From Patescibacteria group bacterium (GTDB lineage: Bacteria > Patescibacteriota > Patescibacteriia > Patescibacteriales > GWC2-42-12), in the NCBI GenBank assembly GCA_041662965.1, contig JBAZRI010000005.1, forward strand, positions 6,166 through 70,165: a stretch of 64,000 bases of DNA. Reading direction: 5' to 3'. The notes beneath the pieces are model-generated. The model worked only from the letters and a program-made list of their open reading frames with translations. It was not told the origin of the DNA and searched no databases. Shown here one piece after another: positions 1 to 64,000 of the stretch (positions are counted from its first letter, which is position 1; the number at the start of each line of letters is the position of its first letter). A program made the translations under genes and the position numbers.

Positions 1-192
1 TAATTTCATTTTTGATCCCATCCAATCCTTATCTACCTCCTTGGAAATAACTGCCACGTCAATATCGCTCCATTTGCTAGGAATTCCTTTGGCGAAGGAG
101 CCAAATAAATATACGGCTGAAAAAGGATACTTTTTAGCCTTTAAATTTTCCGCGTATTTTTTAACTATTTTTTTGGCTTCAACTTTTGACAT
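1..192 (-). CDS. Nucleotidyltransferase (MNT-type) domain protein, C-terminus cut by window edge; partner of the upstream HEPN gene
   Basis: Not in ORF track because it runs off the edge. Manual translation from ATG at 192: MSKVEAKKIVKKYAENLKAKKYPFSAVYLFGSFAKGIPSKWSDIDVAVISKEV... NTase signature GS-x(9-10)-DxD (LFGSFAKG...SDIDVAV). Start overlaps the HEPN stop by 28 nt. Confidence 0.8.
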   Translation of the reverse strand, partial: MSKVEAKKIVKKYAENLKAKKYPFSAVYLFGSFAKGIPSKWSDIDVAVISKEVDKDWMGSKMKL

Positions 193-569
193 AATTTTTT
201 ATATAAGTTATCAATTTCTTCAATTTTATTTTTCGCGTACTCCTTGGTACAAAGTTTGTAAAACTTTAACTTATATTCAGGATATCTCGCTTCTATATTA
301 AAATCATTAACCGCCTTTAGCAAATCCATTTCTTCTTCATTTAGCTTAATTTTAGAAATTTTTATTAGCAGAATAAGATTGTGCGTATAGGGAGCATGCG
401 CTTTAGTCTCATTTACTACCAAGGCTTTTAAAATTTTCTCCAAAACGATATGCCCGAAAAATAAACTGCTGGCATAGCGCTGGCTTTTCACTAAACTTTT
501 CATCGTATCATAATCATAGGCGGCGGTTTCTTGCCAATATTTTACCAGCTTTTTATAGTTATTTTTCAT
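165..569 (-). CDS. HEPN domain protein (HEPN-MNT toxin-antitoxin-like pair)
   Basis: 134-aa helical ORF. Segment NDFNIEARYPEYK resembles the conserved ARYP stretch of HEPN-family proteins. Overlaps the downstream NTase gene. Confidence 0.7.
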   Translation of the reverse strand: MKNNYKKLVKYWQETAAYDYDTMKSLVKSQRYASSLFFGHIVLEKILKALVVNETKAHAPYTHNLILLIKISKIKLNEEEMDLLKAVNDFNIEARYPEYKLKFYKLCTKEYAKNKIEEIDNLYKKLCQKLKPKK

Positions 570-609
570 CTGATTATATATTCTTAAATAATGTATAATA
601 ATACTTATT

Positions 610-638
610 ATAATACTTTATTGATAACTTATAGTCAA
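610..638 (-). promoter_or_regulatory. Sigma70-like promoter for the HEPN-MNT operon
   Basis: Minus strand reads TTGACT (633..638), a 17-nt spacer, then TATTAT (610..615), about 40 nt upstream of the HEPN ATG. Confidence 0.5.
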
Positions 639-661
639 GAAACAGGCTCATATTATCTAAA

Positions 662-940
662 TTATATTAACACTGAACGTCTGATTAAACGGCCTCCTTC
701 GTTTTGAACCTGTTCCATTTTGGAACAGGTTGCCGGCTCGGATAATTCACCTTCTTTATAAATATTTTTTATGCGCTTAGTAATTGCCTGCGTATTCACG
801 CCAAAAATATCAGCCATTTGCGCCTGGGTCGCCCAGATCGTATCCCCGGAAGCGTCTTTTTTTAGCTCTATCGCGCCGTTTTTAGCCTGATACACGACAA
901 CTTGATTGTTTTTCTTTTTGATTTTTCTAGCCATATTCAT
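662..940 (-). pseudogene. RhuM-family-like N-terminal fragment (apparently truncated)
   Basis: 92-aa ORF. VVVYQAKNGAIELKKD...IWATQAQMADIFGVNTQAITKRIKNIYKEGEL...TCSKMEQVQNEGGR resembles the first ~90 aa of ~330-aa RhuM-family proteins (from memory). The ORF stops there and the rest is absent. Confidence 0.45.
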
Positions 941-981
941 ATTATTTTAAAAATAACATTTTCTATTGTTTTTGTAAATAA

Positions 982-1014
982 AAAACGCCCCGTATTCCTA
1001 CGAGGCGTTTTTAT
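982..1014. terminator. Bidirectional terminator-like hairpin, orphan position; identical 33-mer to 3316..3348
   Basis: aaaacgccccgtattcctacgaggcgtttttat: a GC stem flanked by an A-run and a T-run. No convergent gene ends here. Confidence 0.6.
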
Positions 1015-1060
1015 TAGAAAAAGCAAGCTATAAAAATTTTTCTTTCAGGTTGCTCCGGAG

Positions 1061-1137
1061 CAATATGCGCAATTTTTGCGCATATTGAATCAAACGCTAA
1101 CTTTATAAAATTCCTGTATTTTGCATAACTTTATAAA
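1061..1137 (+). promoter_or_regulatory. Candidate operator region upstream of the HTH-Fic gene
   Basis: Perfect 12-3-12 palindrome caatatgcgcaa-ttt-ttgcgcatattg (1061..1087), plus a 12-nt direct repeat taactttataaa at 1098..1109 and 1126..1137. Confidence 0.5.
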
Positions 1138-1157
1138 GTTTGATATATTATAAATAT

Positions 1158-2090
1158 ATGACTATCCGCCAAAAACTGGAAATAATCCAAAAAATGCTGG
1201 GGTTAACTCAAACTAAGCTAGCTGAAAAATTCGGCGTCTCTTTTGCCGCCTTTAATAGCTGGTGGACCGGCAAATCAAACCCCAGGCCAAAAATGCTAGC
1301 CGCTATAGACGAGCTCTTTTTAGAAGTAACCGGGCAGAAAATAATTTCCGATAATCAGCTTACGGCAAAAAAGCAAGCGCTTCTGAAAAAATCGGCCGAA
1401 CACAAAAATATTATAACTAAAATTTTAGATAACCCGGATATTCGCGATCAATTTATTTTAAAACTGACTTATCATAGCAACAGCATAGAAGGCAGTACGC
1501 TGACCGAACCGGACACGGCGGCCATTCTTTTTGACAACGCGGCTTTGCCTAATAAAAGTTTGACCGAACAGCTTGAAGCAAAAAACCACCAAACGGCTTT
1601 AAATTATTTATTTGAACATATCGCTAAAAAAGGAAAAGTCGACGAGGGCCTGGCGCTTAAACTCCACGGCATTCTTATGAATGGAGTTCGTCCGGATGCC
1701 GGCGTTTACCGCGATCACGCCGTTCGCATCACCGGCGTTAATTTGCCGACCGCGAATTATATGAGTATCCAAAAATTGATGCCTATAGCTATGGCTCCGG
1801 CCGCTCAAAAAACCAAAGACACTATTGCTCTATGCGCCGATGTCCATGAAAGGTTTGAGCAAATTCACCCTTTTTCTGACGGTAATGGCCGAGTTGGCCG
1901 CCTGCTTATGAACGCGATGCTGCTTGGCGCTAATTTTGCCCCGGCAATAATTCGCCAAGAACAAAAACAGCTTTATTATGCTTATCTTTATAAAGCTCAA
2001 ACTAAAAAAGACCATAGCCAATTAGAAGATTTCCTTTGCGAAGCTACTATGGCCGGATTTAAAATTTTGGAACGTACGGATGCTAGGTAA
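1158..2090 (+). CDS. Fic family protein with N-terminal XRE-type HTH domain
   Basis: Canonical Fic motif HPFSDGNGRVGR. SxxxEG inhibitory-helix-like motif (SNSIEG). N-terminus LGLTQTKLAEKFGVSFAAFNSW is HTH-like. Start moved to the second Met (track ORF starts at 1140). Confidence 0.9.
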   Translation: MTIRQKLEIIQKMLGLTQTKLAEKFGVSFAAFNSWWTGKSNPRPKMLAAIDELFLEVTGQKIISDNQLTAKKQALLKKSAEHKNIITKILDNPDIRDQFILKLTYHSNSIEGSTLTEPDTAAILFDNAALPNKSLTEQLEAKNHQTALNYLFEHIAKKGKVDEGLALKLHGILMNGVRPDAGVYRDHAVRITGVNLPTANYMSIQKLMPIAMAPAAQKTKDTIALCADVHERFEQIHPFSDGNGRVGRLLMNAMLLGANFAPAIIRQEQKQLYYAYLYKAQTKKDHSQLEDFLCEATMAGFKILERTDAR

Positions 2091-2108
2091 GAGGAAAACT
2101 TTAAATAA

Positions 2109-2140
2109 AAAACGCCCCGTGAAAATACGGGGCGTTTTTA
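2109..2140. terminator. Bidirectional intrinsic terminator shared by the convergent Fic genes
   Basis: aaaaaacgccccgtgaaaatacggggcgttttt: perfect 9-bp GC stem, A-run and T-run, lying between stops at 2090 (+) and 2150 (-). Confidence 0.85.
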
Positions 2141-2149
2141 GTTGAAATG

Positions 2150-3205
2150 TTATTTAATCGCGTAATTTTTCGCCGCGAATTCGTATTGATCAATAAATAT
2201 TTTTTTAAACGGCAAAATTGAATTTAATTCGTAAAACGCCAGCATGGCTTCGCGGTATTCAACCTCATCAACACTGCGGTACGAAAGAGGCGCGCGATGA
2301 TGCGCCAGCAATATCGCGTTGGCCATTAAACGGGCGGTTCTTTTGTTGCCGTCTTCAAACGGCTGAATATAACCGATGCCTAATAGGGCGATTAGCGCTT
2401 TAGCGTAAGGCGATGGCATTTTTATTATGGCGGCGCTAAGGCTATCAACGGCTTCGCTGATTTGATGAAAATTATCAAGCGGCTGGTAAATTGAGCCGAT
2501 TACGCCGACTGGTTTTTGGCGCAAGCCTAAGCCGACATTTAAATTTTTAATCAAAATAGCCTGCAGTTCCTCAAGATTTTTTCTCGTCAGAGTGGAAAAT
2601 CGCGGCGTGTTTTCACGGATAAAGCTAAAAGCGTCTTTATGATTTAAAATCATCCGCGCTTCCTGCTTATTATGTCCGGGCGCCTCTTTATTTTCCAAAA
2701 TTAATTTTTCCGTATCTAAAAGCGTGTAAGTATTGCCTTCAATTTTTGATGACTTCCATGATAGCTCAATGATAAGCCGCTCTAACTCTTTTTTTTGAAT
2801 GGCCGGCGGTAAATTTTCCGTTCTCTCTTGGTATTGAGCGGTTGCCTTATCCAGCCGCTCTAACTCTTTAGCCGTGAAAATATCGGCCGGCAAATCAGGC
2901 AATAAATTAAAATTATAGCCTTTAAATCCATATCGCTTATCGGGTTCAGCCAAACAATACTCGCGAGCATCAATAGGCGCTAAAACCCTGCCCAAAACGC
3001 TTATTTTATATTGCGTAGCCGGTCCGGAACCGGAAACAACCAAAAGGCCCAGCTTAACCATTTGAGATAGGGCGCGTTTTATGGTAATTAAAGAAGTTTT
3101 GTCGCCAGGCTTAGACGCTTCAGTGTGAACGTCGGAAGACGACATAGCGCCTCCCTTAAGAACTATAAGCAATATTTGCTGATGTTTTTTGTTTAATTCA
3201 ATCAT
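2150..3205 (-). CDS. Fic family protein with N-terminal winged-helix-like domain
   Basis: Fic motif HPFEDGNKRTAR. SxxxEG motif (SSKIEG). 351 aa. Confidence 0.9.
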   Translation of the reverse strand: MIELNKKHQQILLIVLKGGAMSSSDVHTEASKPGDKTSLITIKRALSQMVKLGLLVVSGSGPATQYKISVLGRVLAPIDAREYCLAEPDKRYGFKGYNFNLLPDLPADIFTAKELERLDKATAQYQERTENLPPAIQKKELERLIIELSWKSSKIEGNTYTLLDTEKLILENKEAPGHNKQEARMILNHKDAFSFIRENTPRFSTLTRKNLEELQAILIKNLNVGLGLRQKPVGVIGSIYQPLDNFHQISEAVDSLSAAIIKMPSPYAKALIALLGIGYIQPFEDGNKRTARLMANAILLAHHRAPLSYRSVDEVEYREAMLAFYELNSILPFKKIFIDQYEFAAKNYAIK

Positions 3206-3315
3206 AATCGTATCATTTATGCTCTATAATCGTATCATATTGATACGATTATGGCAAGAGTATGCAGTTTTCTTACAACAAAAATCGCCAAAAAATCAAG
3301 CCTTGCCCTATAAAC

Positions 3316-3348
3316 AAAACGCCCCGTATTCCTACGAGGCGTTTTTAT
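3316..3348 (-). terminator. Intrinsic terminator after the small CDS 3368..3547; identical 33-mer to 982..1014
   Basis: aaaacgccccgtattcctacgaggcgtttttat, 20 nt downstream of the stop at 3368 on the minus strand. Confidence 0.7.
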
Positions 3349-3367
3349 GGCCTAAATTTTTATATAG

Positions 3368-3547
3368 TTATCTGGCAGATTCAAGCTCAAAGCGATAAGC
3401 CACGTTGGATAATTTTAATTCAATATTTTCCTGGCCTTGCTTTAATTCCTTAATTTCGTGGCCAACTTCATCAAAACGCTTGTCAACCGCGTCAAAACCA
3501 TTTTTTACCATAACGCCTAAATCATTGATAGTTATTTTTTTCGCCAT
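3368..3547 (-). CDS. Small hypothetical protein (59 aa, coiled-coil-like)
   Basis: Below the track cutoff. Manual translation: MAKKITINDLGVMVKNGFDAVDKRFDEVGHEIKELKQGQENIELKLSNVAYRFELESAR*. Followed by a terminator. Confidence 0.5.
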   Translation of the reverse strand: MAKKITINDLGVMVKNGFDAVDKRFDEVGHEIKELKQGQENIELKLSNVAYRFELESAR

Positions 3548-3591
3548 AAAATAATAAATATTTATATTATAATCATGCTGTCGGCAGGCTG

Positions 3592-6006
3592 TTAGTACAA
3601 GCCGGGGAATTGCTTTTGCACGATGTCTATTGACGGCTGATCCGTCACTACTATTAATAATTGCTTGATAACGATTTTGGCGTTTTCCGTCTCACCGGTT
3701 TTCTGGTAAAGAAGCGCCAAGCTGTAAAGCGCGTTGGCATGGTTCGGATTGGCCTGGACGATGCTTAAAAATAATTGTTCGGCCATGATGATATCGTCGG
3801 TTTTTTTAACCGTGCCGCCGGTTTGGCCGGAAACGCTTAAGTCCTGATTGTTTTCCGTGCCGTTAGTGATATCTTCGGTCGCGGCCTGGGCTATGCCCGG
3901 GTTGGTGGCGACTCCGCGGTTGAAATAAAGCCGGCCGAGCTCAAAGCGGTAATCAACGTTATCTTTGGTTAAAATAACCGCCTTTTTCAGCTGGTCAATA
4001 GCCTCATCCGTTTTATTCAGTTGTTCATAAGCGATAGCTTTACCGTAGTTAGCCGCGCCGAAATCAGCTTTTTTCCCTAAGGCCAGATCGTATTTTTTAA
4101 TGGCCTCGTTGATATAATACTCTTTCTGAGTTTTATCCGTTTCCGCGTTGGCCCGCGCCATATTGATTAAAGCCATCCTTAAGTAAGGCGTCGGGCTGTC
4201 CGGCGATAATTCTATGGCTTTATTATATAGATTTTCCGCCCATTCCAAAGCGCCCTGGACATAAAAAGAGGCGTTTTCGTAAATTAAGGCCATGGCTTCG
4301 TTATTGGCAGTGCTGTTCGGCGATAAAGCTAAAGCTTTTTTACCCGTATCTATGGCTTGAGACAAGCTGTTCTCTATAACCGCTTGGTCGCGGCCGCCGG
4401 AGGCTTCCTGGTTGGCTAAAGCCATATAATTATTGGCCAAATTCAAATAGTAAATATCCTGGTAAGGCGCTAAAATAATGGCTTTATTTATTTTTTCTAT
4501 TTTTTGGTTGACATCGGCGGTCTTTAAAGATTGCATGACATAAATATCCGCCAGATACATTTTTACGCCCATGGTGAATAAAATCACCACGGCCGCGCTT
4601 AAGGTTAAGAAAATAGCCGATAAAGCCAAGGCGTATTTAGGCGAGGCGCGGAATGACAGATTAAGAGTTTTGAATTTTTCCGGATAATTGACTATGCCCA
4701 TGGCCACGGCTAAAACCGCGATCAGCCCGGAGATTAAAACCAGCGAATTATTCATGGAGAACAATAAGCTGAAAATAATGACAATAATAAAACTTGAGAA
4801 TAAGGCTAAAAGAATTGACTGCGTGTCGTTCTTTTGCACTTTAATCAAAGTTAAAAAACAAATTGACAAAGCAATCAGGGAAATAATAATTATGGCTAAA
4901 ACGCCTAAACCGCCGATCGTGGCCGCCATTTCAAACAAATAGCCGGAGGCGTTATTGAATTTAGCGTCCCATAAAGGCGAGGCGTTAAAATCAGCGCTTT
5001 TATATTTGTCAAAACTGTAGTAGAAAGTTGACGGTCCGGAGCCGAATAACAGATTATTTTTCAAGCTGGCTTTGGCAATATTGAAAGAAGCTCCGCGCGA
5101 CAGGCTCACTTCCACCGGCAGGCTTAAGCTCATGATATTAAAATTGCCTAAAACCAAAAGAATAATCAAAAGCAAAAAGCTGGTAATCGGAATAACTATG
5201 TTTGAGCTCGTGATTTTAATAATTTTTGACAAGAGAAACATTAAAACGATAACTATGCCGACGATAGCCGCCGGCCAGAAAGTAAAGCCGTTAAGCAAAG
5301 TTAAAACGAAGAGCGATATTAGGATTACTATGCCTAAGGCCGTTTTAATGGCAATTATTAAAGCTTTATTGGTTAAGCCGGCGTGAATTTCTTTAACTTG
5401 CGCCATGCCGATTACTAACAGCGGCAAAGCCATTATTAAATACATGGTTAAGCCGGAAAGCGAGCCTAAAGAATTAAAGCTGATGGCTTTAGTAAAAGCG
5501 AACGGCAGAACATATTTTCCTAAAAGCTGCAAGAGCGAAAAAATTGCGACTATTGAAGTTGAGCCGATTATGCCCCAAAATAATAATTTAATTTTTTTCT
5601 GGTCAATGTTATTTATGATCAAATAATAAAATAAAATAAAAACTATAACCGCGGCCAGGCTTTTAGACTGGTTGCCGTAAGTGCCTAATAAGCTGTCCTT
5701 TTGGCTGATTGATAAAATCGTGGAAGTTATAAAAATGGCTAAAAAGCCGACGATCGGCCAATCAAGCGGCGTTCTTTTAATGTTTAATTCGCCGATAATC
5801 ACGGCTTTAGTCACCCAGGCCACGGCGCCTAAGAGCACCAAGAAGTAGAATAAAGTCATTTTTTCAAAACCCATGTTTTGCGCCACCAGGCCGGTAAAAA
5901 ACAGCGGGCAGAGAAAAAATACCATAAAAATCGCGCCGATGATAACGAAATCCAAACCCTTGGTGGTGGTTATTTGGTGTTTGGAAATAATCTTTTTTTC
6001 TTCCAT
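3592..6006 (-). CDS. Polytopic membrane protein, O-antigen ligase/polymerase-like, with C-terminal TPR repeats
   Basis: 804 aa. About 12 hydrophobic segments in the N-terminal 500 aa. The C-terminal 300 aa has repeated TPR-like A..Y/A..A patterns (NLANNYMALA, YGKAIAYEQL, ALYSLALLYQKTG). Confidence 0.55.
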   Translation of the reverse strand: MEEKKIISKHQITTTKGLDFVIIGAIFMVFFLCPLFFTGLVAQNMGFEKMTLFYFLVLLGAVAWVTKAVIIGELNIKRTPLDWPIVGFLAIFITSTILSISQKDSLLGTYGNQSKSLAAVIVFILFYYLIINNIDQKKIKLLFWGIIGSTSIVAIFSLLQLLGKYVLPFAFTKAISFNSLGSLSGLTMYLIMALPLLVIGMAQVKEIHAGLTNKALIIAIKTALGIVILISLFVLTLLNGFTFWPAAIVGIVIVLMFLLSKIIKITSSNIVIPITSFLLLIILLVLGNFNIMSLSLPVEVSLSRGASFNIAKASLKNNLLFGSGPSTFYYSFDKYKSADFNASPLWDAKFNNASGYLFEMAATIGGLGVLAIIIISLIALSICFLTLIKVQKNDTQSILLALFSSFIIVIIFSLLFSMNNSLVLISGLIAVLAVAMGIVNYPEKFKTLNLSFRASPKYALALSAIFLTLSAAVVILFTMGVKMYLADIYVMQSLKTADVNQKIEKINKAIILAPYQDIYYLNLANNYMALANQEASGGRDQAVIENSLSQAIDTGKKALALSPNSTANNEAMALIYENASFYVQGALEWAENLYNKAIELSPDSPTPYLRMALINMARANAETDKTQKEYYINEAIKKYDLALGKKADFGAANYGKAIAYEQLNKTDEAIDQLKKAVILTKDNVDYRFELGRLYFNRGVATNPGIAQAATEDITNGTENNQDLSVSGQTGGTVKKTDDIIMAEQLFLSIVQANPNHANALYSLALLYQKTGETENAKIVIKQLLIVVTDQPSIDIVQKQFPGLY

Positions 6007-6117
6007 AGATGTTGGCCCCCGGATTAAACTCCTTGATTTAATCGGGTAAATAAATTATTTATAAAGATATATTAATTATTCTAATTTTAACATAATAAGC
6101 CGAATTATGTCTAGCGG

Positions 6118-7242
6118 CTAAAGCTTATCCTTTTTAATCAAGCCTTTAACTTCTCTTATCATATTAAGATAAAACTCAAGATTATTCAAGCTGGCCAGCC
6201 TTAAAGCCAAAGGTTCGCCGATTTTAAATAAATAATTTAAATAAGCTTTTGAATAGCGGCGCAGCTCTCCTAGCTCGCTGAATTCGTTAATCGGGGAAAA
6301 GTCTTTGGCGAATCTGGCGTTGGTGATGTTTATAGTTTGGTAAAAATTATTTTTATCGGCTGTTTTTCCCCGGGAAAAAAGCCGGCCGTGCCGGCCTTCT
6401 CTGGTCGGGATAACGCAGTCAAACATATCATAGCCCATTTTAACCGACCTGATAATATCTTCGGGCAAGCCGATGCCTAAGCCGAAGCGCAATTTATTTT
6501 CCGGAATCTGCTCGGCCGTGCATTTTAAGGCCTCGGTTAAAAAGTTTCCGGCTTCGTCAATATGGCGAGCGCCGAAGCCAAAGCCGTCAAAACCGATTTT
6601 AATAAGTTCTCGCGCGCAATGCTCTCTTAATTTTAAATTATTGCCGCCCTGGATAACCGCGAAGAGCAATGGTCTTTTATTATTTTTAAGCAACTTAACT
6701 TGCTTATCATATTCGCGCTTGCATCTTTTCGCCCATTTAATCGTGCGCGAAACCGAGTCGGCTAGCCCGGCGTCATTAAAGCCATTGGGCGGGCAATCAT
6801 CAAAGCAAACCATCATATCAGCGCCTAAGGCAAATTGGATTTTTATGGATAGCTCCGGAGTTATGGTTAATTTAGCCCCGTCTAAAGGAGAATTAAAAAT
6901 CGCGCCTTGATCATTAACCGAACCGCGCGCGCCGCTTTTATGGATCAGGGAAAAAACCTGATACCCCCCGCTATCGGTTAAAATCGGCTTAGGCCAATCC
7001 ATAAAATTATGCAGGCCCTTGGCCCGTTTAATCAGTTTAATTCCCGGCCGCAGATATAAATGCAAAGTATTGGCCACCAGGCACTCTAAGCCCAGCCCGG
7101 CGAGTTCGGCGGCGCTTAAATGCTTGATCACTCCCCTGGTGGCGTCAGGCATAAAAACCGGCGTTTCTAATCGGCCGTGCGGGGTGGTTATTAAGCCCAA
7201 ACGGGCGTTAGAAATTTTAGATTTTTTAGTTATTTTAAACAT
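6118..7242 (-). CDS. tgt: tRNA-guanine transglycosylase (queuine tRNA-ribosyltransferase) homolog
   Basis: ARLGLITTPHGRLETPVFMPDAT, TDSGGYQVFSL, MFDCVIPTREGRHGRLF. The zinc-ligand motif appears to be replaced (see findings). Confidence 0.9.
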   Translation of the reverse strand: MFKITKKSKISNARLGLITTPHGRLETPVFMPDATRGVIKHLSAAELAGLGLECLVANTLHLYLRPGIKLIKRAKGLHNFMDWPKPILTDSGGYQVFSLIHKSGARGSVNDQGAIFNSPLDGAKLTITPELSIKIQFALGADMMVCFDDCPPNGFNDAGLADSVSRTIKWAKRCKREYDKQVKLLKNNKRPLLFAVIQGGNNLKLREHCARELIKIGFDGFGFGARHIDEAGNFLTEALKCTAEQIPENKLRFGLGIGLPEDIIRSVKMGYDMFDCVIPTREGRHGRLFSRGKTADKNNFYQTINITNARFAKDFSPINEFSELGELRRYSKAYLNYLFKIGEPLALRLASLNNLEFYLNMIREVKGLIKKDKL

Positions 7243-7257
7243 TAATATTAATTATAA

Positions 7258-7377
7258 AACCCAATGCACAAATCCCAATATCCAATAAAATCCCAAACCC
7301 CAAACCCTAATTTAATTTTTTGGATTTAGTTCATTGAGATTTTATTGGTCATTGGTCATTAGAGCTTGGGATTTTTA
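7258..7377. repeat. AT-rich long imperfect hairpin element (family 4)
   Basis: Left arm rich in cccaa/ccaata. Right arm ttggtcattggtcattagagcttgggattttta is nearly identical to 36203..36235. Confidence 0.8.
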
Positions 7378-7388
7378 TTTTAATTAAT

Positions 7389-9392
7389 TTATTGTATGAT
7401 TCCGTCTCCGCTCGCCATATTATCATCTTCCAGCTTAGTGGTTTTGGCTTTCAGAGTTTTATTTATCTGCATGCCGGTTTCCGAGTCAACGGCCGTCGCG
7501 CCCGTGCCCGGGAGAATTATCATGATTTTATTTCTGTCGGCTTCGCCCGGATTAACGCTGATGTTAAACTCGGCGTCGGCTTTATAAACCGTAACCGGCA
7601 AACGGCCGATTTGCCAGACGACTTGGTTGGTTTGGGCATCGTAATCAAGCGACCCGACCGAAGCCCGATTTTTATTATCCCAAGCTACGTTAGCCGGCAA
7701 AGTTACGCTGATCCGCAAATCGCTTAATTCATGCAAATTATTATTTATCACCCAATAAACTTTTAAGCTGGTGCTTTGCCCGACCTTAGGCGGCAGAGGC
7801 CCGGAGCCAACCGCCAGATTATCATCATTAAAATATCTTACCTCTTCCGACAGCTTTAAATCGCTGTTGATTTTATTAATAACAGTATTGCTTTGGCTGT
7901 CGGTAGCGGCGCTTTTGCCGCCGATGCTGTATTGCGCGTAGCTTTTTGCCTGATAGGCCTTGCTTAAATCAATTTCCGCCTGCGTTTTTAATTTTAACGA
8001 AAAGTCAATTACTCCTTCGGCGCCGCTGGCTAATTCGGCTAAAGCCGGAAGCTCCTCTTTACTCCAGCTAATGGTGTTGCCGCCCGCCTGTCCGGCAGAC
8101 AGGCTTACTCGGCCGTTGTTCGCGTCGCTTAGAGTCTGCCAATCAATGAAATCGCTTTCTATAATCGCCATAATGATAACGTCTTTCATGACGGCATCGC
8201 CTTTATTCGCGTAGTTAATTGAATAATTTAAAGTTTGGCCGAAATCAACTCCCTGGTCAAACGGCGAACCGTTGATTATCAAATTCATGTTTAAATCGCT
8301 TTTAACCACGTCAATGGCTAAATCTTTGGCGTAAAATAAATGATATTTCGCCGGCAGGTTTAAAACTTCTTCCGGCAATTCAAATTTTAATTTTATATTG
8401 ATATTCGGCTGTTTTTTTTCTTTGATTTTAAACTTAATTTTAAATTCATTTTCATTCTTGCCGAAATTGCTTAACAGCCAGGCGCCCGGACCGCTGGCTT
8501 CTATTTTTAGGCCGGCCGGCGAGCCAGCCTCTACGGCTGGCGAGCTTGAAGCCGTATTGATTATTTCCACTTCACCCGGGTATTCAAGGCTTAAACGGAA
8601 GTTATCAATATAATTTTCAGTTTTAGCCTTAAATTTAACTATAATTTCATTGGTTTCATTAATTAGCGCGCTTGAAGAATTGCTAAGCGAAAAATCCAGG
8701 CCGATATCGTTTATCTTAGTTTCAAAACTGGCGGATTTTTTGAATTCGCTGGAAAAATTCTGCGGCGTATACAGCATATCGGCTAAAATAATATTACTTG
8801 AATCAATCGGCCCGGCCAGCTTGCCTTTTATCCTTATAACGCCGCTGCGGTTCGCGCTCAGGCCGGCTATTTCCCAGATATCGTTATTTTTGCTCGGTTC
8901 GGGGTCGCTGCTTAAAAATATAAAATTATCCGGGTAGGTGGCTTTTATCCCGATTTTAGTTAAGCCGACGCTGTCTTCGTTTTTATAATTTAAGTCATAA
9001 TAAAATTCTTCGCCCGCGGCCGCTTCTTTTTTAGACTCAAATTCAAGGGTGGCCGATGGCTTGCTGTTAATCATTTTTAGATAAATATAATTATAGGCGC
9101 CGTAAATTGAACCGGCAAAAACAAACAGCACGATTAAAAAAGTGAATATATTAAACAGCAGGCCGCGCTTCGGCTTAATTATCATTTTTCTCACGTCAAC
9201 CGCCTGGCCCTGGTCGTCTTGGTAAATCTTCGTTAAACTGTCTTTTATCTCTTCTTCTTTGGCTTCATTTTGAGCGTATTCTTCAAAAGCTTCAACTTCC
9301 TCGTCCGAGGCTATCGGCCGCTGGATGAATTCCGACAGGCTTGATGATTTCTGTTTTATTTTTATTTCGTTGTTTTTCATATTTATTGTCAT
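7389..9392 (-). CDS. Membrane-anchored large surface protein with repeated beta-rich domains, function unknown
   Basis: 667 aa. A single N-terminal TM (LLFNIFTFLIVLFVFAGSIYGAY) followed by a long Ser/Asn/Thr-rich extracytoplasmic region. Confidence 0.6.
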   Translation of the reverse strand: MTINMKNNEIKIKQKSSSLSEFIQRPIASDEEVEAFEEYAQNEAKEEEIKDSLTKIYQDDQGQAVDVRKMIIKPKRGLLFNIFTFLIVLFVFAGSIYGAYNYIYLKMINSKPSATLEFESKKEAAAGEEFYYDLNYKNEDSVGLTKIGIKATYPDNFIFLSSDPEPSKNNDIWEIAGLSANRSGVIRIKGKLAGPIDSSNIILADMLYTPQNFSSEFKKSASFETKINDIGLDFSLSNSSSALINETNEIIVKFKAKTENYIDNFRLSLEYPGEVEIINTASSSPAVEAGSPAGLKIEASGPGAWLLSNFGKNENEFKIKFKIKEKKQPNINIKLKFELPEEVLNLPAKYHLFYAKDLAIDVVKSDLNMNLIINGSPFDQGVDFGQTLNYSINYANKGDAVMKDVIIMAIIESDFIDWQTLSDANNGRVSLSAGQAGGNTISWSKEELPALAELASGAEGVIDFSLKLKTQAEIDLSKAYQAKSYAQYSIGGKSAATDSQSNTVINKINSDLKLSEEVRYFNDDNLAVGSGPLPPKVGQSTSLKVYWVINNNLHELSDLRISVTLPANVAWDNKNRASVGSLDYDAQTNQVVWQIGRLPVTVYKADAEFNISVNPGEADRNKIMIILPGTGATAVDSETGMQINKTLKAKTTKLEDDNMASGDGIIQ

Positions 9393-9574
9393 TCTAAATT
9401 AATTGTTATCGCGAGGAGAGCGGCGGTGCGACGCGGCAATCTGATTATTTGTCATCTCGACGACCGCAGGGAGGAGAGATCTATAATAGTCGGCTAGCTC
9501 GACTGTCAAGAATTATAGATTTCTCGCCTACGGCTCGAAATGACAAAACTACAGAGTCGCCCGCAATGACAAAT
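9385..9574. repeat. Cluster of GC-rich palindromic repeat modules (family 1 variants)
   Basis: gttatcgcgag...gcggcaatct; inverted pair gtcatctcga...atctataat / attatagat...tcgaaatgac around a central palindrome; gcccgcaatgac. Confidence 0.85.
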
Positions 9575-9578
9575 AGCC

Positions 9579-12350
9579 TTATTTTTCCTCAACGATTATG
9601 CCGATTATTTTATCCTGATTTAAATCTTCGGTGATTAACCAGCCGTCCGCGCCGCCGCCTAAATCAACCGGATATTTCCAGATTGGCGCGAAGCCGCCGC
9701 CTAATTTTAATTCGCTGGTTATGGTGGATGAATTCATGCCCGGCTGTTTTTGCACTAACAGCGAATATGAATATAAATTTTTCTGTTCCGGATTTAAAAC
9801 CGCGCCGGCCTTGGTGATAAGCTGATCCGCGAAATTATCTCCGGCCGGCTCCGGCTTAGCGGTTAATTTAAAAGGCAGTTTATATTTTATATTTATTTCA
9901 ACGGTTTCCCCCGGGTCAAGCTGGGACCAGTTGGCGAAGACGGTTTTATTGAATTCATTATAAATTTTCGTGCCGGTGGCTTCGTCCGTTCGCGCCTGGC
10001 TTTCGGCGGCGAAAACTTCGGGATCATTTTCCAGGCCGGCCATTTCTTTATCAAAAAATATTTTATCCACCGGCTTAAAGCCGCTAACTTCCAATAATTC
10101 CGAGCCGAGCGGCACGTAAACTCTTAGCCAATTAACGTTTCTCACTCCGGAAAAAGGCTCGCGCTTAATCGCTTCATGAACGCGCCTAATAGTTAAATTA
10201 TTAATAATTGACCCGTCCGGCTGAATTTCGCTTTGCTGGATAATTTCCTGCTTGATTTTACGGTCGCTTTTTCCGCCGGCGATGTTAGTATTGATAACAT
10301 TTAAATAATCGCCGGCCGTATCTTTAATCCGGCCGCTCCAGCCCAAGTCATCGGCTTTAGCCTGTAAAGCTTCATCCGTAAAATAAAATAAAATATTTTT
10401 GCCGGCGAGCGACTCTTCAATCGCCTTAAATAACGGCCCTAAATTATCCTTAGTCAGCCGCTTAGGCAATTCTTCAATAATTTTATTCATTAAATCACCG
10501 ATGATTTTTTTCGGCTCTCTGGTTACGTCCGGTTTTTGCTCGGCCAGTTTTTGCGTTTCCATAAAGAAATTATCCGCGCCGATAGTTAAGCCGTATTTTT
10601 CTTGCAAATCCACCGGGCCGATTATGGCTAACAATTTTTCCATCACGGTTGGCGTAAAGCTAATAACGCCGTCAACGGTTGAACCGTCGGAATTTTCATA
10701 AAACCAAGCGAGCTTTTCCGCGCTGGTCGGCCAATCCGGCCACCAATTCGCGTCCCAAAAATGCCAATCGGCCCTAACCAGACTTAAAGGCTCCGGCGCT
10801 TTTATTTTTTTTAAAAAACCGGCATCAGTATCGTAGCTGCCGCCGCCCGGAACTTCAATATTTTTTATCTCGCCTTTGGAAAAATCTATTAAAGCAAAAC
10901 TGCCGATAAAGCCGCCCGAAGCGCGCAGTTCCGAGTTATTTTGAAAGACTAATAGATAGCGCTTAGCCGCGCTGGCGCCTAAAAAATTTCCGAGGCTATC
11001 GGCTAAACTGATAAATTCTTTTAAGCCGCGGCTAAGCTGGCCGGCTTTTTGTTTTAATAAAATAAATTCTGTTTGGTAATTTTCCGGTATAACCTCGCTG
11101 TTTATCTGGTCTAAGGTTTTATTTAATTCGCTTAAATCGGTTATGGCGTTATTTCCGTAAAAACTTAAATTCTTTAAAATGTTATTAACGTTATCGGCCC
11201 GGTAGCTAAACAGGCTCTCCATAGCCAAGCTTAAATTTTTTCCCGCGGCCGCGCTTAGCTCGCCGGCGCGCAAAATATTTTTGCCGGCGGCGGCCAGGCG
11301 CATATTTTTATCAGGCAAAACCGAAGCTAAAGCGAAAAGCAAACCGTTGATTTCTTTTAGCTCGTTTTGCGCGCTTAAAAAATTATCGCCGGCGCTTTTA
11401 AAGCCTTGGCCGGCTTGGTTAAAATTAAAATTCGCGGCCGATTGCCCGGCGGAAATTAAATTGCCAATGGCGCTCTCGCTGGCGCCTAAAACCTTGCCGC
11501 GAACCACGTTGATAACTTTATAATAGGTAAAAGCTTTAACCGGTAAAATTATGATAAATAATATTCCGGCGAAAATTAAAACCGGCTTTAAGTAGCCAAC
11601 TAACCGCCTGTCATTGCGAGGAGCGATAGCGACGAAGCAATCTCTTTCTTCGCCAACAGATTTCTTTTCCGCCGCCGCGAGCGACCGCAGGGAGCGAAGC
11701 AATCTCGCGAAGATTGAAACAGCCGCTAGCTGCTTAGCCTGAAGGTCTTGAGGTATATTTTTAATAACTTTATTTACTGCCGGGTGAAATTTAATAAATA
11801 ACAGATAACCCGCTTTTTTAATCGGCTTAATTATGGCTAAAAGCAAAAAGTAAGCCAGCCTTAAAATAAAGACGATTGTCCAGCCGGCCGCGTAGCAAAT
11901 TTTATAAAGCAGCCAATAAACTTTTTTTAGAATAAAATACAGCGCCTTGCCTAAAACGATAAGCGCCAGCTGATTAGATAAAACAACCAAGTAACTGTCA
12001 TTGCGAGCGACCGCAGGGAGCGCGGCAATCTTATTCTTTCTCTTTTTGTCATTGCGAGCTGGCTTTTCCTTTGTCATTCCCGCGAAGGCGGGAATCCAGA
12101 AATTACGGCTGCGAACCATTAAGGCTATAATATTCTTTTTGGCATTTTCACTCCCCGCCTTTAGTATTCCCTTGTAATCCACTTCCGCCAATTTTTCCAG
12201 CTTTTCTTCAAGACGTCCGACGTCTCCAAGACGTCGGACGTCTTTTGCTTTGGTTTCTTCTTTAGGCAGATTCTGCTTTAAATCAATAACAAAACGGGAC
12301 GATTTCACATCCGGGTTAACTTTTAAATTATGGGGATTATTTAAAGCCAT
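9579..12350 (-). CDS. DUF4012 domain protein (paralog 1) with repeat-derived N-terminal extension
   Basis: LLVFQNNSELRASGGFIGSFALIDFSKGEI and WHFWDANWWPDWP parallel the second paralog at 30561..32555. The N-terminal ~250 aa carries in-frame repeat modules. Confidence 0.8.
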   Translation of the reverse strand: MALNNPHNLKVNPDVKSSRFVIDLKQNLPKEETKAKDVRRLGDVGRLEEKLEKLAEVDYKGILKAGSENAKKNIIALMVRSRNFWIPAFAGMTKEKPARNDKKRKNKIAALPAVARNDSYLVVLSNQLALIVLGKALYFILKKVYWLLYKICYAAGWTIVFILRLAYFLLLAIIKPIKKAGYLLFIKFHPAVNKVIKNIPQDLQAKQLAAVSIFARLLRSLRSLAAAEKKSVGEERDCFVAIAPRNDRRLVGYLKPVLIFAGILFIIILPVKAFTYYKVINVVRGKVLGASESAIGNLISAGQSAANFNFNQAGQGFKSAGDNFLSAQNELKEINGLLFALASVLPDKNMRLAAAGKNILRAGELSAAAGKNLSLAMESLFSYRADNVNNILKNLSFYGNNAITDLSELNKTLDQINSEVIPENYQTEFILLKQKAGQLSRGLKEFISLADSLGNFLGASAAKRYLLVFQNNSELRASGGFIGSFALIDFSKGEIKNIEVPGGGSYDTDAGFLKKIKAPEPLSLVRADWHFWDANWWPDWPTSAEKLAWFYENSDGSTVDGVISFTPTVMEKLLAIIGPVDLQEKYGLTIGADNFFMETQKLAEQKPDVTREPKKIIGDLMNKIIEELPKRLTKDNLGPLFKAIEESLAGKNILFYFTDEALQAKADDLGWSGRIKDTAGDYLNVINTNIAGGKSDRKIKQEIIQQSEIQPDGSIINNLTIRRVHEAIKREPFSGVRNVNWLRVYVPLGSELLEVSGFKPVDKIFFDKEMAGLENDPEVFAAESQARTDEATGTKIYNEFNKTVFANWSQLDPGETVEINIKYKLPFKLTAKPEPAGDNFADQLITKAGAVLNPEQKNLYSYSLLVQKQPGMNSSTITSELKLGGGFAPIWKYPVDLGGGADGWLITEDLNQDKIIGIIVEEK
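11610..11709. repeat. Family-1 modules inside the DUF4012 CDS
   Basis: gtcattgcgaggagcgatagcgacgaagcaatctc and gcgagcgaccgcagggagcgaagcaatctcgcg, read in frame as ...CFVAIAPRND... and ...LRSLRSLAAA... Confidence 0.9.
11997..12099. repeat. Family-1 modules inside the DUF4012 CDS
   Basis: gtcattgcgagcgaccgcagggagcgcggcaatct, gtcattgcgagc, gtcattcccgcgaaggcgggaatccag, read in frame as ...PAFAGMTKEKPARNDKK...AALPAVARND... Confidence 0.9.
12211..12243. repeat. Tandem 15-nt palindromes agacgtcSgacgtct (each with two GACGTC cores) inside the CDS
   Basis: agacgtccgacgtct (12211..12225) and agacgtcggacgtct (12229..12243). A third copy lies at 39251..39265. Confidence 0.9.
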
Positions 12351-12526
12351 TTATTTTTATAAAATACAAAAAATTTCTGTTTTTAAAGCAGTGTGAGTAG
12401 TTATTAACAGTTATTATTATAACACAAAATATGGAAAAGAAGAAAATATTAGATTTTATAAAAAAATAAGGTCTGAATGCATTTGCTTTAAGTAAGCATC
12501 TGCATCCAAACCTTTTGAACTTCGGA

Positions 12527-13126
12527 CTACGCCACCGGTAAGAAACCGACGGAGAATCTTCTGCCTGACTCAATTATTTGAGTGGAAGGCAATGAGTTTA
12601 CAATGAATTTGCCAACGTCAAAAAACTGATTAACCGCCAATTTTACGTTTGATTTAATTTTGGTGGATCCATCCACCGCCTGTGCGCGGAGATAGGATAT
12701 CTTGCCTTTTTTTGTTTCCTTGTTTTTGAGCTCTATTAAAGCCGTTACTTCACTACCAGCTTTTTCTTTCTCCGCCCCAAAAACATAGACTGGTATAAAT
12801 CCTCCTTTGACACTTTTCCGGCATTCCCAGTACGGCTCTATGCCTTGGCCAGGCTGATTGTATTTGGCATCTCGGTCAATGCGTAAATTCGCCAAAACCG
12901 GCTCCCAGATATTCTCTCTGGCTATTCCACCTGCATTTGCTACATTATTGCCGATTCTGGCTTCGTCCGCCGTCTTGACAATACTATCTACTGCTTTTGT
13001 CGCCTCAAAACCGATAACCTCAAAACAATTCCTACAAGTCCTTGCTTTATCTGATTTGTTTTTACCGCAAACCGGACAACCCTTGCCCGACGCCAGAACT
13101 TCCGCCAACAATATAATCGTATTCAT
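12527..13126 (-). CDS. Hypothetical protein with N-terminal CxxC...CxxC zinc ribbon (SD-led island gene)
   Basis: 199 aa. CPVCGKNKSDKARTCRNC. Strong SD GGAGGG 6 nt upstream of the ATG. No family recognised. Confidence 0.65.
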   Translation of the reverse strand: MNTIILLAEVLASGKGCPVCGKNKSDKARTCRNCFEVIGFEATKAVDSIVKTADEARIGNNVANAGGIARENIWEPVLANLRIDRDAKYNQPGQGIEPYWECRKSVKGGFIPVYVFGAEKEKAGSEVTALIELKNKETKKGKISYLRAQAVDGSTKIKSNVKLAVNQFFDVGKFIVNSLPSTQIIESGRRFSVGFLPVA

Positions 13127-13171
13127 CGTAATCCCTCCTATCTTTTGTTGTTATACGTTTAATTTCCTAAT

Positions 13172-13441
13172 TTAAAATTTCAAAGGCTTAGGTTCGCCCA
13201 GCTCTTCCCACCAGTAGTCCTCGGACTCGTCGTTATCATTAAATAGCTTTCCGAGGACTTCCGACGTAACAGGTTGGGAACAAACAGCAATCGTATATTG
13301 GTCCCAATCAAGCCCACTAATTTTATCCGTTATATAAGGCGGATGGACTCCATCAAAAACTGCGTTGACAGCTCTCTGCAGAGTATCAATCTCTATCTGC
13401 CCTTTCCAGTCCCAATAGTAAAATAATACTTTTATTGACAT
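13172..13441 (-). CDS. Small acidic Trp-rich hypothetical protein (SD-led island gene)
   Basis: Start set at MSIKV... (89 aa) because GGAGGAGGAG lies just upstream. The track ORF begins 15 nt earlier, inside the SD. Confidence 0.6.
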   Translation of the reverse strand: MSIKVLFYYWDWKGQIEIDTLQRAVNAVFDGVHPPYITDKISGLDWDQYTIAVCSQPVTSEVLGKLFNDNDESEDYWWEELGEPKPLKF

Positions 13442-13470
13442 CTCTCCTCCTCCCATTTGATGTTTGACAT

Positions 13471-13500
13471 ATTATCGAATGTATTACATTCGTTATTAAA
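13471..13500 (-). promoter_or_regulatory. Promoter-like TTTAAT-18-GATAAT with a 17-nt perfect palindrome in the spacer
   Basis: Palindrome cgaatgt-att-acattcg at 13476..13492, 35 nt upstream of the ATG at 13441. Confidence 0.45.
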
Positions 13501-13515
13501 GTTCTCGCGATTCTT

Positions 13516-13559
13516 ACGCAATCTTTTATTTACTAAAATTAATAAACAAAAGATTGCGT
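13516..13559 (-). terminator. Hairpin downstream of the MYG1-like gene
   Basis: acgcaatctttt ... aaaagattgcgt: perfect 12-bp arms with a 20-nt loop. No clean T-run follows. Confidence 0.45.
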
Positions 13560-13572
13560 TAATCGCTTTATG

Positions 13573-14571
13573 TTATCTTTTTCTATCTTGACATTTACTA
13601 AAACCATATTTGGAAAAAGGACAACTTAAACCTTCTTGATCACAATCGCAATACTCCGAATGTTCCGAACTTAAGCCGTTCCAGACAAAAGAAACAATTT
13701 CGCTTAATTTAAGCTTGGTCGGCTCGGCTTTATTTAAAGCTTCGGAGCCGTTTAAAAAAGCATTTAAGCTTCTATGGTAAAACCAATTGGGGATCAAAGA
13801 ATTTTTGCCTTCAAACTGCAGTTTGGCCGGATCAATCGGCTTGGTATAACCGCTTAATTCCAGTTCTCTCATTCTAATGGCGGCGACAATTTCTTTTAAA
13901 TTAAGGCGATGATGTTTATTAGTTAAAATCATAACATGGCCGGTTGAACGTTTCTGAATTACCGATGATAAGTTGTCCATGGTTATGCCGTAGTTAGCCA
14001 GCTGGGAATTATCCGATTCAACTACGCCGATTTTTAATTTATTGTTATTTTTCTTTATTTTATAAATTTTACACTTATTCTCATATTCTTTTTTAACATT
14101 ATAATGCCAGTCAATCTGCGAAGTTTGAAAATAATTAATTAACCTTAAACCAAGCTCTACAACTTTTAATGAAGATAACTTTTGTTTATGAAAACATTTT
14201 ATTAAATAAGCTAAATCGCCATAGCGGTTATGCAAGCCTTCTAAATCATCTTCTCTAACATAATTTAATAAAGCGATTAATTCCGGATTTTTTTCTATCT
14301 CCAAGTTAGCGGCAACAAGAGACGTAGCCGTTTCTTTAGCAACGCTTTGATGATGATCAAACATGCCGCCACCGATATCAATTGATAAAACCTTTTCGGC
14401 TATGAATTTATTAATATCTTCCGGTTTCGGATCATGGCTGTTTTCCCAAAAAATAATCTCAGCGGTTTCAACGCCGGGAAATTTTTCTTTGCCATATTGC
14501 CTTAAAAGATAAATCGCGGCAATCGGGTCTAAATGCGGCTTATTGGGAATTAATATTTTTTTTATTTCCAT
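13573..14571 (-). CDS. Putative DHH-superfamily, MYG1/UPF0160-like metal-dependent hydrolase with Cys-rich C-terminal tail
   Basis: SIDIGGGMFDHHQS resembles the MYG1 VDVGGEYD...YDHHQ motif. N-terminal PHLDPIAAIYLLRQY resembles the HxDE..A..LLR segment. Tail is CDCDQEGLSCPFSKYGFSKC. Confidence 0.4.
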   Translation of the reverse strand: MEIKKILIPNKPHLDPIAAIYLLRQYGKEKFPGVETAEIIFWENSHDPKPEDINKFIAEKVLSIDIGGGMFDHHQSVAKETATSLVAANLEIEKNPELIALLNYVREDDLEGLHNRYGDLAYLIKCFHKQKLSSLKVVELGLRLINYFQTSQIDWHYNVKKEYENKCKIYKIKKNNNKLKIGVVESDNSQLANYGITMDNLSSVIQKRSTGHVMILTNKHHRLNLKEIVAAIRMRELELSGYTKPIDPAKLQFEGKNSLIPNWFYHRSLNAFLNGSEALNKAEPTKLKLSEIVSFVWNGLSSEHSEYCDCDQEGLSCPFSKYGFSKCQDRKR

Positions 14572-14598
14572 GCCAATAAATAATTTTATTAATAAAAT

Positions 14599-14627
14599 AC
14601 TATATCATATTTTTCACTTTATGTCAA
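14599..14627 (-). promoter_or_regulatory. Consensus sigma70-like promoter TTGACA-17-TATAGT
   Basis: -35 at 14622..14627 and -10 at 14599..14604 on the minus strand, upstream of the ATG at 14571. Confidence 0.6.
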
Positions 14628-14683
14628 TATATTTCAAATTATATATAATTTTATTTAAATATTAGCCATTTTTATAATTTATT

Positions 14684-14713
14684 AAAAGACATTATCAGCC
14701 GATAATGTCTTTA
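14684..14713 (-). terminator. Intrinsic terminator after the GT4 gene
   Basis: aagacattatc-agcc-gataatgtctt: an 11-bp perfect stem followed by TTTT on the minus strand. Confidence 0.75.
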
Positions 14714-14731
14714 TGTTAATAAATTTTGTTT

Positions 14732-15874
14732 TTACAGCAAATTTTTATAAACCTCCAGCGTCTTTTCCGCGCAATCTGTCCAGCTGTATTTTTTTATTTG
14801 TTCATATCCCCTGCTTTTTAAATTTTCTTGCGAAGCTTTATCGGCCAGCGCTTTTTCAATCGCGTATTTCATATCCATTTTATCGCTTGGATTAAAATAC
14901 GAGGCGGCTGGACCGAGTATTTCCGGCAAACAGGTTTTATTTGAGCTAACGACCGCTAGGCCGTGCGCCATAGCTTCTAAGGGCGGCAAGCCGAAACCTT
15001 CGTAAAAAGAAGGAAAAACATAAAGAGCCGCGCCGGCGTACAAGGCTTTTAATTCATTATCCGGAACATAGCCGGGAAAAATAATATTACTGGAAAAAAT
15101 TTTAGCGAATTGTTTTAGCCGGCCGTAGAAATAATCTTCTTTACCCACTAAAATTAACTTTAAATCCGGGTGATTTTTTATGATTTCAGGGAAAATTTCT
15201 ATTAAGCCTTCCAAATTTTTATGCGGATAAGCATTGCCGACATAAAGTAAGTACGGCTGGCTGATGTTATATTTATTTAAAACCTCGTTAATATCTACGG
15301 GTTCGTTAATTTTAGTTAATTCAGCTACGCCCTCGTAAGTTACGATTATTTTTTCCGGATTAGTTTTAAATTGTTTGACTATTTCTTTTTTAGTATATCC
15401 GGAAACGGCTAATACTTTTTTTGACCTTTTAATCGCTAAGGAAATAACGATTTTATAAGCCAGATTTTTTATTTTGTAAATAACCGGCCCTAAAGTCGTG
15501 GCGCGCAAAGTCGGAAATTTTATTAAAATCAAATCATGAATGGTAACGATAAATTTAACCGGGCAGAAAATCGGCACGTTAAAATGCGGAAAGTGCATTA
15601 AATCCAGACGCTGGCGCCAAATATAAAATGGAAAAACTATCTGCTCGGCCAAGCCGTACCATCTTATGTCGGCCAGAACTTTTTTTACCCGTAGGCCGTC
15701 GCATTTAAAAGCGGAAAAATTTTCTTGGCGCAAAAAAATAACGTATTCATTGTCCCGGTCAAGCTTAATGATATTATCAACGACTTCCTGCGTATATCTG
15801 CCCAAGCCTTTGCCTAAGGGCCCGTAAAAGCGGGCGTCAATGCCGATGCGTTTGATTTTATTTTCTTTATTCAT
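14732..15874 (-). CDS. Glycosyltransferase family 4
   Basis: EGFGLPPLEAMAHGLAVVSS (GT4 E-x7-E region). Start moved to MNKENKIKRIGID because the track N-terminal extension translates a repeat module (IAGQARND). Confidence 0.85.
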   Translation of the reverse strand: MNKENKIKRIGIDARFYGPLGKGLGRYTQEVVDNIIKLDRDNEYVIFLRQENFSAFKCDGLRVKKVLADIRWYGLAEQIVFPFYIWRQRLDLMHFPHFNVPIFCPVKFIVTIHDLILIKFPTLRATTLGPVIYKIKNLAYKIVISLAIKRSKKVLAVSGYTKKEIVKQFKTNPEKIIVTYEGVAELTKINEPVDINEVLNKYNISQPYLLYVGNAYPHKNLEGLIEIFPEIIKNHPDLKLILVGKEDYFYGRLKQFAKIFSSNIIFPGYVPDNELKALYAGAALYVFPSFYEGFGLPPLEAMAHGLAVVSSNKTCLPEILGPAASYFNPSDKMDMKYAIEKALADKASQENLKSRGYEQIKKYSWTDCAEKTLEVYKNLL

Positions 15875-15886
15875 AAATAAATTTAT

Positions 15887-16007
15887 GTCATTGCGGGCTT
15901 GACCCGCAATCCAGGTTAAATCCGTAATAAATTTGCGATTAAAATATACTTTCAGAAACAACACCTGTGCTTTCTATTCTGGATTCCGGCTCGGAGGCCG
16001 GAATGAC
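15887..16007. repeat. Composite repeat: module C forward (15887..15914) and module D reverse (15979..16007)
   Basis: gtcattgcgggcttgacccgcaatccag ... ctggattccggctcggaggccggaatgac. Module D lies inside the 3' end of CDS 15939..17747. Confidence 0.9.
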
Positions 16008-17747
16008 AGAGGAAATTGAGCTTTGCAATGACAATTTATATAAAGTAAAATCTTCGGTAACTTTGGCTACGGTTTCTATTTTTAAGCCGAAGGGCGGCAG
16101 TTTTCTGTTATTTAAATAATTAAAATCTTTCTCCGGAAAAGTAAAATTATAATAATAAACCGGCAGATATTGAGTTAAAACCGCGTATTCTTTTATCATA
16201 TTAGGGTCGTCAAACAAGCCGACGATCACTTTTCTGGCCGGAAATAACAGCTTATCATGATACTGGGTGACGATAACCGCTCTGGCTTCGGTTAAATTCA
16301 AAATTTGCTCGTATTCGGCGCGAACCGCCAGTTGCTTTTGCGCCGATTTTATCAGGCCTTCTTCCGAACCGAATAAAACAAACCTGATGGAAATAAAAAA
16401 TACCAATAAAATTATTAAGGCGCGCAGGCCGTAAATAAATATTTTTTTCTTGAAAATATTGGATAACTTCACTAAAAAAATAACGGCCAAAGGTATGGCG
16501 CCAAGATAAATCGGCAGCCAGTAGCGGGTATAGGAATTGCCGATGGTCCGGCTTTTAGGATCCGGATTGTCATGAAAATCCCAACTGCCGTAATAGGAAA
16601 TTAAAATCGCGGCCGCGGCGAATAAAGCCAATAAATAAACATAATGCTTTTTCCGCCATTTTTTTATTTTTGACAAGAGGAGCAGAAAGCCGAAAAACGC
16701 CGGCCAGAAAATCCAATAAAACATTTTAGCGAAATAAAAATACAGCATTTTCAGGCTTTTAAGCGGCTGATAGCCGAAGTGAAAAATATTATTTTTTATC
16801 TGCGTTAAATCGTTTTTAACCGCCCCGGAATTTATAGCCCCGATTTTTAAAATTTCCGAGCCGGCGCTGGCAATATTTAAGATAGACTGGTTCATTTCGT
16901 TATAGCCGCCGCGCCAAAATGATTGATAGAGTATTTTATTCCAATACATGGCCGGCGACAAAGCGAAAAATAAGCAGGCGATAAAAATCATAAGCTTGAT
17001 CAGGCCGAATTTTTTAATATTAAACAGCCAGATTACGAGCCAGACCGGAGCCAGCCAGATTAATTCAGAAGTCCGCGTTATTATAGTTAGGCCTAAAAAA
17101 GCGCCGCTTAAACCGGCGGCCAGATTCGGTAAAATACCGGCGGCGGCAGTCTTAACTTTATCCATATCCGGCTCGGCCTTTTTCTTTTTTACGGATATTA
17201 CGGCGAAATAAAGGCTGATGACAAGCAAGACAACGAACAGCACATTATGGAACATGCTGCGGGCGCTGTAATAAACCAAGGGCGGAAAAACGGCGAGAAC
17301 CAGCGCGGAAATTAAAGCGTTGCGTTTGCCGAAAATCTGCTTAATCAATAAATAATAAAAAATAATGCCTAAAGCGGCGAAAAACGGCGTGAGATACGGT
17401 AAAATTTTATAAGTGGTTAAGCCGGCGATCTTGCCGTAAATTAAAATAATGCCTAAAAAACTTACCGGCTTTAAGTAGCCGAAATCGCTTCTGACGCTGC
17501 GCGGATGCAGGATATCGGAAGACAGAATATTATATTTTTCATAAATCATCAGCTGGCCTTCCTGGGCGTAAAGTTTGGTAAAATTATAATTCGCCGATTC
17601 GTCCGGCGACAGCCATTTAACAAAATCTCCGGATTGCGTATAATAATTAAAGCTGGCCGTGCCGATGAAAAAACAAACCGCGGCCATAATTATAACAATT
17701 ATACGCCAGTATTTTTTCAGCCATTTTTTAAATACGCCCAATATCAT
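15939..17747 (-). CDS. GT-C-fold (family 39/ArnT/PMT-like) polytopic membrane glycosyltransferase, putative
   Basis: 602 aa with many hydrophobic segments, inside a glycosylation gene cluster. The C-terminal tail VIPASEPESRIESTG is repeat-derived. Confidence 0.5.
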   Translation of the reverse strand: MILGVFKKWLKKYWRIIVIIMAAVCFFIGTASFNYYTQSGDFVKWLSPDESANYNFTKLYAQEGQLMIYEKYNILSSDILHPRSVRSDFGYLKPVSFLGIILIYGKIAGLTTYKILPYLTPFFAALGIIFYYLLIKQIFGKRNALISALVLAVFPPLVYYSARSMFHNVLFVVLLVISLYFAVISVKKKKAEPDMDKVKTAAAGILPNLAAGLSGAFLGLTIITRTSELIWLAPVWLVIWLFNIKKFGLIKLMIFIACLFFALSPAMYWNKILYQSFWRGGYNEMNQSILNIASAGSEILKIGAINSGAVKNDLTQIKNNIFHFGYQPLKSLKMLYFYFAKMFYWIFWPAFFGFLLLLSKIKKWRKKHYVYLLALFAAAAILISYYGSWDFHDNPDPKSRTIGNSYTRYWLPIYLGAIPLAVIFLVKLSNIFKKKIFIYGLRALIILLVFFISIRFVLFGSEEGLIKSAQKQLAVRAEYEQILNLTEARAVIVTQYHDKLLFPARKVIVGLFDDPNMIKEYAVLTQYLPVYYYNFTFPEKDFNYLNNRKLPPFGLKIETVAKVTEDFTLYKLSLQSSISSVIPASEPESRIESTGVVSESIF

Positions 17748-17770
17748 ATATTTTTTTACATTGTTTCTAC

Positions 17771-17869
17771 TGTCATTGCGAGGAGCTTCAGCGACGAAGC
17801 AATCTCACGTACTCGGAATTTAACCAGAGATTGCTTCGTCGCCCCGAGTACGGGGCTTCTCGCAATGAC
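17771..17869. repeat. Inverted pair of family-1 units
   Basis: gtcattgcgag-gagcttcag-cgacgaagcaatctc ... gagattgcttcgtcg-ccccgagtacggggctt-ctcgcaatgac. Confidence 0.9.
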
Positions 17870-17877
17870 TATATATT

Positions 17878-18420
17878 TTACATTTCGTACAAATAAATCG
17901 GCAAATCTTTTTCGCTCGGCTTATCTGTTATTTTCGGCTGCCAATCATGCAATTTAAAAGAATAGGAAACAACTTTCGCGCCCGGCTTTAACTCTCGTTT
18001 AAGCTTTGAGCAAAATTTTTCATTTAAAACATGGGGCATGCCGAAAAAATAAACCGCGTCGGCCGAAGATAAATTTTCTTTATACAAATTTTTAAACTTA
18101 AATTCAATATTGCTTTGCTTATTTAAAGCCTGCCTTAACTTGCAGACTAAATATAGCGGCAAGGAAATTTCTAGGCCGATGGCTTTAACTTTATAATTAT
18201 TAGCCGCGTAAATTACAACTTTGCCGTCGCCGCAGCCTAAATCATAAAAAGTTTGCCCGGGACGCAAATCGGCTAACTTAAAAATTCTTTCTAAGTCGCG
18301 GCCGCGGCTCGGCACCCAGGGGGCGAATGACAAAACCGAAAAAATTAAGCTAAAACCGCAGACGATAATAAACAATAAAAAAGCCATGCTTAAGCTATAG
18401 AGAACGATGGAAATTATCAT
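17878..18420 (-). CDS. Class I SAM-dependent methyltransferase with N-terminal TM segment
   Basis: FYDLGCGDGKVVIYAA (motif I). Confidence 0.75.
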   Translation of the reverse strand: MIISIVLYSLSMAFLLFIIVCGFSLIFSVLSFAPWVPSRGRDLERIFKLADLRPGQTFYDLGCGDGKVVIYAANNYKVKAIGLEISLPLYLVCKLRQALNKQSNIEFKFKNLYKENLSSADAVYFFGMPHVLNEKFCSKLKRELKPGAKVVSYSFKLHDWQPKITDKPSEKDLPIYLYEM

Positions 18421-18444
18421 AAAGTGTGGTAAAATGAGAATATA

Positions 18445-20364
18445 ATGACTAACAAACTGTTAAATATCATTAATTCACTCTTGATATTAATCTGCCTTAT
18501 TTCAATATTTGGCGGCTTAATTTACCGTTTTTATTCGCTTAATAAGCTCGGCCTAATAATTAGCTTAATTTTAGCGGTTATTTCTTTTATTATTATACAA
18601 TATTTCCGCCTTTTAGCAAGCAAAAAAATCAGACGCCAAAAACCGGAGAAAATTAACGCCGATAAGTTTAAGTTAATTAATTTTATATTTTATGCTTTAT
18701 ATTTTATATTTATTTTATCCTGCTTCTATATTTTATTCAGCCATAGAACCGGCGCGGCCATAGTTTCCCCTTGGCAAGCGGCGCCAAAATATTTTTTTAT
18801 TGTTTATACCCTAGCGACCCTGTTATTAATCGGCAATGCGGTAATTAATAAAAAATTCGCCTTATGGCTCATAATGCTCCATTATTTTTTATCTTTTTCC
18901 GTAGCGCTGATAATTTATAAGCTGGGCTACGGCTATGACTCGTTCATTCACCAAGCCACGGAAAATTTAATTGATAAGACCGGCGCGGTAGATCCTAAGC
19001 CGTTTTACTATTTAGGCCAATACGCCTTAGTGGTAATTACTCATAAAATAACTACTCTGCCCATAATTTGGCTGGATAAGCTTCTCTTGCCCCTGCTCGC
19101 CGCTTTATTTTTGCCTTTAACTCTCTGGCGCGTTTTAAAATCATGGTTTGATTCTTTAAGCCTTAATTTAATATTAATTCTCGCCCTTCTAGCTTTAAGT
19201 TTTCCCTTTTTAATCGTTACCACGCCCCAAAATCTGGCGTATTTTTTATTGATTTTAGCGATTTTACTGGGATTAACTTGTAAAAATTCTCATGATTATT
19301 TAATTATCTTGCTTCTCTCGGCGGCCGCGGCCATAACTCATCCGGTCGCCGGCCTGCCGGCTTTGCTGTTTAGCGCGCTGTTAGCGGTCTATTACAGCGA
19401 TAATAAAATAAAAAAATATCTCTATCCCCTCTTAATCATAATTGCCATCGTTATTTTGCCGGCTTTGTTTTATTTTTTAAACAGAAACCTGGCCGCGGCC
19501 GCGCCGAGCGATAATTTAGCCCAAAGCGCGAATCAGCTGCAATTAAATATCCCGGGGCGGGAAAATTTTATTTTAAATTTTGCTTATCTTTACGGCTTTA
19601 ATCTGAAATTTATCTTTATTTTACTGGCCCTAAGCGGAATTTTTATCGCTTATAAGCATAAAGAGCAATGTAAAATTTTATGGCTTTATTTTTCTCTGTC
19701 CGCCGCTTTATTCATGTCGTATTTAATTACGGCTAAACTGCCGTTCGCCTTTTTAATAAATTATGAAAGAGACGACTATCCGCAGAGGATATTGCTGGCC
19801 GCGGTTCTGTTCCTTTTGCCTTTCTTTATCCTCTCTATTTACGCCATGCTGGAAAAAATCGCCAAGCAAAATACTTTTATTATTTTAAGTTTCTCGGTGT
19901 TTTTATCTTTGCTGATTAGCGCTTCTTTATACATAACCTATCCGCGCTACGATAATTATTTTAATTCCCGCGGCTATTCGGTTTCGGCCGCGGATATTAA
20001 AGCCGTGGATTTCATTAATAACGATGCAAAGTCGGATTTTATAGTTTTAGCCAACCAGCAAGTAGGCGCGGCCGCTTTAAGCCGCTACGGCTTTAAAAAA
20101 TATTACGGAACCGATCAAATTTTTTATTACCCGATCCCGACCAGCTCGCCGCTTTACGGGTATTATCTGGACATGGTATATAAAAAACCCAGCCGCGAAA
20201 CAATGTCCGCGGCCATGGCTTTAGCCGGCGTTGATGAAGGCTATTTTGTTTTGAACAGATATTGGTGGGCTTTCACTAAAATTTTAGACGAAGCAAAATT
20301 ATCCGCCGATAGCTGGCAAGTAATTAACAACGGCGAAGCGGTTGTGTTTAAGTATGAGAGATAA
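18445..20364 (+). CDS. Polytopic membrane protein with C-terminal soluble domain (possible GT-C/polymerase-like), function unknown
   Basis: 639 aa with 12 or more hydrophobic segments, in the envelope cluster context. Confidence 0.55.
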   Translation: MTNKLLNIINSLLILICLISIFGGLIYRFYSLNKLGLIISLILAVISFIIIQYFRLLASKKIRRQKPEKINADKFKLINFIFYALYFIFILSCFYILFSHRTGAAIVSPWQAAPKYFFIVYTLATLLLIGNAVINKKFALWLIMLHYFLSFSVALIIYKLGYGYDSFIHQATENLIDKTGAVDPKPFYYLGQYALVVITHKITTLPIIWLDKLLLPLLAALFLPLTLWRVLKSWFDSLSLNLILILALLALSFPFLIVTTPQNLAYFLLILAILLGLTCKNSHDYLIILLLSAAAAITHPVAGLPALLFSALLAVYYSDNKIKKYLYPLLIIIAIVILPALFYFLNRNLAAAAPSDNLAQSANQLQLNIPGRENFILNFAYLYGFNLKFIFILLALSGIFIAYKHKEQCKILWLYFSLSAALFMSYLITAKLPFAFLINYERDDYPQRILLAAVLFLLPFFILSIYAMLEKIAKQNTFIILSFSVFLSLLISASLYITYPRYDNYFNSRGYSVSAADIKAVDFINNDAKSDFIVLANQQVGAAALSRYGFKKYYGTDQIFYYPIPTSSPLYGYYLDMVYKKPSRETMSAAMALAGVDEGYFVLNRYWWAFTKILDEAKLSADSWQVINNGEAVVFKYER

Positions 20365-20455
20365 GTATATATTGACTTTTTATTTATTTTATGCAATATT
20401 AATATATTCAACTATTCAACGTTGTTTATAAATCAATAAAAAGGAGGAAAAAAAC

Positions 20456-20710
20456 ATGTATGCGTTGGGAAACATTAAAAAATTTGTAGAAGATAACCCA
20501 CAATTAGGGGAAGAGCGTATTAAAGGAATTCTTGAACGCGCTGAAGCAGTGTCATTTAATAATGTTATCTCCGGAGATTCAGTTGAGGCTATTATGCAAG
20601 ACGATGTTCTCGCTGCCAAGTTTAGTTATATCGTCATGAGCGAACCTGAACATATGAAAATTGTCCTTTCAATTTTCGGCGCCACTCGCTTGGCCTCGCG
20701 CGTAGAATAA
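20456..20710 (+). CDS. Small hypothetical protein (SD-led)
   Basis: 84 aa. AGGAGG 8 nt upstream of the ATG and a strong terminator downstream. Confidence 0.6.
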   Translation: MYALGNIKKFVEDNPQLGEERIKGILERAEAVSFNNVISGDSVEAIMQDDVLAAKFSYIVMSEPEHMKIVLSIFGATRLASRVE

Positions 20711-20738
20711 TTGAAGCTGATATGTGTTTTGTAACCAA

Positions 20739-20784
20739 AAAGCCTGTACAAAATGTTCTCGAAACATTTTGCTCAGGCTTTTTT
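20739..20784 (+). terminator. Intrinsic terminator
   Basis: aaagcctgtacaaaatgttctcgaaacattttgctcaggcttttttaaaaaa: a long hairpin plus a T-run. Confidence 0.8.
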
Positions 20785-20806
20785 AAAAAACTTCATTTGT
20801 TTATTT

Positions 20807-21967
20807 TCACTTTATAATCTTCCCTAACTCCTTAATATAATCTTCAACCTTAAAATCCAAAGCTTTTTGCCGGCCGGCTTGGGCTAAATCGCCCAAGCTA
20901 TTTTTATTCTCAATCAGCCAAATCATTTTTTCAGCTAGACTATCGGCGTCCGCCGGCTTAAACAAAATGCCGGCGTTTTGGTTTAATAATTCTGGTATAC
21001 CGCCCAGGTCGCTCGCCAGCACCGGTAACCCAGCTACTAGCGCCCGCTGAATCGCGTTAGGGCAGTTTTCATAAACTAAAGACGGATAAACCAGGCAATC
21101 AGCCGCGCCAAGCAATTTATCAGCCGCTGACTCGCCCGGCCAGCCTAAAAATTTAATATTATTATTTTTGACCGCCTTGGCGCGCGCCTGCTTAATCCGC
21201 GAACCGTCGCCGGCTAAAACCAGCTCAACTTCCGGATATTTTTCTTTAATTTTATTAAAAGCATCTATCAATAAAAACACGCCTTTGTGTTTTTCAATTT
21301 GGCCTAAAAATAAAAAAATAAAATTACCGGAGCGCTTGCTCACCTGTTCCGGCACAATTTCCACAGGATTAGGCAAAACCTCAATTTTTGCCTGCGCAAA
21401 AAAATTTCTTTTTATGTATAAATCTTTAAGCCAGCGCGAAGGGAAGATAACGGCCGGCGCCGGCGCAAATAATTTACCGCACACGCTTGAATAAACTTTA
21501 GCGAAAAAACTATTTATCATCCCCTCCTCCCCGTAATACATTAAGCCGGACGGATGGATTAGCTGAATATCATGCGCGATATGCAAATATTTTATTTTTA
21601 AACTTTTAACCGCTAACGGCGTTAAAAATCCTATACCCATTAAATTATTAGTTATAACGGCCTCGCATTTTTCCGCCGCCAAAATCTTTTTAATTTTAAA
21701 ATAACCGCTAAAATTAAATAGATTCCAAATCTGCCAAAAAAAACGCAAAAATTTAGGCAGTTTGTTTAAATTATAATATAAGCTGTTTAAATAATAAATT
21801 CGTAATTTTGAATCCGCGATCGGCAATTCCTTGTCGCGCGGCCTCGTCGTAATTATAAAAACATCATGTCCGGCTTTAATCAAGCCCTGAATTATAATTT
21901 CCGAGACTTTTTCCGCGCCGCCGCGGTTAAAGGGCTTATATAAATTATTTATTAAACAAATTTTCAT
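20807..21967 (-). CDS. Glycosyltransferase family 4
   Basis: MKICLINNLYKPFNRGGAEK...; C-terminal GT4-like LVAGLPVLASDLGGIPELL. The track N-terminal extension (LRSASFTSRND) is repeat-derived, so the start was moved. Confidence 0.8.
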   Translation of the reverse strand: MKICLINNLYKPFNRGGAEKVSEIIIQGLIKAGHDVFIITTRPRDKELPIADSKLRIYYLNSLYYNLNKLPKFLRFFWQIWNLFNFSGYFKIKKILAAEKCEAVITNNLMGIGFLTPLAVKSLKIKYLHIAHDIQLIHPSGLMYYGEEGMINSFFAKVYSSVCGKLFAPAPAVIFPSRWLKDLYIKRNFFAQAKIEVLPNPVEIVPEQVSKRSGNFIFLFLGQIEKHKGVFLLIDAFNKIKEKYPEVELVLAGDGSRIKQARAKAVKNNNIKFLGWPGESAADKLLGAADCLVYPSLVYENCPNAIQRALVAGLPVLASDLGGIPELLNQNAGILFKPADADSLAEKMIWLIENKNSLGDLAQAGRQKALDFKVEDYIKELGKIIK

Positions 21968-21975
21968 AAGTATAT

Positions 21976-22149
21976 TGTCATTGCGAGAAGTGAATGAAGC
22001 GGAGCGTAATGAGCGACGAAGCAATCTCTGGTTTAATGGCGTGTGCGTGGATTTTTACCAGAGATTGCTTCGTCGCTGAAGCTCCTCGCAATGACAAATT
22101 AAATTTAAATTTAAAAAATGCACAAACCTGCCTACCGGCAGGCAGGTTT
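21976..22149. repeat. Inverted pair of family-1 units plus a cctgcc...ggcagg hairpin module
   Basis: gtcattgcgag...cgacgaagcaatctctgg / ccagagattgcttcgtcgctgaagctcctcgcaatgac; aaacctgcctaccggcaggcaggttt (22124..22149). Confidence 0.9.
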
Positions 22150-22244
22150 CGCCTAAGCGGTAAAATAATTTTATCAGAATAGCGTTTCAAACAAATTTTC
22201 ATAATGTTTAAATCGCACGGCTTAGCGGATAATATTTTACAGCA

Positions 22245-23414
22245 TCATACTTTCGGGCTGTATTTTACATAATGATAAATAGAATCCAATCTTTTGCCGA
22301 CCTTTTCCCAAGTATATTTACTCTCTACTAATTCTCTGCCGGCCCGGCCCATGGCTTCGGCTAATTTTTTATCGCTTAAAATAGTTTTTATTTTATTGGC
22401 CAAGTCATTAATGTCCCCGGGCTTAACCAATAAACCCTCTCGGCCATTTTTAAAGACGCTTCTGACTCCGGGCAAATTTGAAGTAATCACCGGAGTGGAG
22501 CAAGCCATCGCCTCAAGCAGAACTAGGCCGAATGCTTCTCCTTTATTAATCGACGGCAGAACCAGGCAGTCGCAATAATTATAAAAATTAACCAGCTTGC
22601 TGTTATCAACACTATCATAAAACTTAACGTTGTCTTCAATGCCTAAATTTTTCGCGCAATTTTTATAATAAAGCAATAAATTCCCCCGCCCGATCACATT
22701 TAAAATAATCGGCTTTGACCGCGAACTTTTAATAATAGCGGCCGTTGCTTTGAGCAAATTTTCCAAACCTTTAAAATAATGGGCGTCGTCCAAACCGCCG
22801 ACGAATAAAATAATTTTATTTTGCCGCTGTTCATTTATATTATCGCGGTAAGTGACAAATTGTTCAAGATTAACTCCGAATAATATTTTTCTGAATTTCT
22901 CCGGCTTGGCTTTGTAATATTTTCTTAAATCAGAATGTTTGACGTAATCAAGCGAAGCGCAGGTAATAATCTTCGCCGCCCTGATCATCAATGGCAAAAC
23001 TAAAATTTTATATAAATAAAAAACAGCGCCCTTGAATCCTCCGGCGCTCGAATCCATGTGATAATGCAGCATTAATTTCATTTTACGGCCCAGCAATAAT
23101 TTTATCAGGAGTATTGGCATAAGCGCTCCGTAAAACGGATAATGCAAATGGACTATGTCAAAATTTTTCAATTTCCAAAAAAGCTGGGGTATGAAAGCGG
23201 CATTGCCGTATTTAAACAGCGGCCTTAAGCGTTCAACCACGAATTTACCTTCATGGCGGTCAAATTCATCTTCGTTTTTTTTATAATTATAATTAGGAGT
23301 AAAAACCGTTACTTTATACCCTAAATCAGCCAGGCTTTCTGAAATATTATAAACACTATTGCCGATGCCGCCCCGGTATGGCGGAAAAGTGCAAGTTATT
23401 TGCGCAATTTTCAT
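22245..23414 (-). CDS. Glycosyltransferase family 4
   Basis: GEAFGLVLLEAMACSTPVITSNLPG. Confidence 0.85.
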   Translation of the reverse strand: MKIAQITCTFPPYRGGIGNSVYNISESLADLGYKVTVFTPNYNYKKNEDEFDRHEGKFVVERLRPLFKYGNAAFIPQLFWKLKNFDIVHLHYPFYGALMPILLIKLLLGRKMKLMLHYHMDSSAGGFKGAVFYLYKILVLPLMIRAAKIITCASLDYVKHSDLRKYYKAKPEKFRKILFGVNLEQFVTYRDNINEQRQNKIILFVGGLDDAHYFKGLENLLKATAAIIKSSRSKPIILNVIGRGNLLLYYKNCAKNLGIEDNVKFYDSVDNSKLVNFYNYCDCLVLPSINKGEAFGLVLLEAMACSTPVITSNLPGVRSVFKNGREGLLVKPGDINDLANKIKTILSDKKLAEAMGRAGRELVESKYTWEKVGKRLDSIYHYVKYSPKV

Positions 23415-23443
23415 AGATTAAACGCTAATTTACAAATATTAAA

Positions 23444-23788
23444 CTAATTATCTTTATTATTCGCGTTATTATCTTTTAAAGCAATATTTTGCACGACTTT
23501 AGTAATATCCTTTTCAATTTTTTCCAATTTTAGCCTTAAGCGGAAAACAAAATAAAATAGCACGGCCACGCTTAAATATAATAAGACTTCAATGCCCGAG
23601 CCGCTAAAGCCCAGCCCGGCCACTAATTTATCGAGAAATTTCAAAGAAATTATTAAAACTGCAGCTAAAATCCAAAAAATAAGCCAAAATAAAAATTCAT
23701 TTATGCCGATATAATTTTTTTGTTTTTGCCAATAAAGCCGGGCGAGAAAAAAAGCGATGATTATAAGCGCGATTGTTTGTTGCAGCAT
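23444..23788 (-). CDS. DUF2304-like small membrane protein
   Basis: 114 aa with 3-4 TM segments, immediately downstream of a GT2 gene, as is typical for this family (from memory). Confidence 0.55.
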   Translation of the reverse strand: MLQQTIALIIIAFFLARLYWQKQKNYIGINEFLFWLIFWILAAVLIISLKFLDKLVAGLGFSGSGIEVLLYLSVAVLFYFVFRLRLKLEKIEKDITKVVQNIALKDNNANNKDN

Positions 23789-23832
23789 AAAATTAATATA
23801 ATTAATATAATATTTTACAGCTTTGTAAAATT

Positions 23833-24501
23833 CTAATTGACCAGCATGGCGATAAACAAATCTTTTAGAATTTTCAGGCCGCCGGAAAAACTTTGCCCGA
23901 AATTATGGTAAATGACTTTAATGGGTATTTCTTTAACTTTAAAATTATTCTTTTTTACTTCAAACATTATCTCCGAGCAATGCGCCATCCGATCCTGCTT
24001 CCAGCTGATTCTACGCGCCGCCTCGGCCGACATCGCTCTGAAACCGCTTTGCGGGTCAGTCAAATTTACATTAAAAAATACTTTATTAACCGCTTTAGCC
24101 AAAGGCATAATAAAATATTTTTTGAAAAAAGGCATGCCTAAGCTGTGCTCGGCGTTAAGAAAGCGCGAACCGAAAACAACTTGCGCTCTGCCGTCTTTAA
24201 TCGGCGCCGCGATGCGTTCTATATCTTGGCTTAAAAACTGGCCATCGGCGTCAAAATGGACGATTATATCGGCGCCATTGTTTAAGCAATACTTAGTTCC
24301 GGTTCTTAAGGCCGCGCCTTGCCCGCGGTTTATTATATGCTTAAGCAAAACCGCGCCGGCCCGCGCGGCTAAATCAGCCGTCCGATCGCTTGAGCCGTCG
24401 TCAACAATCACTAGCCTATCAACCAGCGGACGTACCTGGTTAATTATTGTTATTATGTTTTTTTCTTCATTGAACGCCGGAATGACACAAAAAATCTTCA
24501 T
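23833..24501 (-). CDS. Glycosyltransferase family 2 (polyprenol-phosphate sugar transferase-like)
   Basis: VIPAFNEEKNI, IVDDGSSDRT, FDADGQ. Confidence 0.85.
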   Translation of the reverse strand: MKIFCVIPAFNEEKNIITIINQVRPLVDRLVIVDDGSSDRTADLAARAGAVLLKHIINRGQGAALRTGTKYCLNNGADIIVHFDADGQFLSQDIERIAAPIKDGRAQVVFGSRFLNAEHSLGMPFFKKYFIMPLAKAVNKVFFNVNLTDPQSGFRAMSAEAARRISWKQDRMAHCSEIMFEVKKNNFKVKEIPIKVIYHNFGQSFSGGLKILKDLFIAMLVN

Positions 24502-24525
24502 AAATAATTATATTAGCACCTCATG

Positions 24526-24624
24526 TTTGGGCTAAATTTATAAAATTTTCGTGCGAGGACTGTTTGAGCCCAAGTAATCTTGGGTGAGTTCCGAGAGGAG
24601 AAAATTTTATAAATTTAGCCCAAA
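24526..24624. repeat. Rod-like hairpin element, family 2, copy 1
   Basis: Perfect 25-bp arms tttgggctaaatttataaaattttc / gaaaattttataaatttagcccaaa. Cores gtgcgaggactgtttgag and gagttccgagaggag. Apical hairpin cccaag-taat-cttggg. Confidence 0.9.
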
Positions 24625-24643
24625 CTATATGTCGTAAATTTTT

Positions 24644-25657
24644 TTATATTACAGTTTTTAAACCTTTGCTGGCCCGTAAATCATCAATGGTTTTTTTCAG
24701 GCCGTTTTCCAAAGTAACAATCGGCATCCAGCCCAGCTCTTCCCGCGCCCTGGTTATGTCAGGCAAGCATAATTCGCTGATAAATAAATTTTTCTCCGCG
24801 TAGGTTATTTTGGACTTTGAATCTAAAATTTTTATAATCATTTCACAAATTTTTTCCAATTTCATATCAACGTCCGAACCGATATTAACCGGGCCTAAAA
24901 TATGGCTATCCATTAATTTTACGCAAGCATCAACGCAATCGCTGATATAGCAAAGCGAACTGGAAAAATTTTTATCGCCCGGAATAACCAGATCTGAATT
25001 TTCCAAAGCGCTGTTTATGAAATCCGGAATTAGATTGCCTTCATTTAATTTCATTCTAGGCCCGTAAACGCGGAATAAGCGGATTACCTTTGAATCAATA
25101 TTATGAACTTGGCGATAATTTTCCACCATGGTTTCAGAGAATCTTTTGCCTTCGTCATACGAACTTCTTTGAGAAAGAAAGTCAACTTTGCCGATTTCGC
25201 TTTCTCTGATTCTCTTCTGGCTGTCCAGCCTTGGACCGTAAACCACGGAGGAAGAAAAATGCATAATTTTCGCCTTATAGCGGACCGCTAAATCCAGCAT
25301 ATTCTTTAGGCCGTAAGACGAAGCTAAAATAGTCTGAATTTTATTTTTATCAAAATTCTTAGGCGAAGTCGGGCAAGCTAAATTATAAATTTCCTGGACG
25401 CCTTGAAATTCTATTTTAAATTTTTGCAACTCCGATAATTTTTCCAAATCAATCGGTTCGGCAATATCATGCTTTATAAATTCAAAATTAGGGTCGGAAA
25501 GCAGATGGTCAATATTCCTTTCGTCGCCGGTGGAAAAATTATCAAGGCAAATTACTTTGTTATTTTCTAAAAGGCGGTCGCATAAATGCGAGCCGATAAA
25601 GCCGGCGCCGCCGGCCACTAAAACGTTTTTTTTGTCAAAAATTGCTCTTTTGCTCAT
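24644..25657 (-). CDS. NAD-dependent epimerase/dehydratase, UDP-glucuronate decarboxylase (UXS)-like
   Basis: VLVAGGAGFIGSHL; YDEGKR catalytic region. Confidence 0.8.
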   Translation of the reverse strand: MSKRAIFDKKNVLVAGGAGFIGSHLCDRLLENNKVICLDNFSTGDERNIDHLLSDPNFEFIKHDIAEPIDLEKLSELQKFKIEFQGVQEIYNLACPTSPKNFDKNKIQTILASSYGLKNMLDLAVRYKAKIMHFSSSVVYGPRLDSQKRIRESEIGKVDFLSQRSSYDEGKRFSETMVENYRQVHNIDSKVIRLFRVYGPRMKLNEGNLIPDFINSALENSDLVIPGDKNFSSSLCYISDCVDACVKLMDSHILGPVNIGSDVDMKLEKICEMIIKILDSKSKITYAEKNLFISELCLPDITRAREELGWMPIVTLENGLKKTIDDLRASKGLKTVI

Positions 25658-25690
25658 ATATTTTATTTAATAAATTATATTTTTAAAAAA

Positions 25691-27919
25691 TTACTTATTG
25701 ATTTTTATACTGCCTACGCTTACTCCGCCGCCGAAACTTTCTTCATAAGCATAAAACGAGCCAACGATTCTGCCATCAGCTTTAAAAACGCGGACATGAG
25801 GCGCTCCGCCCGGACCGGCGGCGGTTATAATTTCATCCAAGCCGTCATTATCTACGTCGGCTTTAGCTAAATTCACGCCGCCGCGGAAATTACTGTTAAA
25901 GGCGAAAAAATGCGATAATAAATTTCCTTTGCCGTCAAAAAATTTAATATGCGGCCCGCCGTTTTTTTCCGGCGCGGTAATAATATCCGCTCGATTGCCC
26001 CTTGAGCCGCTTCTAACGCTGGCGATCGTGACTTTAACGCCGCCGCGGAAAGTTTTAGGGTAGGCCAAAAATTGCCCTTGTAAAATGCCGCCGGCTTTAA
26101 AGATTCTAACTTCGGGAATTTTTCCGGCCGCCAAACCGGTCACTATTTCATCTTCGCCGTCGCCGTCTATGTCGCCGGTAGCGATATTAAGCCCGCCTTT
26201 AAACTTATTATCATAAGCGTAAAATGAGCCTAGCACCTGGCCGCGGCCGTTAAAAATTTTTATTTCCGAATTTCCGCCCGTAGCTTGCGCGGCGATAATT
26301 TCATCACTGCCGTCATTGTTAACGTCGGCAGCGGCAATGTTAACGCCGCCGCGGAAATTACTGTTAAAAGCAAAGAATTGGCCGATCGGCTCTCCTTTCA
26401 GGTTAAAAATCCTGATATGCGGCCCGCCGCCAAGCCCGGCCGCGGTAATAATTTCCTGTTGGCCGTCATGATTTATGTCCCCGGAAGCAAAATTAACGCC
26501 GCCTTTAAAATTATTGGCGTAGGCGTAAAACTCGCTATCTTTTTTGCCGTCTTGATCGGTAATTTTTATAAGGCTGGCCAGGCCGTTTTTCGGCCCAATC
26601 AGCAATTTTTCAATTTTATTATTTAACAGGCTCTGCGCGTAATTAACCGCGGCCGCGATATTCAGCCTGCCTTTGCCAAGCTGGCCTAAATATTTCGGAT
26701 TTAACCGACTGATATTATCCGTATTATCCAATAGCGTTTTTATAATCTGGTCTCGGTTTAAAGCCGGGTTAGCGCTGGCTATTAAAGCCAACGCGCCGCT
26801 TACCATGGGCACGGCGACCGAGGTACCGGACCAATAACCGTCATAATATTTATTAAACGGCTGGCCATTTAAGTAATTATCAGGCGAATAAACCACTGTG
26901 CTGAAAACACTGACCCCGGGCGCGGCAATATCAATGCATTTATTGCCAAAACTGGAAAAAGCCGCTTTCTGGTCTAAAGTATCGGTTGCGGCTACGCCGA
27001 TTACTCGGTTCTCGCCGTTAGCGCCATCAAGGCAAACCGGATACATGGGAGTTTGATCCAAATAATAGCCATCTCCCTGGCCGACTTCATTGCCTCCGGC
27101 AGCCACCACGATTATTCCGGCGTTATAAGCGCGTTTTATGGCGTCATCAAGGCCTTGGCTGTAGCCAAAGCCGACAAAACTTAGATTTATAATATTAGCG
27201 CCGTTGGCGACCGCGTAATCAACCGCCTTGATAACTTTAGAAGCGCTGCCTTCGCCTTTGTCATCCAAAACTTTAAGCGGCATAATTTTCGCTTTCCAGG
27301 TTATGCCGGCTATGCCGGCGGCGTTATTGCCGGAAGCCGCGGCTATACCGGCGATAATCGTGCCGTGCAATATTCCGTCTTCGCTAAAATCCGGCTTAAA
27401 CTTTGGCGACGGATCAGGCACATTATTGACAAAATCCCAGCCGTTAACATCATCAATAAAACCGTTTCTGTCATCATCAATATTGTTATCGGCGATTTCT
27501 TTTTTATTAAGCCAGATATTGCTTCTTAAATCGGGATGGCTGATTTGCACTCCTGAATCTAAAATGGCGATGACAATCTCGGGGCTTTCCCTTTTATTGT
27601 CCCAAGTTTCAATGGCTTTAACTTTTTGCAGATACCATTGATTATTGAAATAAGTATCAGACGGTATTATGGCGGCTTGATAAAGATAATTCGGCTCGGC
27701 ATATTCCACTTCCGGCAAACCGCTATAATAATTTAAAAAATTATTAAAATCGCCTGCTTGAGCAATTTTAATGGCTATCGGTTCGGTTGAAGCTTTAAAT
27801 TTCACCAATATTTCATCAGCGACAAAATTATTTTGGATAGCGCCAAAAGCATTATGGCCGGTGAATATAATCAGCCCAAATAAAAATATAATAAAAAAAG
27901 ATGTTATATTCTTTTTCAT
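25691..27919 (-). CDS. Secreted S8 (subtilisin-family) serine peptidase with C-terminal FG-GAP/VCBS-like repeats
   Basis: Catalytic triad contexts AILDSGV, HGTIIAG and SGTSVAVP. Repeated DxNxDGxxEII...GGPHIRIF units. Start moved to MKKNITSFF (signal peptide-like). Confidence 0.85.
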   Translation of the reverse strand: MKKNITSFFIIFLFGLIIFTGHNAFGAIQNNFVADEILVKFKASTEPIAIKIAQAGDFNNFLNYYSGLPEVEYAEPNYLYQAAIIPSDTYFNNQWYLQKVKAIETWDNKRESPEIVIAILDSGVQISHPDLRSNIWLNKKEIADNNIDDDRNGFIDDVNGWDFVNNVPDPSPKFKPDFSEDGILHGTIIAGIAAASGNNAAGIAGITWKAKIMPLKVLDDKGEGSASKVIKAVDYAVANGANIINLSFVGFGYSQGLDDAIKRAYNAGIIVVAAGGNEVGQGDGYYLDQTPMYPVCLDGANGENRVIGVAATDTLDQKAAFSSFGNKCIDIAAPGVSVFSTVVYSPDNYLNGQPFNKYYDGYWSGTSVAVPMVSGALALIASANPALNRDQIIKTLLDNTDNISRLNPKYLGQLGKGRLNIAAAVNYAQSLLNNKIEKLLIGPKNGLASLIKITDQDGKKDSEFYAYANNFKGGVNFASGDINHDGQQEIITAAGLGGGPHIRIFNLKGEPIGQFFAFNSNFRGGVNIAAADVNNDGSDEIIAAQATGGNSEIKIFNGRGQVLGSFYAYDNKFKGGLNIATGDIDGDGEDEIVTGLAAGKIPEVRIFKAGGILQGQFLAYPKTFRGGVKVTIASVRSGSRGNRADIITAPEKNGGPHIKFFDGKGNLLSHFFAFNSNFRGGVNLAKADVDNDGLDEIITAAGPGGAPHVRVFKADGRIVGSFYAYEESFGGGVSVGSIKINK

Positions 27920-27960
27920 AACATCTTTATTATAACATAAGTTGCCGGTATTTTTCAAAT

Positions 27961-29229
27961 CTAAATTTTTTCCAAAAGCGCCAATGTTTCCCGGGCGCAT
28001 TTAGCCAGGCTAAAGTCTTTTACTCTGATAAAACCGTTAGAGATTAATTGATCGGCCAATTCTCTGTCCAATAATATTTTCGCCATTTTTTGCGCCATAT
28101 CATCCTTATCCCCCGGGTTGAAAAGCAAAGCTGAATCTTTAACAACTTCCCTTATGGAAGCGATATTGGAAGCCGCGACCGGCGTGCCGCAAACCATGGC
28201 CTGGAGCAAAGGTATGCCAAACCCTTCATAGAGCGAAGGAAAAACAAATAAAGCGGCGCCGTTATAAATATAAGGCATATCGGCTTCCGGCACCCAGCCG
28301 GTCATAATTACGTTATCTTCAAGATCATATTCGTTTATGACATATTTAATTTCATCATAGCCGGAGTCGGCTCTGCCTACTAAAACCAACTTAGGCTTTA
28401 TCTGGCTGAATTTTTGCCTCATGATGGCATAAGCGCCGACCAGATTAGCGGTATTTTTCTTTTTTTCCAAGCGGCCGGCATAAAAAATATAAGGGGCTTT
28501 AATGTCATATTTATTTAAAACTTGTTTTATTTTTTCCGCGTCCTGAATCGGGCGATAAAGCGCGCCGTTAAAGCCGTTATAAACCACTTTAATTTTTTCC
28601 GCGTCAGCTTGATAAAATTCCACCATTTCTTTTTTAGTAAATTCAGACACCGCGATAATTGTTTTGGCGTGCTTGAGCGCGAATTTCGTTGACCAGCTAT
28701 GATAATCAATAACATTTGAATGAAACTTGCCTAAAGTAAACAACCTGACTAAAAAATTGAAAACTCCGGAAATTAAGCCGCTGGCCGGGCCGATTTTATC
28801 CGAACTGTAAAGTTTGGCCTGGCGCTCAAAACCTATGTCATGGATAGTAACGATTGATTTTTTCGGATGAATAACCGGCAGAGTGTGAGCCGGTATGAAA
28901 AGTACGTCTGCCCGATGCATTAACATTTCATAAGACAAGCGAATTTGCGTCCAAAAAAAAGTAAAAGGCCAGTTTAAAATTTTAACGCGGAAATTACAAT
29001 TTGGACTTTTAATTTCTTGCCAGCCGTAGCCGTCTATTTTACCCGGCTTAGCCGAATAATTTTCATCGGTTAAATCAGCTAAGCCGCCGGTTAAAGGCTT
29101 ATCACTATATAAAATATATTGATTTTTTGAATCAATTTTAGCCAGCTCTCTTATCAAATAATAAGAATACCACTCCGTACCGCCTTTAAATTTTCTATTC
29201 GCCCTTGAGGCGTCAATGCCGATAAGCAT
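27961..29229 (-). CDS. Glycosyltransferase family 4
   Basis: EGFGIPLLQAMVCGTPVAASN. Confidence 0.85.
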   Translation of the reverse strand: MLIGIDASRANRKFKGGTEWYSYYLIRELAKIDSKNQYILYSDKPLTGGLADLTDENYSAKPGKIDGYGWQEIKSPNCNFRVKILNWPFTFFWTQIRLSYEMLMHRADVLFIPAHTLPVIHPKKSIVTIHDIGFERQAKLYSSDKIGPASGLISGVFNFLVRLFTLGKFHSNVIDYHSWSTKFALKHAKTIIAVSEFTKKEMVEFYQADAEKIKVVYNGFNGALYRPIQDAEKIKQVLNKYDIKAPYIFYAGRLEKKKNTANLVGAYAIMRQKFSQIKPKLVLVGRADSGYDEIKYVINEYDLEDNVIMTGWVPEADMPYIYNGAALFVFPSLYEGFGIPLLQAMVCGTPVAASNIASIREVVKDSALLFNPGDKDDMAQKMAKILLDRELADQLISNGFIRVKDFSLAKCARETLALLEKI

Positions 29230-29245
29230 AAAAATTGTATATAAT

Positions 29246-29360
29246 ATTGGGCTAAATTTAGAAAATTTTCGTGCGAGGACTGCCTGCCTGCCGGCAGGCA
29301 GGTTTGAGGAGCTTTAAGCGACGAGTTCCGCAGTAGAAAATTTACTAAATTTAGCCCAAT
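29246..29360. repeat. Rod-like hairpin element, family 2, copy 2 (carries an extra inserted GC hairpin)
   Basis: attgggctaaatttagaaaattttc...gaaaatttactaaatttagcccaat. Core gtgcgaggactg followed by inserted cctgcctgccggcaggcagg, then tttgag...gagttccgcagtag. Confidence 0.9.
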
Positions 29361-29380
29361 TAATATGTAGTATAATAATT

Positions 29381-30388
29381 TTATTTCGTCGCAAAAATAC
29401 TCCGTTTATACGAGTCCAAATTCTCAAGCGCTATCCCCGTGCCTTTGGCCACGCAAAGAAGCGCGTCGTCCGCCACGTAAGCCGGCACGTCGGTGGTGCG
29501 TGAAAGCAACTGGTCAATGTTTCTTAGGAGCGACGAGCCGCCCGAGAGTACCATGCCTTTATCCATAATGTCGGCGGCTAATTCCGGCGGAGTATCCTGC
29601 AAAACTCTTTTAGCGGCTTGGATTATAGCTTCCAGCTCATTTTGAATCGCTTCGGTAACATCATCGGAATTAACCATAATATTTCTCGGTAAGCCGGTAA
29701 TCATATCGCGGCCGCGTATTTCCATGGTTAATTTGTCTTCCAAATATAAAGCGCTGCCGATTTTAATTTTAGTCTCCTCGGCCGTTCTTTCGCCGATGGC
29801 TAAATTATATTTTCGCCTGATAAATTCCTGAATGGCCGCGTCAAATTTATTGCCGCCGATGCGCACCGAAGTTGAAGTTACTACTCCGCCTAGTGAAATT
29901 ACCGCCATTTCCGCCGTGCCGCCGCCAATATCAATAATCATATGCCCGGAAGCCGAACCGATGGGAATATCGGCGCCGATAGCCGCGGCAATCGGCTCTT
30001 TTATAATATAAGCCGCTCTGGCTCCGGCCGCGATAGTCGCGTCAATAACCGCCCGGCGTTCGGTTGAAGTAATGCCGGCCGGAACCGCTACCATAACTTC
30101 CGGCCGGAACAATCTTATGCCGCCTAGAGCTTTATTGATAAAATATCGGAGCATGGCTTCGGTAGTATGATAATCGGCAATCACGCCGTCTTTCAGCGGC
30201 TTAATGGCGACAATAGTGTCCGGCGTTCGGCCTAACATATCTTTAGCTTCATTGCCCACGGCTAAAATCTTTTTATCAATCAAAGAAATCGCCACCACCG
30301 AAGGTTCGTTAATAATAATGCCTCTTTTAGGCAGATGCACTAAAGTATAAGTTGTACCTAAATCTATGCCGATCCGCTTGATAAACAT
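29381..30388 (-). CDS. mreB: Rod shape-determining protein MreB
   Basis: IGIDLGTTYTLV, actin-fold motifs throughout. Start moved to MFIKR because the upstream ATG lies inside a repeat module. Confidence 0.9.
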   Translation of the reverse strand: MFIKRIGIDLGTTYTLVHLPKRGIIINEPSVVAISLIDKKILAVGNEAKDMLGRTPDTIVAIKPLKDGVIADYHTTEAMLRYFINKALGGIRLFRPEVMVAVPAGITSTERRAVIDATIAAGARAAYIIKEPIAAAIGADIPIGSASGHMIIDIGGGTAEMAVISLGGVVTSTSVRIGGNKFDAAIQEFIRRKYNLAIGERTAEETKIKIGSALYLEDKLTMEIRGRDMITGLPRNIMVNSDDVTEAIQNELEAIIQAAKRVLQDTPPELAADIMDKGMVLSGGSSLLRNIDQLLSRTTDVPAYVADDALLCVAKGTGIALENLDSYKRSIFATK

Positions 30389-30398
30389 AAGATATAAT

Positions 30399-30551
30399 GT
30401 CATTGCGAGAAGCCTGTAATCAGGCGACGAAGCAATCTCTTCCTTATTGTCATTCCCGCGAAAGCGGGAATCCAGGTTTAAACGCTATAAACAAGTTTCT
30501 GGATTGCGGGTCAAGCCCGCAATGACGAAGTAAATTTCGCTCGCAATGACA
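30399..30551. repeat. Repeat cluster: family-1 unit, composite B-spacer-C element, terminal aatgac
   Basis: gtcattgcgag-aagcctgtaatcagg-cgacgaagcaatctc; gtcattcccgcgaaagcgggaatccag (30449..30475), a 23-nt spacer, then ctggattgcgggtcaagcccgcaatgac (30499..30526). Confidence 0.9.
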
Positions 30552-30560
30552 AATAAGAAT

Positions 30561-32555
30561 TTAAAACTTAACTTCAAAGCTTCTATCTATATTTAAGTCC
30601 CCTTCCCACTTGATACTGGCCGGGCTTACTTTTCGCATATACAGGCTGGCTGGGCTATATGATTTTATACTATTTTTGAAGTTTAAGTCAACCGTAAGAT
30701 TATCTAGCTCTTTACCCGGCTGTTTTTGGATATAAAGGCCGTAGTTATTATTTAGCCTAACCGACGGCGGCAGCTTATACTCAACCGTAAGATTTTTAAT
30801 TTTCCCCGGATCAACGGTTAGATAAAAACCAAACCAAGTTTTCCCCGCTTCATTACCCGTGTCTATCTCCTTGGCGTCGTAACCGCTGATTTTAATTAAT
30901 TGGCTGCCTAACGGAACGTAGATTCTGGTATAGCTTTTATAAACGCTGGTTCTCCAATCAACCTTGCCGTTATGCGCGTAATTAAGAGTTAATTTAGAAA
31001 ATAAGCCATTAGCCCCCTCGGTTACTTTATAATTTATGCTCCGGCTCATAACCGCGTCGGTTTTTAAAGCCCCGAAATTAGCATCAACTACCATAAAATA
31101 ATCGCTATAATAATTCTTTATTTCTCCGGCCCAGCCGTTAGCCGCCGCGATGCTTTCTAATTGGTTGTCAGTTAAATAAAGCAATAAATCCTTCTCGGCT
31201 AAATTATTAATCGCGGTATTTATAATTTCCGACCATTGGTTCGGCGGCAAATCAAAAATTTTAATTTTTAATTTTTTAGCTATTTCGCCGATAACTTCTT
31301 TCCTCTGCCAATTAGAAACGCCTAAAACCATATAGCCTCTTTCTACCTGATATTGCAATAAATCGTGAAAATTGTTTTGGTCATAAGATTGGCCTTCAAC
31401 TATTATCGGGCCGGTTATTTTCAAAAAATCAGTGATTAATTTCGGCGTAAAGGCGATAACGCCGTTAAACTTTGGAATTTTCTCCGCCTCCGGGTTTAAA
31501 CGGCTTTCAATTTGATAAAACTTATCTATGTTTTTCGCGGCGGTCGGCCAATCAGGCGACCAGTTAGCGTCGCGCATATACCATTTATCGTTTAAATACT
31601 TTTTAATCGGTTCCGGCGGCTCCATATTCATTTTGCTTTGAGCCGGCATGTCAAGGTGATAAATATCATGCGTGCCAAAATTTATTATATCGCCGTCTTT
31701 AATTTTTAATATGGCGTAAGTGCCTAAAAATCCCCCGGTCGGCCTTAATTCGTCATTATTCTGCAGCAAGACTAAATAATTAACTTCGCTGGGGTAGCCG
31801 GCCAGAGCCGGAATCATCTGCGACAAAGGAACTGCTTTCTCTAAAATAAGGCTGGCTTGGCTTATTTGTTCTTTAACCTGGCCGATTTTATCTTTTAAGA
31901 TAAACAAAATGCCCGAGGTGCTTATTTGATCTAAATTAATATAAGCTAAATCCAGATCGGCTTTTATGCCGTTTAATTCCGGCGCCGACTCAAATATTTT
32001 TCCAAGAAGATTGCGCTTGACTTCCGGGCTTAATTTAGAAAAATTAAATTTATTATCTCCGGTTAAAAAAGCTTCAAGGCTAAGGCCGAAATTCGCCCCG
32101 CCAGCGACCGCTTTGCTTAAAAATTGAACGGAAATTAAAAGGCCTTCGGCGTCGTTTAGCTGGCTTATAGCTAACGGCAGACGGCTTATAAAATTATTGC
32201 TTTTTATCTCTTCAAGCTTATTGATTGAAAAATCAAAATTATTTTCCGCTTGTTTGGCTAGCTTAACGGCTTGATTAAAATCTTTCTGTTCGGCGAAGAT
32301 AACGGCTTGCTCTAAATTAGCTTTGCCGAAATTTGCCTGATCGTAAATTTGCTTTAAATCAATAATTTGTGACGATAAAAAAATCAGCAGCAGTAAAAAT
32401 AAAAAAACTACTGTCAAGCAAAAATATTTTAAAACTTTATACGCTGAATTTAAGCGCCGGCGCTTTTTAACCGGCGGAAGCCGGCCGATTAAGCCATCGG
32501 CCGCTTCGTGCAAGTCTTTAAAATTTATATGTTTTGATTTTGAAAAATGAAACAT
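30561..32555 (-). CDS. DUF4012 domain protein (paralog 2)
   Basis: YLVLLQNNDELRPTGGFLGTYAILKIKDGDI; WYMRDANWSPDWP; N-terminal TM segment. Confidence 0.8.
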   Translation of the reverse strand: MFHFSKSKHINFKDLHEAADGLIGRLPPVKKRRRLNSAYKVLKYFCLTVVFLFLLLLIFLSSQIIDLKQIYDQANFGKANLEQAVIFAEQKDFNQAVKLAKQAENNFDFSINKLEEIKSNNFISRLPLAISQLNDAEGLLISVQFLSKAVAGGANFGLSLEAFLTGDNKFNFSKLSPEVKRNLLGKIFESAPELNGIKADLDLAYINLDQISTSGILFILKDKIGQVKEQISQASLILEKAVPLSQMIPALAGYPSEVNYLVLLQNNDELRPTGGFLGTYAILKIKDGDIINFGTHDIYHLDMPAQSKMNMEPPEPIKKYLNDKWYMRDANWSPDWPTAAKNIDKFYQIESRLNPEAEKIPKFNGVIAFTPKLITDFLKITGPIIVEGQSYDQNNFHDLLQYQVERGYMVLGVSNWQRKEVIGEIAKKLKIKIFDLPPNQWSEIINTAINNLAEKDLLLYLTDNQLESIAAANGWAGEIKNYYSDYFMVVDANFGALKTDAVMSRSINYKVTEGANGLFSKLTLNYAHNGKVDWRTSVYKSYTRIYVPLGSQLIKISGYDAKEIDTGNEAGKTWFGFYLTVDPGKIKNLTVEYKLPPSVRLNNNYGLYIQKQPGKELDNLTVDLNFKNSIKSYSPASLYMRKVSPASIKWEGDLNIDRSFEVKF

Positions 32556-32559
32556 AGAT

Positions 32560-32700
32560 AATATAAAATTTTTAATTTTTAATTTTATAAATAATTTCTA
32601 ATATCTTAATTTTTAAACATTAAAAATTTAAGCATTATTTAAAAATTACAAAATTAAAATTATTATTCATTATACCATCTTATTTCCGCTTAACCAAGCA
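32560..32700. repeat. AT-rich long imperfect hairpin (family-4-like)
   Basis: Left aatttttaatttttaattttataaataat against the reverse complement of right attatttaaaaattacaaaattaaaatta. Confidence 0.6.
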
Positions 32701-32701
32701 T

Positions 32702-34024
32702 TTACTCCTGCCTTAAGGCTTCTATGGGATCAAGCCTGGCGGCTTTACGCGCCGGATAGATGCCAAAACCCAAGCCAAAAACAACCGCGAAAGCCAAAGA
32801 GACATAATAAGCTTTAAGAGGGACTAAAAATCTCCAATCCAAGCCATAATAATTAGCGCCCAGCGAAATTAAATATGACACGCCGATGCCGGCCAAAACA
32901 CCAACCGCGGCGCCGATTAAAGTTATAATTAAAGACTCAATAAGAAATTGAAACATAATATCGTTATATTTGGCGCCAACGGCTTTGCGCAAACCGATCT
33001 CGGCCGTTCTTTCCGTGATAATAACATACATAATATTCATAACGCCGACGCCGCCGACTACTAGCGAGATGGCGACAATGGCTAAAAGCATTAAGGTAAT
33101 GGCCCCGGTTACGGTATCTAAGACGCCTAATGATTCTTTCATGGTAACGACTCTGAAATCGTCTTTGCCGGTATCGGTCATGCCTTCGCCTATATTTTTA
33201 ACCACCGGTTCGCCGGGTTTAAACTCTAAAGGAGTTGAAACAATATCATGATTTTCACGAATAATTAATCTAGCCTCTTCGGCCGTTTGATCGGCTAAAT
33301 CCGGATCTTTAAGCTGATGCATCATAAACATCACATTGTCTATGCCTAAAATTCTTTTTTGCAAAGTCCTGATCGGCACGTAAACGAAATTATCATAATC
33401 CAAAGTCATAACCGCGCCCCTCTCTTTAGCCACTCCGATAACGCGAAATTTAACTTTTCTGATTTTAATATATTTTCCTATGGGGTCGCTATCGCCGAAT
33501 AGCTTATCTTTTATTTTATAGCCGAGGACGGCGACCGGAGATTCCGACTTGTCTTCGGCATCGTTAAAATACCGGCCATAATCAACTTCTGTTTTATCAA
33601 TCTCCACGATGCTGGCGGTAGTGCCGAAAATCAAAGTTTTTTTTGATTGTTCGGCGTAATTAACCTGCTCTTGCCCCAGTATGGCCGCGTAGGCGTTTTT
33701 AATATTCGGCAATTTACTGACATCTGCCATATCTTCTAAAGTCAAAGTGGTAATTTGCGCGCCCTGGGCGATAGCTATGGCGCTTTGCTGTTCGGCCGCT
33801 ATGCCCTTTTTACCGGTCGGAGCTTTAACTTCGGTTTCTATTAAATCAGTGCCGCCGAAAGATTCAACCTGGGCGTAAACCAAGCCGCTAATTCCCTCTC
33901 CGGCCGAATAGACGATGATAACGCTGGCGATGCCGATAACTATGCCTAAAACAGTCAGGCCGGTTCTGACCTTATTGCCCATGATGGAACGCGAAGAAAT
34001 TTTTAAAATAGACAAAAAATTCAT
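32702..34024 (-). CDS. ABC transporter permease, MacB/FtsX family
   Basis: N-terminal TM, large extracytoplasmic domain, C-terminal FtsX region (ERTAEIGLRKAVGA). Confidence 0.85.
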   Translation of the reverse strand: MNFLSILKISSRSIMGNKVRTGLTVLGIVIGIASVIIVYSAGEGISGLVYAQVESFGGTDLIETEVKAPTGKKGIAAEQQSAIAIAQGAQITTLTLEDMADVSKLPNIKNAYAAILGQEQVNYAEQSKKTLIFGTTASIVEIDKTEVDYGRYFNDAEDKSESPVAVLGYKIKDKLFGDSDPIGKYIKIRKVKFRVIGVAKERGAVMTLDYDNFVYVPIRTLQKRILGIDNVMFMMHQLKDPDLADQTAEEARLIIRENHDIVSTPLEFKPGEPVVKNIGEGMTDTGKDDFRVVTMKESLGVLDTVTGAITLMLLAIVAISLVVGGVGVMNIMYVIITERTAEIGLRKAVGAKYNDIMFQFLIESLIITLIGAAVGVLAGIGVSYLISLGANYYGLDWRFLVPLKAYYVSLAFAVVFGLGFGIYPARKAARLDPIEALRQE

Positions 34025-34033
34025 ATTGAAAAA

Positions 34034-35287
34034 TTATTCATGCCTTAAAGCTTCGACCGGCTGCAATTTGCTGGCTCTTAGCGCCGGGTATAAGCCGAAA
34101 ATTAAGCCAACGCTTGCCGAAACCGCTAAAGCCAGCGTAATTGACAATAAAGAAATGGACAAATCCCAGCTATAGCCCAAAAAATTGGCAATAACCGAAA
34201 TTAAAATTGCTATTAAACTGCCGATTATAACGCCGATGGTTCCGCCGCTTAAAGTAATCGTGGCCGCTTCCATTAAAAACTGAATCATAATGCTTTTATT
34301 GTTGGCGCCGACGGCTTTTCTTAAGCCGATTTCCCTGGTTCTCTCGGTAACGCTTACCAGCATAATATTCATGATGCCGATGCCGCCGACCAATAAAGAC
34401 ATGGCGGCGATAGCCACTAGAAAAAATTTCAAGGCGTCGGTAATCGTGGTTATCATTTCCATGGCTTGGGCCGAACTTCGGACCGTAAAATCGTCACTAG
34501 CCCCGCTTTGATCGGAAATATCATGCCTCTCGCGCAAAGTGGCTTTAACGTCATGCATGGCCCTGTCCGTATCTTCTTCGCTGTCAATTTTAAGCCTCAT
34601 CATGCTGACATGATTTACTCCGGCGATTAATTTTTGCATGGTTTTAAGCGGAAGGAAAACCTGATCATCGTTATTTTGGAAAGCCACCGTGCCTTTCTCT
34701 TTCATGACGCCGATGACTTCAAACGTATGTTTTTTTATTTTCACTCTTTGGCCGATCGGATCGGATTCGCCGAATAATTCTTTTTTTACCGCGCTGCCTA
34801 AAACCGCGACTTTAGCTAAATTTGTTTCTTCCTCTTTGGTAAAAAATCTGCCTTGGTCAATTTCACCGCCCTCAACATTCATATAGCCGACCGTCGCGCC
34901 GCTTAAATTGGTATCATATGAATTCGCGCCCCAGCTGACATTGCCGACGCTCTTATAGTAAGCCACTAAATCAACTATGTTAGGCACATTTTTTTTGTCG
35001 TTTAAGGCTAAACCGTCTTCATAAGTTAGCGTGGTAATTACTATGCCCATAACAGTGGCCGGCGGGCCGTCTTCTTCCGAAGCGCCGGGCAAAATTCCGA
35101 TTATATCGGTGCCTAAAGTTTTTACTTGATTGATAATCAGGCTCTGCGCTCCGGCGCCCACGGCCATAATAATAATAACGGCCGACACGCCGATGATTAT
35201 CCCCAGCATTGTTAAAAAGCTTCTGCCCTTATTGGCCAGAAGCGCTCTGGTTGAAGTCTTAATGGATTGTTTATAAAATTCCAGCAT
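34034..35287 (-). CDS. ABC transporter permease, MacB/FtsX family
   Basis: Same architecture as its neighbour (ERTREIGLRKAVGA). Confidence 0.85.
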   Translation of the reverse strand: MLEFYKQSIKTSTRALLANKGRSFLTMLGIIIGVSAVIIIMAVGAGAQSLIINQVKTLGTDIIGILPGASEEDGPPATVMGIVITTLTYEDGLALNDKKNVPNIVDLVAYYKSVGNVSWGANSYDTNLSGATVGYMNVEGGEIDQGRFFTKEEETNLAKVAVLGSAVKKELFGESDPIGQRVKIKKHTFEVIGVMKEKGTVAFQNNDDQVFLPLKTMQKLIAGVNHVSMMRLKIDSEEDTDRAMHDVKATLRERHDISDQSGASDDFTVRSSAQAMEMITTITDALKFFLVAIAAMSLLVGGIGIMNIMLVSVTERTREIGLRKAVGANNKSIMIQFLMEAATITLSGGTIGVIIGSLIAILISVIANFLGYSWDLSISLLSITLALAVSASVGLIFGLYPALRASKLQPVEALRHE

Positions 35288-35302
35288 ATCGTTTTTCTAA
35301 AC

Positions 35303-35403
35303 ATTGGCTTTAGCTTTTGTAAAATTTTCGTGCGAGGACTGTTTGAGGCCGAGTAATCTCGGCCGAGTTCCGCAGTAGAAAATTTACAAAAACTAAAGCC
35401 AAT
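35303..35403. repeat. Rod-like hairpin element, family 2, copy 3
   Basis: Different but complementary arms attggctttagcttttgtaaaatttt / aaaatttacaaaaactaaagccaat. Same cores. Apical hairpin gccgag-taat-ctcggc. Confidence 0.9.
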
Positions 35404-35424
35404 CTACTGCTGTTTAACGTTTAA

Positions 35425-36138
35425 CTATTTCAGCATCTCTCCATCCTTAGCTATCCTTCGGTGCGTGACTTCATAGTCATCCACTATTAAGCCGTCTCTG
35501 ACTTTAATAATTCTTTTGGCATGCTCGGAAGTATAAGTTTCATGGGTTACTAAAACTATGGTATTGCCCAGATCGTTTAATTTTTGCAAAATTTCCATTA
35601 TTTGCACGCCTGATTTTGAATCAAGGTTGCCGGTCGGCTCATCGGCGAAAATAACCGCCGGGTCGTTAACTAAAGCGCGGGCGATAGCTACCCGCTGTTT
35701 TTCGCCGCCGGAAATCTGATTGGTATAATAATTTAAGCGATGCGCCAGTCCGACGCTTTCTAAAATCAGTTTGGCCCGGGCTTCGGGCGCTTCTTTACGC
35801 TTAGCATAAGTCAAAGGCAGCATAACATTTTCTAAAACCGTGGTGCGCGGCAGAAGGTTAAAAGCTTGAAAAACAAAGCCGATTTTGCGGTTGCGCAGTC
35901 CGGCCAATTCATCGTCGTCCAATTTAGTCACGTCTTTGCCTTCAAGAAAATATTTGCCGCCCGACGGCCGATCTAAGAGCCCTAAAATATGCATTAAAGT
36001 GGATTTGCCCGAGCCTGACGGGCCCATGATAGCGATAAAATCGCCTTGAGCGATATTAAAACTAAGGCCGTTTAGAACCGGCGTGACAATTTCGCCGTTG
36101 ACGAAATTTTTAGTTAAATTGTACGCCTGAATAAGCAT
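35425..36138 (-). CDS. ABC transporter ATP-binding protein (MacB/LolD-like)
   Basis: [33 protein letters not shown]. Start moved to MLIQAYNL because the track N-terminus translates the family-4 repeat. Confidence 0.9.
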
Positions 36139-36147
36139 AAAAGAAAT

Positions 36148-36235
36148 AAAAAAACCCCAATAACCAAATCCCAATAACCAAACAATTCTAATTAAATAAA
36201 AACTGGTCATTGGTCATTGGAGCTTGGAATTTTTA
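36148..36235. repeat. AT-rich long hairpin element (family 4) inside the exporter operon
   Basis: ccccaataaccaaatcccaataacc ... ctggtcattggtcattggagcttggaattttta. Confidence 0.85.
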
Positions 36236-36239
36236 AAAA

Positions 36240-38009
36240 TTATTTGCTTTGCTGTATATAAGTCACCACAATATCGCCTTCGTTCAACCCGGATAAAATT
36301 TCCACCAACCCGTTATCGCCGCGGAGCCCGATAGTAACCGGCACTTCTTTAACTTCTTCTAAAATTAAAACTCTCGCGAATTTACCACTGCCGTTTTTTT
36401 CAATCACCGCCCTTGACGGTACGATTAATACGTTATCTTTCTTGGCCGTGGTGATATTGGCGTTAGCCGTCATGCCTGATTTAATATCTTTTTCTTTGCC
36501 GTCAAAATTTATTTTTACTTTATAATAAATTACGTCCTGAATAACGGTTTCCGCCGGCTCTATAAAGCTTACCTGGCCGTAAAATTTAACATCTTCGCCG
36601 AAGGCGTCAAGCGTAATTTCCGCCTGATCGTTTACGGCCACCTTGGTTATATCGGCCTCGGAAACATCAACTTCAATTTCAAAATTATTCATGCCGAGCA
36701 AGGAAAAAACCGGCTTGGCCGAAGAAAACTGCTCGCCGGCCTCATAATTCTTTTTCGTGATCGTGCCGTCAAGCGGAGCCTTGATAATATTGTTATTAAT
36801 TTGATTTCTCACTAAGCCTAAAGAAGCTTGCGCCTGGTTAACTTGAGCCTGGTATAAATTTATATCTTGCGAGCGCGCTCCGGCTTTAATCTGGCTTAAT
36901 TGCGCTTCGGCCACTAGCCAAGCCTTATAATAAGTGTCAACTTTGGCTTGAGCCGCCGCGTTCTGCTGCGCGCCGGTTACTTTAGCTGTGGCTAAAGCAT
37001 TTTTAGCCGCTAAAATCGCGTTATTAAGATTATTAACTGAATCATTTAAATTATTCTGGGCTGTTTGCACCGAAGCAATGCCGGCGGAAACGTTAGTCTG
37101 TTGCGCGCTGATAGTTGTTTTATAAGCGTCAAGCTCCGCCTGGGTAAAACTCGCGCCGACTATGCTTACTTCTAAAAGATTATAGCAATTTTTTAAGGCG
37201 CTGAAAGTTTTATTTAAAGCGTCTAAAGTATCGGCCGCTGCCTGGCTGATATTTCCGCCGGCTTGGCTCGCCCTGGCTTTGGTTAAAGCCGTATTGGCTG
37301 AAAGATAATCTTTTTCCGTCGCGTCAATCAAAGAAAAATCGCCCGCGCCCAAAAGATATTCGGCGCCATCATCATTTAATATGGTGTTGATGTTGTCCAA
37401 AGCGTTGGCGGCCACGGAAATTTTCGCCTCTATCGTCGTTAAAGCCACGGCCTTATAATTTTTGACCGCTTGCTGATAGCTGGTTATAGTTTCGCCGGAG
37501 GTTAAATAAAGATCGCTTAAACTCTTCTCCGCTTGCGTTATATTTTCATTAACCGTATTTTTAATTTTCTCCAATTCATTTAAAGCCGAAACATAAGCCG
37601 TCTTGGCCTGGTCGGCGCTGGCCTGGCTGACCGCCAATTCGCTGGCCGTGGATCCGGCTAAAAGCTTGGCTAAATTCGCCTGGGCAACCTGCAAGCTGGC
37701 CGTAGCCTCTCTTTCTTTTAACAGCAAATCGCTTGAGTCAAGCTCGGCTAAAATTTGATCTTTCTTGACTTTATCGCCTACGCCGGCGAAAATATTGGCG
37801 ATTTTTCCGTTTATGGTAAAATTTAGATCAATCTCTTTATTGGCTTTAACCATGCCGGTTTCGCTAACAGTCTGGATTAAATTTCCCCGCTCAATTTTAG
37901 CGGTCGTATATTCAATCTTTGGTTTTTTGTTAAAAATAAAATACGCGCCCGTAGCCGCTATAATTATCAATAAACCGATAATAAAAAATTTGTTTTTAAA
38001 AATTTTCAT
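36240..38009 (-). CDS. HlyD/MacA-type periplasmic adaptor with long coiled coil
   Basis: N-terminal TM, lipoyl-like hairpin flanks, about 300 aa of Ala/Gln-rich coiled coil, and a C-terminal beta-barrel region. Confidence 0.8.
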   Translation of the reverse strand: MKIFKNKFFIIGLLIIIAATGAYFIFNKKPKIEYTTAKIERGNLIQTVSETGMVKANKEIDLNFTINGKIANIFAGVGDKVKKDQILAELDSSDLLLKEREATASLQVAQANLAKLLAGSTASELAVSQASADQAKTAYVSALNELEKIKNTVNENITQAEKSLSDLYLTSGETITSYQQAVKNYKAVALTTIEAKISVAANALDNINTILNDDGAEYLLGAGDFSLIDATEKDYLSANTALTKARASQAGGNISQAAADTLDALNKTFSALKNCYNLLEVSIVGASFTQAELDAYKTTISAQQTNVSAGIASVQTAQNNLNDSVNNLNNAILAAKNALATAKVTGAQQNAAAQAKVDTYYKAWLVAEAQLSQIKAGARSQDINLYQAQVNQAQASLGLVRNQINNNIIKAPLDGTITKKNYEAGEQFSSAKPVFSLLGMNNFEIEVDVSEADITKVAVNDQAEITLDAFGEDVKFYGQVSFIEPAETVIQDVIYYKVKINFDGKEKDIKSGMTANANITTAKKDNVLIVPSRAVIEKNGSGKFARVLILEEVKEVPVTIGLRGDNGLVEILSGLNEGDIVVTYIQQSK

Positions 38010-38403
38010 TTGTTTTTTTCCTATTTTCTATAATTTTTTTAAATTTATCAACAAACTCATCAAGATTCAACTCGGTTTTTATCAGATAAAAATCCGCGCC
38101 AAGCTCCGCGCCTTTTTGCCGGCTGTCCGAATCGCTTAAATTGGTAAAGATAAAAACCGGTATTTTAGAAATCGCCGGGTCGGCTTTGATTTTAGCCAGC
38201 ATGTCAAAACCGTTTATCTTCGGTAAAATAATATCTAAAATAATATAACCCGGCTTCTGAATTTTTATTTTTTCCATAGCCTCTTTTTTATCCGCGCCTT
38301 CATCGGTAATAACCTCAAAACCTTCTACTCTAAACTTAGCTTGTAGGCCATAAAGCAAATTAGCGTCATCCTCAATTATAAGAATTTTTTTATTTTCGCT
38401 CAT
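37996..38403 (-). CDS. Single-domain response regulator (CheY-like receiver)
   Basis: KILIIEDD, IILDIILPKINGFD, PVFIFTNLSD. Its stop overlaps the adaptor start by 14 nt. Confidence 0.85.
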   Translation of the reverse strand: MSENKKILIIEDDANLLYGLQAKFRVEGFEVITDEGADKKEAMEKIKIQKPGYIILDIILPKINGFDMLAKIKADPAISKIPVFIFTNLSDSDSRQKGAELGADFYLIKTELNLDEFVDKFKKIIENRKKTNENF

Positions 38404-38534
38404 ACAATTAAAATTTAAAGCAATTAGCATTACCTGGAGTAATTATACTAATTTTTAAATAATTTTACAAGCCGTCTTTAATGAAAACGCCCCGGTAAAA
38501 AACCGAGGTATTTTCACTAAATGAAAATAGTTTT

Positions 38535-38690
38535 TTAAGCTTTGCCTAAGATTCTAAACATAGCTGTGGCGCAAACCGGGCATTTGCCCTTCATGGCTTT
38601 GCGCTTTACTCCGCCCTTGCCGTTCATTTCCACCTCATTAGCATCCTTCATTTCTTGTTTGGCCTTGCATTTTACGCAATAAGCTTCCAT
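38535..38690 (-). CDS. Small zinc-ribbon protein (DUF5679-like)
   Basis: Below the track cutoff. MEAYCVKCKAKQEMKDANEVEMNGKGGVKRKAMKGKCPVCATAMFRILGKA*. CxxC...CxxC. Confidence 0.6.
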   Translation of the reverse strand: MEAYCVKCKAKQEMKDANEVEMNGKGGVKRKAMKGKCPVCATAMFRILGKA

Positions 38691-38868
38691 AGAGTTATTT
38701 ATTCGCCGCCGGGGCTTAATCCGATCAGACGATTAATTTATTAAACTGCTAATATTAAATAAAAAAACTGTATTTCTCACTAAAAATAGACTAATTTATT
38801 TTATTCTATAGTAATATTAGCATAACTAAGCGAAAAGATATAGCCCAGCGCTATTTAAAGTAAACTGC

Positions 38869-39243
38869 TTATCTTTTCCCGGCTTTGGCCGCGCCTTTTT
38901 CGTCTGAACCGAAATGATGCGCGATTTCATGTTTAACCGTAGAAATAATTTTTTGTTTAAGCTCATTCTCGTTTGCGCACTGGCTTAAAATGGCTTTTCT
39001 AAAAATTGTTATTTTATCGGGCAAGACCGGCCCGAAATTCAATCTTTTAGCCTGGGCATAGCCTTCAAACAGGCCGAATAATAAATCGCCGCGCTTTAAT
39101 TTAATTTTATTAAGCTGCTCGTCGGTCGGTTCGTCTTCAGCGAAGATGGCGACATTATGAAGTTTACTTTTGAATTTCTCCGGCAGGCTTTCCAGAGTTT
39201 GTTCGACAATTTTTTCAAATTCTTGTTTATTTATATTCAACAT
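38869..39243 (-). CDS. Small zinc metallopeptidase family protein
   Basis: HEIAHHFG (HExxH) near the C-terminus. 124 aa. Confidence 0.7.
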   Translation of the reverse strand: MLNINKQEFEKIVEQTLESLPEKFKSKLHNVAIFAEDEPTDEQLNKIKLKRGDLLFGLFEGYAQAKRLNFGPVLPDKITIFRKAILSQCANENELKQKIISTVKHEIAHHFGSDEKGAAKAGKR

Positions 39244-39250
39244 ATTAGAC

Positions 39251-39265
39251 AGACGTCGGACGTCT
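39251..39265. repeat. Palindrome agacgtcggacgtct between lexA and the downstream gene
   Basis: Identical to 12229..12243. Confidence 0.9.
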
Positions 39266-39273
39266 TATATTTT

Positions 39274-39885
39274 TTAAGCATATTTTCTTATTACTCCCCT
39301 GACCACTCCCTGAATCAGCGGGTCGGCCGCGTAAATCGGTTTCATTGATGAGTTGGCCGGTTGCAGGCGGATGCGCTTTGACTCGCGGTAAAACTTTTTT
39401 AATGTGGCGTAAGCGTTATTTAATAAGGCTACGACCACATCGCCATTTTGCGGCGACGGATTGCGCTCCACGATTACGTAATCACCATCTAAAATTCCGT
39501 CTTCAATCATTGATTCGCCTTTGACTTTTAAAACATAGCTGTTGGCGCTATCGGTTACGAAATCAGCCGGCACGGCGATTGTATCGTTGTCTTCAACCGC
39601 CTCAATCGGCTCGCCGGCGGTAATTAAACCGACCAACGGCAATTCCAAGCTCGCCGCCCAATTAACGTTAGCCGGAATAATCTCAATAGACCGCGCTTCG
39701 TTAAACGAAGTTTTAAGCATGCCTTTTTGCTTTAGCGCCTGCACATGCGCGTGAGTCGTGGCCGGACTAGATAAATTAAAATGCTCGCCGATTTCCCTTA
39801 AGCTCGGCGCGTAGCCTTTATCGCCGGTAAATTCGGTTATAAAATCCAAAATCTGCCTTTGCCTTTTTGTTAAATTATTGCCCAT
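39274..39885 (-). CDS. lexA: LexA repressor
   Basis: LTKRQRQILDFI...GYAPSLREIG (wHTH); VKGESMIEDGILDGDYVIVE and ATLKKF (S24 Ser/Lys dyad). Start moved to MGNNLTKRQ. Confidence 0.9.
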   Translation of the reverse strand: MGNNLTKRQRQILDFITEFTGDKGYAPSLREIGEHFNLSSPATTHAHVQALKQKGMLKTSFNEARSIEIIPANVNWAASLELPLVGLITAGEPIEAVEDNDTIAVPADFVTDSANSYVLKVKGESMIEDGILDGDYVIVERNPSPQNGDVVVALLNNAYATLKKFYRESKRIRLQPANSSMKPIYAADPLIQGVVRGVIRKYA

Positions 39886-39935
39886 ATATTTATGTTTAAA
39901 ATTAGTTATCCACAATCTATGTCTAGCCTAATTTC

Positions 39936-39964
39936 ATTATACACGAACAAAATACGAAAGTCAA
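39936..39964 (-). promoter_or_regulatory. Consensus promoter TTGACT-17-TATAAT upstream of lexA
   Basis: -35 at 39959..39964 and -10 at 39936..39941. The spacer contains CGTATTTTGTTCG, a weak imperfect inverted repeat with a GTTC half-site. Confidence 0.6.
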
Positions 39965-40000
39965 GAATAAATTAAAAGCCTAAAAAATAGGCTAATTTTT

Positions 40001-40162
40001 GTCATTGCGAGGAGGAGCGTAGCGACGACGCGGCAATCTCACGAACAATTTTACAGAATATATCTTCATTGCAGAAACAATCTATAATTTTAATAAATAG
40101 TACGTGAGATTGCCTGCCTACCGGTAGGCAGGCTTCGCTCACTGCGTTGCGCTCGCAATGAC
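40001..40162. repeat. Inverted family-1 units with an embedded cctgcc...ggcagg hairpin
   Basis: gtcattgcgaggaggagcgtagcgacgacgcggcaatctcacg ... cgtgagattgcctgcctaccggtaggcaggcttcgctcactgcgttgcgctcgcaatgac. Confidence 0.9.
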
Positions 40163-40171
40163 AACGATGGA

Positions 40172-40873
40172 CTACTTTCCCAAATAATATTTTCTCTTTT
40201 TCTCGCTTAATTTTTCAATCGCGTATCTTAGCATAGTGCGGGGCATGGCCTTATAATGCTTGTCCAAAAAACCAATCAATACCGCCTGGTCCCGCTTGCC
40301 CGCTTCTCTAAGCATCCAGCCAGCGGCTTTATGGATTAAATCATGCTGGTCATTTAATAATCTTTCGGCGATTTTCAAGGTGTCACCGAATTCCTTGTTT
40401 CTGATAGAAGCGAAAGTGGAAATCATGGCGATTCGCCTCTCCCATAAATTTTTTGAACCGGCCAGCTGATATAAAATTCGCCTCGGCTTGTCCAGTAAAT
40501 AATCGCCTAAAATATAATGGCAGGACAAATCCACTAAATCCCAGTTATTGACATTTTCGGTATTTCTTAAATAAAAATCTACAAATTTTTTCTTAGCGCC
40601 GGATTCGGCTTTTTTATATTGGCCGATTAAAATTAGTAAAGCGCTTAAGCGATGCTCATGAATTTTACTGTTTAAAAGTTTCTGCAAATCATTAAAATTC
40701 AGGCTTGGATATTTTTTAGCCGCAATTCTTTGCGCCGGCACTTTTATGCCTAAAAAAATATCCCCGGCCCCGTACTCGCCCGGGCCGGTTTTAAAAAACT
40801 TTTGCAAATTTTCCGCCTGCTTTTTATTTGCCAGTTTATTTAATTCATTTTTCAGTTGTTTTAAATTTTCCAT
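40172..40873 (-). CDS. DNA alkylation repair protein (AlkD-like HEAT-repeat glycosylase family)
   Basis: NLQKFFKTGPGEYGAGDIFLGIKVPAQR, WDLVD and HKAAGWMLRE are typical of this family (from memory). Start moved to MENLKQL. Confidence 0.7.
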   Translation of the reverse strand: MENLKQLKNELNKLANKKQAENLQKFFKTGPGEYGAGDIFLGIKVPAQRIAAKKYPSLNFNDLQKLLNSKIHEHRLSALLILIGQYKKAESGAKKKFVDFYLRNTENVNNWDLVDLSCHYILGDYLLDKPRRILYQLAGSKNLWERRIAMISTFASIRNKEFGDTLKIAERLLNDQHDLIHKAAGWMLREAGKRDQAVLIGFLDKHYKAMPRTMLRYAIEKLSEKKRKYYLGK

Positions 40874-40894
40874 AATTAAATTATAGCATAAAAT

Positions 40895-40920
40895 GAAAAA
40901 GGCCAAATTTCTTTGGCCTT
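40895..40920 (-). terminator. Intrinsic terminator
   Basis: Minus strand AAGGCCAAA-GAAA-TTTGGCCTT followed by TTTCATTTT, 22 nt after the stop at 40943. Confidence 0.75.
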
Positions 40921-40942
40921 ATCTGACTTGGAGATAATATTT

Positions 40943-41107
40943 TTACTCCTTGCTTTTTTTCGCTTTCTTTTGGCATCTGGGGCATAAAGGCCCTGCCTTT
41001 GTTTTTATCCAACCTGATTTCTGAAAGTCGTCTGGCTTCATCAATTCTTTCTTGGCTCTACACCCAGTTCCCTAGCTAGGACCGGGACCTGAACAATAGA
41101 ATATCAT
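40943..41107 (-). pseudogene. Small Cys-rich ORF interrupted by one in-frame TAG (codon 12)
   Basis: ATG overlaps the upstream TGA (ATGA), with AAGGAGG 7 nt upstream. MIFYCSGPGPS*GTGCRAKKELMKPDDFQKSGWIKTKAGPLCPRCQKKAKKSKE*. TAG at 41072..41074. Confidence 0.4.
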
Positions 41108-41328
41108 TTTAACCTCCTTCTTTTAAGATCAGCCGAAACTTTTTTTCTTAATTTCTTAGCGTAGCCCGCTGTAGTAACTAAAATCTCGGCCAAAGTCGCG
41201 TCTGAAGCCAAAACTGGCTTGTTTTTTGTATCCACCGGCGGAGTCGGTAAATCACGGCAATCTTGCCAGGGAGGAAACACTTTATTCCTCCACCCTTCTG
41301 CTTTCGCTACATCAACTGATATCGTCAT
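41104..41328 (-). CDS. Small hypothetical protein (SD-led)
   Basis: 74 aa. GGAGGA 7 nt upstream of the ATG. No family recognised. Confidence 0.55.
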   Translation of the reverse strand: MTISVDVAKAEGWRNKVFPPWQDCRDLPTPPVDTKNKPVLASDATLAEILVTTAGYAKKLRKKVSADLKRRRLK

Positions 41329-41355
41329 TTCTCATTCCTCCTTATACCTTTTTTA

Positions 41356-42135
41356 TTAACTCCTTTTGTTAAACGCCAAAGTGGCGATGGAAACCACAAT
41401 GACCGAAAAAACCAGCAAGGCTAAAATATTTATCTGAACCGGATATAAAAATAATTTTTGCGCTAATTCCGCCGGAATGCCGTTTAAAATAATCTGCCGC
41501 ATAGCGTCAACGCCGTAAGTCAAAGGGTTAAGCCGGGAAAGCGCCGTCATCCAAATAGGCACGTTAGTCAAAGGGAAAAACGCGCCGGAGAGAAAAAACA
41601 TGGGGAAAATTAAAACCTGCATGATAATGCCGAAGCTTTCCGTGGTTTTCATGAGCGTGGCGATTAAAAGCCCCATGCCGGAAATGGCGAAAGCCAAAAG
41701 TATCATGAACAAAAATAGCTTAATAATTATTAAAATATTCAAATGAATGCCCATAAACGGCGCCAAAACCAATAAAAGCAGCGCCTGGGTTGAAGCCACG
41801 GTAACGGCGCCAAAAATTTTCCCCATAACGATTGAAGTTCGGGAAATCGGCGCCACTAAAATTTCTTTTAAAAAACCGAATTCGCGGTCCCAGACCGTGG
41901 AGACGGTGGAAAAAAAAGCAATGCCCATAACGTTCATGGCGATAATGCCCGGGTACATAAATTTCATGAAATCAATGCCAAAACTGCCTTTAGTCAACGT
42001 ACCGCCCAAGCCGGCGCCGAAAATCACTAAAAACATCAAAGGCTGGAGCAAGGTGGAAAATATCCTGGCCTTATCGCGGGTATACCTTATGGCTTCCCTT
42101 CTCCAAATTGTATAGATAGCTCTTAGTTCATTCAT
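41356..42135 (-). CDS. ABC-2 type transporter permease
   Basis: 259 aa with 6 TM segments and an N-terminus typical of ABC-2 proteins (IWRREAIRYTRDKARI). Confidence 0.8.
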   Translation of the reverse strand: MNELRAIYTIWRREAIRYTRDKARIFSTLLQPLMFLVIFGAGLGGTLTKGSFGIDFMKFMYPGIIAMNVMGIAFFSTVSTVWDREFGFLKEILVAPISRTSIVMGKIFGAVTVASTQALLLLVLAPFMGIHLNILIIIKLFLFMILLAFAISGMGLLIATLMKTTESFGIIMQVLIFPMFFLSGAFFPLTNVPIWMTALSRLNPLTYGVDAMRQIILNGIPAELAQKLFLYPVQINILALLVFSVIVVSIATLAFNKRS

Positions 42136-42148
42136 ATTAATAAAATAT

Positions 42149-42247
42149 CGTGTAAAGATGTTTGTTTTGAGCGCATACGAAATTGTAAAGATTTTTCTAA
42201 AAAATCGCCCAAATTTCGTCTAAGCGAAAAACAAACATCTTTACACG
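42149..42247. repeat. Rod-like hairpin element, family 3, copy 1 (between the ABC ATPase and permease genes)
   Basis: Perfect arms cgtgtaaagatgtttgtttt / aaaacaaacatctttacacg. Cores gagcgcatacgaaattgta and cccaaatttcgtctaagc. Confidence 0.9.
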
Positions 42248-42258
42248 GCAATTCTAAA

Positions 42259-43227
42259 TTACCGCCTCATGGCAATCCTCCGCCGCATCAATTCTTTATC
42301 CGAGGCTTCTTCCTTGCGGATTTTTTTGCCGGTTAAATTTAAAAATACGTCATCAAGCGTGGGTTTTCGTAATTCCACTGATTGAATTTTTTCTTCAAGT
42401 TCATTAAATAATTTGGGTAAAAAGTTATCTCCGTCTGTTACTTCAATTTTTAATTTATTATCAAAATTTTTAACGTTTAATTTAAATTTTTCTTCAATCT
42501 CTTGCTTTAATTTATCCAGATTAAGCGCGGCCAGGGTGATAATATCCCCGCCCACCATTTTTTTAAGATTAGCCGGCGTGTCTAAAGCCACGATTTTACC
42601 CTGGTCAATAATGGCGATGCGGTCGCAGTATTCGGCCTCGTTTAAATAATGCGTGGTCATGAAAATAGTCATGTCTTTTTCTTTTTTAAGCTTTAGAACA
42701 TACTCCCAGATATTAAATCTGGTCTGCGGATCCAAGCCGATAGTCGGCTCGTCTAAAAACATAACAGCCGGATAATGAATTAAGCCGCGAGCGATTTCCA
42801 GGCGCCTTTTCATGCCGCCGGAAAAAGTTTTTACGATATGATCGCGCCTGTCCCATAAATCAACTAATTTTAAAACTTCGGGCAGGCGCTCGCTAAAAAT
42901 CTTTTTATCTACGCCGTATAAATCGGCATGGAAATATAAATTTTCCTCGGCGGTTAGCTTATCGTCCAGCGAAGAATCCTGGAAAACCAAACCGATTGAT
43001 TTTCTGACCTGGTTTCTCTGCTTATTTACATCAAAACCGTTAATTAAAGCCTGTCCCGAATCGGATTTAAGCAAAGCCGCCAACATGCTTATGGTAGTTG
43101 ACTTGCCGGCGCCGTTAGGCCCTAAAAAGCCGAAAATCTCGCCTTTTTCAACGGAAAAAGAAATATTATCAACCGCGGTTAATTCGCCGAATTTTTTTGT
43201 TAAATTTTTTACTTCTATTATATTCAT
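42259..43227 (-). CDS. ABC transporter ATP-binding protein (DrrA-like, with C-terminal extension)
   Basis: GPNGAGKSTT, FSGGMKRRLEIARGL, LDEPTIGLD. Confidence 0.9.
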   Translation of the reverse strand: MNIIEVKNLTKKFGELTAVDNISFSVEKGEIFGFLGPNGAGKSTTISMLAALLKSDSGQALINGFDVNKQRNQVRKSIGLVFQDSSLDDKLTAEENLYFHADLYGVDKKIFSERLPEVLKLVDLWDRRDHIVKTFSGGMKRRLEIARGLIHYPAVMFLDEPTIGLDPQTRFNIWEYVLKLKKEKDMTIFMTTHYLNEAEYCDRIAIIDQGKIVALDTPANLKKMVGGDIITLAALNLDKLKQEIEEKFKLNVKNFDNKLKIEVTDGDNFLPKLFNELEEKIQSVELRKPTLDDVFLNLTGKKIRKEEASDKELMRRRIAMRR

Positions 43228-43296
43228 TTAAAAATTTAATTAAACAACTTATTGCATTATAGCATACTTTGCCGTCGCGCCAATAGTTAAATCAAA

Positions 43297-43337
43297 ATAA
43301 AAAAGATCCTTTCGCCGTTTAAGACAATCGGATCTTT
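43297..43337 (-). terminator. Intrinsic terminator
   Basis: Minus strand AAAGATCC...GGATCTTT followed by TTTTATTTT, after the stop at 43362. Confidence 0.65.
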
Positions 43338-43361
43338 GAATTTATTCGGTTAAAAAACTTT

Positions 43362-43841
43362 TTACGCACCTCCTATTTCATGGTCAGTTTCGTTATTTTT
43401 TCCCAAAATTTTTATAACTTCTTCAAAAATATTTTTAGCATCTCCCCTGGCCCAAAACTTATCAGCCGAAATTCCTTTTTTAAGAGCATCGCGTGCGCAA
43501 TTAATATTGGCTAGAAGGGTAGCCGCTTTTTCTTCCGCGTTTTTGCGGCCGTCGACAGCTTCCGCTTTTTCACACAATAAAATTTCAACCAGGTCGGTTA
43601 ATTTCAAAATGTCTCTATTTACCGCCGACAACTGCGACTCAAGATCTTTTATTTTTTCGCCGGCCTTTTGCAATCCTTCACAGGTTTCTACCAACTTTTC
43701 TTCGGTCTGCGCCAGCTTTTCATTGCCTTCCGAAATTTTTCCATGCAGATAATCAACTTGCGTAATTCCGGCTTTTATTTTACCCTCCGCGATCGTGGCG
43801 GCCGTTTTGGCGTTGGCGACAATTGAACTGATTTTTTCCAT
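43362..43841 (-). CDS. Hypothetical coiled-coil protein (SD-led island gene)
   Basis: 159 aa. AAGGAG 8 nt upstream. Heptad-like EKLAQTEEKLVETCEGLQKAGEKIKDLESQL. Confidence 0.6.
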   Translation of the reverse strand: MEKISSIVANAKTAATIAEGKIKAGITQVDYLHGKISEGNEKLAQTEEKLVETCEGLQKAGEKIKDLESQLSAVNRDILKLTDLVEILLCEKAEAVDGRKNAEEKAATLLANINCARDALKKGISADKFWARGDAKNIFEEVIKILGKNNETDHEIGGA

Positions 43842-43882
43842 CTGCTTATCTCCTTTTAATGAATGCTAACGTTATTGTACAG

Positions 43883-44176
43883 TTATGATATTTTCAATTT
43901 GGCTACTTCTTCCAGTATCCCCCTAACTGCTGGCATGAGTAAAAATTTCTCCTCATATCCCGGGATTAACTTCTCTGTCGGGGTTACCGGCGCTTTTTCA
44001 ATAACTTTAGCAAGCATCTCACGGCATAGTTCTATTGAAGCCCCGCCTTCCAGTCCAGGATAACAATCGTCTATGGCTTTTAGCGCGGCGTTCAGAGTAA
44101 ACCCCTCTTCGCCAAAAATCTTTTTAAGCATGCCCGCGACATTTAATAAAAGTGTCAACTTCTCTAGCTCATCCAT
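43883..44176 (-). CDS. Hypothetical protein (SD-led island gene)
   Basis: 97 aa. GGGAGGGG 7 nt upstream of the ATG. Confidence 0.6.
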   Translation of the reverse strand: MDELEKLTLLLNVAGMLKKIFGEEGFTLNAALKAIDDCYPGLEGGASIELCREMLAKVIEKAPVTPTEKLIPGYEEKFLLMPAVRGILEEVAKLKIS

Positions 44177-44234
44177 GGCTTCCCCTCCCTAATTAAATTG
44201 TTTAAATTTTAATTTTATTCAATTATTAAAGAAT

Positions 44235-44249
44235 ATGGTAAATTACCAT
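44235..44249 (-). promoter_or_regulatory. Perfect 15-bp palindrome atggtaa-a-ttaccat overlapping a promoter-like TTGCTT-17-TAATTT
   Basis: About 60 nt upstream of the ATG at 44176. Confidence 0.4.
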
Positions 44250-44339
44250 AAAATAAATTTAAAAGCAAGGGCTTTATTCAGGCGGACCAAAATAGAAAAA
44301 GGCGAATCTTGATGGTTTTTTATGGTTACCTTTTGCATG

Positions 44340-44423
44340 TTATTTATTCTTATCTTCTTTAACTCCCATAACCAAAGCTGCCGCCAAGACGATTATAAAA
44401 ATTATGCTTCCAAGTATTATCAT
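44340..44423 (-). CDS. Possible 27-aa hydrophobic peptide
   Basis: MIILGSIIFIIVLAAALVMGVKEDKNK*. No SD. Very short, so speculative. Confidence 0.25.
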   Translation of the reverse strand: MIILGSIIFIIVLAAALVMGVKEDKNK

Positions 44424-44433
44424 AAAATTTTAT

Positions 44434-44607
44434 TTACCATTTAACGCTCTTATCCCTTTTGGCTTTTAAAGCTTTTATCCTGCTTTTAGATAAGGAAGTC
44501 CAGCTAAGAATGCCGATGGCGGCCGAAACCGCTTCTTTTTCTTCAGCGTTAAGCCAACGCTTTTTTAACAGATTTATTAAAATGGCCAGTGCTTTTTTAT
44601 CTTCCAT
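44434..44607 (-). CDS. Possible 57-aa basic protein
   Basis: MEDKKALAILINLLKKRWLNAEEKEAVSAAIGILSWTSLSKSRIKALKAKRDKSVKW*. An AAGGAGG further upstream instead precedes an overlapping 32-codon TTG ORF in another frame. Confidence 0.3.
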   Translation of the reverse strand: MEDKKALAILINLLKKRWLNAEEKEAVSAAIGILSWTSLSKSRIKALKAKRDKSVKW

Positions 44608-44701
44608 AAATTTAAAATAAACTTCTCGGGGAAAATCAGCGGCACCTTTCCAAATCGGCTAAACTTAATGGACAAAGTTCGAACCTCCTTAGGCAAGAAA
44701 A

Positions 44702-45472
44702 TTACAAATTTTTAATCCATTTATCCATAATCTGATAAATCTCTTCAAGGTATTTTTTATCTTTAAAAGCATGGCATGCGTCTTTAATTATATTTAGCTC
44801 TCTTCTGCCCGGTAACTTTTCGTATAATAATTTTTGCTGATTCAAGGGCGTGGTCTCGTCCTTGTCGCCGACGATTAAAAGCACGGGCATAGTTAACTTA
44901 TAAGCTTCGGATAATAAATCGTATTTTCTTCTGTCTAAAACATGTTGCCATTTTAATCTTTTAGTTATTCCTGGCATACTTAAGCTCGCCCACTCTCTAA
45001 CGCCTTTTTTCTCCCAGTCTTTGGCTATCATTTTAAATTCAGTTGTCTCTTCTGATAATTTTCCCGACACCACAGTGGAAATAGGCGCCAGGGCTTTCAC
45101 TCTTCCCGGATATTTCTCGGCGAAATAAGCTACGCACATCGAGCCCAGACTATGACCGCACAAAATAAACGGCTCCTGATAAAAATTTTCCTTGCTTGCC
45201 CAGCTAATCACATCTTCCAAGTCTTCATAATAATTTGTGAACGTCGCATCTTCTATCTTCCCGTCGCTTTCGCCAGAAGAATTGGTTGTATCAAACCTGA
45301 TTGCCGTATAACCATTTTCCTTAAAAACTTGGGCAAAAGTTTTAATTTGTCTTAAATCTTTATTGCTGGCGTTTCCGTGCATAACGAACGCCAAGCCTTT
45401 TCGCTTTTCGGCTTTTTCCAATAAAACAACAACATTCTGATTTTTACGATTTTTTATGGTAATTTTCTGCAT
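44702..45472 (-). CDS. Alpha/beta hydrolase
   Basis: Nucleophile elbow GHSLGS. Late D (GDKDE) and H (ACHAF). Confidence 0.75.
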   Translation of the reverse strand: MQKITIKNRKNQNVVVLLEKAEKRKGLAFVMHGNASNKDLRQIKTFAQVFKENGYTAIRFDTTNSSGESDGKIEDATFTNYYEDLEDVISWASKENFYQEPFILCGHSLGSMCVAYFAEKYPGRVKALAPISTVVSGKLSEETTEFKMIAKDWEKKGVREWASLSMPGITKRLKWQHVLDRRKYDLLSEAYKLTMPVLLIVGDKDETTPLNQQKLLYEKLPGRRELNIIKDACHAFKDKKYLEEIYQIMDKWIKNL

Positions 45473-45475
45473 ATT

Positions 45476-46027
45476 TTATTTAATCTTATACATCCCCGCA
45501 TGCCCTGGAATTATCCAGTCGGACGACTCTAGAACTACTTTTCTGCTTTGCTTTAACTTTTCTTTATCCGTGGCATATTCGTCGTCTACCGGAAAATCTC
45601 TTTTCCAAAAAACATCGCCACAAACAGCAACGACGCCATCGCTAGTCTTAACTAAAAGAGTTAAACCGTCGTAGCTGTGGCCTGGCGTTTTTATTATTTT
45701 AATATCTTCACTAAATTGTTCTTGCCAGTCCTCTACCATATTTTTATCCCATAGTCCGTAAAATTCAAGAGTTTTAGCTTCTGGGAACATGCCAATATTT
45801 CTGTAATGATCAATATGAGAATGAGTTATAAATACAATATTTATATCATCAACGGATAACCCTTCTTCTTTTAATTTGTCAGCCAGCATCTTTTGATTTT
45901 CCAAAACGCCGGGATCAACAATAATTTTATTATTTCCGTCTCGGATTAATGTAATTGTCGGAGTGGTTTTTTCTCCGCCGAAATCCGCCGTGGTATAGCC
46001 TTCAATTAAAATTTTAACTTCTGCCAT
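45476..46027 (-). CDS. MBL-fold metallo-hydrolase
   Basis: THSHIDH motif. 183 aa. Confidence 0.75.
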   Translation of the reverse strand: MAEVKILIEGYTTADFGGEKTTPTITLIRDGNNKIIVDPGVLENQKMLADKLKEEGLSVDDINIVFITHSHIDHYRNIGMFPEAKTLEFYGLWDKNMVEDWQEQFSEDIKIIKTPGHSYDGLTLLVKTSDGVVAVCGDVFWKRDFPVDDEYATDKEKLKQSRKVVLESSDWIIPGHAGMYKIK

Positions 46028-46052
46028 AAAATTTTATGGTTATTTTGCTCTA

Positions 46053-46661
46053 TTATCTCTTATTATAATTTTCAAACAATTTTTTCAACATTTTATATTC
46101 GGCTTCGGCTAATTTTTTAGCTTTGGGTAAAATTTGTATATCGCGCCAATCTCTTTTTAGCTTGGCTAAATCATCTTCTACCATTTTCTCTAAAGAATGT
46201 CTCGGGTGAAATTTAAAATAGGTGAAATAAAAAATACTGCCATAATGCGATAAAGTGTCGGCGACCGCCACGATTTTTTCTTCTAATGTCCGAACTGGAT
46301 ATTGCTTATTATTTCTATGTCTTAAAATACAATTTTTTATATTTTCTGTTTCTTTTTTCTCTAAATTATATTTAAGCAAAAATTTTTCCGCGATTTTCGC
46401 TCCGTTGACATGATGCAATTTTTTAACTTTTAATATTTCTATATCGTTTTTGGCATAATAATGAGCTATATCATGCAACCAGCAGGAAATTAAAACTATT
46501 TCATAATTCGCTCCTTTATACATTTTTAGCAATTTTTCCGCGTATTTAATAACTTCTTTTTGATGCATTTCATAAAACCACATCCAGCCGTTTCTACCGG
46601 CAATTCTTTGAATTTCCGCCTTCGAATCTTTGATTATTTTTTTGAAGGTTGAATTTGTCAT
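46053..46661 (-). CDS. HD domain phosphohydrolase
   Basis: WLHDIAHY ... HHVNGA ... ADTLSH. Confidence 0.7.
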   Translation of the reverse strand: MTNSTFKKIIKDSKAEIQRIAGRNGWMWFYEMHQKEVIKYAEKLLKMYKGANYEIVLISCWLHDIAHYYAKNDIEILKVKKLHHVNGAKIAEKFLLKYNLEKKETENIKNCILRHRNNKQYPVRTLEEKIVAVADTLSHYGSIFYFTYFKFHPRHSLEKMVEDDLAKLKRDWRDIQILPKAKKLAEAEYKMLKKLFENYNKR

Positions 46662-46671
46662 AAAATACCAG

Positions 46672-46742
46672 CTGCGGGACTTGGATTCGAACCAAGATAC
46701 TCGCCTCCAGAGGGCGATGTCTTACCATTGGACGATCCCGCA
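46672..46742 (-). tRNA. tRNA-Gln (anticodon CUG), no encoded CCA
   Basis: TGCGGGA-TC-GTC..GAC-A-TCGCC-CTCTGGA-GGCGA-GTAT-CTTGG-TTCGAAT-CCAAG-TCCCGCA-G. Perfect 7-bp acceptor with U1-A72, GG in the D loop and a TTCGAAT T-loop. Confidence 0.9.
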
Positions 46743-46743
46743 A

Positions 46744-47100
46744 TTATATAAACAAAGCCGAAATAAAACCAATTATGCCTAAAATCAAGCCGATTAAAGC
46801 GCCCTTGGTCGGCAACTGCTGGAATATTAAATAATTTAAAACCGGTTCAATCACTAAAATTGAAGTGACGGAAACGGCGCTGACAATCCAAATGTTTTTA
46901 AAGCCTCTATAGCCCATTATATAGCCGGACAATAAAATAGCGCCGCCGATAAAAATCGCGGCAATGCTTTTTAAAAAAGCCTGCTGAAACGTAAAATTTC
47001 CCGAATAGATTTTAGCGCCGCTGATTTCAGCGTAAATCATTACGGCTTCGCCGATGATAATTAATGCCAAAGCTAATAATTTTATAGTCAGTGAACTCAT
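46744..47100 (-). CDS. Small membrane protein (4 TM), function unknown
   Basis: 118 aa and hydrophobic throughout. Confidence 0.6.
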   Translation of the reverse strand: MSSLTIKLLALALIIIGEAVMIYAEISGAKIYSGNFTFQQAFLKSIAAIFIGGAILLSGYIMGYRGFKNIWIVSAVSVTSILVIEPVLNYLIFQQLPTKGALIGLILGIIGFISALFI

Positions 47101-47111
47101 AGCAACGAAAC

Positions 47112-48725
47112 TTAACTTACAATCTTCCCGCCGAAAGTTTTTAATAAATTATCAATCATATTCCCCTGCTCGCCCTGCGCCGGTTCAGCTTCTTTTTTTA
47201 TAACCAATGGCTCGTCGGAGACTAATTTATTGGCCGCCACTTCCAGATTTTCGTCAATAACCGCTTCAATCGTCACCGGCGCGCCGTAAACCTGATGCAA
47301 AACTTTTTCTATAATATTTTTGATGGCGATTTCGCTGACGCGGTCTTTATGAAATTTATATTTAAAAGCTAGACAAAGCTGGTTGCCGCTTAAGTTGCGC
47401 GGCTGGCAGACGCGCAAGATAAATGATAAAGAATGGTTATACTGCTTGACTTTGGCTAAAACTTCGTTCCATTTTTCCTGGATTTGGCTGTCGCTGAATT
47501 GTACCGGCTCGCCGGCGCTAACTGCTTTGTCCGCTTCCGTTTTAACCGCTACGGTTTGGCTTTTCGGCTGATTAAACCTTGAGCCGGCCGAAAAACTCGG
47601 GCTAGCGCCGAGCGGGCTCCTAACCGCCGCGGCCGCGGTGCAAATTTCAGCGATCGCCATTTCTAAAGATAACTGCTGGATAAAATCAGCTTTTATCTCG
47701 CCGGAAACTTTAATGAATTTTTCCAAAAGCTTTAAAGCCTGCTCAACGGTTAAATCCTGGGCTAATTTGTTTATTTTCAGCTCAAGCGTTTCGCCAAGCT
47801 CCAGCGATAATTTATTTATTAAGCTCGGGCTTATTTTCATGAGCATAAGCTTGCGCAAAACTTCAATCGTATCTTTAACGAATATTTTAAGGTCAACGCC
47901 GTCGTCCATTAATTTATTTACGAGCCTGATGCCGCCGGCCGCGTCTTTCTTTATTAAAAAATCCAGTAAATTTATAACTTCATTTAAATCCGAGCGCGGG
48001 ATTATTAAATCAGCTTCGGCCTGCGTTACCTCGGCGCCGCCGATGGAAATAATCTGCCCTAATAGGCTTTCCGCGTCGCGCATATAGCCGTCGGAGTGGC
48101 GGGCGATAGCTTCTAAAATATCTTTGCTAATTTTTATTTTTTCCGCCTGGATTATATAGGTTAATTTTTTAACCGCGTCGTTAACGCCGATTCTTTTAAA
48201 ATCAAAGCGCTGGCAGCGCGAAATAATCGTGGCCGGAACTTTATGCGCTTCGGTCGTGCATAAAATAAATACTACGTTGGCCGGCGGCTCTTCAATGACT
48301 TTGAGTAGCGCGTTAAAAGCCTGGGCGGACAGCATATGCACTTCGTCTATGATAAAAACTTTATATTTTGACCTTGACGGCGCGACTCTGGCGCTCGCGA
48401 TTATGTTATCGCGGACATTATCCACGCCCGTGTTTGAAGCCGCGTCAATTTCAATGATATCTAAAGCTCGGCCGGCGGTAATTTCTAAGCAGCTTAAGCA
48501 GGTATTGCAAGGATCGGCCGAATCTTTCTTACGCTTTTCGCAGTTAATTGATTTGGTAAAAACTCTGGCTAAAGTGGTTTTACCGACGGCGCGCGGTCCG
48601 CAAAAAAGATAAGCATGGGCGATTTTGCCGGTCTTTATTTCCTGCTCTAAAGTTATTTTTATGTGATTTTGCCCGACCGCTTCGCTAAAATTCTGCGGCC
48701 GGTATTTTCGGTATAAGGTAGACAT
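47112..48725 (-). CDS. dnaX: DNA polymerase III subunit gamma/tau
   Basis: LYRKYRPQNFSEAVGQ, GPRAVGKTT, Zn module CEKRKKDSADPCNTCLSC, IIDEVHML, SRCQRFDF. Confidence 0.95.
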   Translation of the reverse strand: MSTLYRKYRPQNFSEAVGQNHIKITLEQEIKTGKIAHAYLFCGPRAVGKTTLARVFTKSINCEKRKKDSADPCNTCLSCLEITAGRALDIIEIDAASNTGVDNVRDNIIASARVAPSRSKYKVFIIDEVHMLSAQAFNALLKVIEEPPANVVFILCTTEAHKVPATIISRCQRFDFKRIGVNDAVKKLTYIIQAEKIKISKDILEAIARHSDGYMRDAESLLGQIISIGGAEVTQAEADLIIPRSDLNEVINLLDFLIKKDAAGGIRLVNKLMDDGVDLKIFVKDTIEVLRKLMLMKISPSLINKLSLELGETLELKINKLAQDLTVEQALKLLEKFIKVSGEIKADFIQQLSLEMAIAEICTAAAAVRSPLGASPSFSAGSRFNQPKSQTVAVKTEADKAVSAGEPVQFSDSQIQEKWNEVLAKVKQYNHSLSFILRVCQPRNLSGNQLCLAFKYKFHKDRVSEIAIKNIIEKVLHQVYGAPVTIEAVIDENLEVAANKLVSDEPLVIKKEAEPAQGEQGNMIDNLLKTFGGKIVS

Positions 48726-48784
48726 GCTTTTATATTAACTCATTTGGCTTAAAAGGCAAGTTCGTGAATTTTGCCAAATAAAAA

Positions 48785-48889
48785 TTTCCAATTTCTAATT
48801 TCCAATTTCTAAACAATGCTTCAATTTCTTAATTTTAAAATTAAAAAATTAAAAATTCATTGAAAATTGAAAATTGAAAATTGAAAATT
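48785..48889. repeat. AT-rich long hairpin with tandem 7-mers (gaaaatt x4, 48862..48889)
   Basis: Left tttccaatttctaatttccaatttcta is roughly complementary to right ttgaaaattgaaaattgaaaattgaaaatt. Confidence 0.8.
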
Positions 48890-48943
48890 TTAAAGACTAA
48901 AAAATAAATTAAATGTTTTGTTTCGCCCGTTATCCGTCCATCA

Positions 48944-49618
48944 TTATTCTTTCTGCCTAACCACATTCTCCACCGCCGCCCATTTTGACTCGCCGTTTTT
49001 CGGCACAAGTATAACGACTTCGTCCCCGCTTTCGCCTTTATAATAGGTTACGCTGGCGGTTAAGAGCCGCCACTTTTTTCCGTCGGCCAAAGCGAAATAT
49101 TCGCCGGCCGTGGAGCGTTCCAGCGTACCGACCACGCGGGCCCGTTCAATCGGCCCGATTTGCTTATAGACGAAAGTGCCGGTCGCGGTTATGGTAAGTT
49201 TTAAAATATCGCCTTCAACCAATTTTGACTTGGAAGCGTAATTGGCCGGCACGCTGTATTGCTTGCCGTCCGGGCCGATCATATTTTCCCCGTCAAACAC
49301 GCCTTCAATCACGCGGGCTTCGCCTAAACTTTCTTCGCCCGAGTCAAAATTATCATCGCTTAGCTGGGCGATGCTGATAGCGGATTCGTCTTCCGGGGAT
49401 AAGCTGCCGGACAGAAGCTGGATTAAACGTTCGTTATTTTCCTTAATATTTATGAGCAGCTTTTTCGCTAAAACCATTTTTGATTTAGCGATAGTGATGT
49501 TTTCTTCTTTAGCCGGCCGTTTAGGCGGATCCGTGCTTAAATATTCTTTAATTTCCGGATTTTCGGCTTCATTTTCTAAGTCCAAATCATCGTCTATGTT
49601 TTTATTTTGGTTTGGCAT
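48944..49618 (-). CDS. Hypothetical protein (acidic N-terminus, beta-rich C-terminus)
   Basis: 224-aa ORF with host-like composition. No family recognised. Confidence 0.6.
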   Translation of the reverse strand: MPNQNKNIDDDLDLENEAENPEIKEYLSTDPPKRPAKEENITIAKSKMVLAKKLLINIKENNERLIQLLSGSLSPEDESAISIAQLSDDNFDSGEESLGEARVIEGVFDGENMIGPDGKQYSVPANYASKSKLVEGDILKLTITATGTFVYKQIGPIERARVVGTLERSTAGEYFALADGKKWRLLTASVTYYKGESGDEVVILVPKNGESKWAAVENVVRQKE

Positions 49619-49682
49619 AAATTTTTGTTTTTAAGTTTTAATTATACTAATCTTAACTAAAAACATCAATTTTGTAAAGCTA

Positions 49683-52223
49683 TCATAATTTTTTCGCCCG
49701 ATTCATAATTTCCGCTTCTATTATATTCCGGTCCTGCCCGTATTTAAGCCGGGAGAGGGATTTAATTTTAGCCGTTAAATCTTCCCGCTTGATTCCGGGC
49801 AAAGGCCAAATCGTGGACATGGAGAATGGCCGTGTCGCCGTATTATCTACCAATAATTTAACATAAGCCGTGTATTTTTCAATATTGATTAAATCATACT
49901 GGTTAAAGACTGGCGCGAATTCTTTAGCCATGGTTTCCGCGTCTTCCGAGCCGATTTTAAATAGGAGCCAAGTGCCGACGTTGCCGAAAACCGCGTTCTT
50001 AATGGAAGTGTCTTGATTTTTTACCAGCTGGCCTAAATATTGGTGCGCGATTATTAAATTCAAGTTATATTTTCTGGCTTCGCTTAAGATGGAATTAACC
50101 GAATCGGTGGTAAAATTTTGGAATTCGTCAATGTATAAATAAAAATCCACTCTTTTTTCTTGCGGCTGGTCGGTGCGCGATAAAGCCGACATTAAAATTT
50201 TTCCGACCAGTATCATGCCTAAAAGATGGGCGTTCATCTCGCCGATTAGGCCTTTGGATAAATCCACTAGCAGGATTTTTTTTGTATCCATAACGTCGCG
50301 CAGATTAAACGAACTATTCTGCTGGGCGATTATCGGGCGCATGGTATCGTTGGAAATAAACGAAGTCAATTTTGAGGTAATATATGGCACGACATTAGCT
50401 AAAGCCGCTTCCCCGCCGGCTTTTTCCGCTTCTTTGCGCCAAAAATCAACCACGGTCGGGTCTTGGCATTTTTCCAATTTCATTTTCCTGAATTCCGGAT
50501 CGGCTAAAACTTTCGGAATTTCCATTAAAGTTGAACCGCTCCCTGGATCGCTCATAACCAGGAGCATGGCGTTTCGCATGTACTGCTCAAAAATCGGCCC
50601 GCCGGTAGCTTTCAGGTCGTATAATTTATCAAAAATCTTGATCATTTCATTAATGACAAAAGTTTTTTGCTCCGGATAGCGCGGGTCAAATTCCAATAAA
50701 TTTAAAGCTAGCGGCCGCTCGGTATCGGCCGGCGCGAATAAAATCACGTCATCAGCGCGCTCGGGCGGAATGCGGCTTATTATGTCATTAACTAAATCGC
50801 CGTGCGGATCAATCACGCAGACACCTTCGCCGTTAATGATATCTTGAATCGCCATGGAGGCGAGCAGAACCGATTTGCCCACGCCGGATTTACCGATGAC
50901 ATAAGTATGCCGGCGCCGGTCTTCGCGCTTCATTTTTATTTCCGTGGTTACGGAGCGATAAATATTTTTGCCTAAAATTATCCCCTCGCCCGGGATATTA
51001 GACGGCGCGGACGAATATTTGGCCATGAGCCAGCGGATATTCGGCGTTTCCGCACTGGCTAGAGGCGGATGATAAAGCGAGGCCAGCTCTTCGGTATTTA
51101 AAATAAAGCCTGCGCTTGGCTTAAAACGCCGGTAAATAAAATCTTTAACTAAAAATTTTTGGATGTAATTATTGTAAAAAGGGATTTTATTGGTAAAAAC
51201 ATTGCCGTACTGGTAATAATTATACTGACTGAAAACGCCGATCATATTATTTAAAAAAACTTTGGCGCGGATTGAATCTCGGGCGCTGGCCACCAGCCTG
51301 ATATTGACATCCAGCCCGGCCTTGGAATTTTTTTCTTCAATCAGCTTTAAAACTTCCTGCTCCATGGCGGTTAAGCGGTTTTCCTTTTCCGGCTTATTGG
51401 CTTGCGCGTTCGGCTTGGCGGCGTTGATTAAATCGCCGAAAAATGACAAAGCTTTAGAGAATAAGCCGGACGATAAAGCCTCGGATAATTTTTTACCCTG
51501 GTTGACCGCCGAAACCACCCGGTTGACTTTATTATGCCAGCCCGGGCGGGAGCTCCTGACGACGTATTGGATGGCCAGGCTTTCTTCTTCGCCCAGCTTT
51601 GACATGGCGTTAACCAAAGAATTTAAAGGGTCGGCCTCCATTTTATTGTAAGTTTTCAAAGGAAAAATAAAGCCGCGCTTAGGCTTGATAAAGCCGGCGA
51701 TGGTTCGTCCGCGAGGGCTGAAAATATTATAATCTTCCGCCTCTTCTAGGACCGCTTCCGGATAATAAGCCTGGATTTGCTGTTCAAGATAGCGGCCCAT
51801 AGCGCGGGGCGCGACAACGTAAAAAGAAATAAATTTATGGTCGGCTACGATTTCAAAGGAAAAATGGTCGTTCCGGCCGAGTAGCCAGGAAAAATTTTTA
51901 TGCCATTCTTGAGCTTTAAGGCCGCCGATGGCTTTAAAAATAGTTTCGCCCCTGGAAATTTCTTCGCGCAAATGCTGAAGATAATTCTGGGTATTTTGCT
52001 GCTCTTTTTCGTTGGGCTTTTCCTTGGGCACGCGTAAAAGATAAATTACGTGGTCATGGTATTTTGAATTTAAAGCCAGCCATAAAATAATTTTTCTGGC
52101 GATAAAAAACAAAATAACAAATAAAGCGGCCACTAATAAATAAACCAGCCAGCCGTCGATATTAACGCTTAAGCTCACGTCATTGATAATTTTAGTGTTT
52201 TGTCCGGATAGCCCGTAGTCCAT
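49683..52223 (-). CDS. Membrane-anchored P-loop NTPase, T4SS coupling protein (TraD/VirD4)/HerA-FtsK-like
   Basis: N-terminal TM. Walker A VIGKSGVGKSVLL. Walker B FYLYIDEFQNF. AHQYLGQL. Confidence 0.6.
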   Translation of the reverse strand: MDYGLSGQNTKIINDVSLSVNIDGWLVYLLVAALFVILFFIARKIILWLALNSKYHDHVIYLLRVPKEKPNEKEQQNTQNYLQHLREEISRGETIFKAIGGLKAQEWHKNFSWLLGRNDHFSFEIVADHKFISFYVVAPRAMGRYLEQQIQAYYPEAVLEEAEDYNIFSPRGRTIAGFIKPKRGFIFPLKTYNKMEADPLNSLVNAMSKLGEEESLAIQYVVRSSRPGWHNKVNRVVSAVNQGKKLSEALSSGLFSKALSFFGDLINAAKPNAQANKPEKENRLTAMEQEVLKLIEEKNSKAGLDVNIRLVASARDSIRAKVFLNNMIGVFSQYNYYQYGNVFTNKIPFYNNYIQKFLVKDFIYRRFKPSAGFILNTEELASLYHPPLASAETPNIRWLMAKYSSAPSNIPGEGIILGKNIYRSVTTEIKMKREDRRRHTYVIGKSGVGKSVLLASMAIQDIINGEGVCVIDPHGDLVNDIISRIPPERADDVILFAPADTERPLALNLLEFDPRYPEQKTFVINEMIKIFDKLYDLKATGGPIFEQYMRNAMLLVMSDPGSGSTLMEIPKVLADPEFRKMKLEKCQDPTVVDFWRKEAEKAGGEAALANVVPYITSKLTSFISNDTMRPIIAQQNSSFNLRDVMDTKKILLVDLSKGLIGEMNAHLLGMILVGKILMSALSRTDQPQEKRVDFYLYIDEFQNFTTDSVNSILSEARKYNLNLIIAHQYLGQLVKNQDTSIKNAVFGNVGTWLLFKIGSEDAETMAKEFAPVFNQYDLINIEKYTAYVKLLVDNTATRPFSMSTIWPLPGIKREDLTAKIKSLSRLKYGQDRNIIEAEIMNRAKKL

Positions 52224-52231
52224 AAATATCC

Positions 52232-52311
52232 GTCATTGCGGGCTTGACCCGCAATCCAGAAACTCATTTGTAACGCCAAAACCTGGATTCCGGCTCGGAG
52301 GCCGGAATGAC
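52232..52311. repeat. Composite 80-nt element: module C, 23-nt spacer, module D reversed
   Basis: gtcattgcgggcttgacccgcaatccag-aaactcatttgtaacgccaaaac-ctggattccggctcggaggccggaatgac. Confidence 0.9.
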
Positions 52312-52324
52312 AAAAAAAATTTAC

Positions 52325-52831
52325 TTATTTATTTTCATTTTTCATTTTCATAATCTCATCCGCCTTAATCTTGGCTTCTTGCTCTAAAAAATATTTATTC
52401 ACTCCGGGTATGAGCATCAGCCATTTTTTAATCAGCTTGATGATATCGCCGATATTCACTTTAGCCTTGCTTAAAAGCTGGTTGATTTTTCTGGCGGTCT
52501 CTTCTCCGGCTTTTTTAAACTCTTGGCGCTTGGCCGGAGTTAAGCTTAAATAAATGTCCGCCAGGCCTGAAACCAAAATATTCTCCACCTGCTTCTGCCG
52601 TCTGGCCGCCGGAGCGATAATACCGGTCGCCGGTGCGATAACGGCCGCGGGCCGGTTTTCCGCCTGCGCGATTTCACTTGCTACCGTTTGCCTGGATTGC
52701 TCCAGATTATTTATTTTTTCTTCGCTGCCAATCCGCTCCAGGCTTTGTTTTAATTTATCGCCATCAACCAAAGGCTTTTCATTTAACGAAAGCTTTTCTC
52801 CGCTCGCTATCTCCGGTTTAATATCCGCCAT
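52325..52831 (-). CDS. Hypothetical protein
   Basis: 168 aa, directly upstream of and co-directional with the P-loop NTPase. Confidence 0.55.
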   Translation of the reverse strand: MADIKPEIASGEKLSLNEKPLVDGDKLKQSLERIGSEEKINNLEQSRQTVASEIAQAENRPAAVIAPATGIIAPAARRQKQVENILVSGLADIYLSLTPAKRQEFKKAGEETARKINQLLSKAKVNIGDIIKLIKKWLMLIPGVNKYFLEQEAKIKADEIMKMKNENK

Positions 52832-52969
52832 ATGATTAAAAAATTACTTGTTTAGAAGTAATGATATTATAACATAAAATAATAAAAAATTAAAATCGCC
52901 AAACATATTTCCACATTTCCATAAAATTATGCTATAATAAAACCAACTAAATCTCTTATCAATATTCCC

Positions 52970-53962
52970 ATGCCAAAATTCAAAAAAATTTCTAAAAACA
53001 TCCAGCAAGTTACCATCGCTAATCCGCAAAAAACCCATTCAATTGACTGGATAAACATTAATAATGCCGGTAAGGCGGAAATTGAATTTTTGAGAAAAAA
53101 ATATAATTTTAAACTGTCCCAGCTCGCCGCTTCCTCGGCCAAATCAAACTCCCAAAGGCCGATTATCGCCCGCGAACCGAATTATATCTTCATGATCTTG
53201 CACTTTCCGGTCATGGCTAATTATCCGAGCGACAAGCCAGAAAACAACGGCCGGATTATGGCCGCGGAAATTGAATTCTTCATCGGCCATGGCTTTTTAA
53301 TAAGCTTGCCGAGCGCGCCGATTGAGCCCTTGAATGATTTTTTTAATTTATGCAAAAAGGATTCGGGGTCGCTCCTGTCTTACGAATTTGAATCTTCGGC
53401 CATTTTGCTTTATGAAATTTTAAACAAACTGCTTAAATACAGCTACATACTTTTAGATAATAACAGCATCGCCATAGCGCGCGCCGAGCAGATTATCTTA
53501 AGCGAAGACCAAAAAAAATCAGCCGCCTTGATTTTTAACCTAAGGCACAACCTGATTAATACCCGCAAAATCATGCAAAACCATAAAAATATCATTAAAC
53601 AGCTGATGGCCATGGAATCAAGCATTATTCCGCGGGAACACTTAAAAAAATATTACGGCGAGCTGATTGAACAGACGAAAAATATTTGGGAAACTTTAGA
53701 AAACCAGCGGGAGATGGTTGAAGTGCTCCATGATTCTTACGAATCAATAGCCAATTACCACTTAGGCAATATTATGAAAACTTTGACTATTTTTTACGTG
53801 ACTTTCTCCTCCTTAACTCTGATCGCCGCGATTTTCAGCATAAAAGCCGATCAGGGCATGCCCTTTATCAATTACCAGAATAACTTTTGGATAATTTTGG
53901 GCATCATGGGCCTGGCCGGGCTATCCATGCTGCTACTATTTAAAAAGAAAAAATGGCTGTAG
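52970..53962 (+). CDS. CorA-family divalent cation channel homolog lacking the GMN motif
   Basis: Overall CorA layout, with IDWININN near the N-terminus, two C-terminal TM segments, and MKTLTIFYVTF...IAAIFSIKADQGMPF...FKKKKWL in place of ...IAGIYGMNF..MPE... Confidence 0.65.
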   Translation: MPKFKKISKNIQQVTIANPQKTHSIDWININNAGKAEIEFLRKKYNFKLSQLAASSAKSNSQRPIIAREPNYIFMILHFPVMANYPSDKPENNGRIMAAEIEFFIGHGFLISLPSAPIEPLNDFFNLCKKDSGSLLSYEFESSAILLYEILNKLLKYSYILLDNNSIAIARAEQIILSEDQKKSAALIFNLRHNLINTRKIMQNHKNIIKQLMAMESSIIPREHLKKYYGELIEQTKNIWETLENQREMVEVLHDSYESIANYHLGNIMKTLTIFYVTFSSLTLIAAIFSIKADQGMPFINYQNNFWIILGIMGLAGLSMLLLFKKKKWL

Positions 53963-53988
53963 ATTTCACAGCCAACTGCACCTAACAC

Positions 53989-54016
53989 AAAAATCCGACT
54001 GCTGTCGGATTTTTTA
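53989..54016 (+). terminator. Intrinsic terminator
   Basis: aaatccgac-tgct-gtcggattt followed by ttt. Confidence 0.8.
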
Positions 54017-54039
54017 AATTAAAAAAAATTCAAAATCAC

Positions 54040-54180
54040 CCGGGGGTTCGGGGGTTGGAGTTGGCGCCAAGGCTTACAGCAGGAAGATAAATCAATAAGA
54101 TAGCCAACCTGCCTGCCGGCGAGGCAGGTCGGAAACCCCCGAGACTTTTTGCTTACTTTTTAGTCATAAAAAGTAAGTCC
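54040..54180. repeat. Nested hairpins including a cctgcc...ggcagg module
   Basis: tcgggggtt...aacccccga outer stem, gttggc...gccaac, acctgcctgccggcgaggcaggt, and cttacttttt-agtcat-aaaaagtaag. Confidence 0.75.
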
Positions 54181-54224
54181 TAGCGAAGCGTTAACTGAAC
54201 ATGATGTATCACTAAAAGTTATTT

Positions 54225-55247
54225 TTATTTTAAAACCTTTTTAATATCCTCTATATTTTCCACTTTAACTAATTCCTGCCTTAACTTGCCGGCATTAGGC
54301 AGCCCGGACACATACCAGCATAAATGCTTGCGCATTTCAATTATCCCCTGCTTGCCTTTTAACTTATAGGCTAGTTCCGCGTGCTTTAAAGCTGTTTGAA
54401 AAATTAATTTTTTTGTTATGGGTTGCGAGTTATGAGTTACGAGTTGCGAGAAAATCCACGGCCTGCCTAAGGCGCCCTGGCCGATGCCTAGGCCGTCCGC
54501 GCCGGTTTTATTCAACAGTTCTTCGGCGCTAGCTCGGTCTTTAACTCCCCCGTTGGCTAAAATAATCCCTTTGAAATATTTTTTAGCCTGCCTAATTATT
54601 TCCCAGTCCACGCTGCCGCTATGTCCTTGCGCCAAACTCCTGCCATGAATCATGACAGCGGCTACGGGCAAATCTTTTATGCTTTCCAGAAAATCCAAAG
54701 CCGTTATCCGTCCAACCACTGAACGGCATTTTATAGACACCGGCAAATCAGTATTTTTTATTACCGCTTCAATAATTTTACGCGCTAATTTTAAATCGTT
54801 CATCAGTGCGGCGCCGGCTCCCTGTCTCGCCACTTTTTTTACCGGACAACCGAAATTTATGTCAATACCGTCAGGCTTAATCTTTCCGGTAATAAATTCA
54901 GCGGCTTGCGCGAAGTGCTCCGGCTTGCCGCCGAACAGCTGTATCACGAACGGCCGCTCTTTTTTATCAAACTTCATTAATGCTAAAGTTTTCTTAGAAT
55001 TATAAACGATAGCCGTGGCGCTGATCATTTCGCTGTAAACAACGTCGGCGCCGAATGATTTGCAGATTTGCCGAAAGGCCGAATCCGCTACTCCGGCCAT
55101 AGGCGCCAAAGCATAAATTGGTTTTTTTATTTTTGATTTATCCTGCGTAGCCTTGGCGAAGGAGGACCAAAAATTTTTTACCCTATTGGAAGCAATATTT
55201 TTTTGTTTAACCATATAATTTGAAAATTTGATGATTTTGTGATTCAA
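54225..55247 (-). CDS. tRNA-dihydrouridine synthase (Dus family)
   Basis: YALAPMAGVADSAFRQI, DINFGCP, IHGRS, GRPWIF. The true start may be the internal MVKQK at 55214. Confidence 0.85.
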   Translation of the reverse strand: MNHKIIKFSNYMVKQKNIASNRVKNFWSSFAKATQDKSKIKKPIYALAPMAGVADSAFRQICKSFGADVVYSEMISATAIVYNSKKTLALMKFDKKERPFVIQLFGGKPEHFAQAAEFITGKIKPDGIDINFGCPVKKVARQGAGAALMNDLKLARKIIEAVIKNTDLPVSIKCRSVVGRITALDFLESIKDLPVAAVMIHGRSLAQGHSGSVDWEIIRQAKKYFKGIILANGGVKDRASAEELLNKTGADGLGIGQGALGRPWIFSQLVTHNSQPITKKLIFQTALKHAELAYKLKGKQGIIEMRKHLCWYVSGLPNAGKLRQELVKVENIEDIKKVLK

Positions 55248-55278
55248 CTATTTTATATTTTAATTCTAACGGGGTGAA

Positions 55279-55319
55279 TAAAAAATGCGCGCCGTTTCTG
55301 ATTAAGAAGCAGCGCGCGG
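55279..55319 (-). terminator. Intrinsic terminator
   Basis: Minus strand GCGCGCTG...CGGCGCGC followed by ATTTTTTATT. Confidence 0.7.
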
Positions 55320-55326
55320 TTGATAA

Positions 55327-55479
55327 TTACTCCTCATCCCCCTCTTCGTTTTCAGGGCGCGAGTGCCGTGCTTGGTTAAATGCTTCTACAAATGGGACGG
55401 TACAAACAGTAATTAAAAAAACTGCCGCAATATATTCCCAGATACCTGTTCTGCTTAAAAAATTCATAATTGCTTCCAT
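55327..55479 (-). CDS. 50-aa single-TM peptide, SD-led, immediately downstream of cysS
   Basis: MEAIMNFLSRTGIWEYIAAVFLITVCTVPFVEAFNQARHSRPENEEGDEE*. AGGAGG starts 3 nt after the cysS stop. Confidence 0.5.
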   Translation of the reverse strand: MEAIMNFLSRTGIWEYIAAVFLITVCTVPFVEAFNQARHSRPENEEGDEE

Positions 55480-55493
55480 GAGCACTCCTCCTT

Positions 55494-56933
55494 TTATTTT
55501 TTCGTAATTCTTTGTCCGTTTTTAGTATCTTCAATATTATAGCCTAATTTTTCAATTTGCCAGCGCAGTTTATCCGATTCTTCAAAATTTTTATCTTGCC
55601 TGGCTTTTTCTCTGGCTCTGATTATTTTCTCAATTTCAACCGGAACTTTTTCTTCTTTTAACGCGCCGGCCAAGCCCAACCCTAAAACTTTATCAAAATC
55701 TAAAATCGTCGCTAATTTTTCCTCGTCTTTAATCTCTGACTTTAAAACTTCTTGGATTATAGCTAGCGCTTGCGGCGTATTTAAATCATCGTTAATCGCC
55801 CGCGAAAACTTTTCTTTAAAATTAGAATTTATACTTGCTACTTTATACTTTATACTTTTAACTTTTAACTCTTTTAGCTGATTATATAAATGTTTTAATC
55901 CTTCCGTTGCCGCCCCTAGCGCCTCCCAGCTAAAATTCATTACTTTGCCATAGCCGGTTTGTAAACATAAAAATCTAAAGGCTAAAGGGCTGATTTTCTT
56001 TTCTGCCAAATCTTTAAGCGTATAAAAATTATTAAACCGTTTGCTCATCTTTTTTCCATCCACTAACAAATATTCATTATGCAGCCAATAATTTACCGGC
56101 CTTTTGCATTTATATCCGATGACGCTTTGGTGTATTTCATTTTCATGATGAGGAAATTTTAAATCAACGCCGCCGGTGTGAATGTCAAAAGGCATGCCTA
56201 ACTCGGCCTGGCCCATGGCCGAGCATTCAATATGCCAGCCGGGCCGACCGGGTAATTTTTGCCCGTCAAGCTCAAACTGCCATGACGGCTCCCCTTGTTT
56301 TTGCCCTTTCCATAAAACAAAATCTTGAACATTGTCTTTTTCATATTCATCGCTGTCTATCCTAGCGCCTGATTTTAATTTTGAGACGTCAATATCAACT
56401 AATAAGCCGTATTTGTGTTTCTGGCTGTATTTAACTACGTCAAAATAAACCGAACCGTCTTTTATGTAAGCTAAGCCGGATTTAAAAATTTTCGCGACTA
56501 ACTCCTGCATTTTTTCAATATATTCAGTCGCTCGAGTTATTTTAATCTGCTGTTTTTCAATATTTAATTTTTCCAAATCCTGCCAAAAATAATTTTCAAA
56601 TTCAGCCGTAAATTTTTTTAAAGCTTGCATCGGGGGCATGTCCGGATATTTTATTTTTGAATCCCTGATGGTTTTATCGTCAACGTCGGTAATATTCATA
56701 ACCCATTTAACTTTTTTTTCGCCAAAATTATATTTTAAAACTCTATTTAAAATATCGGCAAAAACATAAGCCCTTAAATTGCCGACATGGGCGTAATTAT
56801 AAACCGTGGGCCCGCAAGTATATAATCCGACTGCCCCCTGTCCTTTATAAGGAGAGGGTCGGGGTGAGGTTTTAATCGGCTTGAATTCCTCTCTTTTGCG
56901 GCTAAGCGTATTGTATAAAAATAGTTTATTCAT
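55494..56933 (-). CDS. cysS: Cysteine--tRNA ligase
   Basis: YTCGPTVYNYAHVGNLR (HIGH-type), KMSKRF (KMSKS). Carries a ~10-aa repeat-derived insertion after FKPI. Confidence 0.95.
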   Translation of the reverse strand: MNKLFLYNTLSRKREEFKPIKTSPRPSPYKGQGAVGLYTCGPTVYNYAHVGNLRAYVFADILNRVLKYNFGEKKVKWVMNITDVDDKTIRDSKIKYPDMPPMQALKKFTAEFENYFWQDLEKLNIEKQQIKITRATEYIEKMQELVAKIFKSGLAYIKDGSVYFDVVKYSQKHKYGLLVDIDVSKLKSGARIDSDEYEKDNVQDFVLWKGQKQGEPSWQFELDGQKLPGRPGWHIECSAMGQAELGMPFDIHTGGVDLKFPHHENEIHQSVIGYKCKRPVNYWLHNEYLLVDGKKMSKRFNNFYTLKDLAEKKISPLAFRFLCLQTGYGKVMNFSWEALGAATEGLKHLYNQLKELKVKSIKYKVASINSNFKEKFSRAINDDLNTPQALAIIQEVLKSEIKDEEKLATILDFDKVLGLGLAGALKEEKVPVEIEKIIRAREKARQDKNFEESDKLRWQIEKLGYNIEDTKNGQRITKK

Positions 56934-56940
56934 AATTTTG

Positions 56941-57004
56941 CCCCCTTTATTAAAGGGGGTTAGGCCGCGCCCGCAACGCTTCGCTTGCGAGGCGGGCGGG
57001 GGGA
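56941..57004. repeat. Two GC-rich hairpin modules in the cysS leader
   Basis: ccccctttattaaaggggg (56941..56959) ends 7 nt before the ATG; ccgcgcccgcaacgcttcgcttgcgaggcgggcgg. Confidence 0.85.
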
Positions 57005-57019
57005 TTTTACCTTGTTTTT

Positions 57020-57048
57020 ATTCTACCCCACCGCCCTTTTTTAGGCAA
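57020..57048 (-). promoter_or_regulatory. Promoter-like TTGCCT-17-TAGAAT upstream of cysS
   Basis: -35 at 57043..57048 and -10 at 57020..57025, giving an ~86-nt leader. Confidence 0.5.
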
Positions 57049-57087
57049 GAAAAAGCCGTACGGAAATTAAATCTTCCGTACGGCCGT
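57049..57087 (-). terminator. Intrinsic terminator
   Basis: Minus strand GCCGTACGGAA-GATTTAA-TTCCGTACGGC followed by TTTTTC. Confidence 0.85.
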
Positions 57088-57102
57088 ATAGGTGGAGTTA
57101 CT

Positions 57103-57561
57103 TTATTTTTCAATATACTCCACATTCGTAACTTCATTATACTCCGGTATTTTTGCCTCGGGCACGGAGTGGACTTTAAAGGTTGCTAACTCCTCTGCCC
57201 TTTTTAGTAAAAAATTCGGTAAAAACCCGACATATATCGGACTGTTCGGATCTTTATCATATACCGACAAGATACTTGGCTCATCGGCGCCTTTTAAATA
57301 ATATGCTCGATCAAATTTATAAGTTGTTCCCGGCTTTAATTCATTGAAGGGCACCAATTTGCCAAATTTATTATTTTGGCTAATTAATATCCCTGCTATA
57401 AAAGCCCCGGCCGCCGCACAGATGGTTGGAAAAAAAATTAAGAAGGGATTAATAGTTTCTGATGCCGAATTAACTAAAATTGACATCAATACTATACCAA
57501 TAGCCATAAGAATCGGAACTGCTAAACATAATATCTTTACCCCACCGGATAATTTTATCAT
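57103..57561 (-). CDS. Hypothetical membrane protein (2 TM plus soluble domain), SD-led
   Basis: 152 aa. GGAGG 5 nt upstream of the ATG. Confidence 0.6.
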   Translation of the reverse strand: MIKLSGGVKILCLAVPILMAIGIVLMSILVNSASETINPFLIFFPTICAAAGAFIAGILISQNNKFGKLVPFNELKPGTTYKFDRAYYLKGADEPSILSVYDKDPNSPIYVGFLPNFLLKRAEELATFKVHSVPEAKIPEYNEVTNVEYIEK

Positions 57562-57708
57562 TCTTTCCTCCTTTTTTGCCTTATCGGCGTTTTTATGTTT
57601 ATAATAGCTTGTTATTTAAAAAGACCGCGCATTACTTTTCACAATTTCGCCCGCAGTTAGTATTACGTACGGGCAAAAAGTAAAAATTAATATGTTGTTA
57701 TATTATTG

Positions 57709-57849
57709 ATTGGGCTAAATTTATGAAATTTTCGTGAGATTACTGCAGTTAGGCTTGGAAAAATTGTTTTTATCGCGCATACGAAATTGTAGCGACCGCA
57801 GGGAGCCCAAATTTCGTCTAAGCAAAAAAAACAATTTTTCCAAGCCTAA
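57709..57849. repeat. Nested repeats: degenerate family-2 left half, then a full family-3 element with a family-1 module at its apex
   Basis: attgggctaaatttatgaaattttcgtgagattactgcag, then ttaggcttggaaaaattgttttt...gcgcatacgaaattgta-gcgaccgcagggagc-ccaaatttcgtctaagc...aaaaacaatttttccaagcctaa. Confidence 0.9.
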
Positions 57850-57894
57850 CGTATAACTACAATATTATTTCAATTTTCCTACCGCTTATTTTTG

Positions 57895-57957
57895 TATCCC
57901 CGCCTCCTCAGTGAAATATGCTCTGCATTTCACGGGGCTAGCCGCGGGGATGACAAA
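57895..57957. repeat. Nested GC hairpin ending in ggggatgac
   Basis: atccccgc...gtgaaat-atgctctgc-atttcac...gcggggatgac. Confidence 0.75.
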
Positions 57958-57966
57958 AAATATATA

Positions 57967-60900
57967 TTACAAATACTTCTCCGGATCTACGCTCGCGCCA
58001 TTTAGCAATACTTCAAAATGCAGATGCGCTCCGTTGGTATATGGTCCGGCGCCGGGCGTACCCGGCTTGCCGCCCGATAAGCCGATAATACCGCGCTGTT
58101 TAACCTGGTCGCCGACTTTAACGTCAAGGTGCGATAAATGGGCGTATCTGGTTATTAGGCCGTTGCCGTGGCTGATGGCGATATAACTCGCCTGATCGCT
58201 TGAGCCGTCGACAACTTCAATGACCGTGCCGGCGCCGGCCGCCTTGACCGAAGTGCCTTGGGATACGGCTATGTCTATGCCCGTATGTTCGCCGACAGAA
58301 TCTTTATAAGGATAATTAGTGTCATGCCAGCCGTAAGTTATGGCGCCGCTAACCGGCTTAATAAACGTTTTCGCCGTACCATTATTAGGCTGGCCGTTAT
58401 CTTCGCTGGCGCCGGTAGCGATGGTGAATTTATAGCTGTCAGTCGGGTCGCCGTTGATAAGCGCGCTGACTTTTGAAGATTTGCCTCGCGCCTTAAAATC
58501 GCTGAAATAAATATCCATATTTTTATCGGCGATTAATTCGCTGGTTTTAACATGGACATCAAAGACGGCTTCTTCTCCGGCCTTAACTACAAAGCCGCCT
58601 AAGCTGATTTTATTGGCGCCGGCTACCGGCCGGGTAATCGTACTGCCGGCGGTTTTTTGCTTATCGCGATTAATTACTTTTAAATTGCTGTAGCCTAAGC
58701 TATAGGTTAATTCCCGGTCAGCCGAATTAATGGTAATTGACTCTAACTTTAAATCTTCAATGCCTGAATTTTTAACTTTAAAGCCGGCGACGACATTGTC
58801 ATTTTCGCCCTTGGTTACGAAGCCTTCGGTAACTTTGGTAATCTCCGCCGAGGCCGGGCCGAAAGCGGTCTTATGGCTGTTAACATTTAAATTATTAACC
58901 ACAGCCGGTATTAAAGAATTATTGTTAACCGCGGCTAAATTGCTGATCGCCAACTGGACTTCCGAAGCTTTAAGGTCGGTTTCCGTATCGGCGTAAACTT
59001 TTATTTCCGCTCTGGCGCCTGACTTTAAAATATATTTAAAGCCGGCGGCGGTTAAGTCATTTGAATAAGGATTTTTAATCTCTTTAATTTTGGTTGAACC
59101 GATATAAAACTTTAAATTGCTGAAGCCGTTGTCAAAAGAAATCACGCCCGAGCTAGCGCCGCCGCGGGCAAAAGTCAAATCGGTTATTTTAGTATCGCCG
59201 CCGGCCGCGCCCTCTACGATAAAGCTGGCGATCTTAATATTTTTTTGCCCCTTGATAAAAGCCTGATCGCCTAAGTCATTATTAGGATAAAGATAAAGGC
59301 TGGATTTACTGATCATTAATTTAGCGCCGGCGATATTAACCGTATCGGAGAAGGAAGCGCCGCTCCCAATGCTATAATCAAGGCTGTTTAAAATTATTTT
59401 GTAATAGCCGCCGTTGGACACGCTCTCCGGCACCTTAGTGACTAAAGCAACAACTAAATTTTGCTTGGCCGCTAAATTCAGTTCGCCTAAATCAACGCTA
59501 GCTTTGCCGTTATTAAATTCATCGCCGTCAAAATTATCATAAACTTCGCCGCTATTATAATTAACCAAGTAGATAACCCCGGTTAAATTAGGCGAGGCGC
59601 TATTTTTTTCCAAACTAAAAGTCAAGCGATTTAAGCTTATTTTTTGGTTATTATTCCTGATTTCAAAATTGCCGATAATTACGCCGGTCTGCTTGGTGAA
59701 AACTTTATTATTGGCCTTTAGCTCTTTGGCCGTAACGCCGACCGCTTCCCTTTTAATGGTTATATTTTCTTCAAGATTGGCTATACTGACATACAAGCTA
59801 TAGTTTCCCTGGGAGCTTAAAACTTTAGCTTCTTTAAGATAAAGATTGATCAGCTTGCCGTCGCCGCCGATAACATCGGCGGAAACGGTGAAAGTTTCAT
59901 CGCCGCCTTTTTTGATTTTATAATTGTTTAATTTAAAAACTATTTCCTTATCGCCAGCCGCTTCGGAAACGGTAGAAATAATTTGGCCGGCTTTATTTTT
60001 TAACTTGAAGTTATTTAAACTGGGCACGATAACCTTGCTCTGATTGGAAAATTTTAATTCTTTGACGAAAACATCGGATCGGCTGGAAGTTTCAGCTAAA
60101 TTGAATTTACCGATATTTTTTTCCGTTGAGCCGATAATCGCCTGATTATTATTAATGCCTAAAGACTGCTCGCTAACGGCAACGCTTTCTAAAACTCCGA
60201 CTCCGGAGATAAGCTTAAAGGTTTCTCCGGCTAAAGGAAAGGCGCCTAAAGCTTTGGCGCCAGTAATACTCGCGGCCTGGCTGATAACGACCGAGAAGGC
60301 CTGATTAGCAACCTCGGCCGAGTTATCGTTAAAATCTACATAAACTTTTAATTTTTTGGTTTCACCCGAATTAATAACCATCGGCTTATTCGTAAAATTA
60401 AAAATCGCCTGCCTGCCATGCAACCTAAAATAAGCCGGATATTCAATATCGCTTTCATCGGTTAAATAAAATTTTTTGATTACTTCTTGATTAAAAAAGC
60501 CTTTTAAATCTAAAACCAAATTTGTAATTTCCACCTGTCGGCCGTCAGCTTTTAAATTAAAAACAGCCGTTAAATTATCTTGCGTGCCAATAGCCAAATA
60601 ATCAGGCCCCGGACTGGAAGCGTCTAAAGCAACCGACAGCGGATTATCGCTATAATCTCCGATTGCGCCGGCGGCTTTGAAGTCGGCCGTATCATATTCG
60701 GCTAAGTCGGCCTGGGCGATTGTTACGATGTCCGGCCATTTAAAGCCTGAATCAATAAACTGCTGGGCCGATTCAATTACGGCTTTCCGGCCGTTAGCAA
60801 TATAATAAACGGCTTTATCGTTACCGGCTTTAACCAGTTTAACTTCCGGCCATTTATTTAATTCCGCCTGGCTGATAACTTTAATATCGCTCCATTTATT

Positions 60901-61128
60901 GCCATAAGCTAAAAAGGCCTTAGCGCTTACATAAGATTTTTTAACTCCGCGCGCGTGATCTAAATAATATACCGTTGGATTATCGGCAGTTTTAACCTGT
61001 TTAATTTCAGAATTGACGCCATAAGCCGCCCCGGCGATTTGCGCGTTAATAGCTAAACAACCGATAATAACAGTAATAATTACGGCAAAAATGAATAATT
61101 TTTTAGCTAATATTAAAGTATTAAACAT
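57967..61128 (-). CDS. Large secreted protein with C-terminal M23 (LytM-type) metallopeptidase domain
   Basis: HTGIDIA...GTVIEV...RYAHLSHLDVKVGDQV...GAHLHFEV. N-terminal signal/TM segment. Confidence 0.85.
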   Translation of the reverse strand: MFNTLILAKKLFIFAVIITVIIGCLAINAQIAGAAYGVNSEIKQVKTADNPTVYYLDHARGVKKSYVSAKAFLAYGNKWSDIKVISQAELNKWPEVKLVKAGNDKAVYYIANGRKAVIESAQQFIDSGFKWPDIVTIAQADLAEYDTADFKAAGAIGDYSDNPLSVALDASSPGPDYLAIGTQDNLTAVFNLKADGRQVEITNLVLDLKGFFNQEVIKKFYLTDESDIEYPAYFRLHGRQAIFNFTNKPMVINSGETKKLKVYVDFNDNSAEVANQAFSVVISQAASITGAKALGAFPLAGETFKLISGVGVLESVAVSEQSLGINNNQAIIGSTEKNIGKFNLAETSSRSDVFVKELKFSNQSKVIVPSLNNFKLKNKAGQIISTVSEAAGDKEIVFKLNNYKIKKGGDETFTVSADVIGGDGKLINLYLKEAKVLSSQGNYSLYVSIANLEENITIKREAVGVTAKELKANNKVFTKQTGVIIGNFEIRNNNQKISLNRLTFSLEKNSASPNLTGVIYLVNYNSGEVYDNFDGDEFNNGKASVDLGELNLAAKQNLVVALVTKVPESVSNGGYYKIILNSLDYSIGSGASFSDTVNIAGAKLMISKSSLYLYPNNDLGDQAFIKGQKNIKIASFIVEGAAGGDTKITDLTFARGGASSGVISFDNGFSNLKFYIGSTKIKEIKNPYSNDLTAAGFKYILKSGARAEIKVYADTETDLKASEVQLAISNLAAVNNNSLIPAVVNNLNVNSHKTAFGPASAEITKVTEGFVTKGENDNVVAGFKVKNSGIEDLKLESITINSADRELTYSLGYSNLKVINRDKQKTAGSTITRPVAGANKISLGGFVVKAGEEAVFDVHVKTSELIADKNMDIYFSDFKARGKSSKVSALINGDPTDSYKFTIATGASEDNGQPNNGTAKTFIKPVSGAITYGWHDTNYPYKDSVGEHTGIDIAVSQGTSVKAAGAGTVIEVVDGSSDQASYIAISHGNGLITRYAHLSHLDVKVGDQVKQRGIIGLSGGKPGTPGAGPYTNGAHLHFEVLLNGASVDPEKYL

Positions 61129-61159
61129 ATAATATAGTTATAAATTTAAATAACTTATT

Positions 61160-61188
61160 ACTATATCATATATTGAACATTATGTCAA
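61160..61188 (-). promoter_or_regulatory. Consensus promoter TTGACA-17-TATAGT
   Basis: -35 at 61183..61188 and -10 at 61160..61165, 31 nt upstream of the ATG at 61128. Confidence 0.6.
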
Positions 61189-61370
61189 ATAACTAGCGAA
61201 CAAACCGTTTGCCGGCCTTGCGAGCGGGCATATAATTTTTAGCTTGAATTTGCCGTTAAAAAAACGGCATGTTTGAGCCGTTAGGCGAGTTTGCCGTTTT
61301 TAGGCAAATTAAAGCGGCCCAGAGGCAAAAATTATTCTAAACGCGAACAAGGCTGGCAAACGGCCAAACT

Positions 61371-61396
61371 AAAAAATCCTCCGATTAAGGAGGATC
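61371..61396 (-). terminator. Intrinsic terminator
   Basis: Minus strand ATCCTCC-TTAATC-GGAGGAT followed by TTTTTT. Confidence 0.8.
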
Positions 61397-61418
61397 TAAA
61401 AATTAACAATAATTTTTA

Positions 61419-62054
61419 TCAGCTCAATCCGACCTCGTCAATCACCACCATTTTTCTGCCGTCTAAAATACCGTAGAGAAATATATCGGTAATATCGCGG
61501 CGGTATTTAAATTCTTGGCTGTCAAAAACCGTGAAATTAATTTCTTTGCCTAGCTCAACTTCCAATTCCCCGATTAGCTTTACCAGCTTAATCTTATTAA
61601 TTTTTCCCACAATCAGTATATCAATCAAGGTATTGGGGTTATTGACGAAAATACCGGTTAAAACCAAAAGTTTTACTTTGCCGATAGAGTTAAGTTTTCG
61701 CACGAAATCTTTTTCGTATAAAATCTGCGCTTTAACGATTAAAGCCTTAATCTCGTCGAATAAAACAAAATTAGGATTGGCGCGGAAATATTTTTTCTCT
61801 TGTCCTCCGGAGCCTTGGCACAGGGGGGCTTGACCGCCGGCCGCTTCCTTGGCGCCTTTCCCCTCTTCTTCATTTTTCATATCTGACGTTAAAATGCCGA
61901 ACTTTTCCAAATTCTCAAGTTCCCGCCTAACCGAATTAAGCTGAAGCTTAAGATCGCGAGATAATTGCCTGATATAAAATTTCTCCGTAGGATTTAAGAG
62001 AAACAGCTTTAATATTTTAACTCTGGCGTTTGAGCCGAATAATTTTTCTAGCAT
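61419..62054 (-). CDS. Winged-helix (ArsR-like) transcriptional regulator family protein
   Basis: ARVKILKLFLLNPTEKFYIRQLSRDLKLQLNSVRRELENLEKFGIL. Contains a GC-rich internal patch at 61803..61866. Confidence 0.55.
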   Translation of the reverse strand: MLEKLFGSNARVKILKLFLLNPTEKFYIRQLSRDLKLQLNSVRRELENLEKFGILTSDMKNEEEGKGAKEAAGGQAPLCQGSGGQEKKYFRANPNFVLFDEIKALIVKAQILYEKDFVRKLNSIGKVKLLVLTGIFVNNPNTLIDILIVGKINKIKLVKLIGELEVELGKEINFTVFDSQEFKYRRDITDIFLYGILDGRKMVVIDEVGLS

Positions 62055-62187
62055 ATTTTAAATTATTACTGCGGTTTATCTTAACTAATATCCATTATTC
62101 TCTTTTCTCTGAATTTATTGTATAATAAACTTATCATTTAGTCAAAGCTAATGTTTTTCAATGTTAGTTTAATTTTTGTTTATAATT

Positions 62188-64000
62188 ATGAATTACAAAA
62201 TAGCCCAATTCATCATAACTCCCGGCCAGCGCCATGAGCTAATCCATGAAATTTATATCGCCCAGCCGGACGCCAATAAAGAAGCTTTAGCCGGAAAACT
62301 GTTTGCTTTGATTGAGATTGAAGCAAAAAAAGCCGACAGCCTTAAAATCATTAATTTTTTAATTAACACCCTTAACCATAATTATTACCAAAACGAAAAA
62401 ATGATCCTGCGCGAACGGGTTTCGAGCATTAAGATAGAGCATATCTTTGAATCGGCTTTAGCTAAGACTAATAAAAAATTAGCGGAATTTTTACAAAGCG
62501 AGAAAATTAAATTAAACCCCGGTCTGGCCAATATTACCATCGGCGTAATCTATAACGACAGCTTGCATTTTTCCAATTTAGGAAAAAATAAAGCTCTTCT
62601 GGTCTATAAAAGTAAAGCCGAAGACAGCGCCAAATATAAATTAGCCGATATCACCGAGCAGACGGACAAAGGAGAAGCGAAAAAACCAACGAATTTAATC
62701 AAGCTATTTTCTAACGTCACGAGCGGCGCTTTGCCCCGCGGCGGCTATTTTATTTTCACTAACGAAACGTTTTCCGAATACCTTTCAGCCAAGCAGATTA
62801 TCAGCATTATAACTACCCTGCCCCCGGCCAGCGCGGCCGAGCAAATTAAAAATACGCTAAGCAAAATCAACGCTTACGTGCCTTTTCTGGGAATTATCAT
62901 AAAAAATACCGCTGGCCTGGAAATGCCGGAAATAAAAATCAAAGCGCCGGCCGCCTCGACTAAAATTTCCATTGAAAACTTAACCGCCACGGAAGATCAG
63001 ACTGAAAAATTACTTACTCCTTCCGGGCTGATTAACGCTAAAAAATGGTCGTCTCTTTTTAATAACTTAACCGGGCGCCTTAACTTAGGGCGAACCGATA
63101 AAATCAGCGGCCGGGCGTTTTTACTTAAAGATAAAATTTTCTCCGGAAAAAGGTCAAACTGGTTTTCACTTAAAAAAATCTTTAATTCTTTAAAAAATTA
63201 TCTGGCTCTCTTAATCAGTTTTTCCGTTTATATTTTTAGGCTATTAACGAGCAAAGAGAAGCTAGCCGAATTTTTTAATCAATCGCTTTCCGGCGCGAAA
63301 AATTTCTACCTAAAAATTAAAACAACGTCGTTTAAATCATATTTCTGGTTTAAAAATCTCGGCAAAATAAATAAAATCTTGCTATCGGTCTTTTTGCTCT
63401 GCTTGATAATTTTTTCTTCTAGCCTGGCCTGGCAGGGCATAAAAAATAAGCAAGCCAAAGATCAAACTGCTATCAGCCAATTAACCGCGGCCATTGAGCA
63501 AAAACAAAATCAAATTGACGCCAGCCTGTTATACAACAATGAGGCCGGGGCCAAAAAACTGCTTGAAGAAGTTAAAGCGCTGATAGCGGAATTGCCCCAG
63601 AAAAACCAAGCGCAAAAAGACCAATATAACGCCTTGATAGCCAAGCACCAAGTACAAATTGAAAAAATAAGCCGGGTTATCCGCGCCGACGCGACCGAAG
63701 TGGCTAATTTTATCAACCTTAACCCTAACGCTAAACCGACCAACATCGCGCTGGCCCAAGATAAAATCTTTGCCGCCGACGCGGGAGAAAATTCAATTTA
63801 CACTATTGACCTAAAAAGTAAACTCGTTACGGCCATAAATTTGGCCGATCAAAATATAAGCAAGCTTGATTTCCCCAATGCTGATAAAAATAATAATATC
63901 TCATATTTTAACGCCGGCAGCGTTGTTGTTCTTGACGCCAAAACAGAAAAATTATCAATTTTGGAAATTGACTATCCGGTTAAACCGCAGAAAATAATTG
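62188..64000 (+). CDS. Large hypothetical membrane protein, 3' end beyond the window
   Basis: Not in the track because it has no stop. Read by eye as open from ATG 62188 to the window end (604 codons): MNYKIAQFIITPGQRHELIHEIYIAQPD... A central TM segment is KILLSVFLLCLIIFSSSLAW. Confidence 0.75.
   Translation, partial: MNYKIAQFIITPGQRHELIHEIYIAQPDANKEALAGKLFALIEIEAKKADSLKIINFLINTLNHNYYQNEKMILRERVSSIKIEHIFESALAKTNKKLAEFLQSEKIKLNPGLANITIGVIYNDSLHFSNLGKNKALLVYKSKAEDSAKYKLADITEQTDKGEAKKPTNLIKLFSNVTSGALPRGGYFIFTNETFSEYLSAKQIISIITTLPPASAAEQIKNTLSKINAYVPFLGIIIKNTAGLEMPEIKIKAPAASTKISIENLTATEDQTEKLLTPSGLINAKKWSSLFNNLTGRLNLGRTDKISGRAFLLKDKIFSGKRSNWFSLKKIFNSLKNYLALLISFSVYIFRLLTSKEKLAEFFNQSLSGAKNFYLKIKTTSFKSYFWFKNLGKINKILLSVFLLCLIIFSSSLAWQGIKNKQAKDQTAISQLTAAIEQKQNQIDASLLYNNEAGAKKLLEEVKALIAELPQKNQAQKDQYNALIAKHQVQIEKISRVIRADATEVANFINLNPNAKPTNIALAQDKIFAADAGENSIYTIDLKSKLVTAINLADQNISKLDFPNADKNNNISYFNAGSVVVLDAKTEKLSILEIDYPVKPQKII

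Follow-up and report, generated by a model that had tools for sequence, protein, structure and literature searches.

A gene for a DUF4012 protein in the window (the whole 64,000-nucleotide stretch of Patescibacteria DNA analyzed) carries short palindromic repeats in frame in its N-terminal region. These repeats are probably selfish insertions that are tolerated in dispensable linkers, filtered by selection, and read through as passenger peptides, and our analysis suggests that they are best read as the equivalent, on a small scale, of the Rickettsia palindromic elements (RPEs) and not as a new kind of system. The following course of events is proposed. (i) Short GC-rich palindromic repeats populate the intergenic regions of the genome, comprising dRS3-like ATTCCC-N8-GGGAAT hairpins, units ending in GCAATGACA, and GACGTCSGACGTC palindromes. 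(ii) They would have been inserted or recombined repeatedly into the two N-terminal linkers. (iii) Only copies that keep the frame and contain no stop codon would have survived. (iv) The survivors would consequently be translated as passenger peptides, namely, WIPAFAGMTK, ARND, RLLRSLRSL, RDCFVAIAPRND, and DVRRLGDVGR.

The gene (9579..12350, minus strand) is a single open reading frame (ORF) of 923 codons with an ATG start, and its product is 100% identical to a deposited protein (P0001) of a Patescibacteria MAG. Pfam family PF13196 (DUF4012) matched amino acids 462-595 (10566..10967, minus strand) with 95.9 bits, the gathering score cut-off being 28; this core lies in an ectodomain of ~650 amino acids and contains no module in any homolog that was examined. 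The paralog at 30561..32555 scored 92.9 bits, and its alignment to the 923-residue protein begins only at amino acid 296. Upstream of this point, on the minus strand, are found a segment conserved in orthologs down to ~40% identity ('NLKVNPDVKSSRFVIDLK', amino acids 1-35, 12246..12350), native coding sequence that precedes every module; a hydrophobic block with two transmembrane (TM)-like helices (amino acids 121-178, 11817..11990); and a final TM helix (amino acids 249-277, 11520..11606) predicted to anchor the DUF4012 ectodomain, the latter two being assigned by hydropathy. The product would be a membrane-anchored DUF4012 envelope protein with an ancestral N-terminal region of 295 residues, in which the conserved N-terminal motif, a short helix, the two hydrophobic helices, and the final TM helix are joined by two basic linkers. 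These linkers, which carry net charges of +10 and +9 beside the TM helices, are probably cytoplasmic. In the AF2 model the hydrophobic block is helical (pLDDT 51 to 72), and all modules fall within segments with a pLDDT below 50, which lends little weight since the model is poor overall (mean pLDDT 57.5).

The 'TGTCATTSCG' repeat family is represented by five units in the region 11609-12243, which also contains two AGACGTCSGACGTCT palindromes, in agreement with the original prediction of at least five family-1/B units and two palindromes. In the window the first motif occurs 16 times versus 0.11 times expected from shuffles, and the palindrome 3 times versus 0, its sole further copy being located at 39251. 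All modules are read from the minus strand. The palindrome pair (12211..12243, made up of 12211-12225 and 12229-12243) covers codons 36-47, is read as KDVRRLGDVGRL, and corresponds to a 16-bp RNA hairpin of -28.7 kcal/mol (z -6.7). Unit A (CTGGATTCCCGCCTTCGCGGGAATGACA, 12071..12099) is read as FWIPAFAGMTK and shares 28 of 29 nt with the intergenic segment 30447-30475; its core, ATTCCCGCCTTCGCGGGAAT, matches the dRS3 pattern ATTCCC-N8-GGGAAT exactly, and its hairpin has a z of -2.5. It is followed by unit B (GCTCGCAATGACA, 12047..12059), which is truncated and read as ARNDK, and the two together mirror an intergenic A+B composite at 30398-30475 with the order kept. Unit C (AGATTGCCGCGCTCCCTGCGGTCGCTCGCAATGACA, 11996..12031) is read as KIAALPAVARNDS and belongs to repeat family D20; orthologous, partly decayed copies are present in P0003-P0010 and P0029. 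Unit D (AGATTGCTTCGCTCCCTGCGGTCGCTCGC, 11677..11706), read as ARLLRSLRSLA, is a decayed copy that lacks the GCAATGACA end, and orthologs read RLLRFFQKLAMTGK at its position. Unit E (AGAGATTGCTTCGTCGCTATCGCTCCTCGCAATGACA, 11609..11646; repeat families I6 and D5) is read as ERDCFVAIAPRNDR, immediately precedes the last TM helix, and is identical at 34 of 37 positions to the intergenic segments 17770-17806 and 22060-22096. In-gene copies are 92 to 97% identical to intergenic copies in the window. Units C, D, and E fold no better than shuffles, inspection by eye showed no target-site duplications at the module borders, and a promoter and terminator scan of 11400-12600 gave no enrichment above shuffles, the palindrome pair being terminator-like on the antisense strand only. 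The modules sum to 179 nt, or ~60 amino acids, so that they make up 20% of the 295-residue N-terminal region; the notion that ~250 residues are built from them was an overestimate.

Comparison with orthologs, including module-free ones, indicates that the N-terminal extension is real. More than 40 syntenic orthologs with 50 to 75% identity cover 100% of the query, and the synteny around their genes is conserved. They share, in one frame, the 'NLKVNPGxKSSRFVIDLK' motif, the 'EEKLEKLAEIDY' helix, the hydrophobic block, the final TM helix, and the ectodomain, and their non-module N-terminal segments show substitutions in excess at third codon positions. Since the blocks on both sides of the modules are shared in a single frame, the modules would have to be read through, as had been proposed; each of them is free of stop codons in the frame of the gene, which stays open over all 923 codons. 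The suggestion that the modules might serve as an extra TM region is contradicted by the presence of the block at amino acids 121-178 in module-free orthologs (e.g., P0013/L003); ortholog L003 (GC 0.32) sits in a locus without such repeats.

Among orthologs, the length of linker 1 ranges from 3 to 80 amino acids and that of linker 2 from 6 to 74, and both are thus dispensable; the shortest forms are found in P0012 (linker 1) and P0033/P0038 (linker 2), which makes exaptation of the modules as a needed linker unlikely. The combination of repeat families in the linkers, at least four in all, differs between orthologs, and the orientation is always the same (11 R versus 0 F for the in-gene DNA copies). 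Modules are limited to these N-terminal linkers and never occur in the ~650-residue ectodomain; module signature matches at the protein level in 78 homologs numbered 49 in N termini versus 5 in ectodomains, and matches at the DNA level 11 versus 1. The modules take the place of sequence of similar length and are not merely added. The site before the last TM helix is a mosaic, occupied by E-type units with different loops, by PPxPLYQGG-type units, or by neither, and sister orthologs differ there, as placed on a rough neighbor-joining (NJ) tree. A widespread motif at this site, 'KKEDILPRPN', weakly resembles a decayed unit E. Distant but not close orthologs again carry the palindrome pair, with compensatory variants; in L086 and L026 these occupy the position that the pair has in the window. 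Unit A is identical in 7 of 7 codons in orthologs of 62 to 75% identity, where 59 to 71% is usual, which may point to constraint at the nucleotide level, gene conversion, or reinsertion rather than to simple neutral drift; the copy in L087 carries 3 substitutions.

Outside the gene, these repeat families form an array in the intergenic stretch directly downstream (9440..9575), and arrays adjoin both DUF4012 paralogs in the window. The intergenic clusters 30398-30551 and 52251-52312 consist of hairpin units and AT-rich spacers. Unit A is widespread in very diverse bacteria: 28 nt of it are the same in contigs whose GC content ranges from 30 to 67%, and N. gonorrhoeae records contain at least 40 matches to it with 91 to 94% identity. 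Nostocales plasmids carry a match of ~85% to a family-1/B-like unit. A scan of the 44 window ORFs against Pfam revealed no transposase, RAYT, or recombinase in the 64 kb. Rfam contained no family for the repeats, and its subthreshold matches, mir-9449 and CRISPR-DR9, were attributed to chance. Searching a protein database with the module stretch at amino acids 78-120 returned three word-sharing candidates only and no hits, and literature searches on the module peptide strings and on repetitive extragenic palindromic elements in Patescibacteria retrieved nothing relevant. The motif matches at 24478, which is native coding sequence for the 'VIPAFNEE' motif of GT2, and at 4649, also native coding sequence, were rejected as modules.

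According to PMC10969869, which refers to Ogata et al. (2000, 2002), RPEs are palindromic repeats located in frame within protein-coding genes of Rickettsia. The repeats described here likewise are dispersed and palindromic, lie in frame in genes, would be read through at host-compatible positions, and belong to families that also occur between genes. However, RPEs measure ~100 to 150 bp and encode a conserved peptide of ~30 to 50 amino acids, whereas the present units have 13 to 38 nt and encode 5 to 14 amino acids each. RPEs are specific to Rickettsia and spread over many metabolic genes, whereas the host here is a Patescibacteria (Falkowbacteria-like) MAG and, in the region examined, the units are concentrated in the linkers of one gene; they also represent at least three or four families. 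The element dRS3 is a 20-bp inverted repeat, ATTCCCNNNNNNNNGGGAAT (PMC1797815), and such an inverted repeat is found in the core of unit A only, the other units (ATTGCG...CGCAAT and GAGATTGC...GCAATGACA) not being dRS3. NIME arrays, in which dRS3 copies border RS elements and are targets of a phage-encoded Piv/IS110-type recombinase, resemble the present intergenic arrays in their GC-rich hairpins and AT-rich spacers beside envelope-protein genes, but they are described as intergenic and neisserial, whereas the copies of interest here are intragenic and no phage-type (Piv/IS110-type) recombinase was detected among the 44 ORFs scanned. REPs and REPINs, which RAYTs mobilize, are short and imperfectly palindromic, are highly repeated in intergenic DNA, and frequently occur as inverted pairs (PMC3116915). 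Our repeats are similarly short, repeated, and partly palindromic, with intergenic copies. They differ in that REPs are extragenic by definition and the copies here lie in a coding sequence, in that the 64-kb window holds no RAYT (Y1 transposase) gene, and in that, within the gene, units C, D, and E are single arms with no fold of their own. Cyanobacteria have very small mobile repeats, reportedly described by Elhai et al. in 2008, whose insertion sites lie inside other sequences, genes among them. Intragenic ERIC/MITE ORF fusions are ascribed to Delihas (2007) in PMC10969869. By description, the present units resemble both groups as elements of a few tens of bases that insert within genes.

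Selection for frame-neutral insertion, which had been put forward for the modules, amounts to an ordinary survivorship filter: in the orientation used, 60% of the frames of the units are free of stops, compared with 51% for random 37-mers, and the general observation that the modules stay open stands. The opposite orientation is more open (83%), and stop avoidance alone therefore leaves the orientation bias unexplained. The linkers might be an insertion trap for ultraconserved, pan-bacterial mini-repeats, with strand-specific mobilization or gene conversion, or a function at the mRNA level, at work instead of passive tolerance, a reading that we regard as unlikely; the single orientation of the copies and the nucleotide-level conservation across orthologs of 60 to 75% identity point in this direction. 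Similarly doubtful is exaptation of the modules, as basic linker peptides that assist topology, as binding sites, or as mRNA hairpins by which translation or the membrane targeting of the nascent chain would be tuned. Uniform orientation, the Arg/Lys-rich peptides of the R frame in positively charged linkers beside TM helices, the identical synonymous sites of unit A across orthologs, and the very stable hairpin at codons 36-47 would fit such recruitment, but module-free orthologs exist, some linkers are nearly absent, copies decay in some lineages (unit A of L087 and the lost end of unit D in the window), different families replace each other at one site, and three of the five units have no folding advantage over shuffles.

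The units may alternatively be acted on by a site-specific recombinase or by gene conversion, with linkers being actively remodeled and units attracting units, and neisserial NIME/dRS3 arrays have been proposed as recombination substrates (PMC1797815). The dRS3 pattern of unit A and its match to Neisseria repeats, the reuse of the same three sites by several families, the A+B order common to gene and intergenic composite, the replacement of sequence of similar length, and the arrays flanking both paralogs are in line with this, yet we judge it improbable: the Pfam scan gave no recombinase in the window, tolerance together with frequent insertion would give an equal pattern, and the tree behind the site histories is a rough one. 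An annotation artefact, with the modules in an open 5' leader and the true start downstream, is very improbable. Before amino acid 296, in-frame ATG codons occur only at positions 1, 78, and 92, as the original prediction of none farther downstream had it, but in-frame TTG is present at three codons (121, 169, and 217) and GTG at one (282). Codon inspection alone thus leaves room for a downstream start; it is the orthologs that exclude one. A start at TTG-217 (11702) would leave ~36 residues before the TM helix, near the ~42 of the paralog. Against this, chance is very unlikely to leave 295 codons open in DNA of ~41% GC, more than 40 orthologs conserve the upstream segments at the protein level and show substitutions of the coding type, and there is no promoter-like enrichment inside the ORF; TTG-217 could, as an internal start, give a second, shorter product beside the full-length protein. 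That the segments merely resemble repeats, or that the gene is the source of the spreading repeats, is effectively refuted: although some motif matches elsewhere are native protein motifs (VIPAFNEE of GT2 and CVIPTREGRHGK of TGT), motif counts far exceed those of shuffles, in-gene copies are nearly identical to intergenic ones over 29 to 37 nt, and the units are present in unrelated phyla.

If the repeats are tolerated selfish insertions, the in-frame spread of such palindromic repeats into genes, for which Rickettsia is the best-known case, extends to the reduced genomes of Patescibacteria, with much smaller units and with the same tolerant linkers reused across species. Leads on the spread of mini-repeats come from the biased orientation and from the pan-bacterial identity of unit A, and, should the linkers be an insertion trap, this gene family would provide a dated series of independent events revealing the mechanism. 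For annotation, the long N terminus of these DUF4012 proteins is to be taken as real, and WIPAFAGMT, ARND, LAMTGK, and PPTPLYQGG as repeat passengers, not as domain signatures. The tryptic peptides predicted to span modules are NFWIPAFAGMTK, DCFVAIAPR, and LGDVGR.

The DUF4012 gene (9579..12350, minus strand) is a single ORF of 923 codons with an ATG start. In a database search its product matched the deposited protein P0001, 'DUF4012 domain-containing protein [Patescibacteria group bacterium]', at 100%, and residues 462-595 match Pfam DUF4012. The alignment with the paralog (30561..32555) begins only at residue 296, equivalent to paralog residue 79, so that the protein has ~217 additional N-terminal residues. 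In-frame ATGs before residue 296 are codons 1, 78, and 92 only, in agreement with the original prediction of none beyond residue ~93; other in-frame start-type codons are TTG at 121, 169, and 217 and GTG at 282. Comparative data indicate that this extension is real. The search recovered more than 40 proteins (820-990 aa; 50-75% identity) that span 100% of the query; at the species level, the relatives are Candidatus Falkowbacteria and other Patescibacteria MAGs. These orthologs share the motif 'NLKVNPGxKSSRFVIDLK', the helix 'EEKLEKLAEIDY', the hydrophobic block 'NQLALxxLGKLLYxILKKVFxLFYKICYAxGWxIxFILRLxYFLLLAI', and the final TM 'GYLKPVLIFAGxLLxIILPVKAFTYYK'. The gene order (DUF4012, a ~650-aa DUF11/DUF7619-like protein, TGT, and an 804-aa TPR protein) is kept, identifying the relatives as positional orthologs; in the window, the neighborhood is an envelope glycosylation cluster. 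In non-module N-terminal segments, ortholog differences fall mostly at the third codon position (e.g., 14/14/31 against locus L001). In the locus L084 (5784-6001), which holds the P0007 ortholog, a separate 55-aa ORF seems to carry the conserved N-terminal motif, and the gene as called begins at 'MDLKKD'; a frameshift or an assembly error may be responsible.

Inspection of the coding strand of 11609-12243 bore out the predicted repeat modules. All features lie on the minus strand: two AGACGTCSGACGTCT palindromes (12211-12225 and 12229-12243), unit A (12071-12099; 28/29 identity to intergenic 30447-30475), a truncated unit B (12047-12059), unit C (11996-12031), unit D (11677-11706, without its GCAATGACA end), and unit E (11609-11646; 34/37 identity to intergenic 17770-17806 and 22060-22096). 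For the palindrome, 0 matches were expected in the window and 3 were present, including an intergenic one at 39251; the terminal motif TGTCATTSCG has 16 against 0.11 expected. Genuine copies elsewhere in the window form intergenic clusters or lie at gene ends; mid-gene motif matches at 4649 and 24478 were rejected as native coding sequence. Every module is open in the frame of the gene, and the encoded peptides are KDVRRLGDVGRL, FWIPAFAGMTK, ARNDK, KIAALPAVARNDS, ARLLRSLRSLA, and ERDCFVAIAPRNDR. The modules sum to 179 nt, or ~60 of 295 residues (20%), and the N terminus is thus not "built from" them, as had been proposed. Since each module cluster is flanked on both sides by conserved coding blocks in one frame, translation must pass through the modules, short of some exotic process that takes them out; the proposal that they are translated is thereby supported by comparison with the orthologs.

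By hydropathy, the protein has three TM-like segments (aa 121-141, 151-178, and 249-277). The module-bearing linkers, one before the first TM (aa 58-120) and one between the second and last TMs (aa 176-252), have net charges of +10 and +9, respectively, which suggests that the N terminus is inside, that both linkers are cytoplasmic, and that the DUF4012 part is external. The original prediction had offered an extra TM region as a role for the modules. The hydrophobic block is, however, unaltered in the module-less orthologs P0013 (locus L003), P0010, and P0019; it is therefore not repeat derived, and its retention also argues against the extension being an annotation artifact. In an AF2 model of poor quality (mean pLDDT, 57.5), the TM block is helical (pLDDT 51-72), and segments with pLDDT <50 (1-61, 74-121, 196-208, and 216-255) hold all modules.

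The linkers are dispensable in length: among the orthologs, the shortest linker 1 has 3 aa (P0012) and the longest 80 aa, and linker 2 varies between 6 aa (P0033/P0038) and 74 aa. Repeat-type peptides recur at the same three places in many of them. WIPAFAGMT, WIPSPLLRGLKAAGMT, WIAGQARND, and EIASSLNAPRND occur before the first TM and RLLRFFQKLAMTGK after the second, and immediately before the last TM there is an E-type unit, a PPxPLYQGG-type unit of another family, or a KKEDILPRPN motif. The E-type loops there are highly diverse (FVAIA, FIIDT, EACPERSEGSVFTRVQA, EPVPSNCEGSAFAVA, and FVPRVKPGAKGA). The palindrome pair lies 5' of the 'EEKLEKLAE' helix in the window, L086, and L026 and is absent from the window's closest relatives; its variants (GACGTC or GATGTC-GACATC) indicate that the palindrome was retained through compensatory changes. 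In a rough NJ tree built from the ectodomain, the state of the last-TM site varies between sister proteins, and units must therefore have been gained or lost repeatedly. P0025, sister to P0024 (E), has none; nor do P0002/P0009 beside P0007 (E) or P0006/P0008 beside P0003 (G type). Other copies are clearly inherited and in decay, for example, unit A in L087, the window's own unit D, and 'LSASPVAHSNSY' in P0010 compared with 'IAALPAVARNDSY' in the target. Locus L003 (GC 0.32) has zero modules and zero copies in 22.7 kb, and L004 has copies outside the DUF4012 gene only. Among 78 homologs, xMT/RND signatures number 49 in N termini versus 5 in the three-fold longer ectodomains; DNA-level copies number 11 in N-terminal coding sequence versus 1 in the remainder of the gene, and 13 of ~16 genuine intragenic copies in 1.14 Mb of fetched loci lie in the DUF4012 N terminus. 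The P0041 ortholog in L026 (5854-6700) has at least seven N-terminal modules of four families, including NNPLNPPLQGG at the extreme N-terminal end and, in linker 2, FRIPACAGMT as a second dRS3-like unit.

Unit A includes ATTCCCGCCTTCGCGGGAAT, in agreement with the definition of dRS3 from Neisseria, ATTCCCNNNNNNNNGGGAAT (PMC1797815). At least 120 metagenome stretches (GC 0.30-0.67) contain its exact 28-nt form (CTGGATTCCCGCCTTCGCGGGAATGACA). Among plasmid-database matches, near-identical copies are found in Neisseria gonorrhoeae, with at least 40 places in each record, in Azospirillum, with 100% identity over 27-28 nt, and in Legionella and Cupriavidus; an E-like unit matches at 85-92% in Halomonas, Methylocystis/Methylosinus, and Nostocales records. 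Of 123 exact unit A copies, 23 lie in frames open for at least 40 codons on each side and read VIPAKAGIQ, CHSREGGNP, WIPAFAGMT, or LDSRLRGND. The repeats matched no Rfam family, and no transposase, RAYT, or recombinase was found among the 44 window ORFs scanned against Pfam.

How the modules persist can be weighed from frames, orientation, and nucleotide conservation. In 58 distinct units, openness differed by orientation: 83% of frames were stop-free with TGTCATT on the sense strand and 60% with GCAATGACA, because one frame is always closed by the TGA of AATGACA. For random 37-mers from the window, the open fraction was 51%. A frame-keeping insertion thus has a good chance of toleration, and the suggested selection for openness is unneeded beyond the loss of disruptive alleles. 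Toleration does not explain the orientation of the DNA copies within the gene, 11/11 of which carry GCAATGACA in the sense direction (the two orientations divide 21 to 15 outside the gene); as in-gene copies are not independent events, this bias is a lead to which no statistic is attached. The window, L084, and L085 share an identical 30-nt unit A core, even though the ortholog in L085 has 62% identity and its flanking linker differs. Codons for identical residues in unit A agree in 7/7 cases with L001, L084, and L085 and in 6/6 with L086, compared with 59-71% elsewhere in the gene, a pattern that would fit re-insertion, gene conversion from other copies, or hairpin constraint. RNA folding gave a z score of -6.7 for the palindrome pair, predicted as a 16-bp stem of -28.7 kcal/mol, and one of -2.5 for the predicted hairpin of unit A; units C, D, and E, which are solo units, did not outperform shuffled sequences. 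Exaptation of the modules is unlikely, and we keep it in consideration on account of the orientation bias and nucleotide conservation. Repeat passengers in a tolerant linker, translated with the gene, are in our judgment the probable explanation.

PMC10969869 gives in-frame colonization of genes by palindromic repeats as established for Rickettsia RPEs and notes it for ERIC and some MITEs. The modules work like RPEs but differ from them in size, the dRS3 pattern is present in unit A only, and REPs are extragenic, whereas the modules are not. We therefore file them as repeat passengers in a tolerant linker, a known phenomenon to whose hosts Patescibacteria are now added; distinctive here are the very short units, the several families, and the recurrent use of the same sites.

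Other repeats were observed in the window. In the PMT_2/STT3-like gene (15939..17747, minus strand), the C terminus (15939-16033) is made from two units in TGTCATT-sense orientation, which encode the last ~30 residues (SLQSSISSVIPASEPESRIESTGVVSESIF). The tail has no counterpart in the 81% identical L003 ortholog; that in L084 (2227-2260) has a similar tail, likewise derived from repeats (LSLRATDISVIPAGACPVLD), and this is a second, C-terminal case of translated repeats. Arrays of these same hairpin repeats lie directly 3' of both DUF4012 paralogs (9440-9575 and 30398-30551, the latter with four units), recalling the adjacency of NIME arrays to surface-protein genes. The mechanical start of the MreB ORF (29381..30403, minus strand) is an ATG within a GCAATGACA repeat end (30385-30403); as codon 6 is also ATG and the match to Pfam starts from aa 9, the true start is probably downstream, and such repeat ends can supply spurious or real start codons. 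A separate family (GGGCTAAATTTAKAAAATTTTCGTGCGAGGACTG...; 24506-24629, 29244-29380, 35303-35372, and 57704-57745), with inverted partners ~100 nt apart, is always intergenic and 5' of minus-strand genes and is a candidate MITE or shared regulatory region. A terminator-like hairpin, AAAACGCCCCGT....ACGGGGCGTTTTT, is repeated at 975-1020, 2102-2147, 3309-3354, and 38484-38514 and flanks the Fic/HTH and Fic genes with which the window opens. The direct repeats of 153-nt period (25719-26536, minus strand) in the subtilase gene (25691..28000) correspond to the protein's FG-GAP repeats and are ordinary intragenic domain repetition, with no relation to the mobile repeats.

Follow-up and report, generated by a model that had tools for sequence, protein, structure and literature searches.

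Among the described bacterial intergenic repeats, the defining features of MITEs are terminal inverted repeats, conserved and inherited from an IS, and a duplication of the target site, which is TA in the case of Correia. REPs are units of 20–40 nt with a conserved 5′ GTAG or GGAG, and a REPIN is an inverted doublet of such units whose arms are conserved. Both are mobilised by RAYTs, Y1 transposases resembling those of IS200/IS605, whose genes usually have REPs on either side. Single-strand transposition of the IS200/IS605 type leaves no target duplication, recognises hairpins on one strand, has a conserved flank motif on one side and excises seamlessly. In attC sites, it is the base of the stem that is conserved (RYYYAAC...GTTRRRY) while the centre is variable, and the sites form a direct-repeat array beside intI. 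The pdif modules of Acinetobacter plasmids consist of genes flanked by inverted 28-bp XerC/D sites. For ERIC, whose consensus is 127 bp long, Hulton et al. reportedly described in 1991 that the most conserved part is the central one. Orientation-dependent effects on mRNA are expected of ERIC, and Correia elements likewise affect mRNA (PMC10969869).

Here we describe a family of hairpin elements present in 64,000 nucleotides of DNA from a Patescibacteria group bacterium (the window, i.e. the whole stretch that was analysed, in which all positions are counted from the first letter). The window contains three full copies and one truncated copy, with arms of 24–27 bp. The left core TTTTCGTGCGAGGACTG is matched exactly on the plus strand at positions 24546, 29266 and 35325, and with three mismatches at 57729 (chance expectation for matches, 0.13). 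These exact matches, the strong folds and the matches to a covariance model of the core (R1) establish the three full copies at the places where the earlier note had put them. Their long arms were also recovered, but the lengths of 23–25 bp given previously had to be redrawn to 24–27 bp by extension of the palindromes. The scores obtained with R1 were 47.3, 36.4 and 70.8 bits for copies 1, 2 and 3, respectively, and this search yielded no further full copy in the 64-kb window with the filters off. Each full copy folds well beyond shuffled sequences, as RNA or as DNA and on either strand (z values of −7.6 to −9.8). All of them share the same layout, which consists of an arm, GTGCGAGGACTG, TTTGAG, an apical hairpin, CGAGTTCCGCAGTA and the second arm.

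Copy 1 (24525–24625, plus strand) is located between the genes of UXS (24644–25657) and GT2 (23833–24501), both on the minus strand. Its arms (24525–24550 and 24600–24625) form a perfect duplex of 26 bp, which encloses on the plus strand the left core GTGCGAGGACTG-TTTGAG (24551–24568), the apical hairpin CCCAAG-TAAT-CTTGGG (24569–24584) and a right core mutated to TGAGTTCCGAGAGGA (24585–24599). Copy 2 (29246–29360, plus strand) lies between MreB (29381–30403) and GT4 (27961–29229), both on the minus strand; its 25-bp arms (29246–29270 and 29336–29360) contain one mismatch, and the left core is found at 29271–29282, TTTGAG at 29303–29308 and the right core CGAGTTCCGCAGTA at 29322–29335. Between GGACTG and TTTGAG, copy 2 carries on the plus strand an extra 20-nt palindrome, CCTGCCTGCCGGCAGGCAGG (29283–29302), which converts the rod into a three-way junction. 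The same module occupies an identical position in the copy of L141, is also found in L209, and occurs within an unrelated element of L247 and L248; the three-way-junction variants are copy 2, the L141 copy and the second copy of L029. Copy 3 (35303–35403, plus strand) separates an ABC ATPase (35425–36210) from a MacB-type permease (34034–35287), again both on the minus strand. Its arms of 27 and 26 nt (35303–35329 and 35378–35403) contain one C:A opposition and one 1-nt bulge, the left core with TTTGAG extends over 35330–35347, the apical hairpin GCCGAG-TAAT-CTCGGC over 35348–35363 on the plus strand, and the right core over 35364–35377. The gene context GT2/UXS, MreB/GT4 and ABC ATPase/permease, with all genes on the minus strand, was thus as previously given, and no terminator-like site was found at the window elements. 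The window copies are spaced 4.7–22 kb apart among housekeeping genes. The window belongs to a metagenome contig of 73 kb, and NCBI lists a protein identical to its GT2 under a Patescibacteria MAG.

A partial copy at 57709 had been taken for a degenerate half. The copy itself is real, but it is truncated by a nested hairpin of 102 nt and ends at 57745. Copy 4 (57709–57745, plus strand) retains the left arm and a decayed left core (TTTTCGTGAGATTACTG) and breaks off after ...CGTGAGATTACTG. The unrelated rod hairpin element that follows (57749–57850, plus strand; arms TTAGGCTTGGAAAAATTGTTTTT, centre ...GTAGCGACCGCAGGGAGC...) has a DNA fold of −30.5 kcal/mol (z −8.7); since its arms and centre are unlike those of the family, it is not a member, and we attribute the truncation of copy 4 to its insertion. 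No right core or right half of copy 4 was detected after the nested element with the covariance model in the window.

The core of the family is GCGAGGACTG-YTTGAG-(variable hairpin)-CGAGTTCCGCAG, an asymmetric centre of about 40 bases. The evolution of the stems was followed in an alignment (A1) of 29 Patescibacteria-type copies with 41 consensus pairs. The proportion of paired cells reached 94.6%, versus 79.1% in shuffles, and double-sided changes were observed in 163 cells, versus 48 expected; compensatory changes on both sides affect 22 of the 41 pairs. None of 500 shuffles attained the observed values of pairing and covariation, and the signal collapsed when the partners were slid by one to three columns as a control. 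The covariation of the stems, first noticed on the window copies, therefore holds across 29 copies. The outer ends vary, even inside one genome (GTTTGGGC, ATTGGC, AAAGCTCGC, TTGCTTGCAC and TATTCAGGC), and the only constant parts of the Patescibacteria-type copies are the inner AAATTTTC/GAAAATTT and the centre. These data show that the arms of 24–27 bp, as well as the longer arms of the GC-rich copies, need merely be complementary, and that sequence constraint is confined to the centre. The compensatory evolution of the stem would be explained by its supplying the hairpin.

The invariance of the core is not merely an artefact of the pattern used for scanning because 27 of the 135 covariance-model matches fail this pattern and nevertheless keep the core nearly unchanged. 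The commonest core change among the covariance-model matches is CTG(T>C)TTGAG. The unpaired GYTTGA and a bulged A are invariant across AT-rich and GC-rich hosts. A variant core, with a different closing helix, is found in a replicon of Variovorax paradoxus and retains CTGTTTGAG...CGAGTT. Several known motifs were considered for the core and discarded. A hammerhead-like reading of CUGUUUGAG-(stem)-CGAGUUC was rejected on the grounds that the flanking strands pair together and leave no third helix, that GAGU stands in place of GAAA, and that the Rfam ribozyme models remain silent. A kink-turn or bulged-G motif was rejected because, judged by sequence, the junction between arm and core lacks the G.A pairs or the opposing GAA that it requires. 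A small ORF in the core was likewise dismissed, as it has neither third-position variation nor a start codon.

The two strands of the element are not equivalent. The core helix GGACT/AGTTC carries a G.T pair on the core strand in every copy, and the arm column 20-91 is G.U in 17, A-U in 7 and G-C in 3 of the 29 copies; on the gene-sense strand, the conserved wobble pairs become C.A mismatches. Of 136 whole elements, 127 fold more stably as the core strand, which the arms without the core also favour (23 versus 8 for the Patescibacteria-type copies, 72 versus 27 for the GC-rich ones; G.U pairs, 44 versus 23). The earlier note had preferred the gene-sense strand on account of the C:A opposition of copy 3. 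This pair turned out to be unrepresentative, and both the wobbles and the fold energies favour the plus strand, that is, the core strand. With respect to the flanking genes, the core strand of the Patescibacteria copies is antisense in 26 of 31 cases and sense in 5; because the copies are related by descent, these counts, like the strand statistics above, overstate independence. The GC-rich copies show no orientation preference relative to genes.

The apical loops were also informative. Triloops close 42 of the 79 distinct hairpins, 19 of them being C-GNA-G, and neither GNRA nor UNCG occurs among the 13 tetraloops of these hairpins. Mini-hairpins of the GCGNAGC type, which are found at single-strand initiation signals, show an extraordinary stability in DNA but a far lower one in RNA (PMC13037366). 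No convincing promoter was found for the core strand, the promoter scan giving 43 versus 32 ± 5 in shuffles. An element-borne promoter was rejected: the hexamers resembling TATAAT that lie upstream on this strand are part of the AT-rich spacer that was there ancestrally, and the scan barely exceeds the shuffles. The preference for the core strand, the missing promoter and the DNA-type apical triloops together favour an element that acts as a hairpin or cruciform at the DNA level. If, as is usually assumed, the leading strand can be recognised by gene orientation and GC skew, the strand favoured here would be the template for leading-strand synthesis. Replication leaves a different strand most exposed in single-stranded form, and on the same assumption the use of the favoured strand would be unexpected for an IS200/IS605-like mechanism.

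The distribution of the family was analyzed in genomes and metagenomes. A 15-mer scan of species-representative genomes gave at least 120 rows, mostly chance matches, and yielded true copies in Candidatus Falkowbacteria, in Parcubacteria and in three further Patescibacteria-like MAGs, with several copies per genome. The two-sided pattern GCGAGGACTG..TTGAG..CGAGTTCCGCAG, for which we estimate about 0.1 chance matches, was found at no fewer than 119 loci in the metagenome scan. Among the matches listed, about 33 are of the Patescibacteria type, with AT-rich arms of 24–27 bp and the inner AAATTTTC/GAAAATTT; about 100 of the matches listed occur in GC-rich contigs, where the core is at the apex of longer rods with arms of up to about 70 bp. 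The genes next to the Patescibacteria copies are housekeeping genes (glycosyltransferases, RuvA, ribosomal proteins, SecY), and the copies are dispersed over many unrelated junctions, including the ribosomal-protein/secY operon. At the junction downstream of secY, copies of two different arm classes are present in L013 and L030.

In the GC-rich contigs, the unit comprises two hairpins, that of the core (HP1) and, after it, another conserved one (HP2: GGGGTCGCCTTTTCTTTGGTTACTTTCTTTGGCGA..CAAAGAAAGT.AC). These units are arranged in divergent inverted pairs, with 20 pairs (−,+) versus none (+,−), and their arms measure about 165–220 nt. The inner distance is either 166–300 nt, with no gene, or 0.85–1.6 kb, with one ORF. 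These cargo ORFs are mutually unrelated and comprise Abi_alpha, a RelA_SpoT-domain protein, an IS110 transposase and several proteins without a Pfam match; the genes neighbouring the GC-rich copies are diverse housekeeping genes. Outer GAGYARCGCAGGG loops are present in the GC-rich rods. In L130, non-coding units of 428 nt are repeated in tandem, and each comprises a rod of about 190 nt with the core. HP2 alone was found in Ilyobacter polytropus and in other cultured bacteria, where it is unannotated. The viral contigs scanned contained no copy, and a phage origin was discarded on this basis; the sole 17-mer match (L002) is due to chance and lies inside unrelated sequence.

The junctions of the window were then compared with those of syntenic contigs, which were reached via proteins closely homologous to the ABC ATPase and to GT2. 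The spacer between ABC ATPase and permease is 137 nt long in the window, versus 5 nt in L243–L245 (TAA-ATAAT-ATG), whose ATPase is about 90% identical to that of the window, and 2 nt in L242. Similarly, the UXS/GT2 spacer measures 142 nt in the window versus 12 nt in L250, an empty site without a scar. With spacers of 2–12 nt in relatives, these comparisons show that the element is inserted DNA and not an ancestral part of the operons. A 41-nt stub, AATAATTTATAACATGTA-GCTTGGGCTAA-CCCAT..., is found at the UXS/GT2 junction of L254 and L255; it keeps the first 11 nt of the arm together with a flank motif described below, and looks like a deletion footprint. The element can be truncated by other repeats, as in copy 4, or reduced to such a stub. 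In L252, the UXS/GT2 junction contains an unrelated filler of 143 nt, and the MreB/GT4 junction of L243 and L244 is filled by a different repeat (TGTCAT...ATGAC type). In the lineage of L243, L244 and L255 the spacers are 1–10 nt long, and sister lineages have 100–300 nt of assorted hairpin repeats there.

The UXS/GT2 junction is also filled in L135 and L220, in which the flanking proteins are 82–88% identical. In these two copies, the changes in the arms are compensated and the apical hairpins are wholly different. The three copies at this junction (window, L135 and L220) retain an intact core and paired arms, which at such a flank identity suggests a constraint in place, unlike what is expected of a purely selfish, decaying insertion. 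The cases of L135/L220 and of L013/L030 reflect either re-insertion at a hot spot or conversion, or else retention in place.

In the three full copies of the window, the inserted block starts directly 3′ of the stop codon, and on the gene-sense strand the blocks open with a similar leader, AAWWATTWAYNACATRTA. A motif lies 3′ of the hairpin on the core strand: ATGTCGT in copy 1 (24629–24635, plus strand), with the equivalents ATGTAGT in copy 2 (29365–29371) and ACTGCTGT in copy 3 (35406–35413). Read in the gene sense, it gives ...ACAT.. immediately before the hairpin. According to our own reading of the flanks, about 21 of 30 Patescibacteria-type copies have an [AC]TG[TC] motif at 8 nt or less from the end of the hairpin. 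The motif is present on one side only, adjoins the stub of L254 and L255, and is absent from the empty site of L250. Since it is missing at the empty site and present beside the stub, it forms part of the element. A duplication of TAA/TAG is conceivable in the two comparisons between filled and empty junctions, but the right boundary is placed inconsistently.

The earlier note, which recognised no named RNA family, was borne out by Rfam, which gave no match for the window, for two closely examined copies or for six GC-rich loci. The only models that responded were generic miRNA hairpins, far under their thresholds, and none of the self-cleaving ribozyme classes covered (hammerhead, twister, twister-sister, pistol, hatchet, hairpin, HDV-like) rose above noise. 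Nothing relevant was found in the literature on the core strings or on palindromic repeats of Patescibacteria. A partner enzyme was looked for with Pfam among 128 genes next to GC-type copies, 129 next to Patescibacteria-type copies and the 47 ORFs of the window, and no transposase or integrase was enriched. No transposase figured among the 25 commonest Pfam families listed for the window ORFs or for the neighbouring loci, for which fragments of 8–20 kb per genome were covered, and no integrase among the 25 commonest Pfam families of the window ORFs. The single IS110 transposase (L185) sits as cargo at the centre of an inverted pair, like other unrelated cargo; it was discounted as a linked enzyme gene, and no mobile-element gene is enriched beside the copies.

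How do these properties compare with those of the described systems? The resemblance to ERIC/IRU is architectural only. Both are imperfect palindromes of about 100–130 nt located in transcribed intergenic regions, most conserved at the centre, with internal-insertion variants and presence or absence between strains. However, a sequence relationship is not apparent, the arms of the element are far more variable and its core is asymmetric; moreover, its hosts include both Patescibacteria and GC-rich bacteria, a variant core occurs in Proteobacteria, and in GC-rich hosts the element forms inverted pairs with cargo. With the Correia elements of Neisseria (CREE/NEMIS), the element shares its small size, the non-coding and multi-copy character, the position at operon junctions, co-transcription and insertion polymorphism, as well as a long terminal pairing that would give RNase III-type duplexes in RNA. 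As in MITEs, the copies are small, non-coding and multiple, and they are present or absent at orthologous sites. The element is nevertheless not the plain MITE envisaged in the earlier note: the termini are not conserved whereas the centre is, and no clear duplication of the target site was seen in the two filled/empty comparisons. No parent IS with shared termini was found among the neighbouring loci.

Compensated hairpins, a presumed single-stranded DNA substrate, strand asymmetry and the intergenic location recall the REP/REPIN-RAYT system, and the one-sided ACAT flank, in the gene sense, recalls the target tetranucleotide of IS200/IS605, with the distinction that this motif travels with the element. 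Unlike REPs, the Patescibacteria copies have no GTAG at their ends, and it is the arms that vary and the centre that is conserved; the favoured strand, on the usual assumptions, is the leading-strand template and not the lagging-strand template as for REPIN/IS200. Neither RAYT nor TnpA was seen in the neighbouring loci or among the window ORFs. Similarities to attC include the presumed recognition of a folded strand, the conservation of structure over sequence, the variable apex and the proximity of a stop codon, and the cargo of the GC-rich relatives is cassette-like (Abi_alpha, RelA_SpoT, unknowns). An identity with attC was rejected, for the element ends in TTGGGC...GCCCAA, with the box order reversed and inconstant, and its conserved part is the centre. 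Furthermore, in contrast to attC arrays, kilobases of housekeeping genes separate the window copies, and the GC-rich forms occur in inverted pairs. The likeness to pdif modules is restricted to the GC-rich relatives, where single unrelated cargo genes, including toxin or defence genes, are bracketed by inverted units; these units differ from pdif sites in being structured arms of about 165–220 nt made of the core hairpin and a second hairpin. By analogy, the element would work like the single-strand substrates of REPIN/IS200 or attC type and it looks like ERIC, while the conserved termini of MITEs, the GTAG and constant arms of REPs and the conserved stem base of attC are lacking. The best reading is that it belongs, in broad terms, with the intergenic repeats of bacteria such as MITE, REPIN and ERIC-like elements.

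As to their nature, we lean towards the view, drawn from the sequence comparisons, that the copies are a non-autonomous, structure-dependent palindromic mobile element, which would act as a folded strand and be mobilised in trans. The structure-dependent miniature mobile element was one of the two interpretations offered in the earlier note, and it is the one that accords with the presence or absence at junctions, with the unrelated nature of these junctions and with the nested insertion in one copy. What is recognised would be a cruciform or one folded DNA strand, namely the core strand, and an enzyme acting in trans would bind or cleave at the invariant asymmetric core. Such an enzyme would read the structure and the core, not the terminal sequence; likely candidates are enzymes of the HUH/Y1 type (IS200/IS605-RAYT-like) or of the tyrosine-recombinase type acting on hairpin DNA. 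Co-transcription with the operon would then be a passive consequence, and its influence on the operon mRNA, although likely, appears incidental. The orientation bias of 26:5 may reflect a strand-specific insertion, or selection against placing the more stable fold, that of the core strand, in mRNA.

Other explanations have to be weighed against this one. The transcribed core strand could be a functional RNA motif borne by a repeat, such as a self-cleaving ribozyme or the site of an RNA-binding protein. Hammerheads are carried by retrozymes or satellite repeats, and variable stems combined with invariant unpaired nucleotides make a classic catalytic core. The core of the family is indeed invariant in AT-rich and GC-rich hosts, including the unpaired GYTTGA and the bulged A, as would suit a catalytic or protein-binding RNA; the conserved G.U in the helix GGACU/AGUUC and at column 20-91 (17 of 29 copies), the better fold of the core strand, the presence of the motif in each of the tandem 428-nt non-coding units of L130, and the three-way-junction variants (copy 2, L141 and the second copy of L029) point in the same direction. 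We nevertheless regard this explanation as unlikely: no Rfam family, known self-cleaving classes included, exceeds noise, and in topology the element is a plain hairpin interrupted by an asymmetric internal loop, unlike a hammerhead-like junction. In addition, the window has no core-strand promoter, the core strand of Patescibacteria is antisense to tightly packed operons, the triloops are of DNA type with no GNRA or UNCG, and in the GC-rich inverted pairs either strand carries one copy. To a similar degree, we doubt that the element is a DNA site useful to the host, that is, a protein-bound hairpin or cruciform retained in place by selection for recombination, priming (ssi-like), replication pausing or chromosome organisation. 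Identical junctions are empty in close relatives, unrelated hairpin repeats are interchangeable there, the right core of copy 1 is mutated and copy 4 is destroyed. The intact core and compensated arms of the UXS/GT2 copies in three genomes (82–88% flanks) would fit such a site, but the apical parts of these 'orthologous' copies differ wholesale, more as after re-insertion or conversion than under conservation. Its remaining support comes from the 26:5 orientation bias relative to genes, from the conservation of the core across phyla and from the DNA mini-hairpin loops, which resemble single-strand initiation signals (PMC13037366).

The opposite strand provides a further explanation, in which the gene-sense hairpin in the operon mRNA would be an element of processing, stability or translational coupling, for instance an RNase III site. 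Located inside co-directional junctions without terminators, the hairpin must be transcribed; its sense strand folds strongly too (−39 to −53 kcal/mol), and Correia and ERIC elements show effects of this kind (PMC10969869). Against this, the same operons occur without the element in relatives, with spacers of 2–12 nt, and the junctions have no function in common; of the two strands, the sense strand folds less well and turns the wobbles into C.A, and the core is common to GC-rich elements that have no orientation preference. Although the mRNA is likely to be affected, the data do not point to a selected function, and we consider this explanation very improbable. The gene-sense structured RNA of the earlier note is thus not upheld as a selected function, given the empty operons of relatives, the antisense orientation in 26 of 31 copies, the lack of a promoter and the DNA-type loops.

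Beyond the mobile element that we favour, a wider proposal can be made tentatively, and we think it possible without being probable. The core, GCGAGGACUG-YUUGAG-(hairpin)-CGAGUUCCGCAG, may be an undescribed module, common to several phyla, of a new hairpin-recognising system of recombination or transposition or, alternatively, a new catalytic RNA or DNA. In a recombination system of this kind, solo rods would colonise the operon junctions of Patescibacteria, and GC-rich inverted pairs would bracket, and presumably mobilise, single-gene cassettes. These cassettes would include abortive-infection and small-alarmone-synthetase toxin genes, and the system would be distinct from integrons and pdif.

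The genomes of Patescibacteria are small and gene-dense, and they are thought to be poor in mobile elements. Spacers of 1–12 nt in one lineage swell to 100–300 nt in its sisters via several families of hairpin repeats, and this occurs even within ribosomal-protein and cell-envelope operons. Such repeats break assemblies and spawn spurious ORFs, so that a model for them improves annotation. The family described here inverts the usual logic of MITEs, with an invariant centre and free ends, a combination which implies that a folded strand is read, be it by an enzyme or by a chemistry. Should the partner be found, the core may be usable as a structure-specific recombination tool, and the element would offer a handle on the movement of DNA in unculturable organisms and on the cargo pairs that spread defence and toxin genes.

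The truncated copy 4 of the studied hairpin family (57709-57745) holds, nested into it at 57749-57850, a rod-like hairpin of about 100 nt with arms TTAGGCTTGGAAAAATTGTTTTT and centre ACGAAATTGTAGCGACCGCAGGGAGCCCAAATTTCGT, which is a member of a second family. The stretch CGACCGCAGGGAGC in the centre of this element also occurs in two small repeats (11677-11705 and 12003-12031). Small hairpin repeats of the type TGTCATTGCGAG...CTCGCAATGACA occur at least ten times in the window, starting at 11609, 11996, 12047, 12072, 15886, 17771, 21976, 30398, 30448 and 40000, with related ends ...GGAATGACA besides. Repeats of this type fill the spacer between DUF4012 and MreB (30404-30560), as they do junctions of the sister lineages L242, L246 and L247. 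They also lie within the long ORF called at 9579-12350, so that this ORF may be over-called. Furthermore, a 20-nt palindrome, CCTGCCTGCCGGCAGGCAGG, was found within copy 2 of the studied family (29283-29302), on two other contigs (L141 and L209) and in the perm1-perm2 spacer of L247 and L248. This palindrome is a portable sub-module that recurs within different repeat elements.

On contig L029, two convergent copies of the studied family (3225-3365 and 3670-3767) enclose a 91-aa gene of the YbaB/EbfC family. The left core of the first copy has diverged (TTTTTGAACGAGGACTG), and an additional hairpin is inserted 3′ of its GAGTTCC. Of the Patescibacteria-type copies found in sense orientation, this is the clearest. 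On GC-rich contigs, the core hairpin and a second conserved hairpin, HP2, occur together as divergent inverted pairs that bracket single unrelated ORFs (L160, 1100-1840; L196, 524-1600; L185, 732-1736; L163, L165, L133, L207 and L142), among them Abi_alpha, a RelA_SpoT domain, an IS110 transposase and unknowns. These pairs with the enclosed ORF are cassette-like modules. On L130, a non-coding unit of 428 nt, each holding a hairpin of about 190 nt with the conserved core, forms a tandem array (9397-11017) with an ordinary gene on each side. HP2 (GGGGTGCCTTTTCTTTGGTTACTTTCTTTGGGCAAGCAAAGAAAGTAAC and relatives) is also present, unannotated, in cultured Fusobacteriota and Proteobacteria: at six places on Ilyobacter polytropus pILYOP01 (L256, 1500-1550), and in Variovorax paradoxus CP063167 (L257, 880-1560) together with a complete inverted pair whose core is a variant.

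Three near-identical terminator-like hairpins (AAAACGCCCCG...CGGGGCGTTTTT; 975-1020, 2102-2147 and 3309-3354) each lie 3′ of one of consecutive genes in the window, and a fourth, weaker one is at 38484-38514. The DNA repeats of period 153 nt at 25719-26536 are probably protein repeats, because they fall within an ORF (25691-28000) encoding a 769-aa protein that contains a Peptidase_S8 domain and matches FG-GAP weakly or faintly.

In the patescibacterial lineage of L243, L244 and L255, spacers measure 1-10 nt across the whole operon region, whereas the matching junctions of the sister lineages (the window, L242, L246 and L247) hold 100-300 nt of hairpin repeats of various kinds. In effect, palindromic repeats have inflated the genome in a lineage-specific manner.

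Follow-up and report, generated by a model that had tools for sequence, protein, structure and literature searches.

Hairpin repeats of a Patescibacteria genome as probable single-stranded DNA sites of small GIY-YIG Ssn nucleases

What kind of element is the run of hairpin repeats at positions 30399-30551, and which protein, if any, acts on it? The repeats belong to the window, i.e., the whole 64-kb stretch of DNA that was analyzed. Their layout is composed of a family-1 unit (GTCATTGCGAG-AAGCCTGTAATCAGGC-GACGAAGCAATC), a module B unit, a 23-nt spacer, a reversed module C unit, and a truncated, reversed family-1 unit. The first-pass annotation described a superfamily of units that share a frame and swap their stems. 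Its structural reading was right, and its interpretation as a whole is partly supported. Judged from sequence comparison, the window units are probably Ssn-related hairpin repeats, which would be the single-stranded DNA (ssDNA) sites of small GIY-YIG Ssn nucleases; this reading is given a probability of about 0.65. The Ssn system itself was published in 2025. Several features go beyond the literature, namely uncatalogued types of stem and loop, doublets that are heterotypic, a host among the Patescibacteria, and evidence that the units nest and turn over.

The window contains 18 complete units, five half-units, and two decayed units, in line with the earlier count of more than 15 units in 64 kb. 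They are distributed over eight clusters and one orphan half-unit. All of the clusters lie between genes or at gene ends, and these genes are on the same strand. The units named by the first-pass annotation are all located where it had placed them, i.e., module B at 12073 and 30449, module C at 15887, 52232, and (reversed) 30499, and module D at 15979 and 52283 (both reversed). The three copies of module C are 100% identical. Module B had been described as the hairpin ATT-CCCGC-gaaa-GCGGG-AAT. This is correct at 30449, which reads GTCATT-CCCGC-GAAA-GCGGG-AATCCAG, and incorrect at 12073, where the loop is GAAG, not GAAA. In family 1, the stem is 5 bp long (ATTGC/GCAAT), and the loop, GAG...GAA, often contains an inner hairpin. 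Two such inner hairpins had been pointed out, GCCTG-TAAT-CAGGC (30399) and GCCCCG-TACT-CGGGGC (17869), and both are present. The sequence GTCATTGCGAG occurs exactly 11 times in the window. A scan with the bare frame GTC-X5...rcX5-C adds two further stem types, ATCTC (9451) and ATTTC (9544).

The leftmost cluster begins with a decayed family-1-like unit read in the sequence (GTTATCGCGAG...GACGCGGCAATC; 9405-9441, plus strand). It is followed by a doublet found by the frame scan, with a full unit of stem ATCTC/GAGAT as the left arm (9451-9481, plus strand, also read in the sequence) and, across a 36-nt spacer, a full unit of stem ATTTC/GAAAT as the right arm (9518-9544, minus strand). A 5' half-unit (GTCATTGCGGGCGACTCTGTAGTTTT; 9545-9570, minus strand) is immediately upstream of the right arm. 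The cluster at 11610-12099 is made up of plus-strand units only. It contains a family-1 unit that is probably translated in-frame in the N-terminal tail of a DUF4012 gene (11610-11642), the 3' part of a family-1 unit that is without its 5' GTCATT and is counted from its sequence as decayed (11677-11704), a family-1 variant found by the frame scan (...GCGCGGCAATC; 11997-12030), and a 5' half-unit (12048-12072) upstream of the module B unit (GTCATTCCCGCGAAGGCGGGAATCCAG; 12073-12099). The third cluster has module C (15887-15914, plus strand) and module D (15979-16007, minus strand) as its arms, with a 5' half-unit (16008-16032, minus strand) upstream of the module D unit.

Three clusters are family-1 doublets, all of which were located by the frame scan. 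The first has a left arm at 17772-17806 (plus strand), a 24-nt spacer, and a right arm at 17829-17869 (minus strand) that carries the GCCCCG-TACT-CGGGGC hairpin. The second has a long-looped left arm at 21977-22026 (plus strand), a 36-nt spacer, and a right arm at 22063-22095 (minus strand). The third has a family-1 variant as its left arm (40001-40038, plus strand), a 69-nt spacer, and a right arm with the hairpin GCCTGCCTACCGGTAGGCAGGC within its loop (40108-40162, minus strand). The orphan is the 5' half of a module-D-like unit (GTCATTCCGGC; 24476-24486, minus strand). In the cluster that raised the question, the family-1 unit with the GCCTG-TAAT-CAGGC hairpin occupies 30399-30437 (plus strand), module B 30449-30475 (plus strand), the spacer 30476-30498, module C 30499-30526 (minus strand), and the family-1 5' half 30527-30550 (minus strand). 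The rightmost cluster is composed of module C (52232-52259, plus strand), a 23-nt spacer (52260-52282), and module D (52283-52311, minus strand).

That these units form a superfamily with a common frame is borne out by chance controls. The frame GTCAT, 5-nt stem, complement, C has 21 matches in the window, against 0.84 expected and a maximum of 5 in 200 dinucleotide shuffles. The pattern GTCATTSCSRG, with at most one mismatch, has 26 matches against 3.7 expected, a number reached in none of 100 shuffles. The frame common to all units is GTC-[hairpin]-C, and its GTC and C are kept in 18 of 18 full units. Stems start with A, and the stem differences between units are compensatory changes.

Covariation was measured on units picked by the frame alone (GTCAT, 17 free bases, ATCC), with pattern-selected units left out, which gave 62 distinct sequences. 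In the proposed 8-bp helix, 78% of cells pair; shuffled sets reach 62%, and slid controls reach 18-42%. Covariation scores 0.39 versus 0.15, and none of 500 shuffles attained the observed value; all six variable pairs of the helix have changed on both sides. The stem swapping proposed earlier is thus upheld. The opposing possibility, that the stem variants are unrelated sequences with chance flanks, does not survive these compensatory changes; the variants are one superfamily with an oriented frame. When 30395-30555 is folded as ssDNA, nested hairpins of about -40 kcal/mol (z about -8) are obtained for either strand. The covariation on frame-picked units and the ssDNA folding energy together argue that the hairpin of the units is under selection.

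The units of the window are arranged as tail-to-tail doublets, usually with unlike stems, and every cluster with units on both strands runs from the plus unit or units through a spacer to the minus unit or units. Two composites of the form [unit]-23 nt-[unit reversed] had been reported, and both were recovered, at 30449-30526 (78 nt) and 52232-52311 (80 nt). With one of them reversed, they are 88% alike over 65 nt, and, as described earlier, 16 of 23 spacer positions agree once one of the spacers is reverse-complemented. The window has a third such composite, at 15887-16007, with module C and D arms and a 70-nt spacer. In metagenome loci, too, the tail-to-tail arrangement prevails. Adjacent pairs are plus-minus in 69 cases and have the other geometries in 13, 11, and 6; the spacer mode of the doublets is 18-30 nt, and partner stems are mostly unlike.

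Module B connects the window to a described family. The Neisseria Transformation Sequence (NTS) is defined as CGTCATTCCCGCGMAVGCGGGAATCYRG and includes ATTCCC-N8-GGGAAT, a repeat known earlier as dRS3 (Chenal et al. 2025, PMC11893778). With at most one mismatch allowed, NTS is found at 12072-12099 and 30448-30475, and the sole mismatch is at the first base. The first-pass annotation had asked whether the units belong to a described repeat family with known mobilization. The first part holds, as module B is NTS/dRS3 except for that base, and the second does not, as mobilization of the NTS/dRS3 family is only a proposal in the literature.

NTS is the site of SsnA, a 94-aa GIY-YIG protein that binds it solely as ssDNA and on one strand only (PMC11893778). 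Cleavage takes place a few bases upstream of NTS. Binding depends most strongly on the C directly after the palindrome, and cutting depends on the three bases before it (PMC11893778). In Neisseria, SsnA was no longer active when the stem had been altered and the hairpin preserved, and SsnA lowers transformation by NTS-bearing DNA (PMC11893778). Across phyla, ssnA genes are flanked by NTS-like repeats in the published layout NTS-ssnA-NTS (PMC11893778). The positions conserved in the window units are exactly those that SsnA needs for binding and cleavage.

The other units of the window are outside the published definitions. The published SRM pattern, HGTCWYN(0-2)YYVSBRHN(0-5)WNVSBRGN(0-2)RNCYNB, matches the two module B units and nothing else in the window, and modules C and D and family 1 match neither the NTS nor the SRM pattern. 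Similarly, the dRS3 form fits module B and does not fit module C (ATTGCG...) or module D (ATTCCG...). Full-text literature searches with the unit sequences returned primer coincidences only, besides the Ssn and Francisella papers.

The link between the wider set of units and a nuclease comes from other genomes. A consensus of small GIY-YIG proteins was used as a probe of a protein database, which holds more than 8000 clusters of ~95-aa PF01541 proteins of this kind. Twenty of these proteins were aligned, and 80 loci in species-representative genomes of many phyla were then fetched by protein alone. Units of the form GTC-X5...rcX5-C lie at most 400 nt from the ~95-aa GIY-YIG gene at 77 of the 80 loci. 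The true frame has 539 matches in this set, and decoy frames have 136-272. Of 64 nearest upstream units, 46 lie on the same strand as the gene, and of 69 nearest downstream units, 46 lie on the other strand. Stems around the genes vary by genome and include ATTCT, ATCCT, ATGCT, ATTGC, ATTTC, ACCCT, ATTCC, and others. Despite this variety, GTC, the loop ends GAG...GAA, and the final C are constant. The family-1 sequence (stem ATTGC) flanks the gene at no fewer than 16 of the 80 loci, including one of Candidatus Daviesbacteria (L093). The SRM pattern matches only 5 of the 80 loci and misses 75, which places the GAG-loop class of units outside the published definition.

Ssn proteins whose genes are flanked by the same stem are 65.7% identical, versus 60.9% otherwise, and none of 1000 permutations was as high, although this difference is confounded by host relatedness. 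With the same confounding, it fits matched pairs of nuclease and site. NCBIfam has no specific model for these ~95-aa GIY-YIG proteins, and their only solved relative is the distant UPF0213 protein 1ZG2.

Cassettes of this kind are also found in the candidate phyla radiation (CPR). A protein search from the Daviesbacteria Ssn-like protein recovers many Patescibacteria homologues, and three further CPR ssn cassettes with family 1 have the layout unit(+)-14 nt-ATG...stop-0 to 8 nt-unit(-). The Daviesbacteria ssn cassette has the same fixed locus and context in 10 of the 10 places returned. It looks resident, as RAYTs are, since a jumping gene would not fit a single locus in all ten places. Hopping of the ssn cassette itself is unsupported on the same ground. 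On one CPR contig, from Hainich groundwater, two ssn paralogs occur together with the series family-1(+), half-unit, B(+), 23 nt, C-like(-), a layout that is nearly that of the window at 30399-30526.

NTS itself also accompanies these genes. A scan of a viral collection for NTS-type units led to five GIY-YIG genes, three of which have NTS (module B) on both sides; the other two are flanked by NTS and a closely related ATCCC-stem variant. A profile built from the first gene set recovers the NTS-flanked proteins at 1e-25 to 1e-30, and one of these proteins is 39% identical to a CPR protein, so the two sets are one family. Among the loci listed with the module C pattern, at least 129 in number (at least 120 metagenome stretches and 9 viral stretches), module C adjoins all three of the Ssn-family genes present, which are in metagenome loci. 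Module D, in 33 occurrences in viral loci, is never beside an ssn gene.

The window itself was searched for a partner gene. Its MreB clusters at 90% identity with Candidatus Falkowbacteria, and its genes are almost all on the minus strand. They encode two DUF4012 proteins, MreB, several glycosyltransferases, a TraG-like ATPase, LexA, and Fic proteins. No GIY-YIG gene was found in the 64-kb window by motif scan or by tblastn with three probe sequences, the latter covering further contig pieces as well, and the annotation of the next 6 kb, on the right-hand side of the window, lists no ssn or GIY-YIG gene. Pfam coverage consists of 30 scanned ORFs and of precomputed hits for the called genes at about 19.4-40.4 kb and about 51.4-64 kb; some window ORFs are without any Pfam match. 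Among the ORFs examined in this way, there is no transposase, GIY-YIG protein, recombinase, or Y1 protein, and for these ORFs the earlier statement that the window has no transposase holds. We infer that a cognate ssn gene is located elsewhere in this genome.

The presence of units varies among relatives. The gap between the DUF4012 and MreB genes is 10 nt in two relatives (L355 and L356) and 152 nt, free of units, in another (L357). In others (L345-L354), it holds a clean family-1 doublet whose right arm differs from that of the window by one base; the unit at 30399-30437 has its ortholog, with one mismatch, in these Falkowbacteria relatives. In the window, the left arm of the doublet is truncated, leaving the 30527-30550 remnant, and the 78-nt C-B composite is in its place. 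In the alignment with L345, the composite has replaced part of the older doublet and is not cleanly inserted. No target-site duplications are evident at this site, the one insertion aligned with its orthologous site. A second gap, which separates two GT4 genes, measures 277 nt in the window, where it contains the doublet made up of the 21977-22095 units, and only 16 nt in L357. Half-units might be thought to arise by simple insertion into the loop of a unit. This origin is rejected because the matching 3' halves are missing.

The arrays could also have been built by recombination and not by replication of the units, in which case the Ssn gene would be only one of several arrivals. There is precedent for this in Neisseria, where NIME arrays (dRS3-RS-dRS3) vary in number at syntenic sites, where a recombinase has been hypothesized, and where integration of phage into dRS3 has been recorded. 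An IS110-family transposase adjoins an ssn gene and its units at one of the loci (L006). In the window, the partial replacement of the older doublet, with no clean insertion and no target-site duplication, points the same way. This explanation is nevertheless unlikely. No recombinase gene is among the window ORFs examined, the GIY-YIG nuclease is the one gene consistently abutted by units (77 of 80 loci, many phyla), and the conserved positions of the units are those that SsnA needs.

A role mainly as RNA is less probable again. The units would then be co-transcribed hairpins that stabilize or end transcripts, like E. coli REPs, or would be small RNAs. Such a role would suit their position between or at the ends of same-strand genes, and the Francisella sRNA FtrB (RF02748) contains an NTS-like unit (the reverse complement of the probe reads GTCATTCCCGCGTAGGCGGGAATCTC). 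FtrB is also the only hint from Rfam. The Rfam search that had been suggested gave no family at the gathering threshold for the units and, over the whole window, tRNA only. A permissive search of 30300-30650 matched FtrB weakly at 30424-30500, with 18.3 bits versus a gathering threshold of 66, and the resemblance is explained by the hairpin unit that both contain and does not extend beyond it. What follows the window units is CAG or TC, and no terminator-like site is found at any unit in 29200-30700; a role as intrinsic terminators is rejected because T-runs are absent after the hairpins. Furthermore, the units occur in both orientations as doublets, their conserved flanks are asymmetric, and neither GTC nor C would be required if the units worked only as RNA hairpins. 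The RNA form of NTS is not bound by SsnA (PMC11893778). The least credible of the alternatives, to be regarded as very improbable, is a REP/REPIN population mobilized by a RAYT, i.e., a Y1 HUH transposase of the IS200/IS605 type. The geometry is indeed REPIN-like, with two inverted hairpin units and a short spacer that fold into one long hairpin. REPs typically have the 5' signature GTAG, though, and that of the units is GTC-A. A Y1 transposase is absent from the window ORFs examined, and in other genomes these units flank a GIY-YIG gene and not a Y1 gene. The cognate gene to be sought is a GIY-YIG nuclease of about 95 aa and not the RAYT-like gene suggested earlier.

The preferred reading, that the units are probably sites of Ssn nucleases, is best judged by comparison with known systems. 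The window units resemble the NTS/SRM-SsnA system in their module B sequence, in their oriented frame, with three conserved bases ahead of the palindrome and a C following it, and in being multi-copy and intergenic; moreover, family 1, module B, and module C bracket or flank Ssn-family genes in other genomes. They differ from it in that modules C and D and family 1 are outside the published patterns, family 1 having a short 5-bp stem and a long GAG...GAA loop, and in that several stem types occur in one genome and can even share a single 78-nt element. A further difference is the host, which is a Patescibacteria metagenome-assembled genome and not a proteobacterium, and the ssn gene is not among the genes found in the window or annotated in the 6 kb to its right.

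The dRS3/NIME elements are similar in that module B fits the dRS3 form, short spacers (23-70 nt in the window; Neisseria RS elements are 19-214 bp) are bracketed by inverted hairpin repeats, and content varies at syntenic sites between relatives. In contrast, at most one arm of each window composite is dRS3, and the window has doublets and no long arrays. As of 2007, NIMEs were described as exclusive to Neisseria. REPINs are defined as two inverted palindromic units with a spacer (PMC3337134). REP, BIME, and REPIN elements share with the window units the inverted hairpin doublets whose spacer lets them fold into one hairpin, the alternating orientation in arrays, the single resident repeat-flanked gene at a fixed locus within a lineage, and the many gene-less copies. 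They differ in the partner protein, which here has the GIY-YIG fold and not HUH/Y1, and in the 5' signature, and for Ssn-type units replication by the partner is a proposal. Rickettsia palindromic elements (RPEs) are short palindromic repeats that can sit in-frame inside genes, as the unit at 11610-11642 probably does in the DUF4012 gene. Their sequences are unrelated to those of the window, and RPEs are not known to have a nuclease partner.

The explanation that we propose is as follows. The units would be short oriented DNA hairpins, made up of GTC, a stem starting with A, a loop, the complementary stem, and C, that act in ssDNA as binding and cleavage sites of single-domain GIY-YIG Ssn nucleases. 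The window would carry the canonical NTS form (B) and three forms beyond the published motif (C, D, and family 1), with C and D being NTS-like units with swapped stems. The tail-to-tail doublet has the geometry of unit(+)-ssn-unit(-) minus the gene, with one 'sense' unit per strand, and because of this shared geometry the units resemble REPINs. The doublets may be gene-less derivatives of the compact cassette that spread through intergenic DNA and turn over there in the manner of REPINs, helped by Ssn; nested insertions and half-units would be their traces. Different stems are probably recognized by different paralogs of the nuclease or by different specificities; a single nuclease serving all stems is unlikely, since a stem change abolished SsnA activity in Neisseria. 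By analogy with Neisseria, the likely consequence would be the cutting of incoming or exposed ssDNA beside the units, which would modulate recombination around the flanked genes.

A broader view is put forward tentatively, as a possibility with the odds against it. Ssn genes bracketed by inverted units, together with gene-less doublets, would make up a pan-bacterial REPIN-like replicator driven by a GIY-YIG nuclease on ssDNA. Stem variants would be separate lineages matched to nuclease paralogs, and the replicator would persist even in Patescibacteria genomes of roughly 1 Mb, with units nesting in each other and in coding regions.

Before the Ssn nucleases, no site-specific nuclease restricted to cutting ssDNA had been described, and the sites that they recognize are of practical interest for use as ssDNA tools. 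Only a small part of the family is captured by the published definition of the site. In many phyla, Ssn-family genes are surrounded by a far larger class of sites, GTC-stem-GAG...GAA-stem-C, which has at least a dozen stem variants, and the collected loci are a ready catalogue of candidate pairs of nuclease and site. A feature once thought special to Neisseria (dRS3/NIME) is thereby extended to CPR bacteria. In these bacteria, the units occupy scarce intergenic space and differ among close relatives, and they may shape recombination around cell-envelope genes.

Units of the hairpin repeat (GTC-[hairpin]-C) are unevenly distributed between related genomes. The 64-kb window carries some 20 of them, whereas its closest syntenic relative, L357, has one in 21 kb, a D-like unit with a longer loop (11019-11055). 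The density is therefore sharply different between the two.

Full units are frequently accompanied by a 5' half-unit, made up of GTCAT, the stem, and a few further bases. The half-unit lies 12-32 nt upstream of the full unit, and the linker between them is pyrimidine-rich. In the window, 4 of 24 units have such a partner (9545-9570, 12048-12072, 16008-16032, and 30527-30550). Among loci encoding ssn, the small (~95 aa) GIY-YIG nuclease gene that units flank in other genomes, the count is 55/393 (control 19), and in metagenome loci it is 38/331 (control 12). Half-units are also observed in loci L025, L037, L049, L075, L093, L254, L282, and L358. 3' halves matching the 5' half-units are absent.

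Some units overlap ORFs. A 923-aa ORF at 9579-12350 on the minus strand crosses five units without a stop, and the units, read in its frame, give peptides, e.g., WIPAFAGMT and DCFVAIAPRND. Similarity of this ORF to a DUF4012 paralogue begins at residue 296. In-frame starts that keep its N-terminal membrane helix are found only at or above 11702, so the unit at 11610-11642 is probably translated. At mreB, the ATG taken as the start by ORF calling (30401-30403) is inside a family-1 unit, within AATGAC. This start gives an MreB of 340 aa, compared to 335 aa in all relatives, and the true start codon probably lies five codons downstream.

Units also adjoin genes in other loci. In ssn cassettes of CPR (Patescibacteria) genomes, a TATAAT-like box lies 14-34 nt away, in the stretch that separates the left unit from the ATG (L370, 2461-2500; L362, 4961-5000; and the Cand. 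Daviesbacteria locus L093, 2929-3000). The left unit may overlap the gene's own promoter in these cassettes. In another ssn locus, L006 (825-3285), an IS110-family transposase gene is found just upstream of ssn, amid GTCATCCTGAG-type units. Locus L230 (3586-4697) possesses a gene pair bracketed by two heterotypic doublets, i.e., tail-to-tail unit pairs with unlike stems, in a mirrored arrangement. By eye, the product of the first gene resembles a nucleotidyltransferase (MNT) antitoxin; that the second is HEPN-like is a guess. This doublet-gene pair-doublet arrangement recalls the NTS-gene-NTS layout of Neisseria.

The window contains other repeats. A second family, unrelated to the hairpin units, has terminal inverted repeats TTGGGCTAAATTTA..AAAATTTTC and the core GTGCGAGGACTG (24506-24629, 29244-29380, 35303-35372, and 57704-57745). 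The MreB/GT4 junction is ~150 nt in the window, including an element of this family, and 4 nt in the relative L345. The hairpin CCTGCCTGCCGGCAGGCAGG recurs at 22114-22146, at 29283-29315, and within 40108-40162; one copy is nested in a family-1 unit loop and one is within the second family. Two near-perfect palindromes of ~100 nt each (42149-42247 and 57748-57850) have the motif GCGCATACGAAATT in common. Around the two Fic genes, a terminator-like hairpin, AAAAACGCCCCGT...ACGGGGCGTTTTT, occurs three times (975-1020, 2102-2147, and 3309-3354).

The sole Rfam match to the units, a weak one, is between 30424-30500 and RF02748, the Francisella sRNA FtrB. It is observed because FtrB includes an NTS-like unit, present in the probe sequence. 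RF02748 may be, in part, a description of a repeat unit.

Follow-up and report, generated by a model that had tools for sequence, protein, structure and literature searches.

The stretch of Patescibacteria DNA analysed here (the window, 64 kb, in which all coordinates are given) carries the locus on its minus strand, on which its features were read directly and where the genes follow one another in the order ABC ATPase, ABC-2 permease, orf74, a segment of about 200 nt, an intrinsic terminator, an alkylation-repair gene (Pfam DNA_alkylation, 2.6e-63), LexA and Zincin_1. The gene that we call orf74 is a 74-aa ORF (41104..41328) with its own Shine-Dalgarno (SD) sequence, AAGGAGG at 41343..41337, 8 nt before the ATG. 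A second AAGGAGG (41119..41113) sits within its final codons, which read AAA AGA AGG AGG TTA AAA TGA, the triplets AGA AGG AGG encoding RRR, and lies 5 nt upstream of a second start. The stop of orf74 (TGA, 41106..41104) and this ATG (41107..41105) form an ATGA overlap (41104..41107), beyond which eleven codons, MIFYCSGPGPS, lead to an in-frame TAG at 41074..41072 and make up a mini-ORF (41072..41107). A sequence-only reading of this DNA had described the SD-led 74-aa ORF, the overlap and the interrupting TAG, and direct reading confirms all three; the spacer behind the second SD, given there as 7 nt, is 5 nt long.

Past the TAG the frame stays open for 42 codons (GTGC...CPRC...KSKE) and closes with a TAA (40943..41071), so that the whole, hereafter the Cys frame, reads MIFYCSGPGPS-TAG-GTGCRAKKELMKPDDFQKSGWIKTKAGPLCPRCQKKAKKSKE-TAA and ends at 40943. 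With the TAG counted as position 12, its cysteines are C5, C16, C42 and C45; the first two agree with the earlier assignment and the last two replace C44 and C47. The CPRC that contains the second pair is encoded at 40984..40973, and the first pair is a C-x10-C arrangement split by the TAG, which is no CxxC knuckle. The stop codon itself belongs to a perfect palindrome of 10 nt, CCTAGCTAGG (41071..41080), within which, at 41072, lies the only occurrence of CTAGCTAG in the 64 kb; the tetranucleotide CTAG is depleted fourfold in the window (58 sites vs about 230 expected). A 4-nt CTAG duplication was considered as the origin of the stop and rejected, as removal of one CTAG from CCTAGCTAGG gives a frame that stops after 20 codons and so yields no ORF of greater length.

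The terminator downstream (40890..40920) consists of AAGGCCAAA-GAAA-TTTGGCCTT and then a T-run. It had been reported at 40895..40920 and is indeed present, with a 9-bp stem at 40920..40899 and the T-run behind it. An extended -10 element, TGCTATAAT (40871..40888), ends 6 nt before the alkylation-repair ATG (40873); here the next transcription unit, probably a leaderless one, begins. The element and its 6-nt distance to the ATG are conserved in a related contig (window 40871-40888, minus strand; L001 3428-3448). A TTG start at 40906 for the alkylation-repair gene is almost certainly wrong, because the homologues (MPNLKQLK) match the protein that begins at ATG 40873 (MENLKQLK).

Despite its near-orphan status, orf74 is a convincing gene. 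Among 5.8 billion clustered proteins it has exactly one homologue (P0002, 59% identity), encoded on the related contig L001, and a profile search added no members to these two, nor were homologues found in viral contigs. Between the window and L001, where dS is about 0.7-1.2, the dN/dS of orf74 is 0.29 at a dS of approximately 1.0, compared with 0.04-0.10 for the neighbouring genes, which identifies it as a real, fast-evolving gene. Its codon score (+0.10) falls inside the coding range, and the N-terminal motif DVAKAEGWRNK-FPPW-DCRD-P is strictly conserved between orf74 and its counterpart of 72 aa, orf72. The AlphaFold2 (AF2) model comprises a helix at residues 7-17 and a long helix at 41-73 (mean pLDDT 69), the basic C-terminal helix being predicted with confidence, and has no significant fold match in the PDB. 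Read-through of the orf74 TGA under code 25 was also considered and rejected: TGA terminates other long genes, and the frame behind it stops after 20 codons.

The L001 contig is syntenic with the window gene for gene. There, orf72 is followed by about 60 nt and then by a terminator and the same TGCTATAAT promoter. The two sequences align as homologous as far as GATCTTAAAA (41130..41121) and again from the terminator and promoter onwards; the hairpin at the terminator position in L001 differs in sequence from that of the window. No trace of the Cys frame was found in L001 by tblastn. The GTDB representative, L005, is the same species as L001 and likewise does not carry the segment. A further relative, L012, whose permease is 87% identical, has neither orf74 nor the Cys frame: its permease stop and the alkylation-repair ATG are 5 nt apart. 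On these comparisons the segment of about 200 nt (about 41120..40921), absent from L001/L005 and L012, is specific to this strain lineage. Two histories would account for this with an equal number of steps, namely that orf74 came first and the segment later, or that both arrived together and the segment was lost in L001. The sequence-only reading had proposed a comparison with homologues, naming absence of the downstream frame as the outcome that would speak against it, and this is the outcome: since the sole relative with the upstream gene has no downstream frame, a functional reading of the Cys frame fails.

The contents of the spot upstream of the alkylation-repair gene differ among the relatives well beyond this single case. 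In L006 it is filled by a HicA/HicB-like pair (2349-2985) and in L010 by a MATE-like transporter (1374-2792); L010 and L011 (1-117) carry yet other sequences, and in L012 (2990-3000) it is empty. Taken together, the differing contents in L001/L005, L006, L010, L011 and L012 indicate a variable spot, and the site is of general interest as a hotspot of gain and loss for small lineage-specific genes. In L012 the alkylation-repair gene is SD-led, starting 5 nt past the stop of the ABC-2 permease (2980-3003). The record for L005 (CAZGKM010000011.1) is titled 'uncultured Gammaproteobacteria bacterium', which is probably a taxonomic mislabel, because L005 belongs to one species with L001 and the contig is syntenic with the Patescibacteria window; in it, an N-masked run extends over the larger part of the ABC-2 permease and over the opening codons of orf72.

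The TAG at 41072..41074 is an ordinary, reproducible terminating stop. Three other contigs (L002, L003 and L004), from ENA ERZ27249449, Logan SRR18595301 and Logan SRR6484324, are 100% identical to the window, TAG included, over 6225, 2728 and 1375 bp, respectively. The ERZ27249449 contig is of the MEGAHIT-style k141 type, and at least two runs and two assemblers agree; one of the three contigs may derive from the same sample as the window. All four copies being identical, they hold no population or evolutionary signal, and exact look-ups of neighbouring proteins, as a source of further strain variants, returned the same identical contigs only. In the ENA and Logan contigs no gene is called between orf74 and the alkylation-repair gene.

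As for decoding, the 52 large ORFs of the window (orf74 counted) end in TAA in 38 cases, in TAG in nine and in TGA in five. Code 11 leaves the long genes uninterrupted, with TGA also acting as a stop. After the nine TAG-terminated genes there are 1-19 open in-frame codons, similar to the genes that end in TAA, and in L006 and L010 the homologues of the alkylation-repair protein have their C-termini at the position of its TAG. UAG is thus not depleted as a terminator, as it would be, along with in-frame UAGs in conserved genes, under an amber-recoded code. The sole tRNA in the 64-kb window is Gln(CUG); neither a tRNA(CUA) nor pyl genes were seen within it. An in-frame UAG in an otherwise open frame is what pyrrolysine or amber-suppressing codes would also present, whereas here UAG ends ordinary genes and the UAG in question is not a conserved one, the frame being without homologues. 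To our knowledge, decoding of this type has not been reported for the phylum. The only recoding reported in Patescibacteria is that of UGA to glycine in the Gracilibacteria/SR1 lineage (2026 review, PMC13293708); this code 25 of Gracilibacteria/Absconditabacteria belongs to the same superphylum and is the sole known stop reassignment there, but it concerns a different codon, and TGA ends five of the 52 large ORFs here.

The coding signal of the Cys frame was assessed with a codon log-odds score for which 50 of the window's genes served as the training set. Over its 54 codons the frame scores -0.21 per codon, below every real in-frame window of 54 codons and typical of non-coding frames. Its codon adaptation index (CAI, synonymous codons only) is 0.463, as opposed to 0.68±0.059 in real windows; all real 53-codon windows and 96% of out-of-frame windows score higher. 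None of the six glycine codons is the favoured GGC and none of the five proline codons the favoured CCG. The low codon scores, together with the CTAG features, indicate that the segment is unlike host coding sequence and represents either never-coding or recently imported DNA. The interrupted open frame as such is unremarkable and does not exceed chance: in resampled sequence the probability of at most one stop in 54 codons is 0.16 and that of no stop in 42 codons is 0.077, and six of 51 real stops in the window (12%) are followed by at least 42 open in-frame codons. The presence of four cysteines in 53 residues with one CxxC is, on a rough estimate, weakly unusual at best.

Extensive searches returned no relative of the Cys frame. 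A word-indexed search of 5.8 billion clustered proteins gave no candidate for the read-through product, and an exhaustive phmmer search of 1.84 billion representatives gave 0 matches at E ≤ 0.001 for the 42 residues past the TAG. Nothing significant was found in Pfam, NCBIfam, PADLOC and PDB sequence searches; tblastn of the frame against plasmids and phages and blastn of the segment against phages produced noise or nothing, and no exact 30-mer of the segment occurs in the viral contigs searched. The treble-clef model zf_Tbcl_Rhp7 of Pfam matches the CPRC-helix part with an E-value of 0.038 and 14 bits, against a cut-off of 27 bits. A match to phrog_8303 over residues 26-50 (E 0.0013; best E 0.012 among 10 shuffled or reversed controls) may be taken as a weak lead rather than as evidence. 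Modelled with AF2 as a single sequence, the 42-mer is predicted to form a β-hairpin and then a helix starting at CPRC (pLDDT 67), and its best Foldseek matches in the PDB are treble-clef domains (LIM, GATA and uS14 folds) with E-values of 2 or more, which are not significant. In resemblance to zinc-ribbon and treble-clef proteins (CxxC...CxxC) there is thus one CPRC (C42-P-R-C45) at the predicted hairpin-helix junction and a Lys-rich tail; unlike in those proteins, where two knuckles of the type CxxC or CxxxxC, or their Cys/His equivalents, supply the four ligands, the first cysteine pair here is C-x10-C with a stop between its members. The proposal that the four cysteines form a zinc-ribbon-like set finds no support in these results. 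Other types of element were also considered for the segment and rejected. No Rfam family comes near threshold and the fold z-score is -1.6, which disposes of an RNA element; with regard to a mobile element or repeat, the window contains no paralogue of the segment, its termini bear neither inverted nor direct repeats, and it belongs to none of the repeat families of the window.

The one feature of the Cys frame that exceeds chance is its SD-ATG start. The pattern AGGAGG-N4-9-ATG occurs at seven sites in the window, where Markov-1 random sequence would give 1.2; the remaining six sites all head open frames of at least 50 codons, while AGGAGG inside genes is rare (five in 54 kb of sense strand). 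This enrichment, with the other six sites opening real frames, fits a former gene start, and the signal argues for what would be a true translation start, present or former. The ATGA overlap requires no more than an A ahead of the TGA stop. As a coupled pair, the two frames do show an overlap with the ribosome-binding site inside the upstream gene, but conservation and selection are seen in orf74 only, its partner being absent in L001/L005. The mini-ORF also has points in common with coupled mini-ORFs and leader peptides, namely 11 codons, a strong SD and the ATGA overlap with the upstream stop. Unlike leader peptides, it comes last in its transcription unit, at the 3' end, with the terminator about 150 nt further on; there is no gene behind it to regulate, the following gene has its own promoter, and the relative does not conserve it.

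Starts of this kind are infrequent in the window, where only about 6-8 of 46 ATG-start genes have an SD core of at least 4 nt. A -10-like hexamer (TAnAAT or TATAnT) ending 0-10 nt before the ATG is present in 14 of the same 46 genes, as against 5.6% of all ATGs; examples are the site at 40871-40888 and the starts of the genes at 6118-7242 and 23833-24501. Rare SDs combined with frequent -10-like hexamers at starts suggest widespread leaderless or SD-independent initiation, and a by-product of general interest is that this genome rarely uses the SD and seems heavily reliant on such starts. The SD-led genes are mostly small hypotheticals (orf74, 43362-43841, 43883-44176, 57103-57561 and 12527-13126). 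A further 50-aa ORF (MEAIMNFLSRTGIWEYIAAVFLITV...) on the minus strand at about 55330-55480, resembling a small membrane protein, begins 7 nt downstream of an AAGGAGG, which itself directly follows the stop of a 479-aa gene (55494-56933).

Our best reading, to which we give about an even chance of being right, is that the TAG is an ordinary stop and that a small foreign gene with its own SD, silenced by a nonsense mutation, left the segment as its dead remnant. Ribosomes that finish orf74 could restart at the overlapping SD-led ATG, and such a restart would yield at most the 11-residue peptide MIFYCSGPGPS, the only part of the Cys frame that is likely to be translated. The 42 codons past the TAG would then be untranslated 3' sequence reaching to the terminator (40920..40899). 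The ancestral gene would have come from outside with a strong SD of its own and without the host-preferred GGC and CCG codons, and would have left the segment of about 200 nt, which is found in this strain lineage alone. We infer that the Cys frame was once a working gene, that it came from outside and that ribosomes do translate the mini-ORF. Besides the start signal, the 42 open codons past the TAG, the CPRC at the beginning of a predicted helix and the weak matches to the treble-clef model and to phrog_8303 speak for a former gene. In common with nonsense-inactivated ORFans and decaying small acquired genes, the Cys frame shows one premature stop in a reading frame that is open elsewhere, an intact ribosome-binding site, codon usage atypical for the host and a patchy distribution (missing in L001/L005 and L012). 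It differs from them in that no intact homologue that has sense in place of the stop turned up among proteins, phage, plasmid and viral contigs or related loci to prove a former gene; Patescibacteria genomes, moreover, are compact and as a rule poor in pseudogenes. The fresh nonsense pseudogene named among the options of the sequence-only reading is therefore viable and is the one we prefer; because no intact homologue exists, we infer it and cannot prove it. Against a gene remnant it also counts that its gene-like features (an open frame with p of about 0.1, four cysteines, one CxxC) are individually weak and were picked post hoc, and that a CAI exceeded by 96% of out-of-frame windows is what never-coding and foreign DNA would equally well show.

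The segment may, alternatively, never have been a gene, which we consider possible though rather unlikely. It would then be lineage-specific non-coding 3' or intergenic DNA in which a 54-codon frame with one stop arose by chance, as it would in any frame with the probability given above, and AAGGAGG would merely encode the Arg-rich tail of orf74 and happen to precede an ATG. The codon score and CAI, typical of non-coding frames or below them, agree with this, as do the failure of every homology search, the lack of a gene call in the ENA and Logan contigs, the hypervariability of the spot among relatives and the gain by this lineage of further small elements between genes, one of them the hairpin element at 42149-42247, which is missing from L001. 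The start signal speaks against it: the SD-ATG pattern is about six times as frequent as in random sequence, all its other instances open an ORF, and AGGAGG is rare within genes; the phrog_8303 match, marginal as it is, is also better than that of the shuffles. Whether the segment is a dead remnant or never was a gene is a difference in history only and not in present function. Given the absence of homologues, the absence of the segment in L001/L005 and L012 and the CAI of 0.463, the Cys frame does not function now.

The readings in which the post-TAG frame is expressed fare worse. That two small proteins are made, one the coupled 11-aa peptide and the other a separate product of 32 or 33 aa, (M)MKPDDFQKSGWIKTKAGPLCPRCQKKAKKSKE, begun independently at TTG 41044 or ATG 41041, is improbable. 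The ORF 40943..41044 does exist, and since most genes here have no SD, a missing one is not decisive. Still, the internal start has neither an SD nor a -10-like hexamer before it, and, being internal to the transcript, it could not use leaderless initiation; the codon score of -0.195 is below 99.6% of real 32-codon windows, zinc binding by a lone CxxC is impossible, the exhaustive search, which spanned the whole stretch, gave no homologues, and the stretch is absent from relatives. The earlier suggestion of a leader peptide plus an ORF from the internal Met is accordingly weak, the ATG at 41041 having no promoter-like context either. Gene-specific read-through of the amber codon, by a near-cognate tRNA, a suppressor tRNA or pyrrolysine, to give a 54-aa, Lys-rich zinc-binding protein with four cysteines, is very improbable, and its fuller form, a lineage-specific Cys4 metal- or nucleic-acid-binding protein with the 11-aa peptide as default product, deserves just as little credence. 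A frame open on both sides of the TAG, the total of four cysteines and the strong start signal favour it. It has against it the regular use of TAG as a stop and the absence of a suppressor tRNA in the window, the lack of homologues in which the stop and the downstream frame could be conserved, a relative without the frame, a C5-x10-C16 spacing that makes no zinc knuckle, codon usage foreign to the host and, among known cases in the phylum, recoding of UGA only. Programmed read-through or suppression, also among the original options, is thus disfavoured. The last of these, an intact 54-aa gene misrepresented through an error of sequencing or assembly, would suit a defect of single-base type and is the least credible of all: the agreement of at least two different runs and two assemblers on the TAG makes an assembly error very unlikely, the identity of three other contigs from different pipelines across this position essentially excludes it, and with a sense codon there the gene would still be an orphan whose codon usage is not that of the host.

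Rather than a case of recoding, the Cys-rich 'gene' is most likely what remains of a dead gene or a frame open by chance. Decoding of the TAG would make this the first instance of gene-specific amber read-through in Patescibacteria, but the evidence points the opposite way; the practical value of the analysis is negative, in that the site should not be annotated as recoded or as a zinc-ribbon gene.

Several other repeats and small elements were observed in the window. Palindromic hairpin elements of about 100 nt at 42149-42247 and 57748-57850 have TTCGCTTAGACGAAATTTGGGCG...CAATTTCGTATGCGC in common and look MITE-like or REP-like; the former fills a 123-nt gap between the ABC ATPase and the ABC-2 permease that is 9 nt long in L001. 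Further short intergenic repeat families, direct and inverted (TGTCATTGCGAGGAGC..GCGACGAAGCAATCTC, GTCATTGCGGGCTTGACCCGCAATCCAG and GGGCTAAATTTATAAAATTTTCGTGCGAGGACTG), are found at 11608-11645, 17770-17811 and 22056-22096, at 15887-15914 and 30499-30526, and at 24524-24593, 29244-29313, 35303-35372 and 57707-57745. A 769-aa gene on the minus strand (25691-28000) contains periodic repeats of 153 nt (51 aa), with at least five units of 60-76% identity (families D1-D3).
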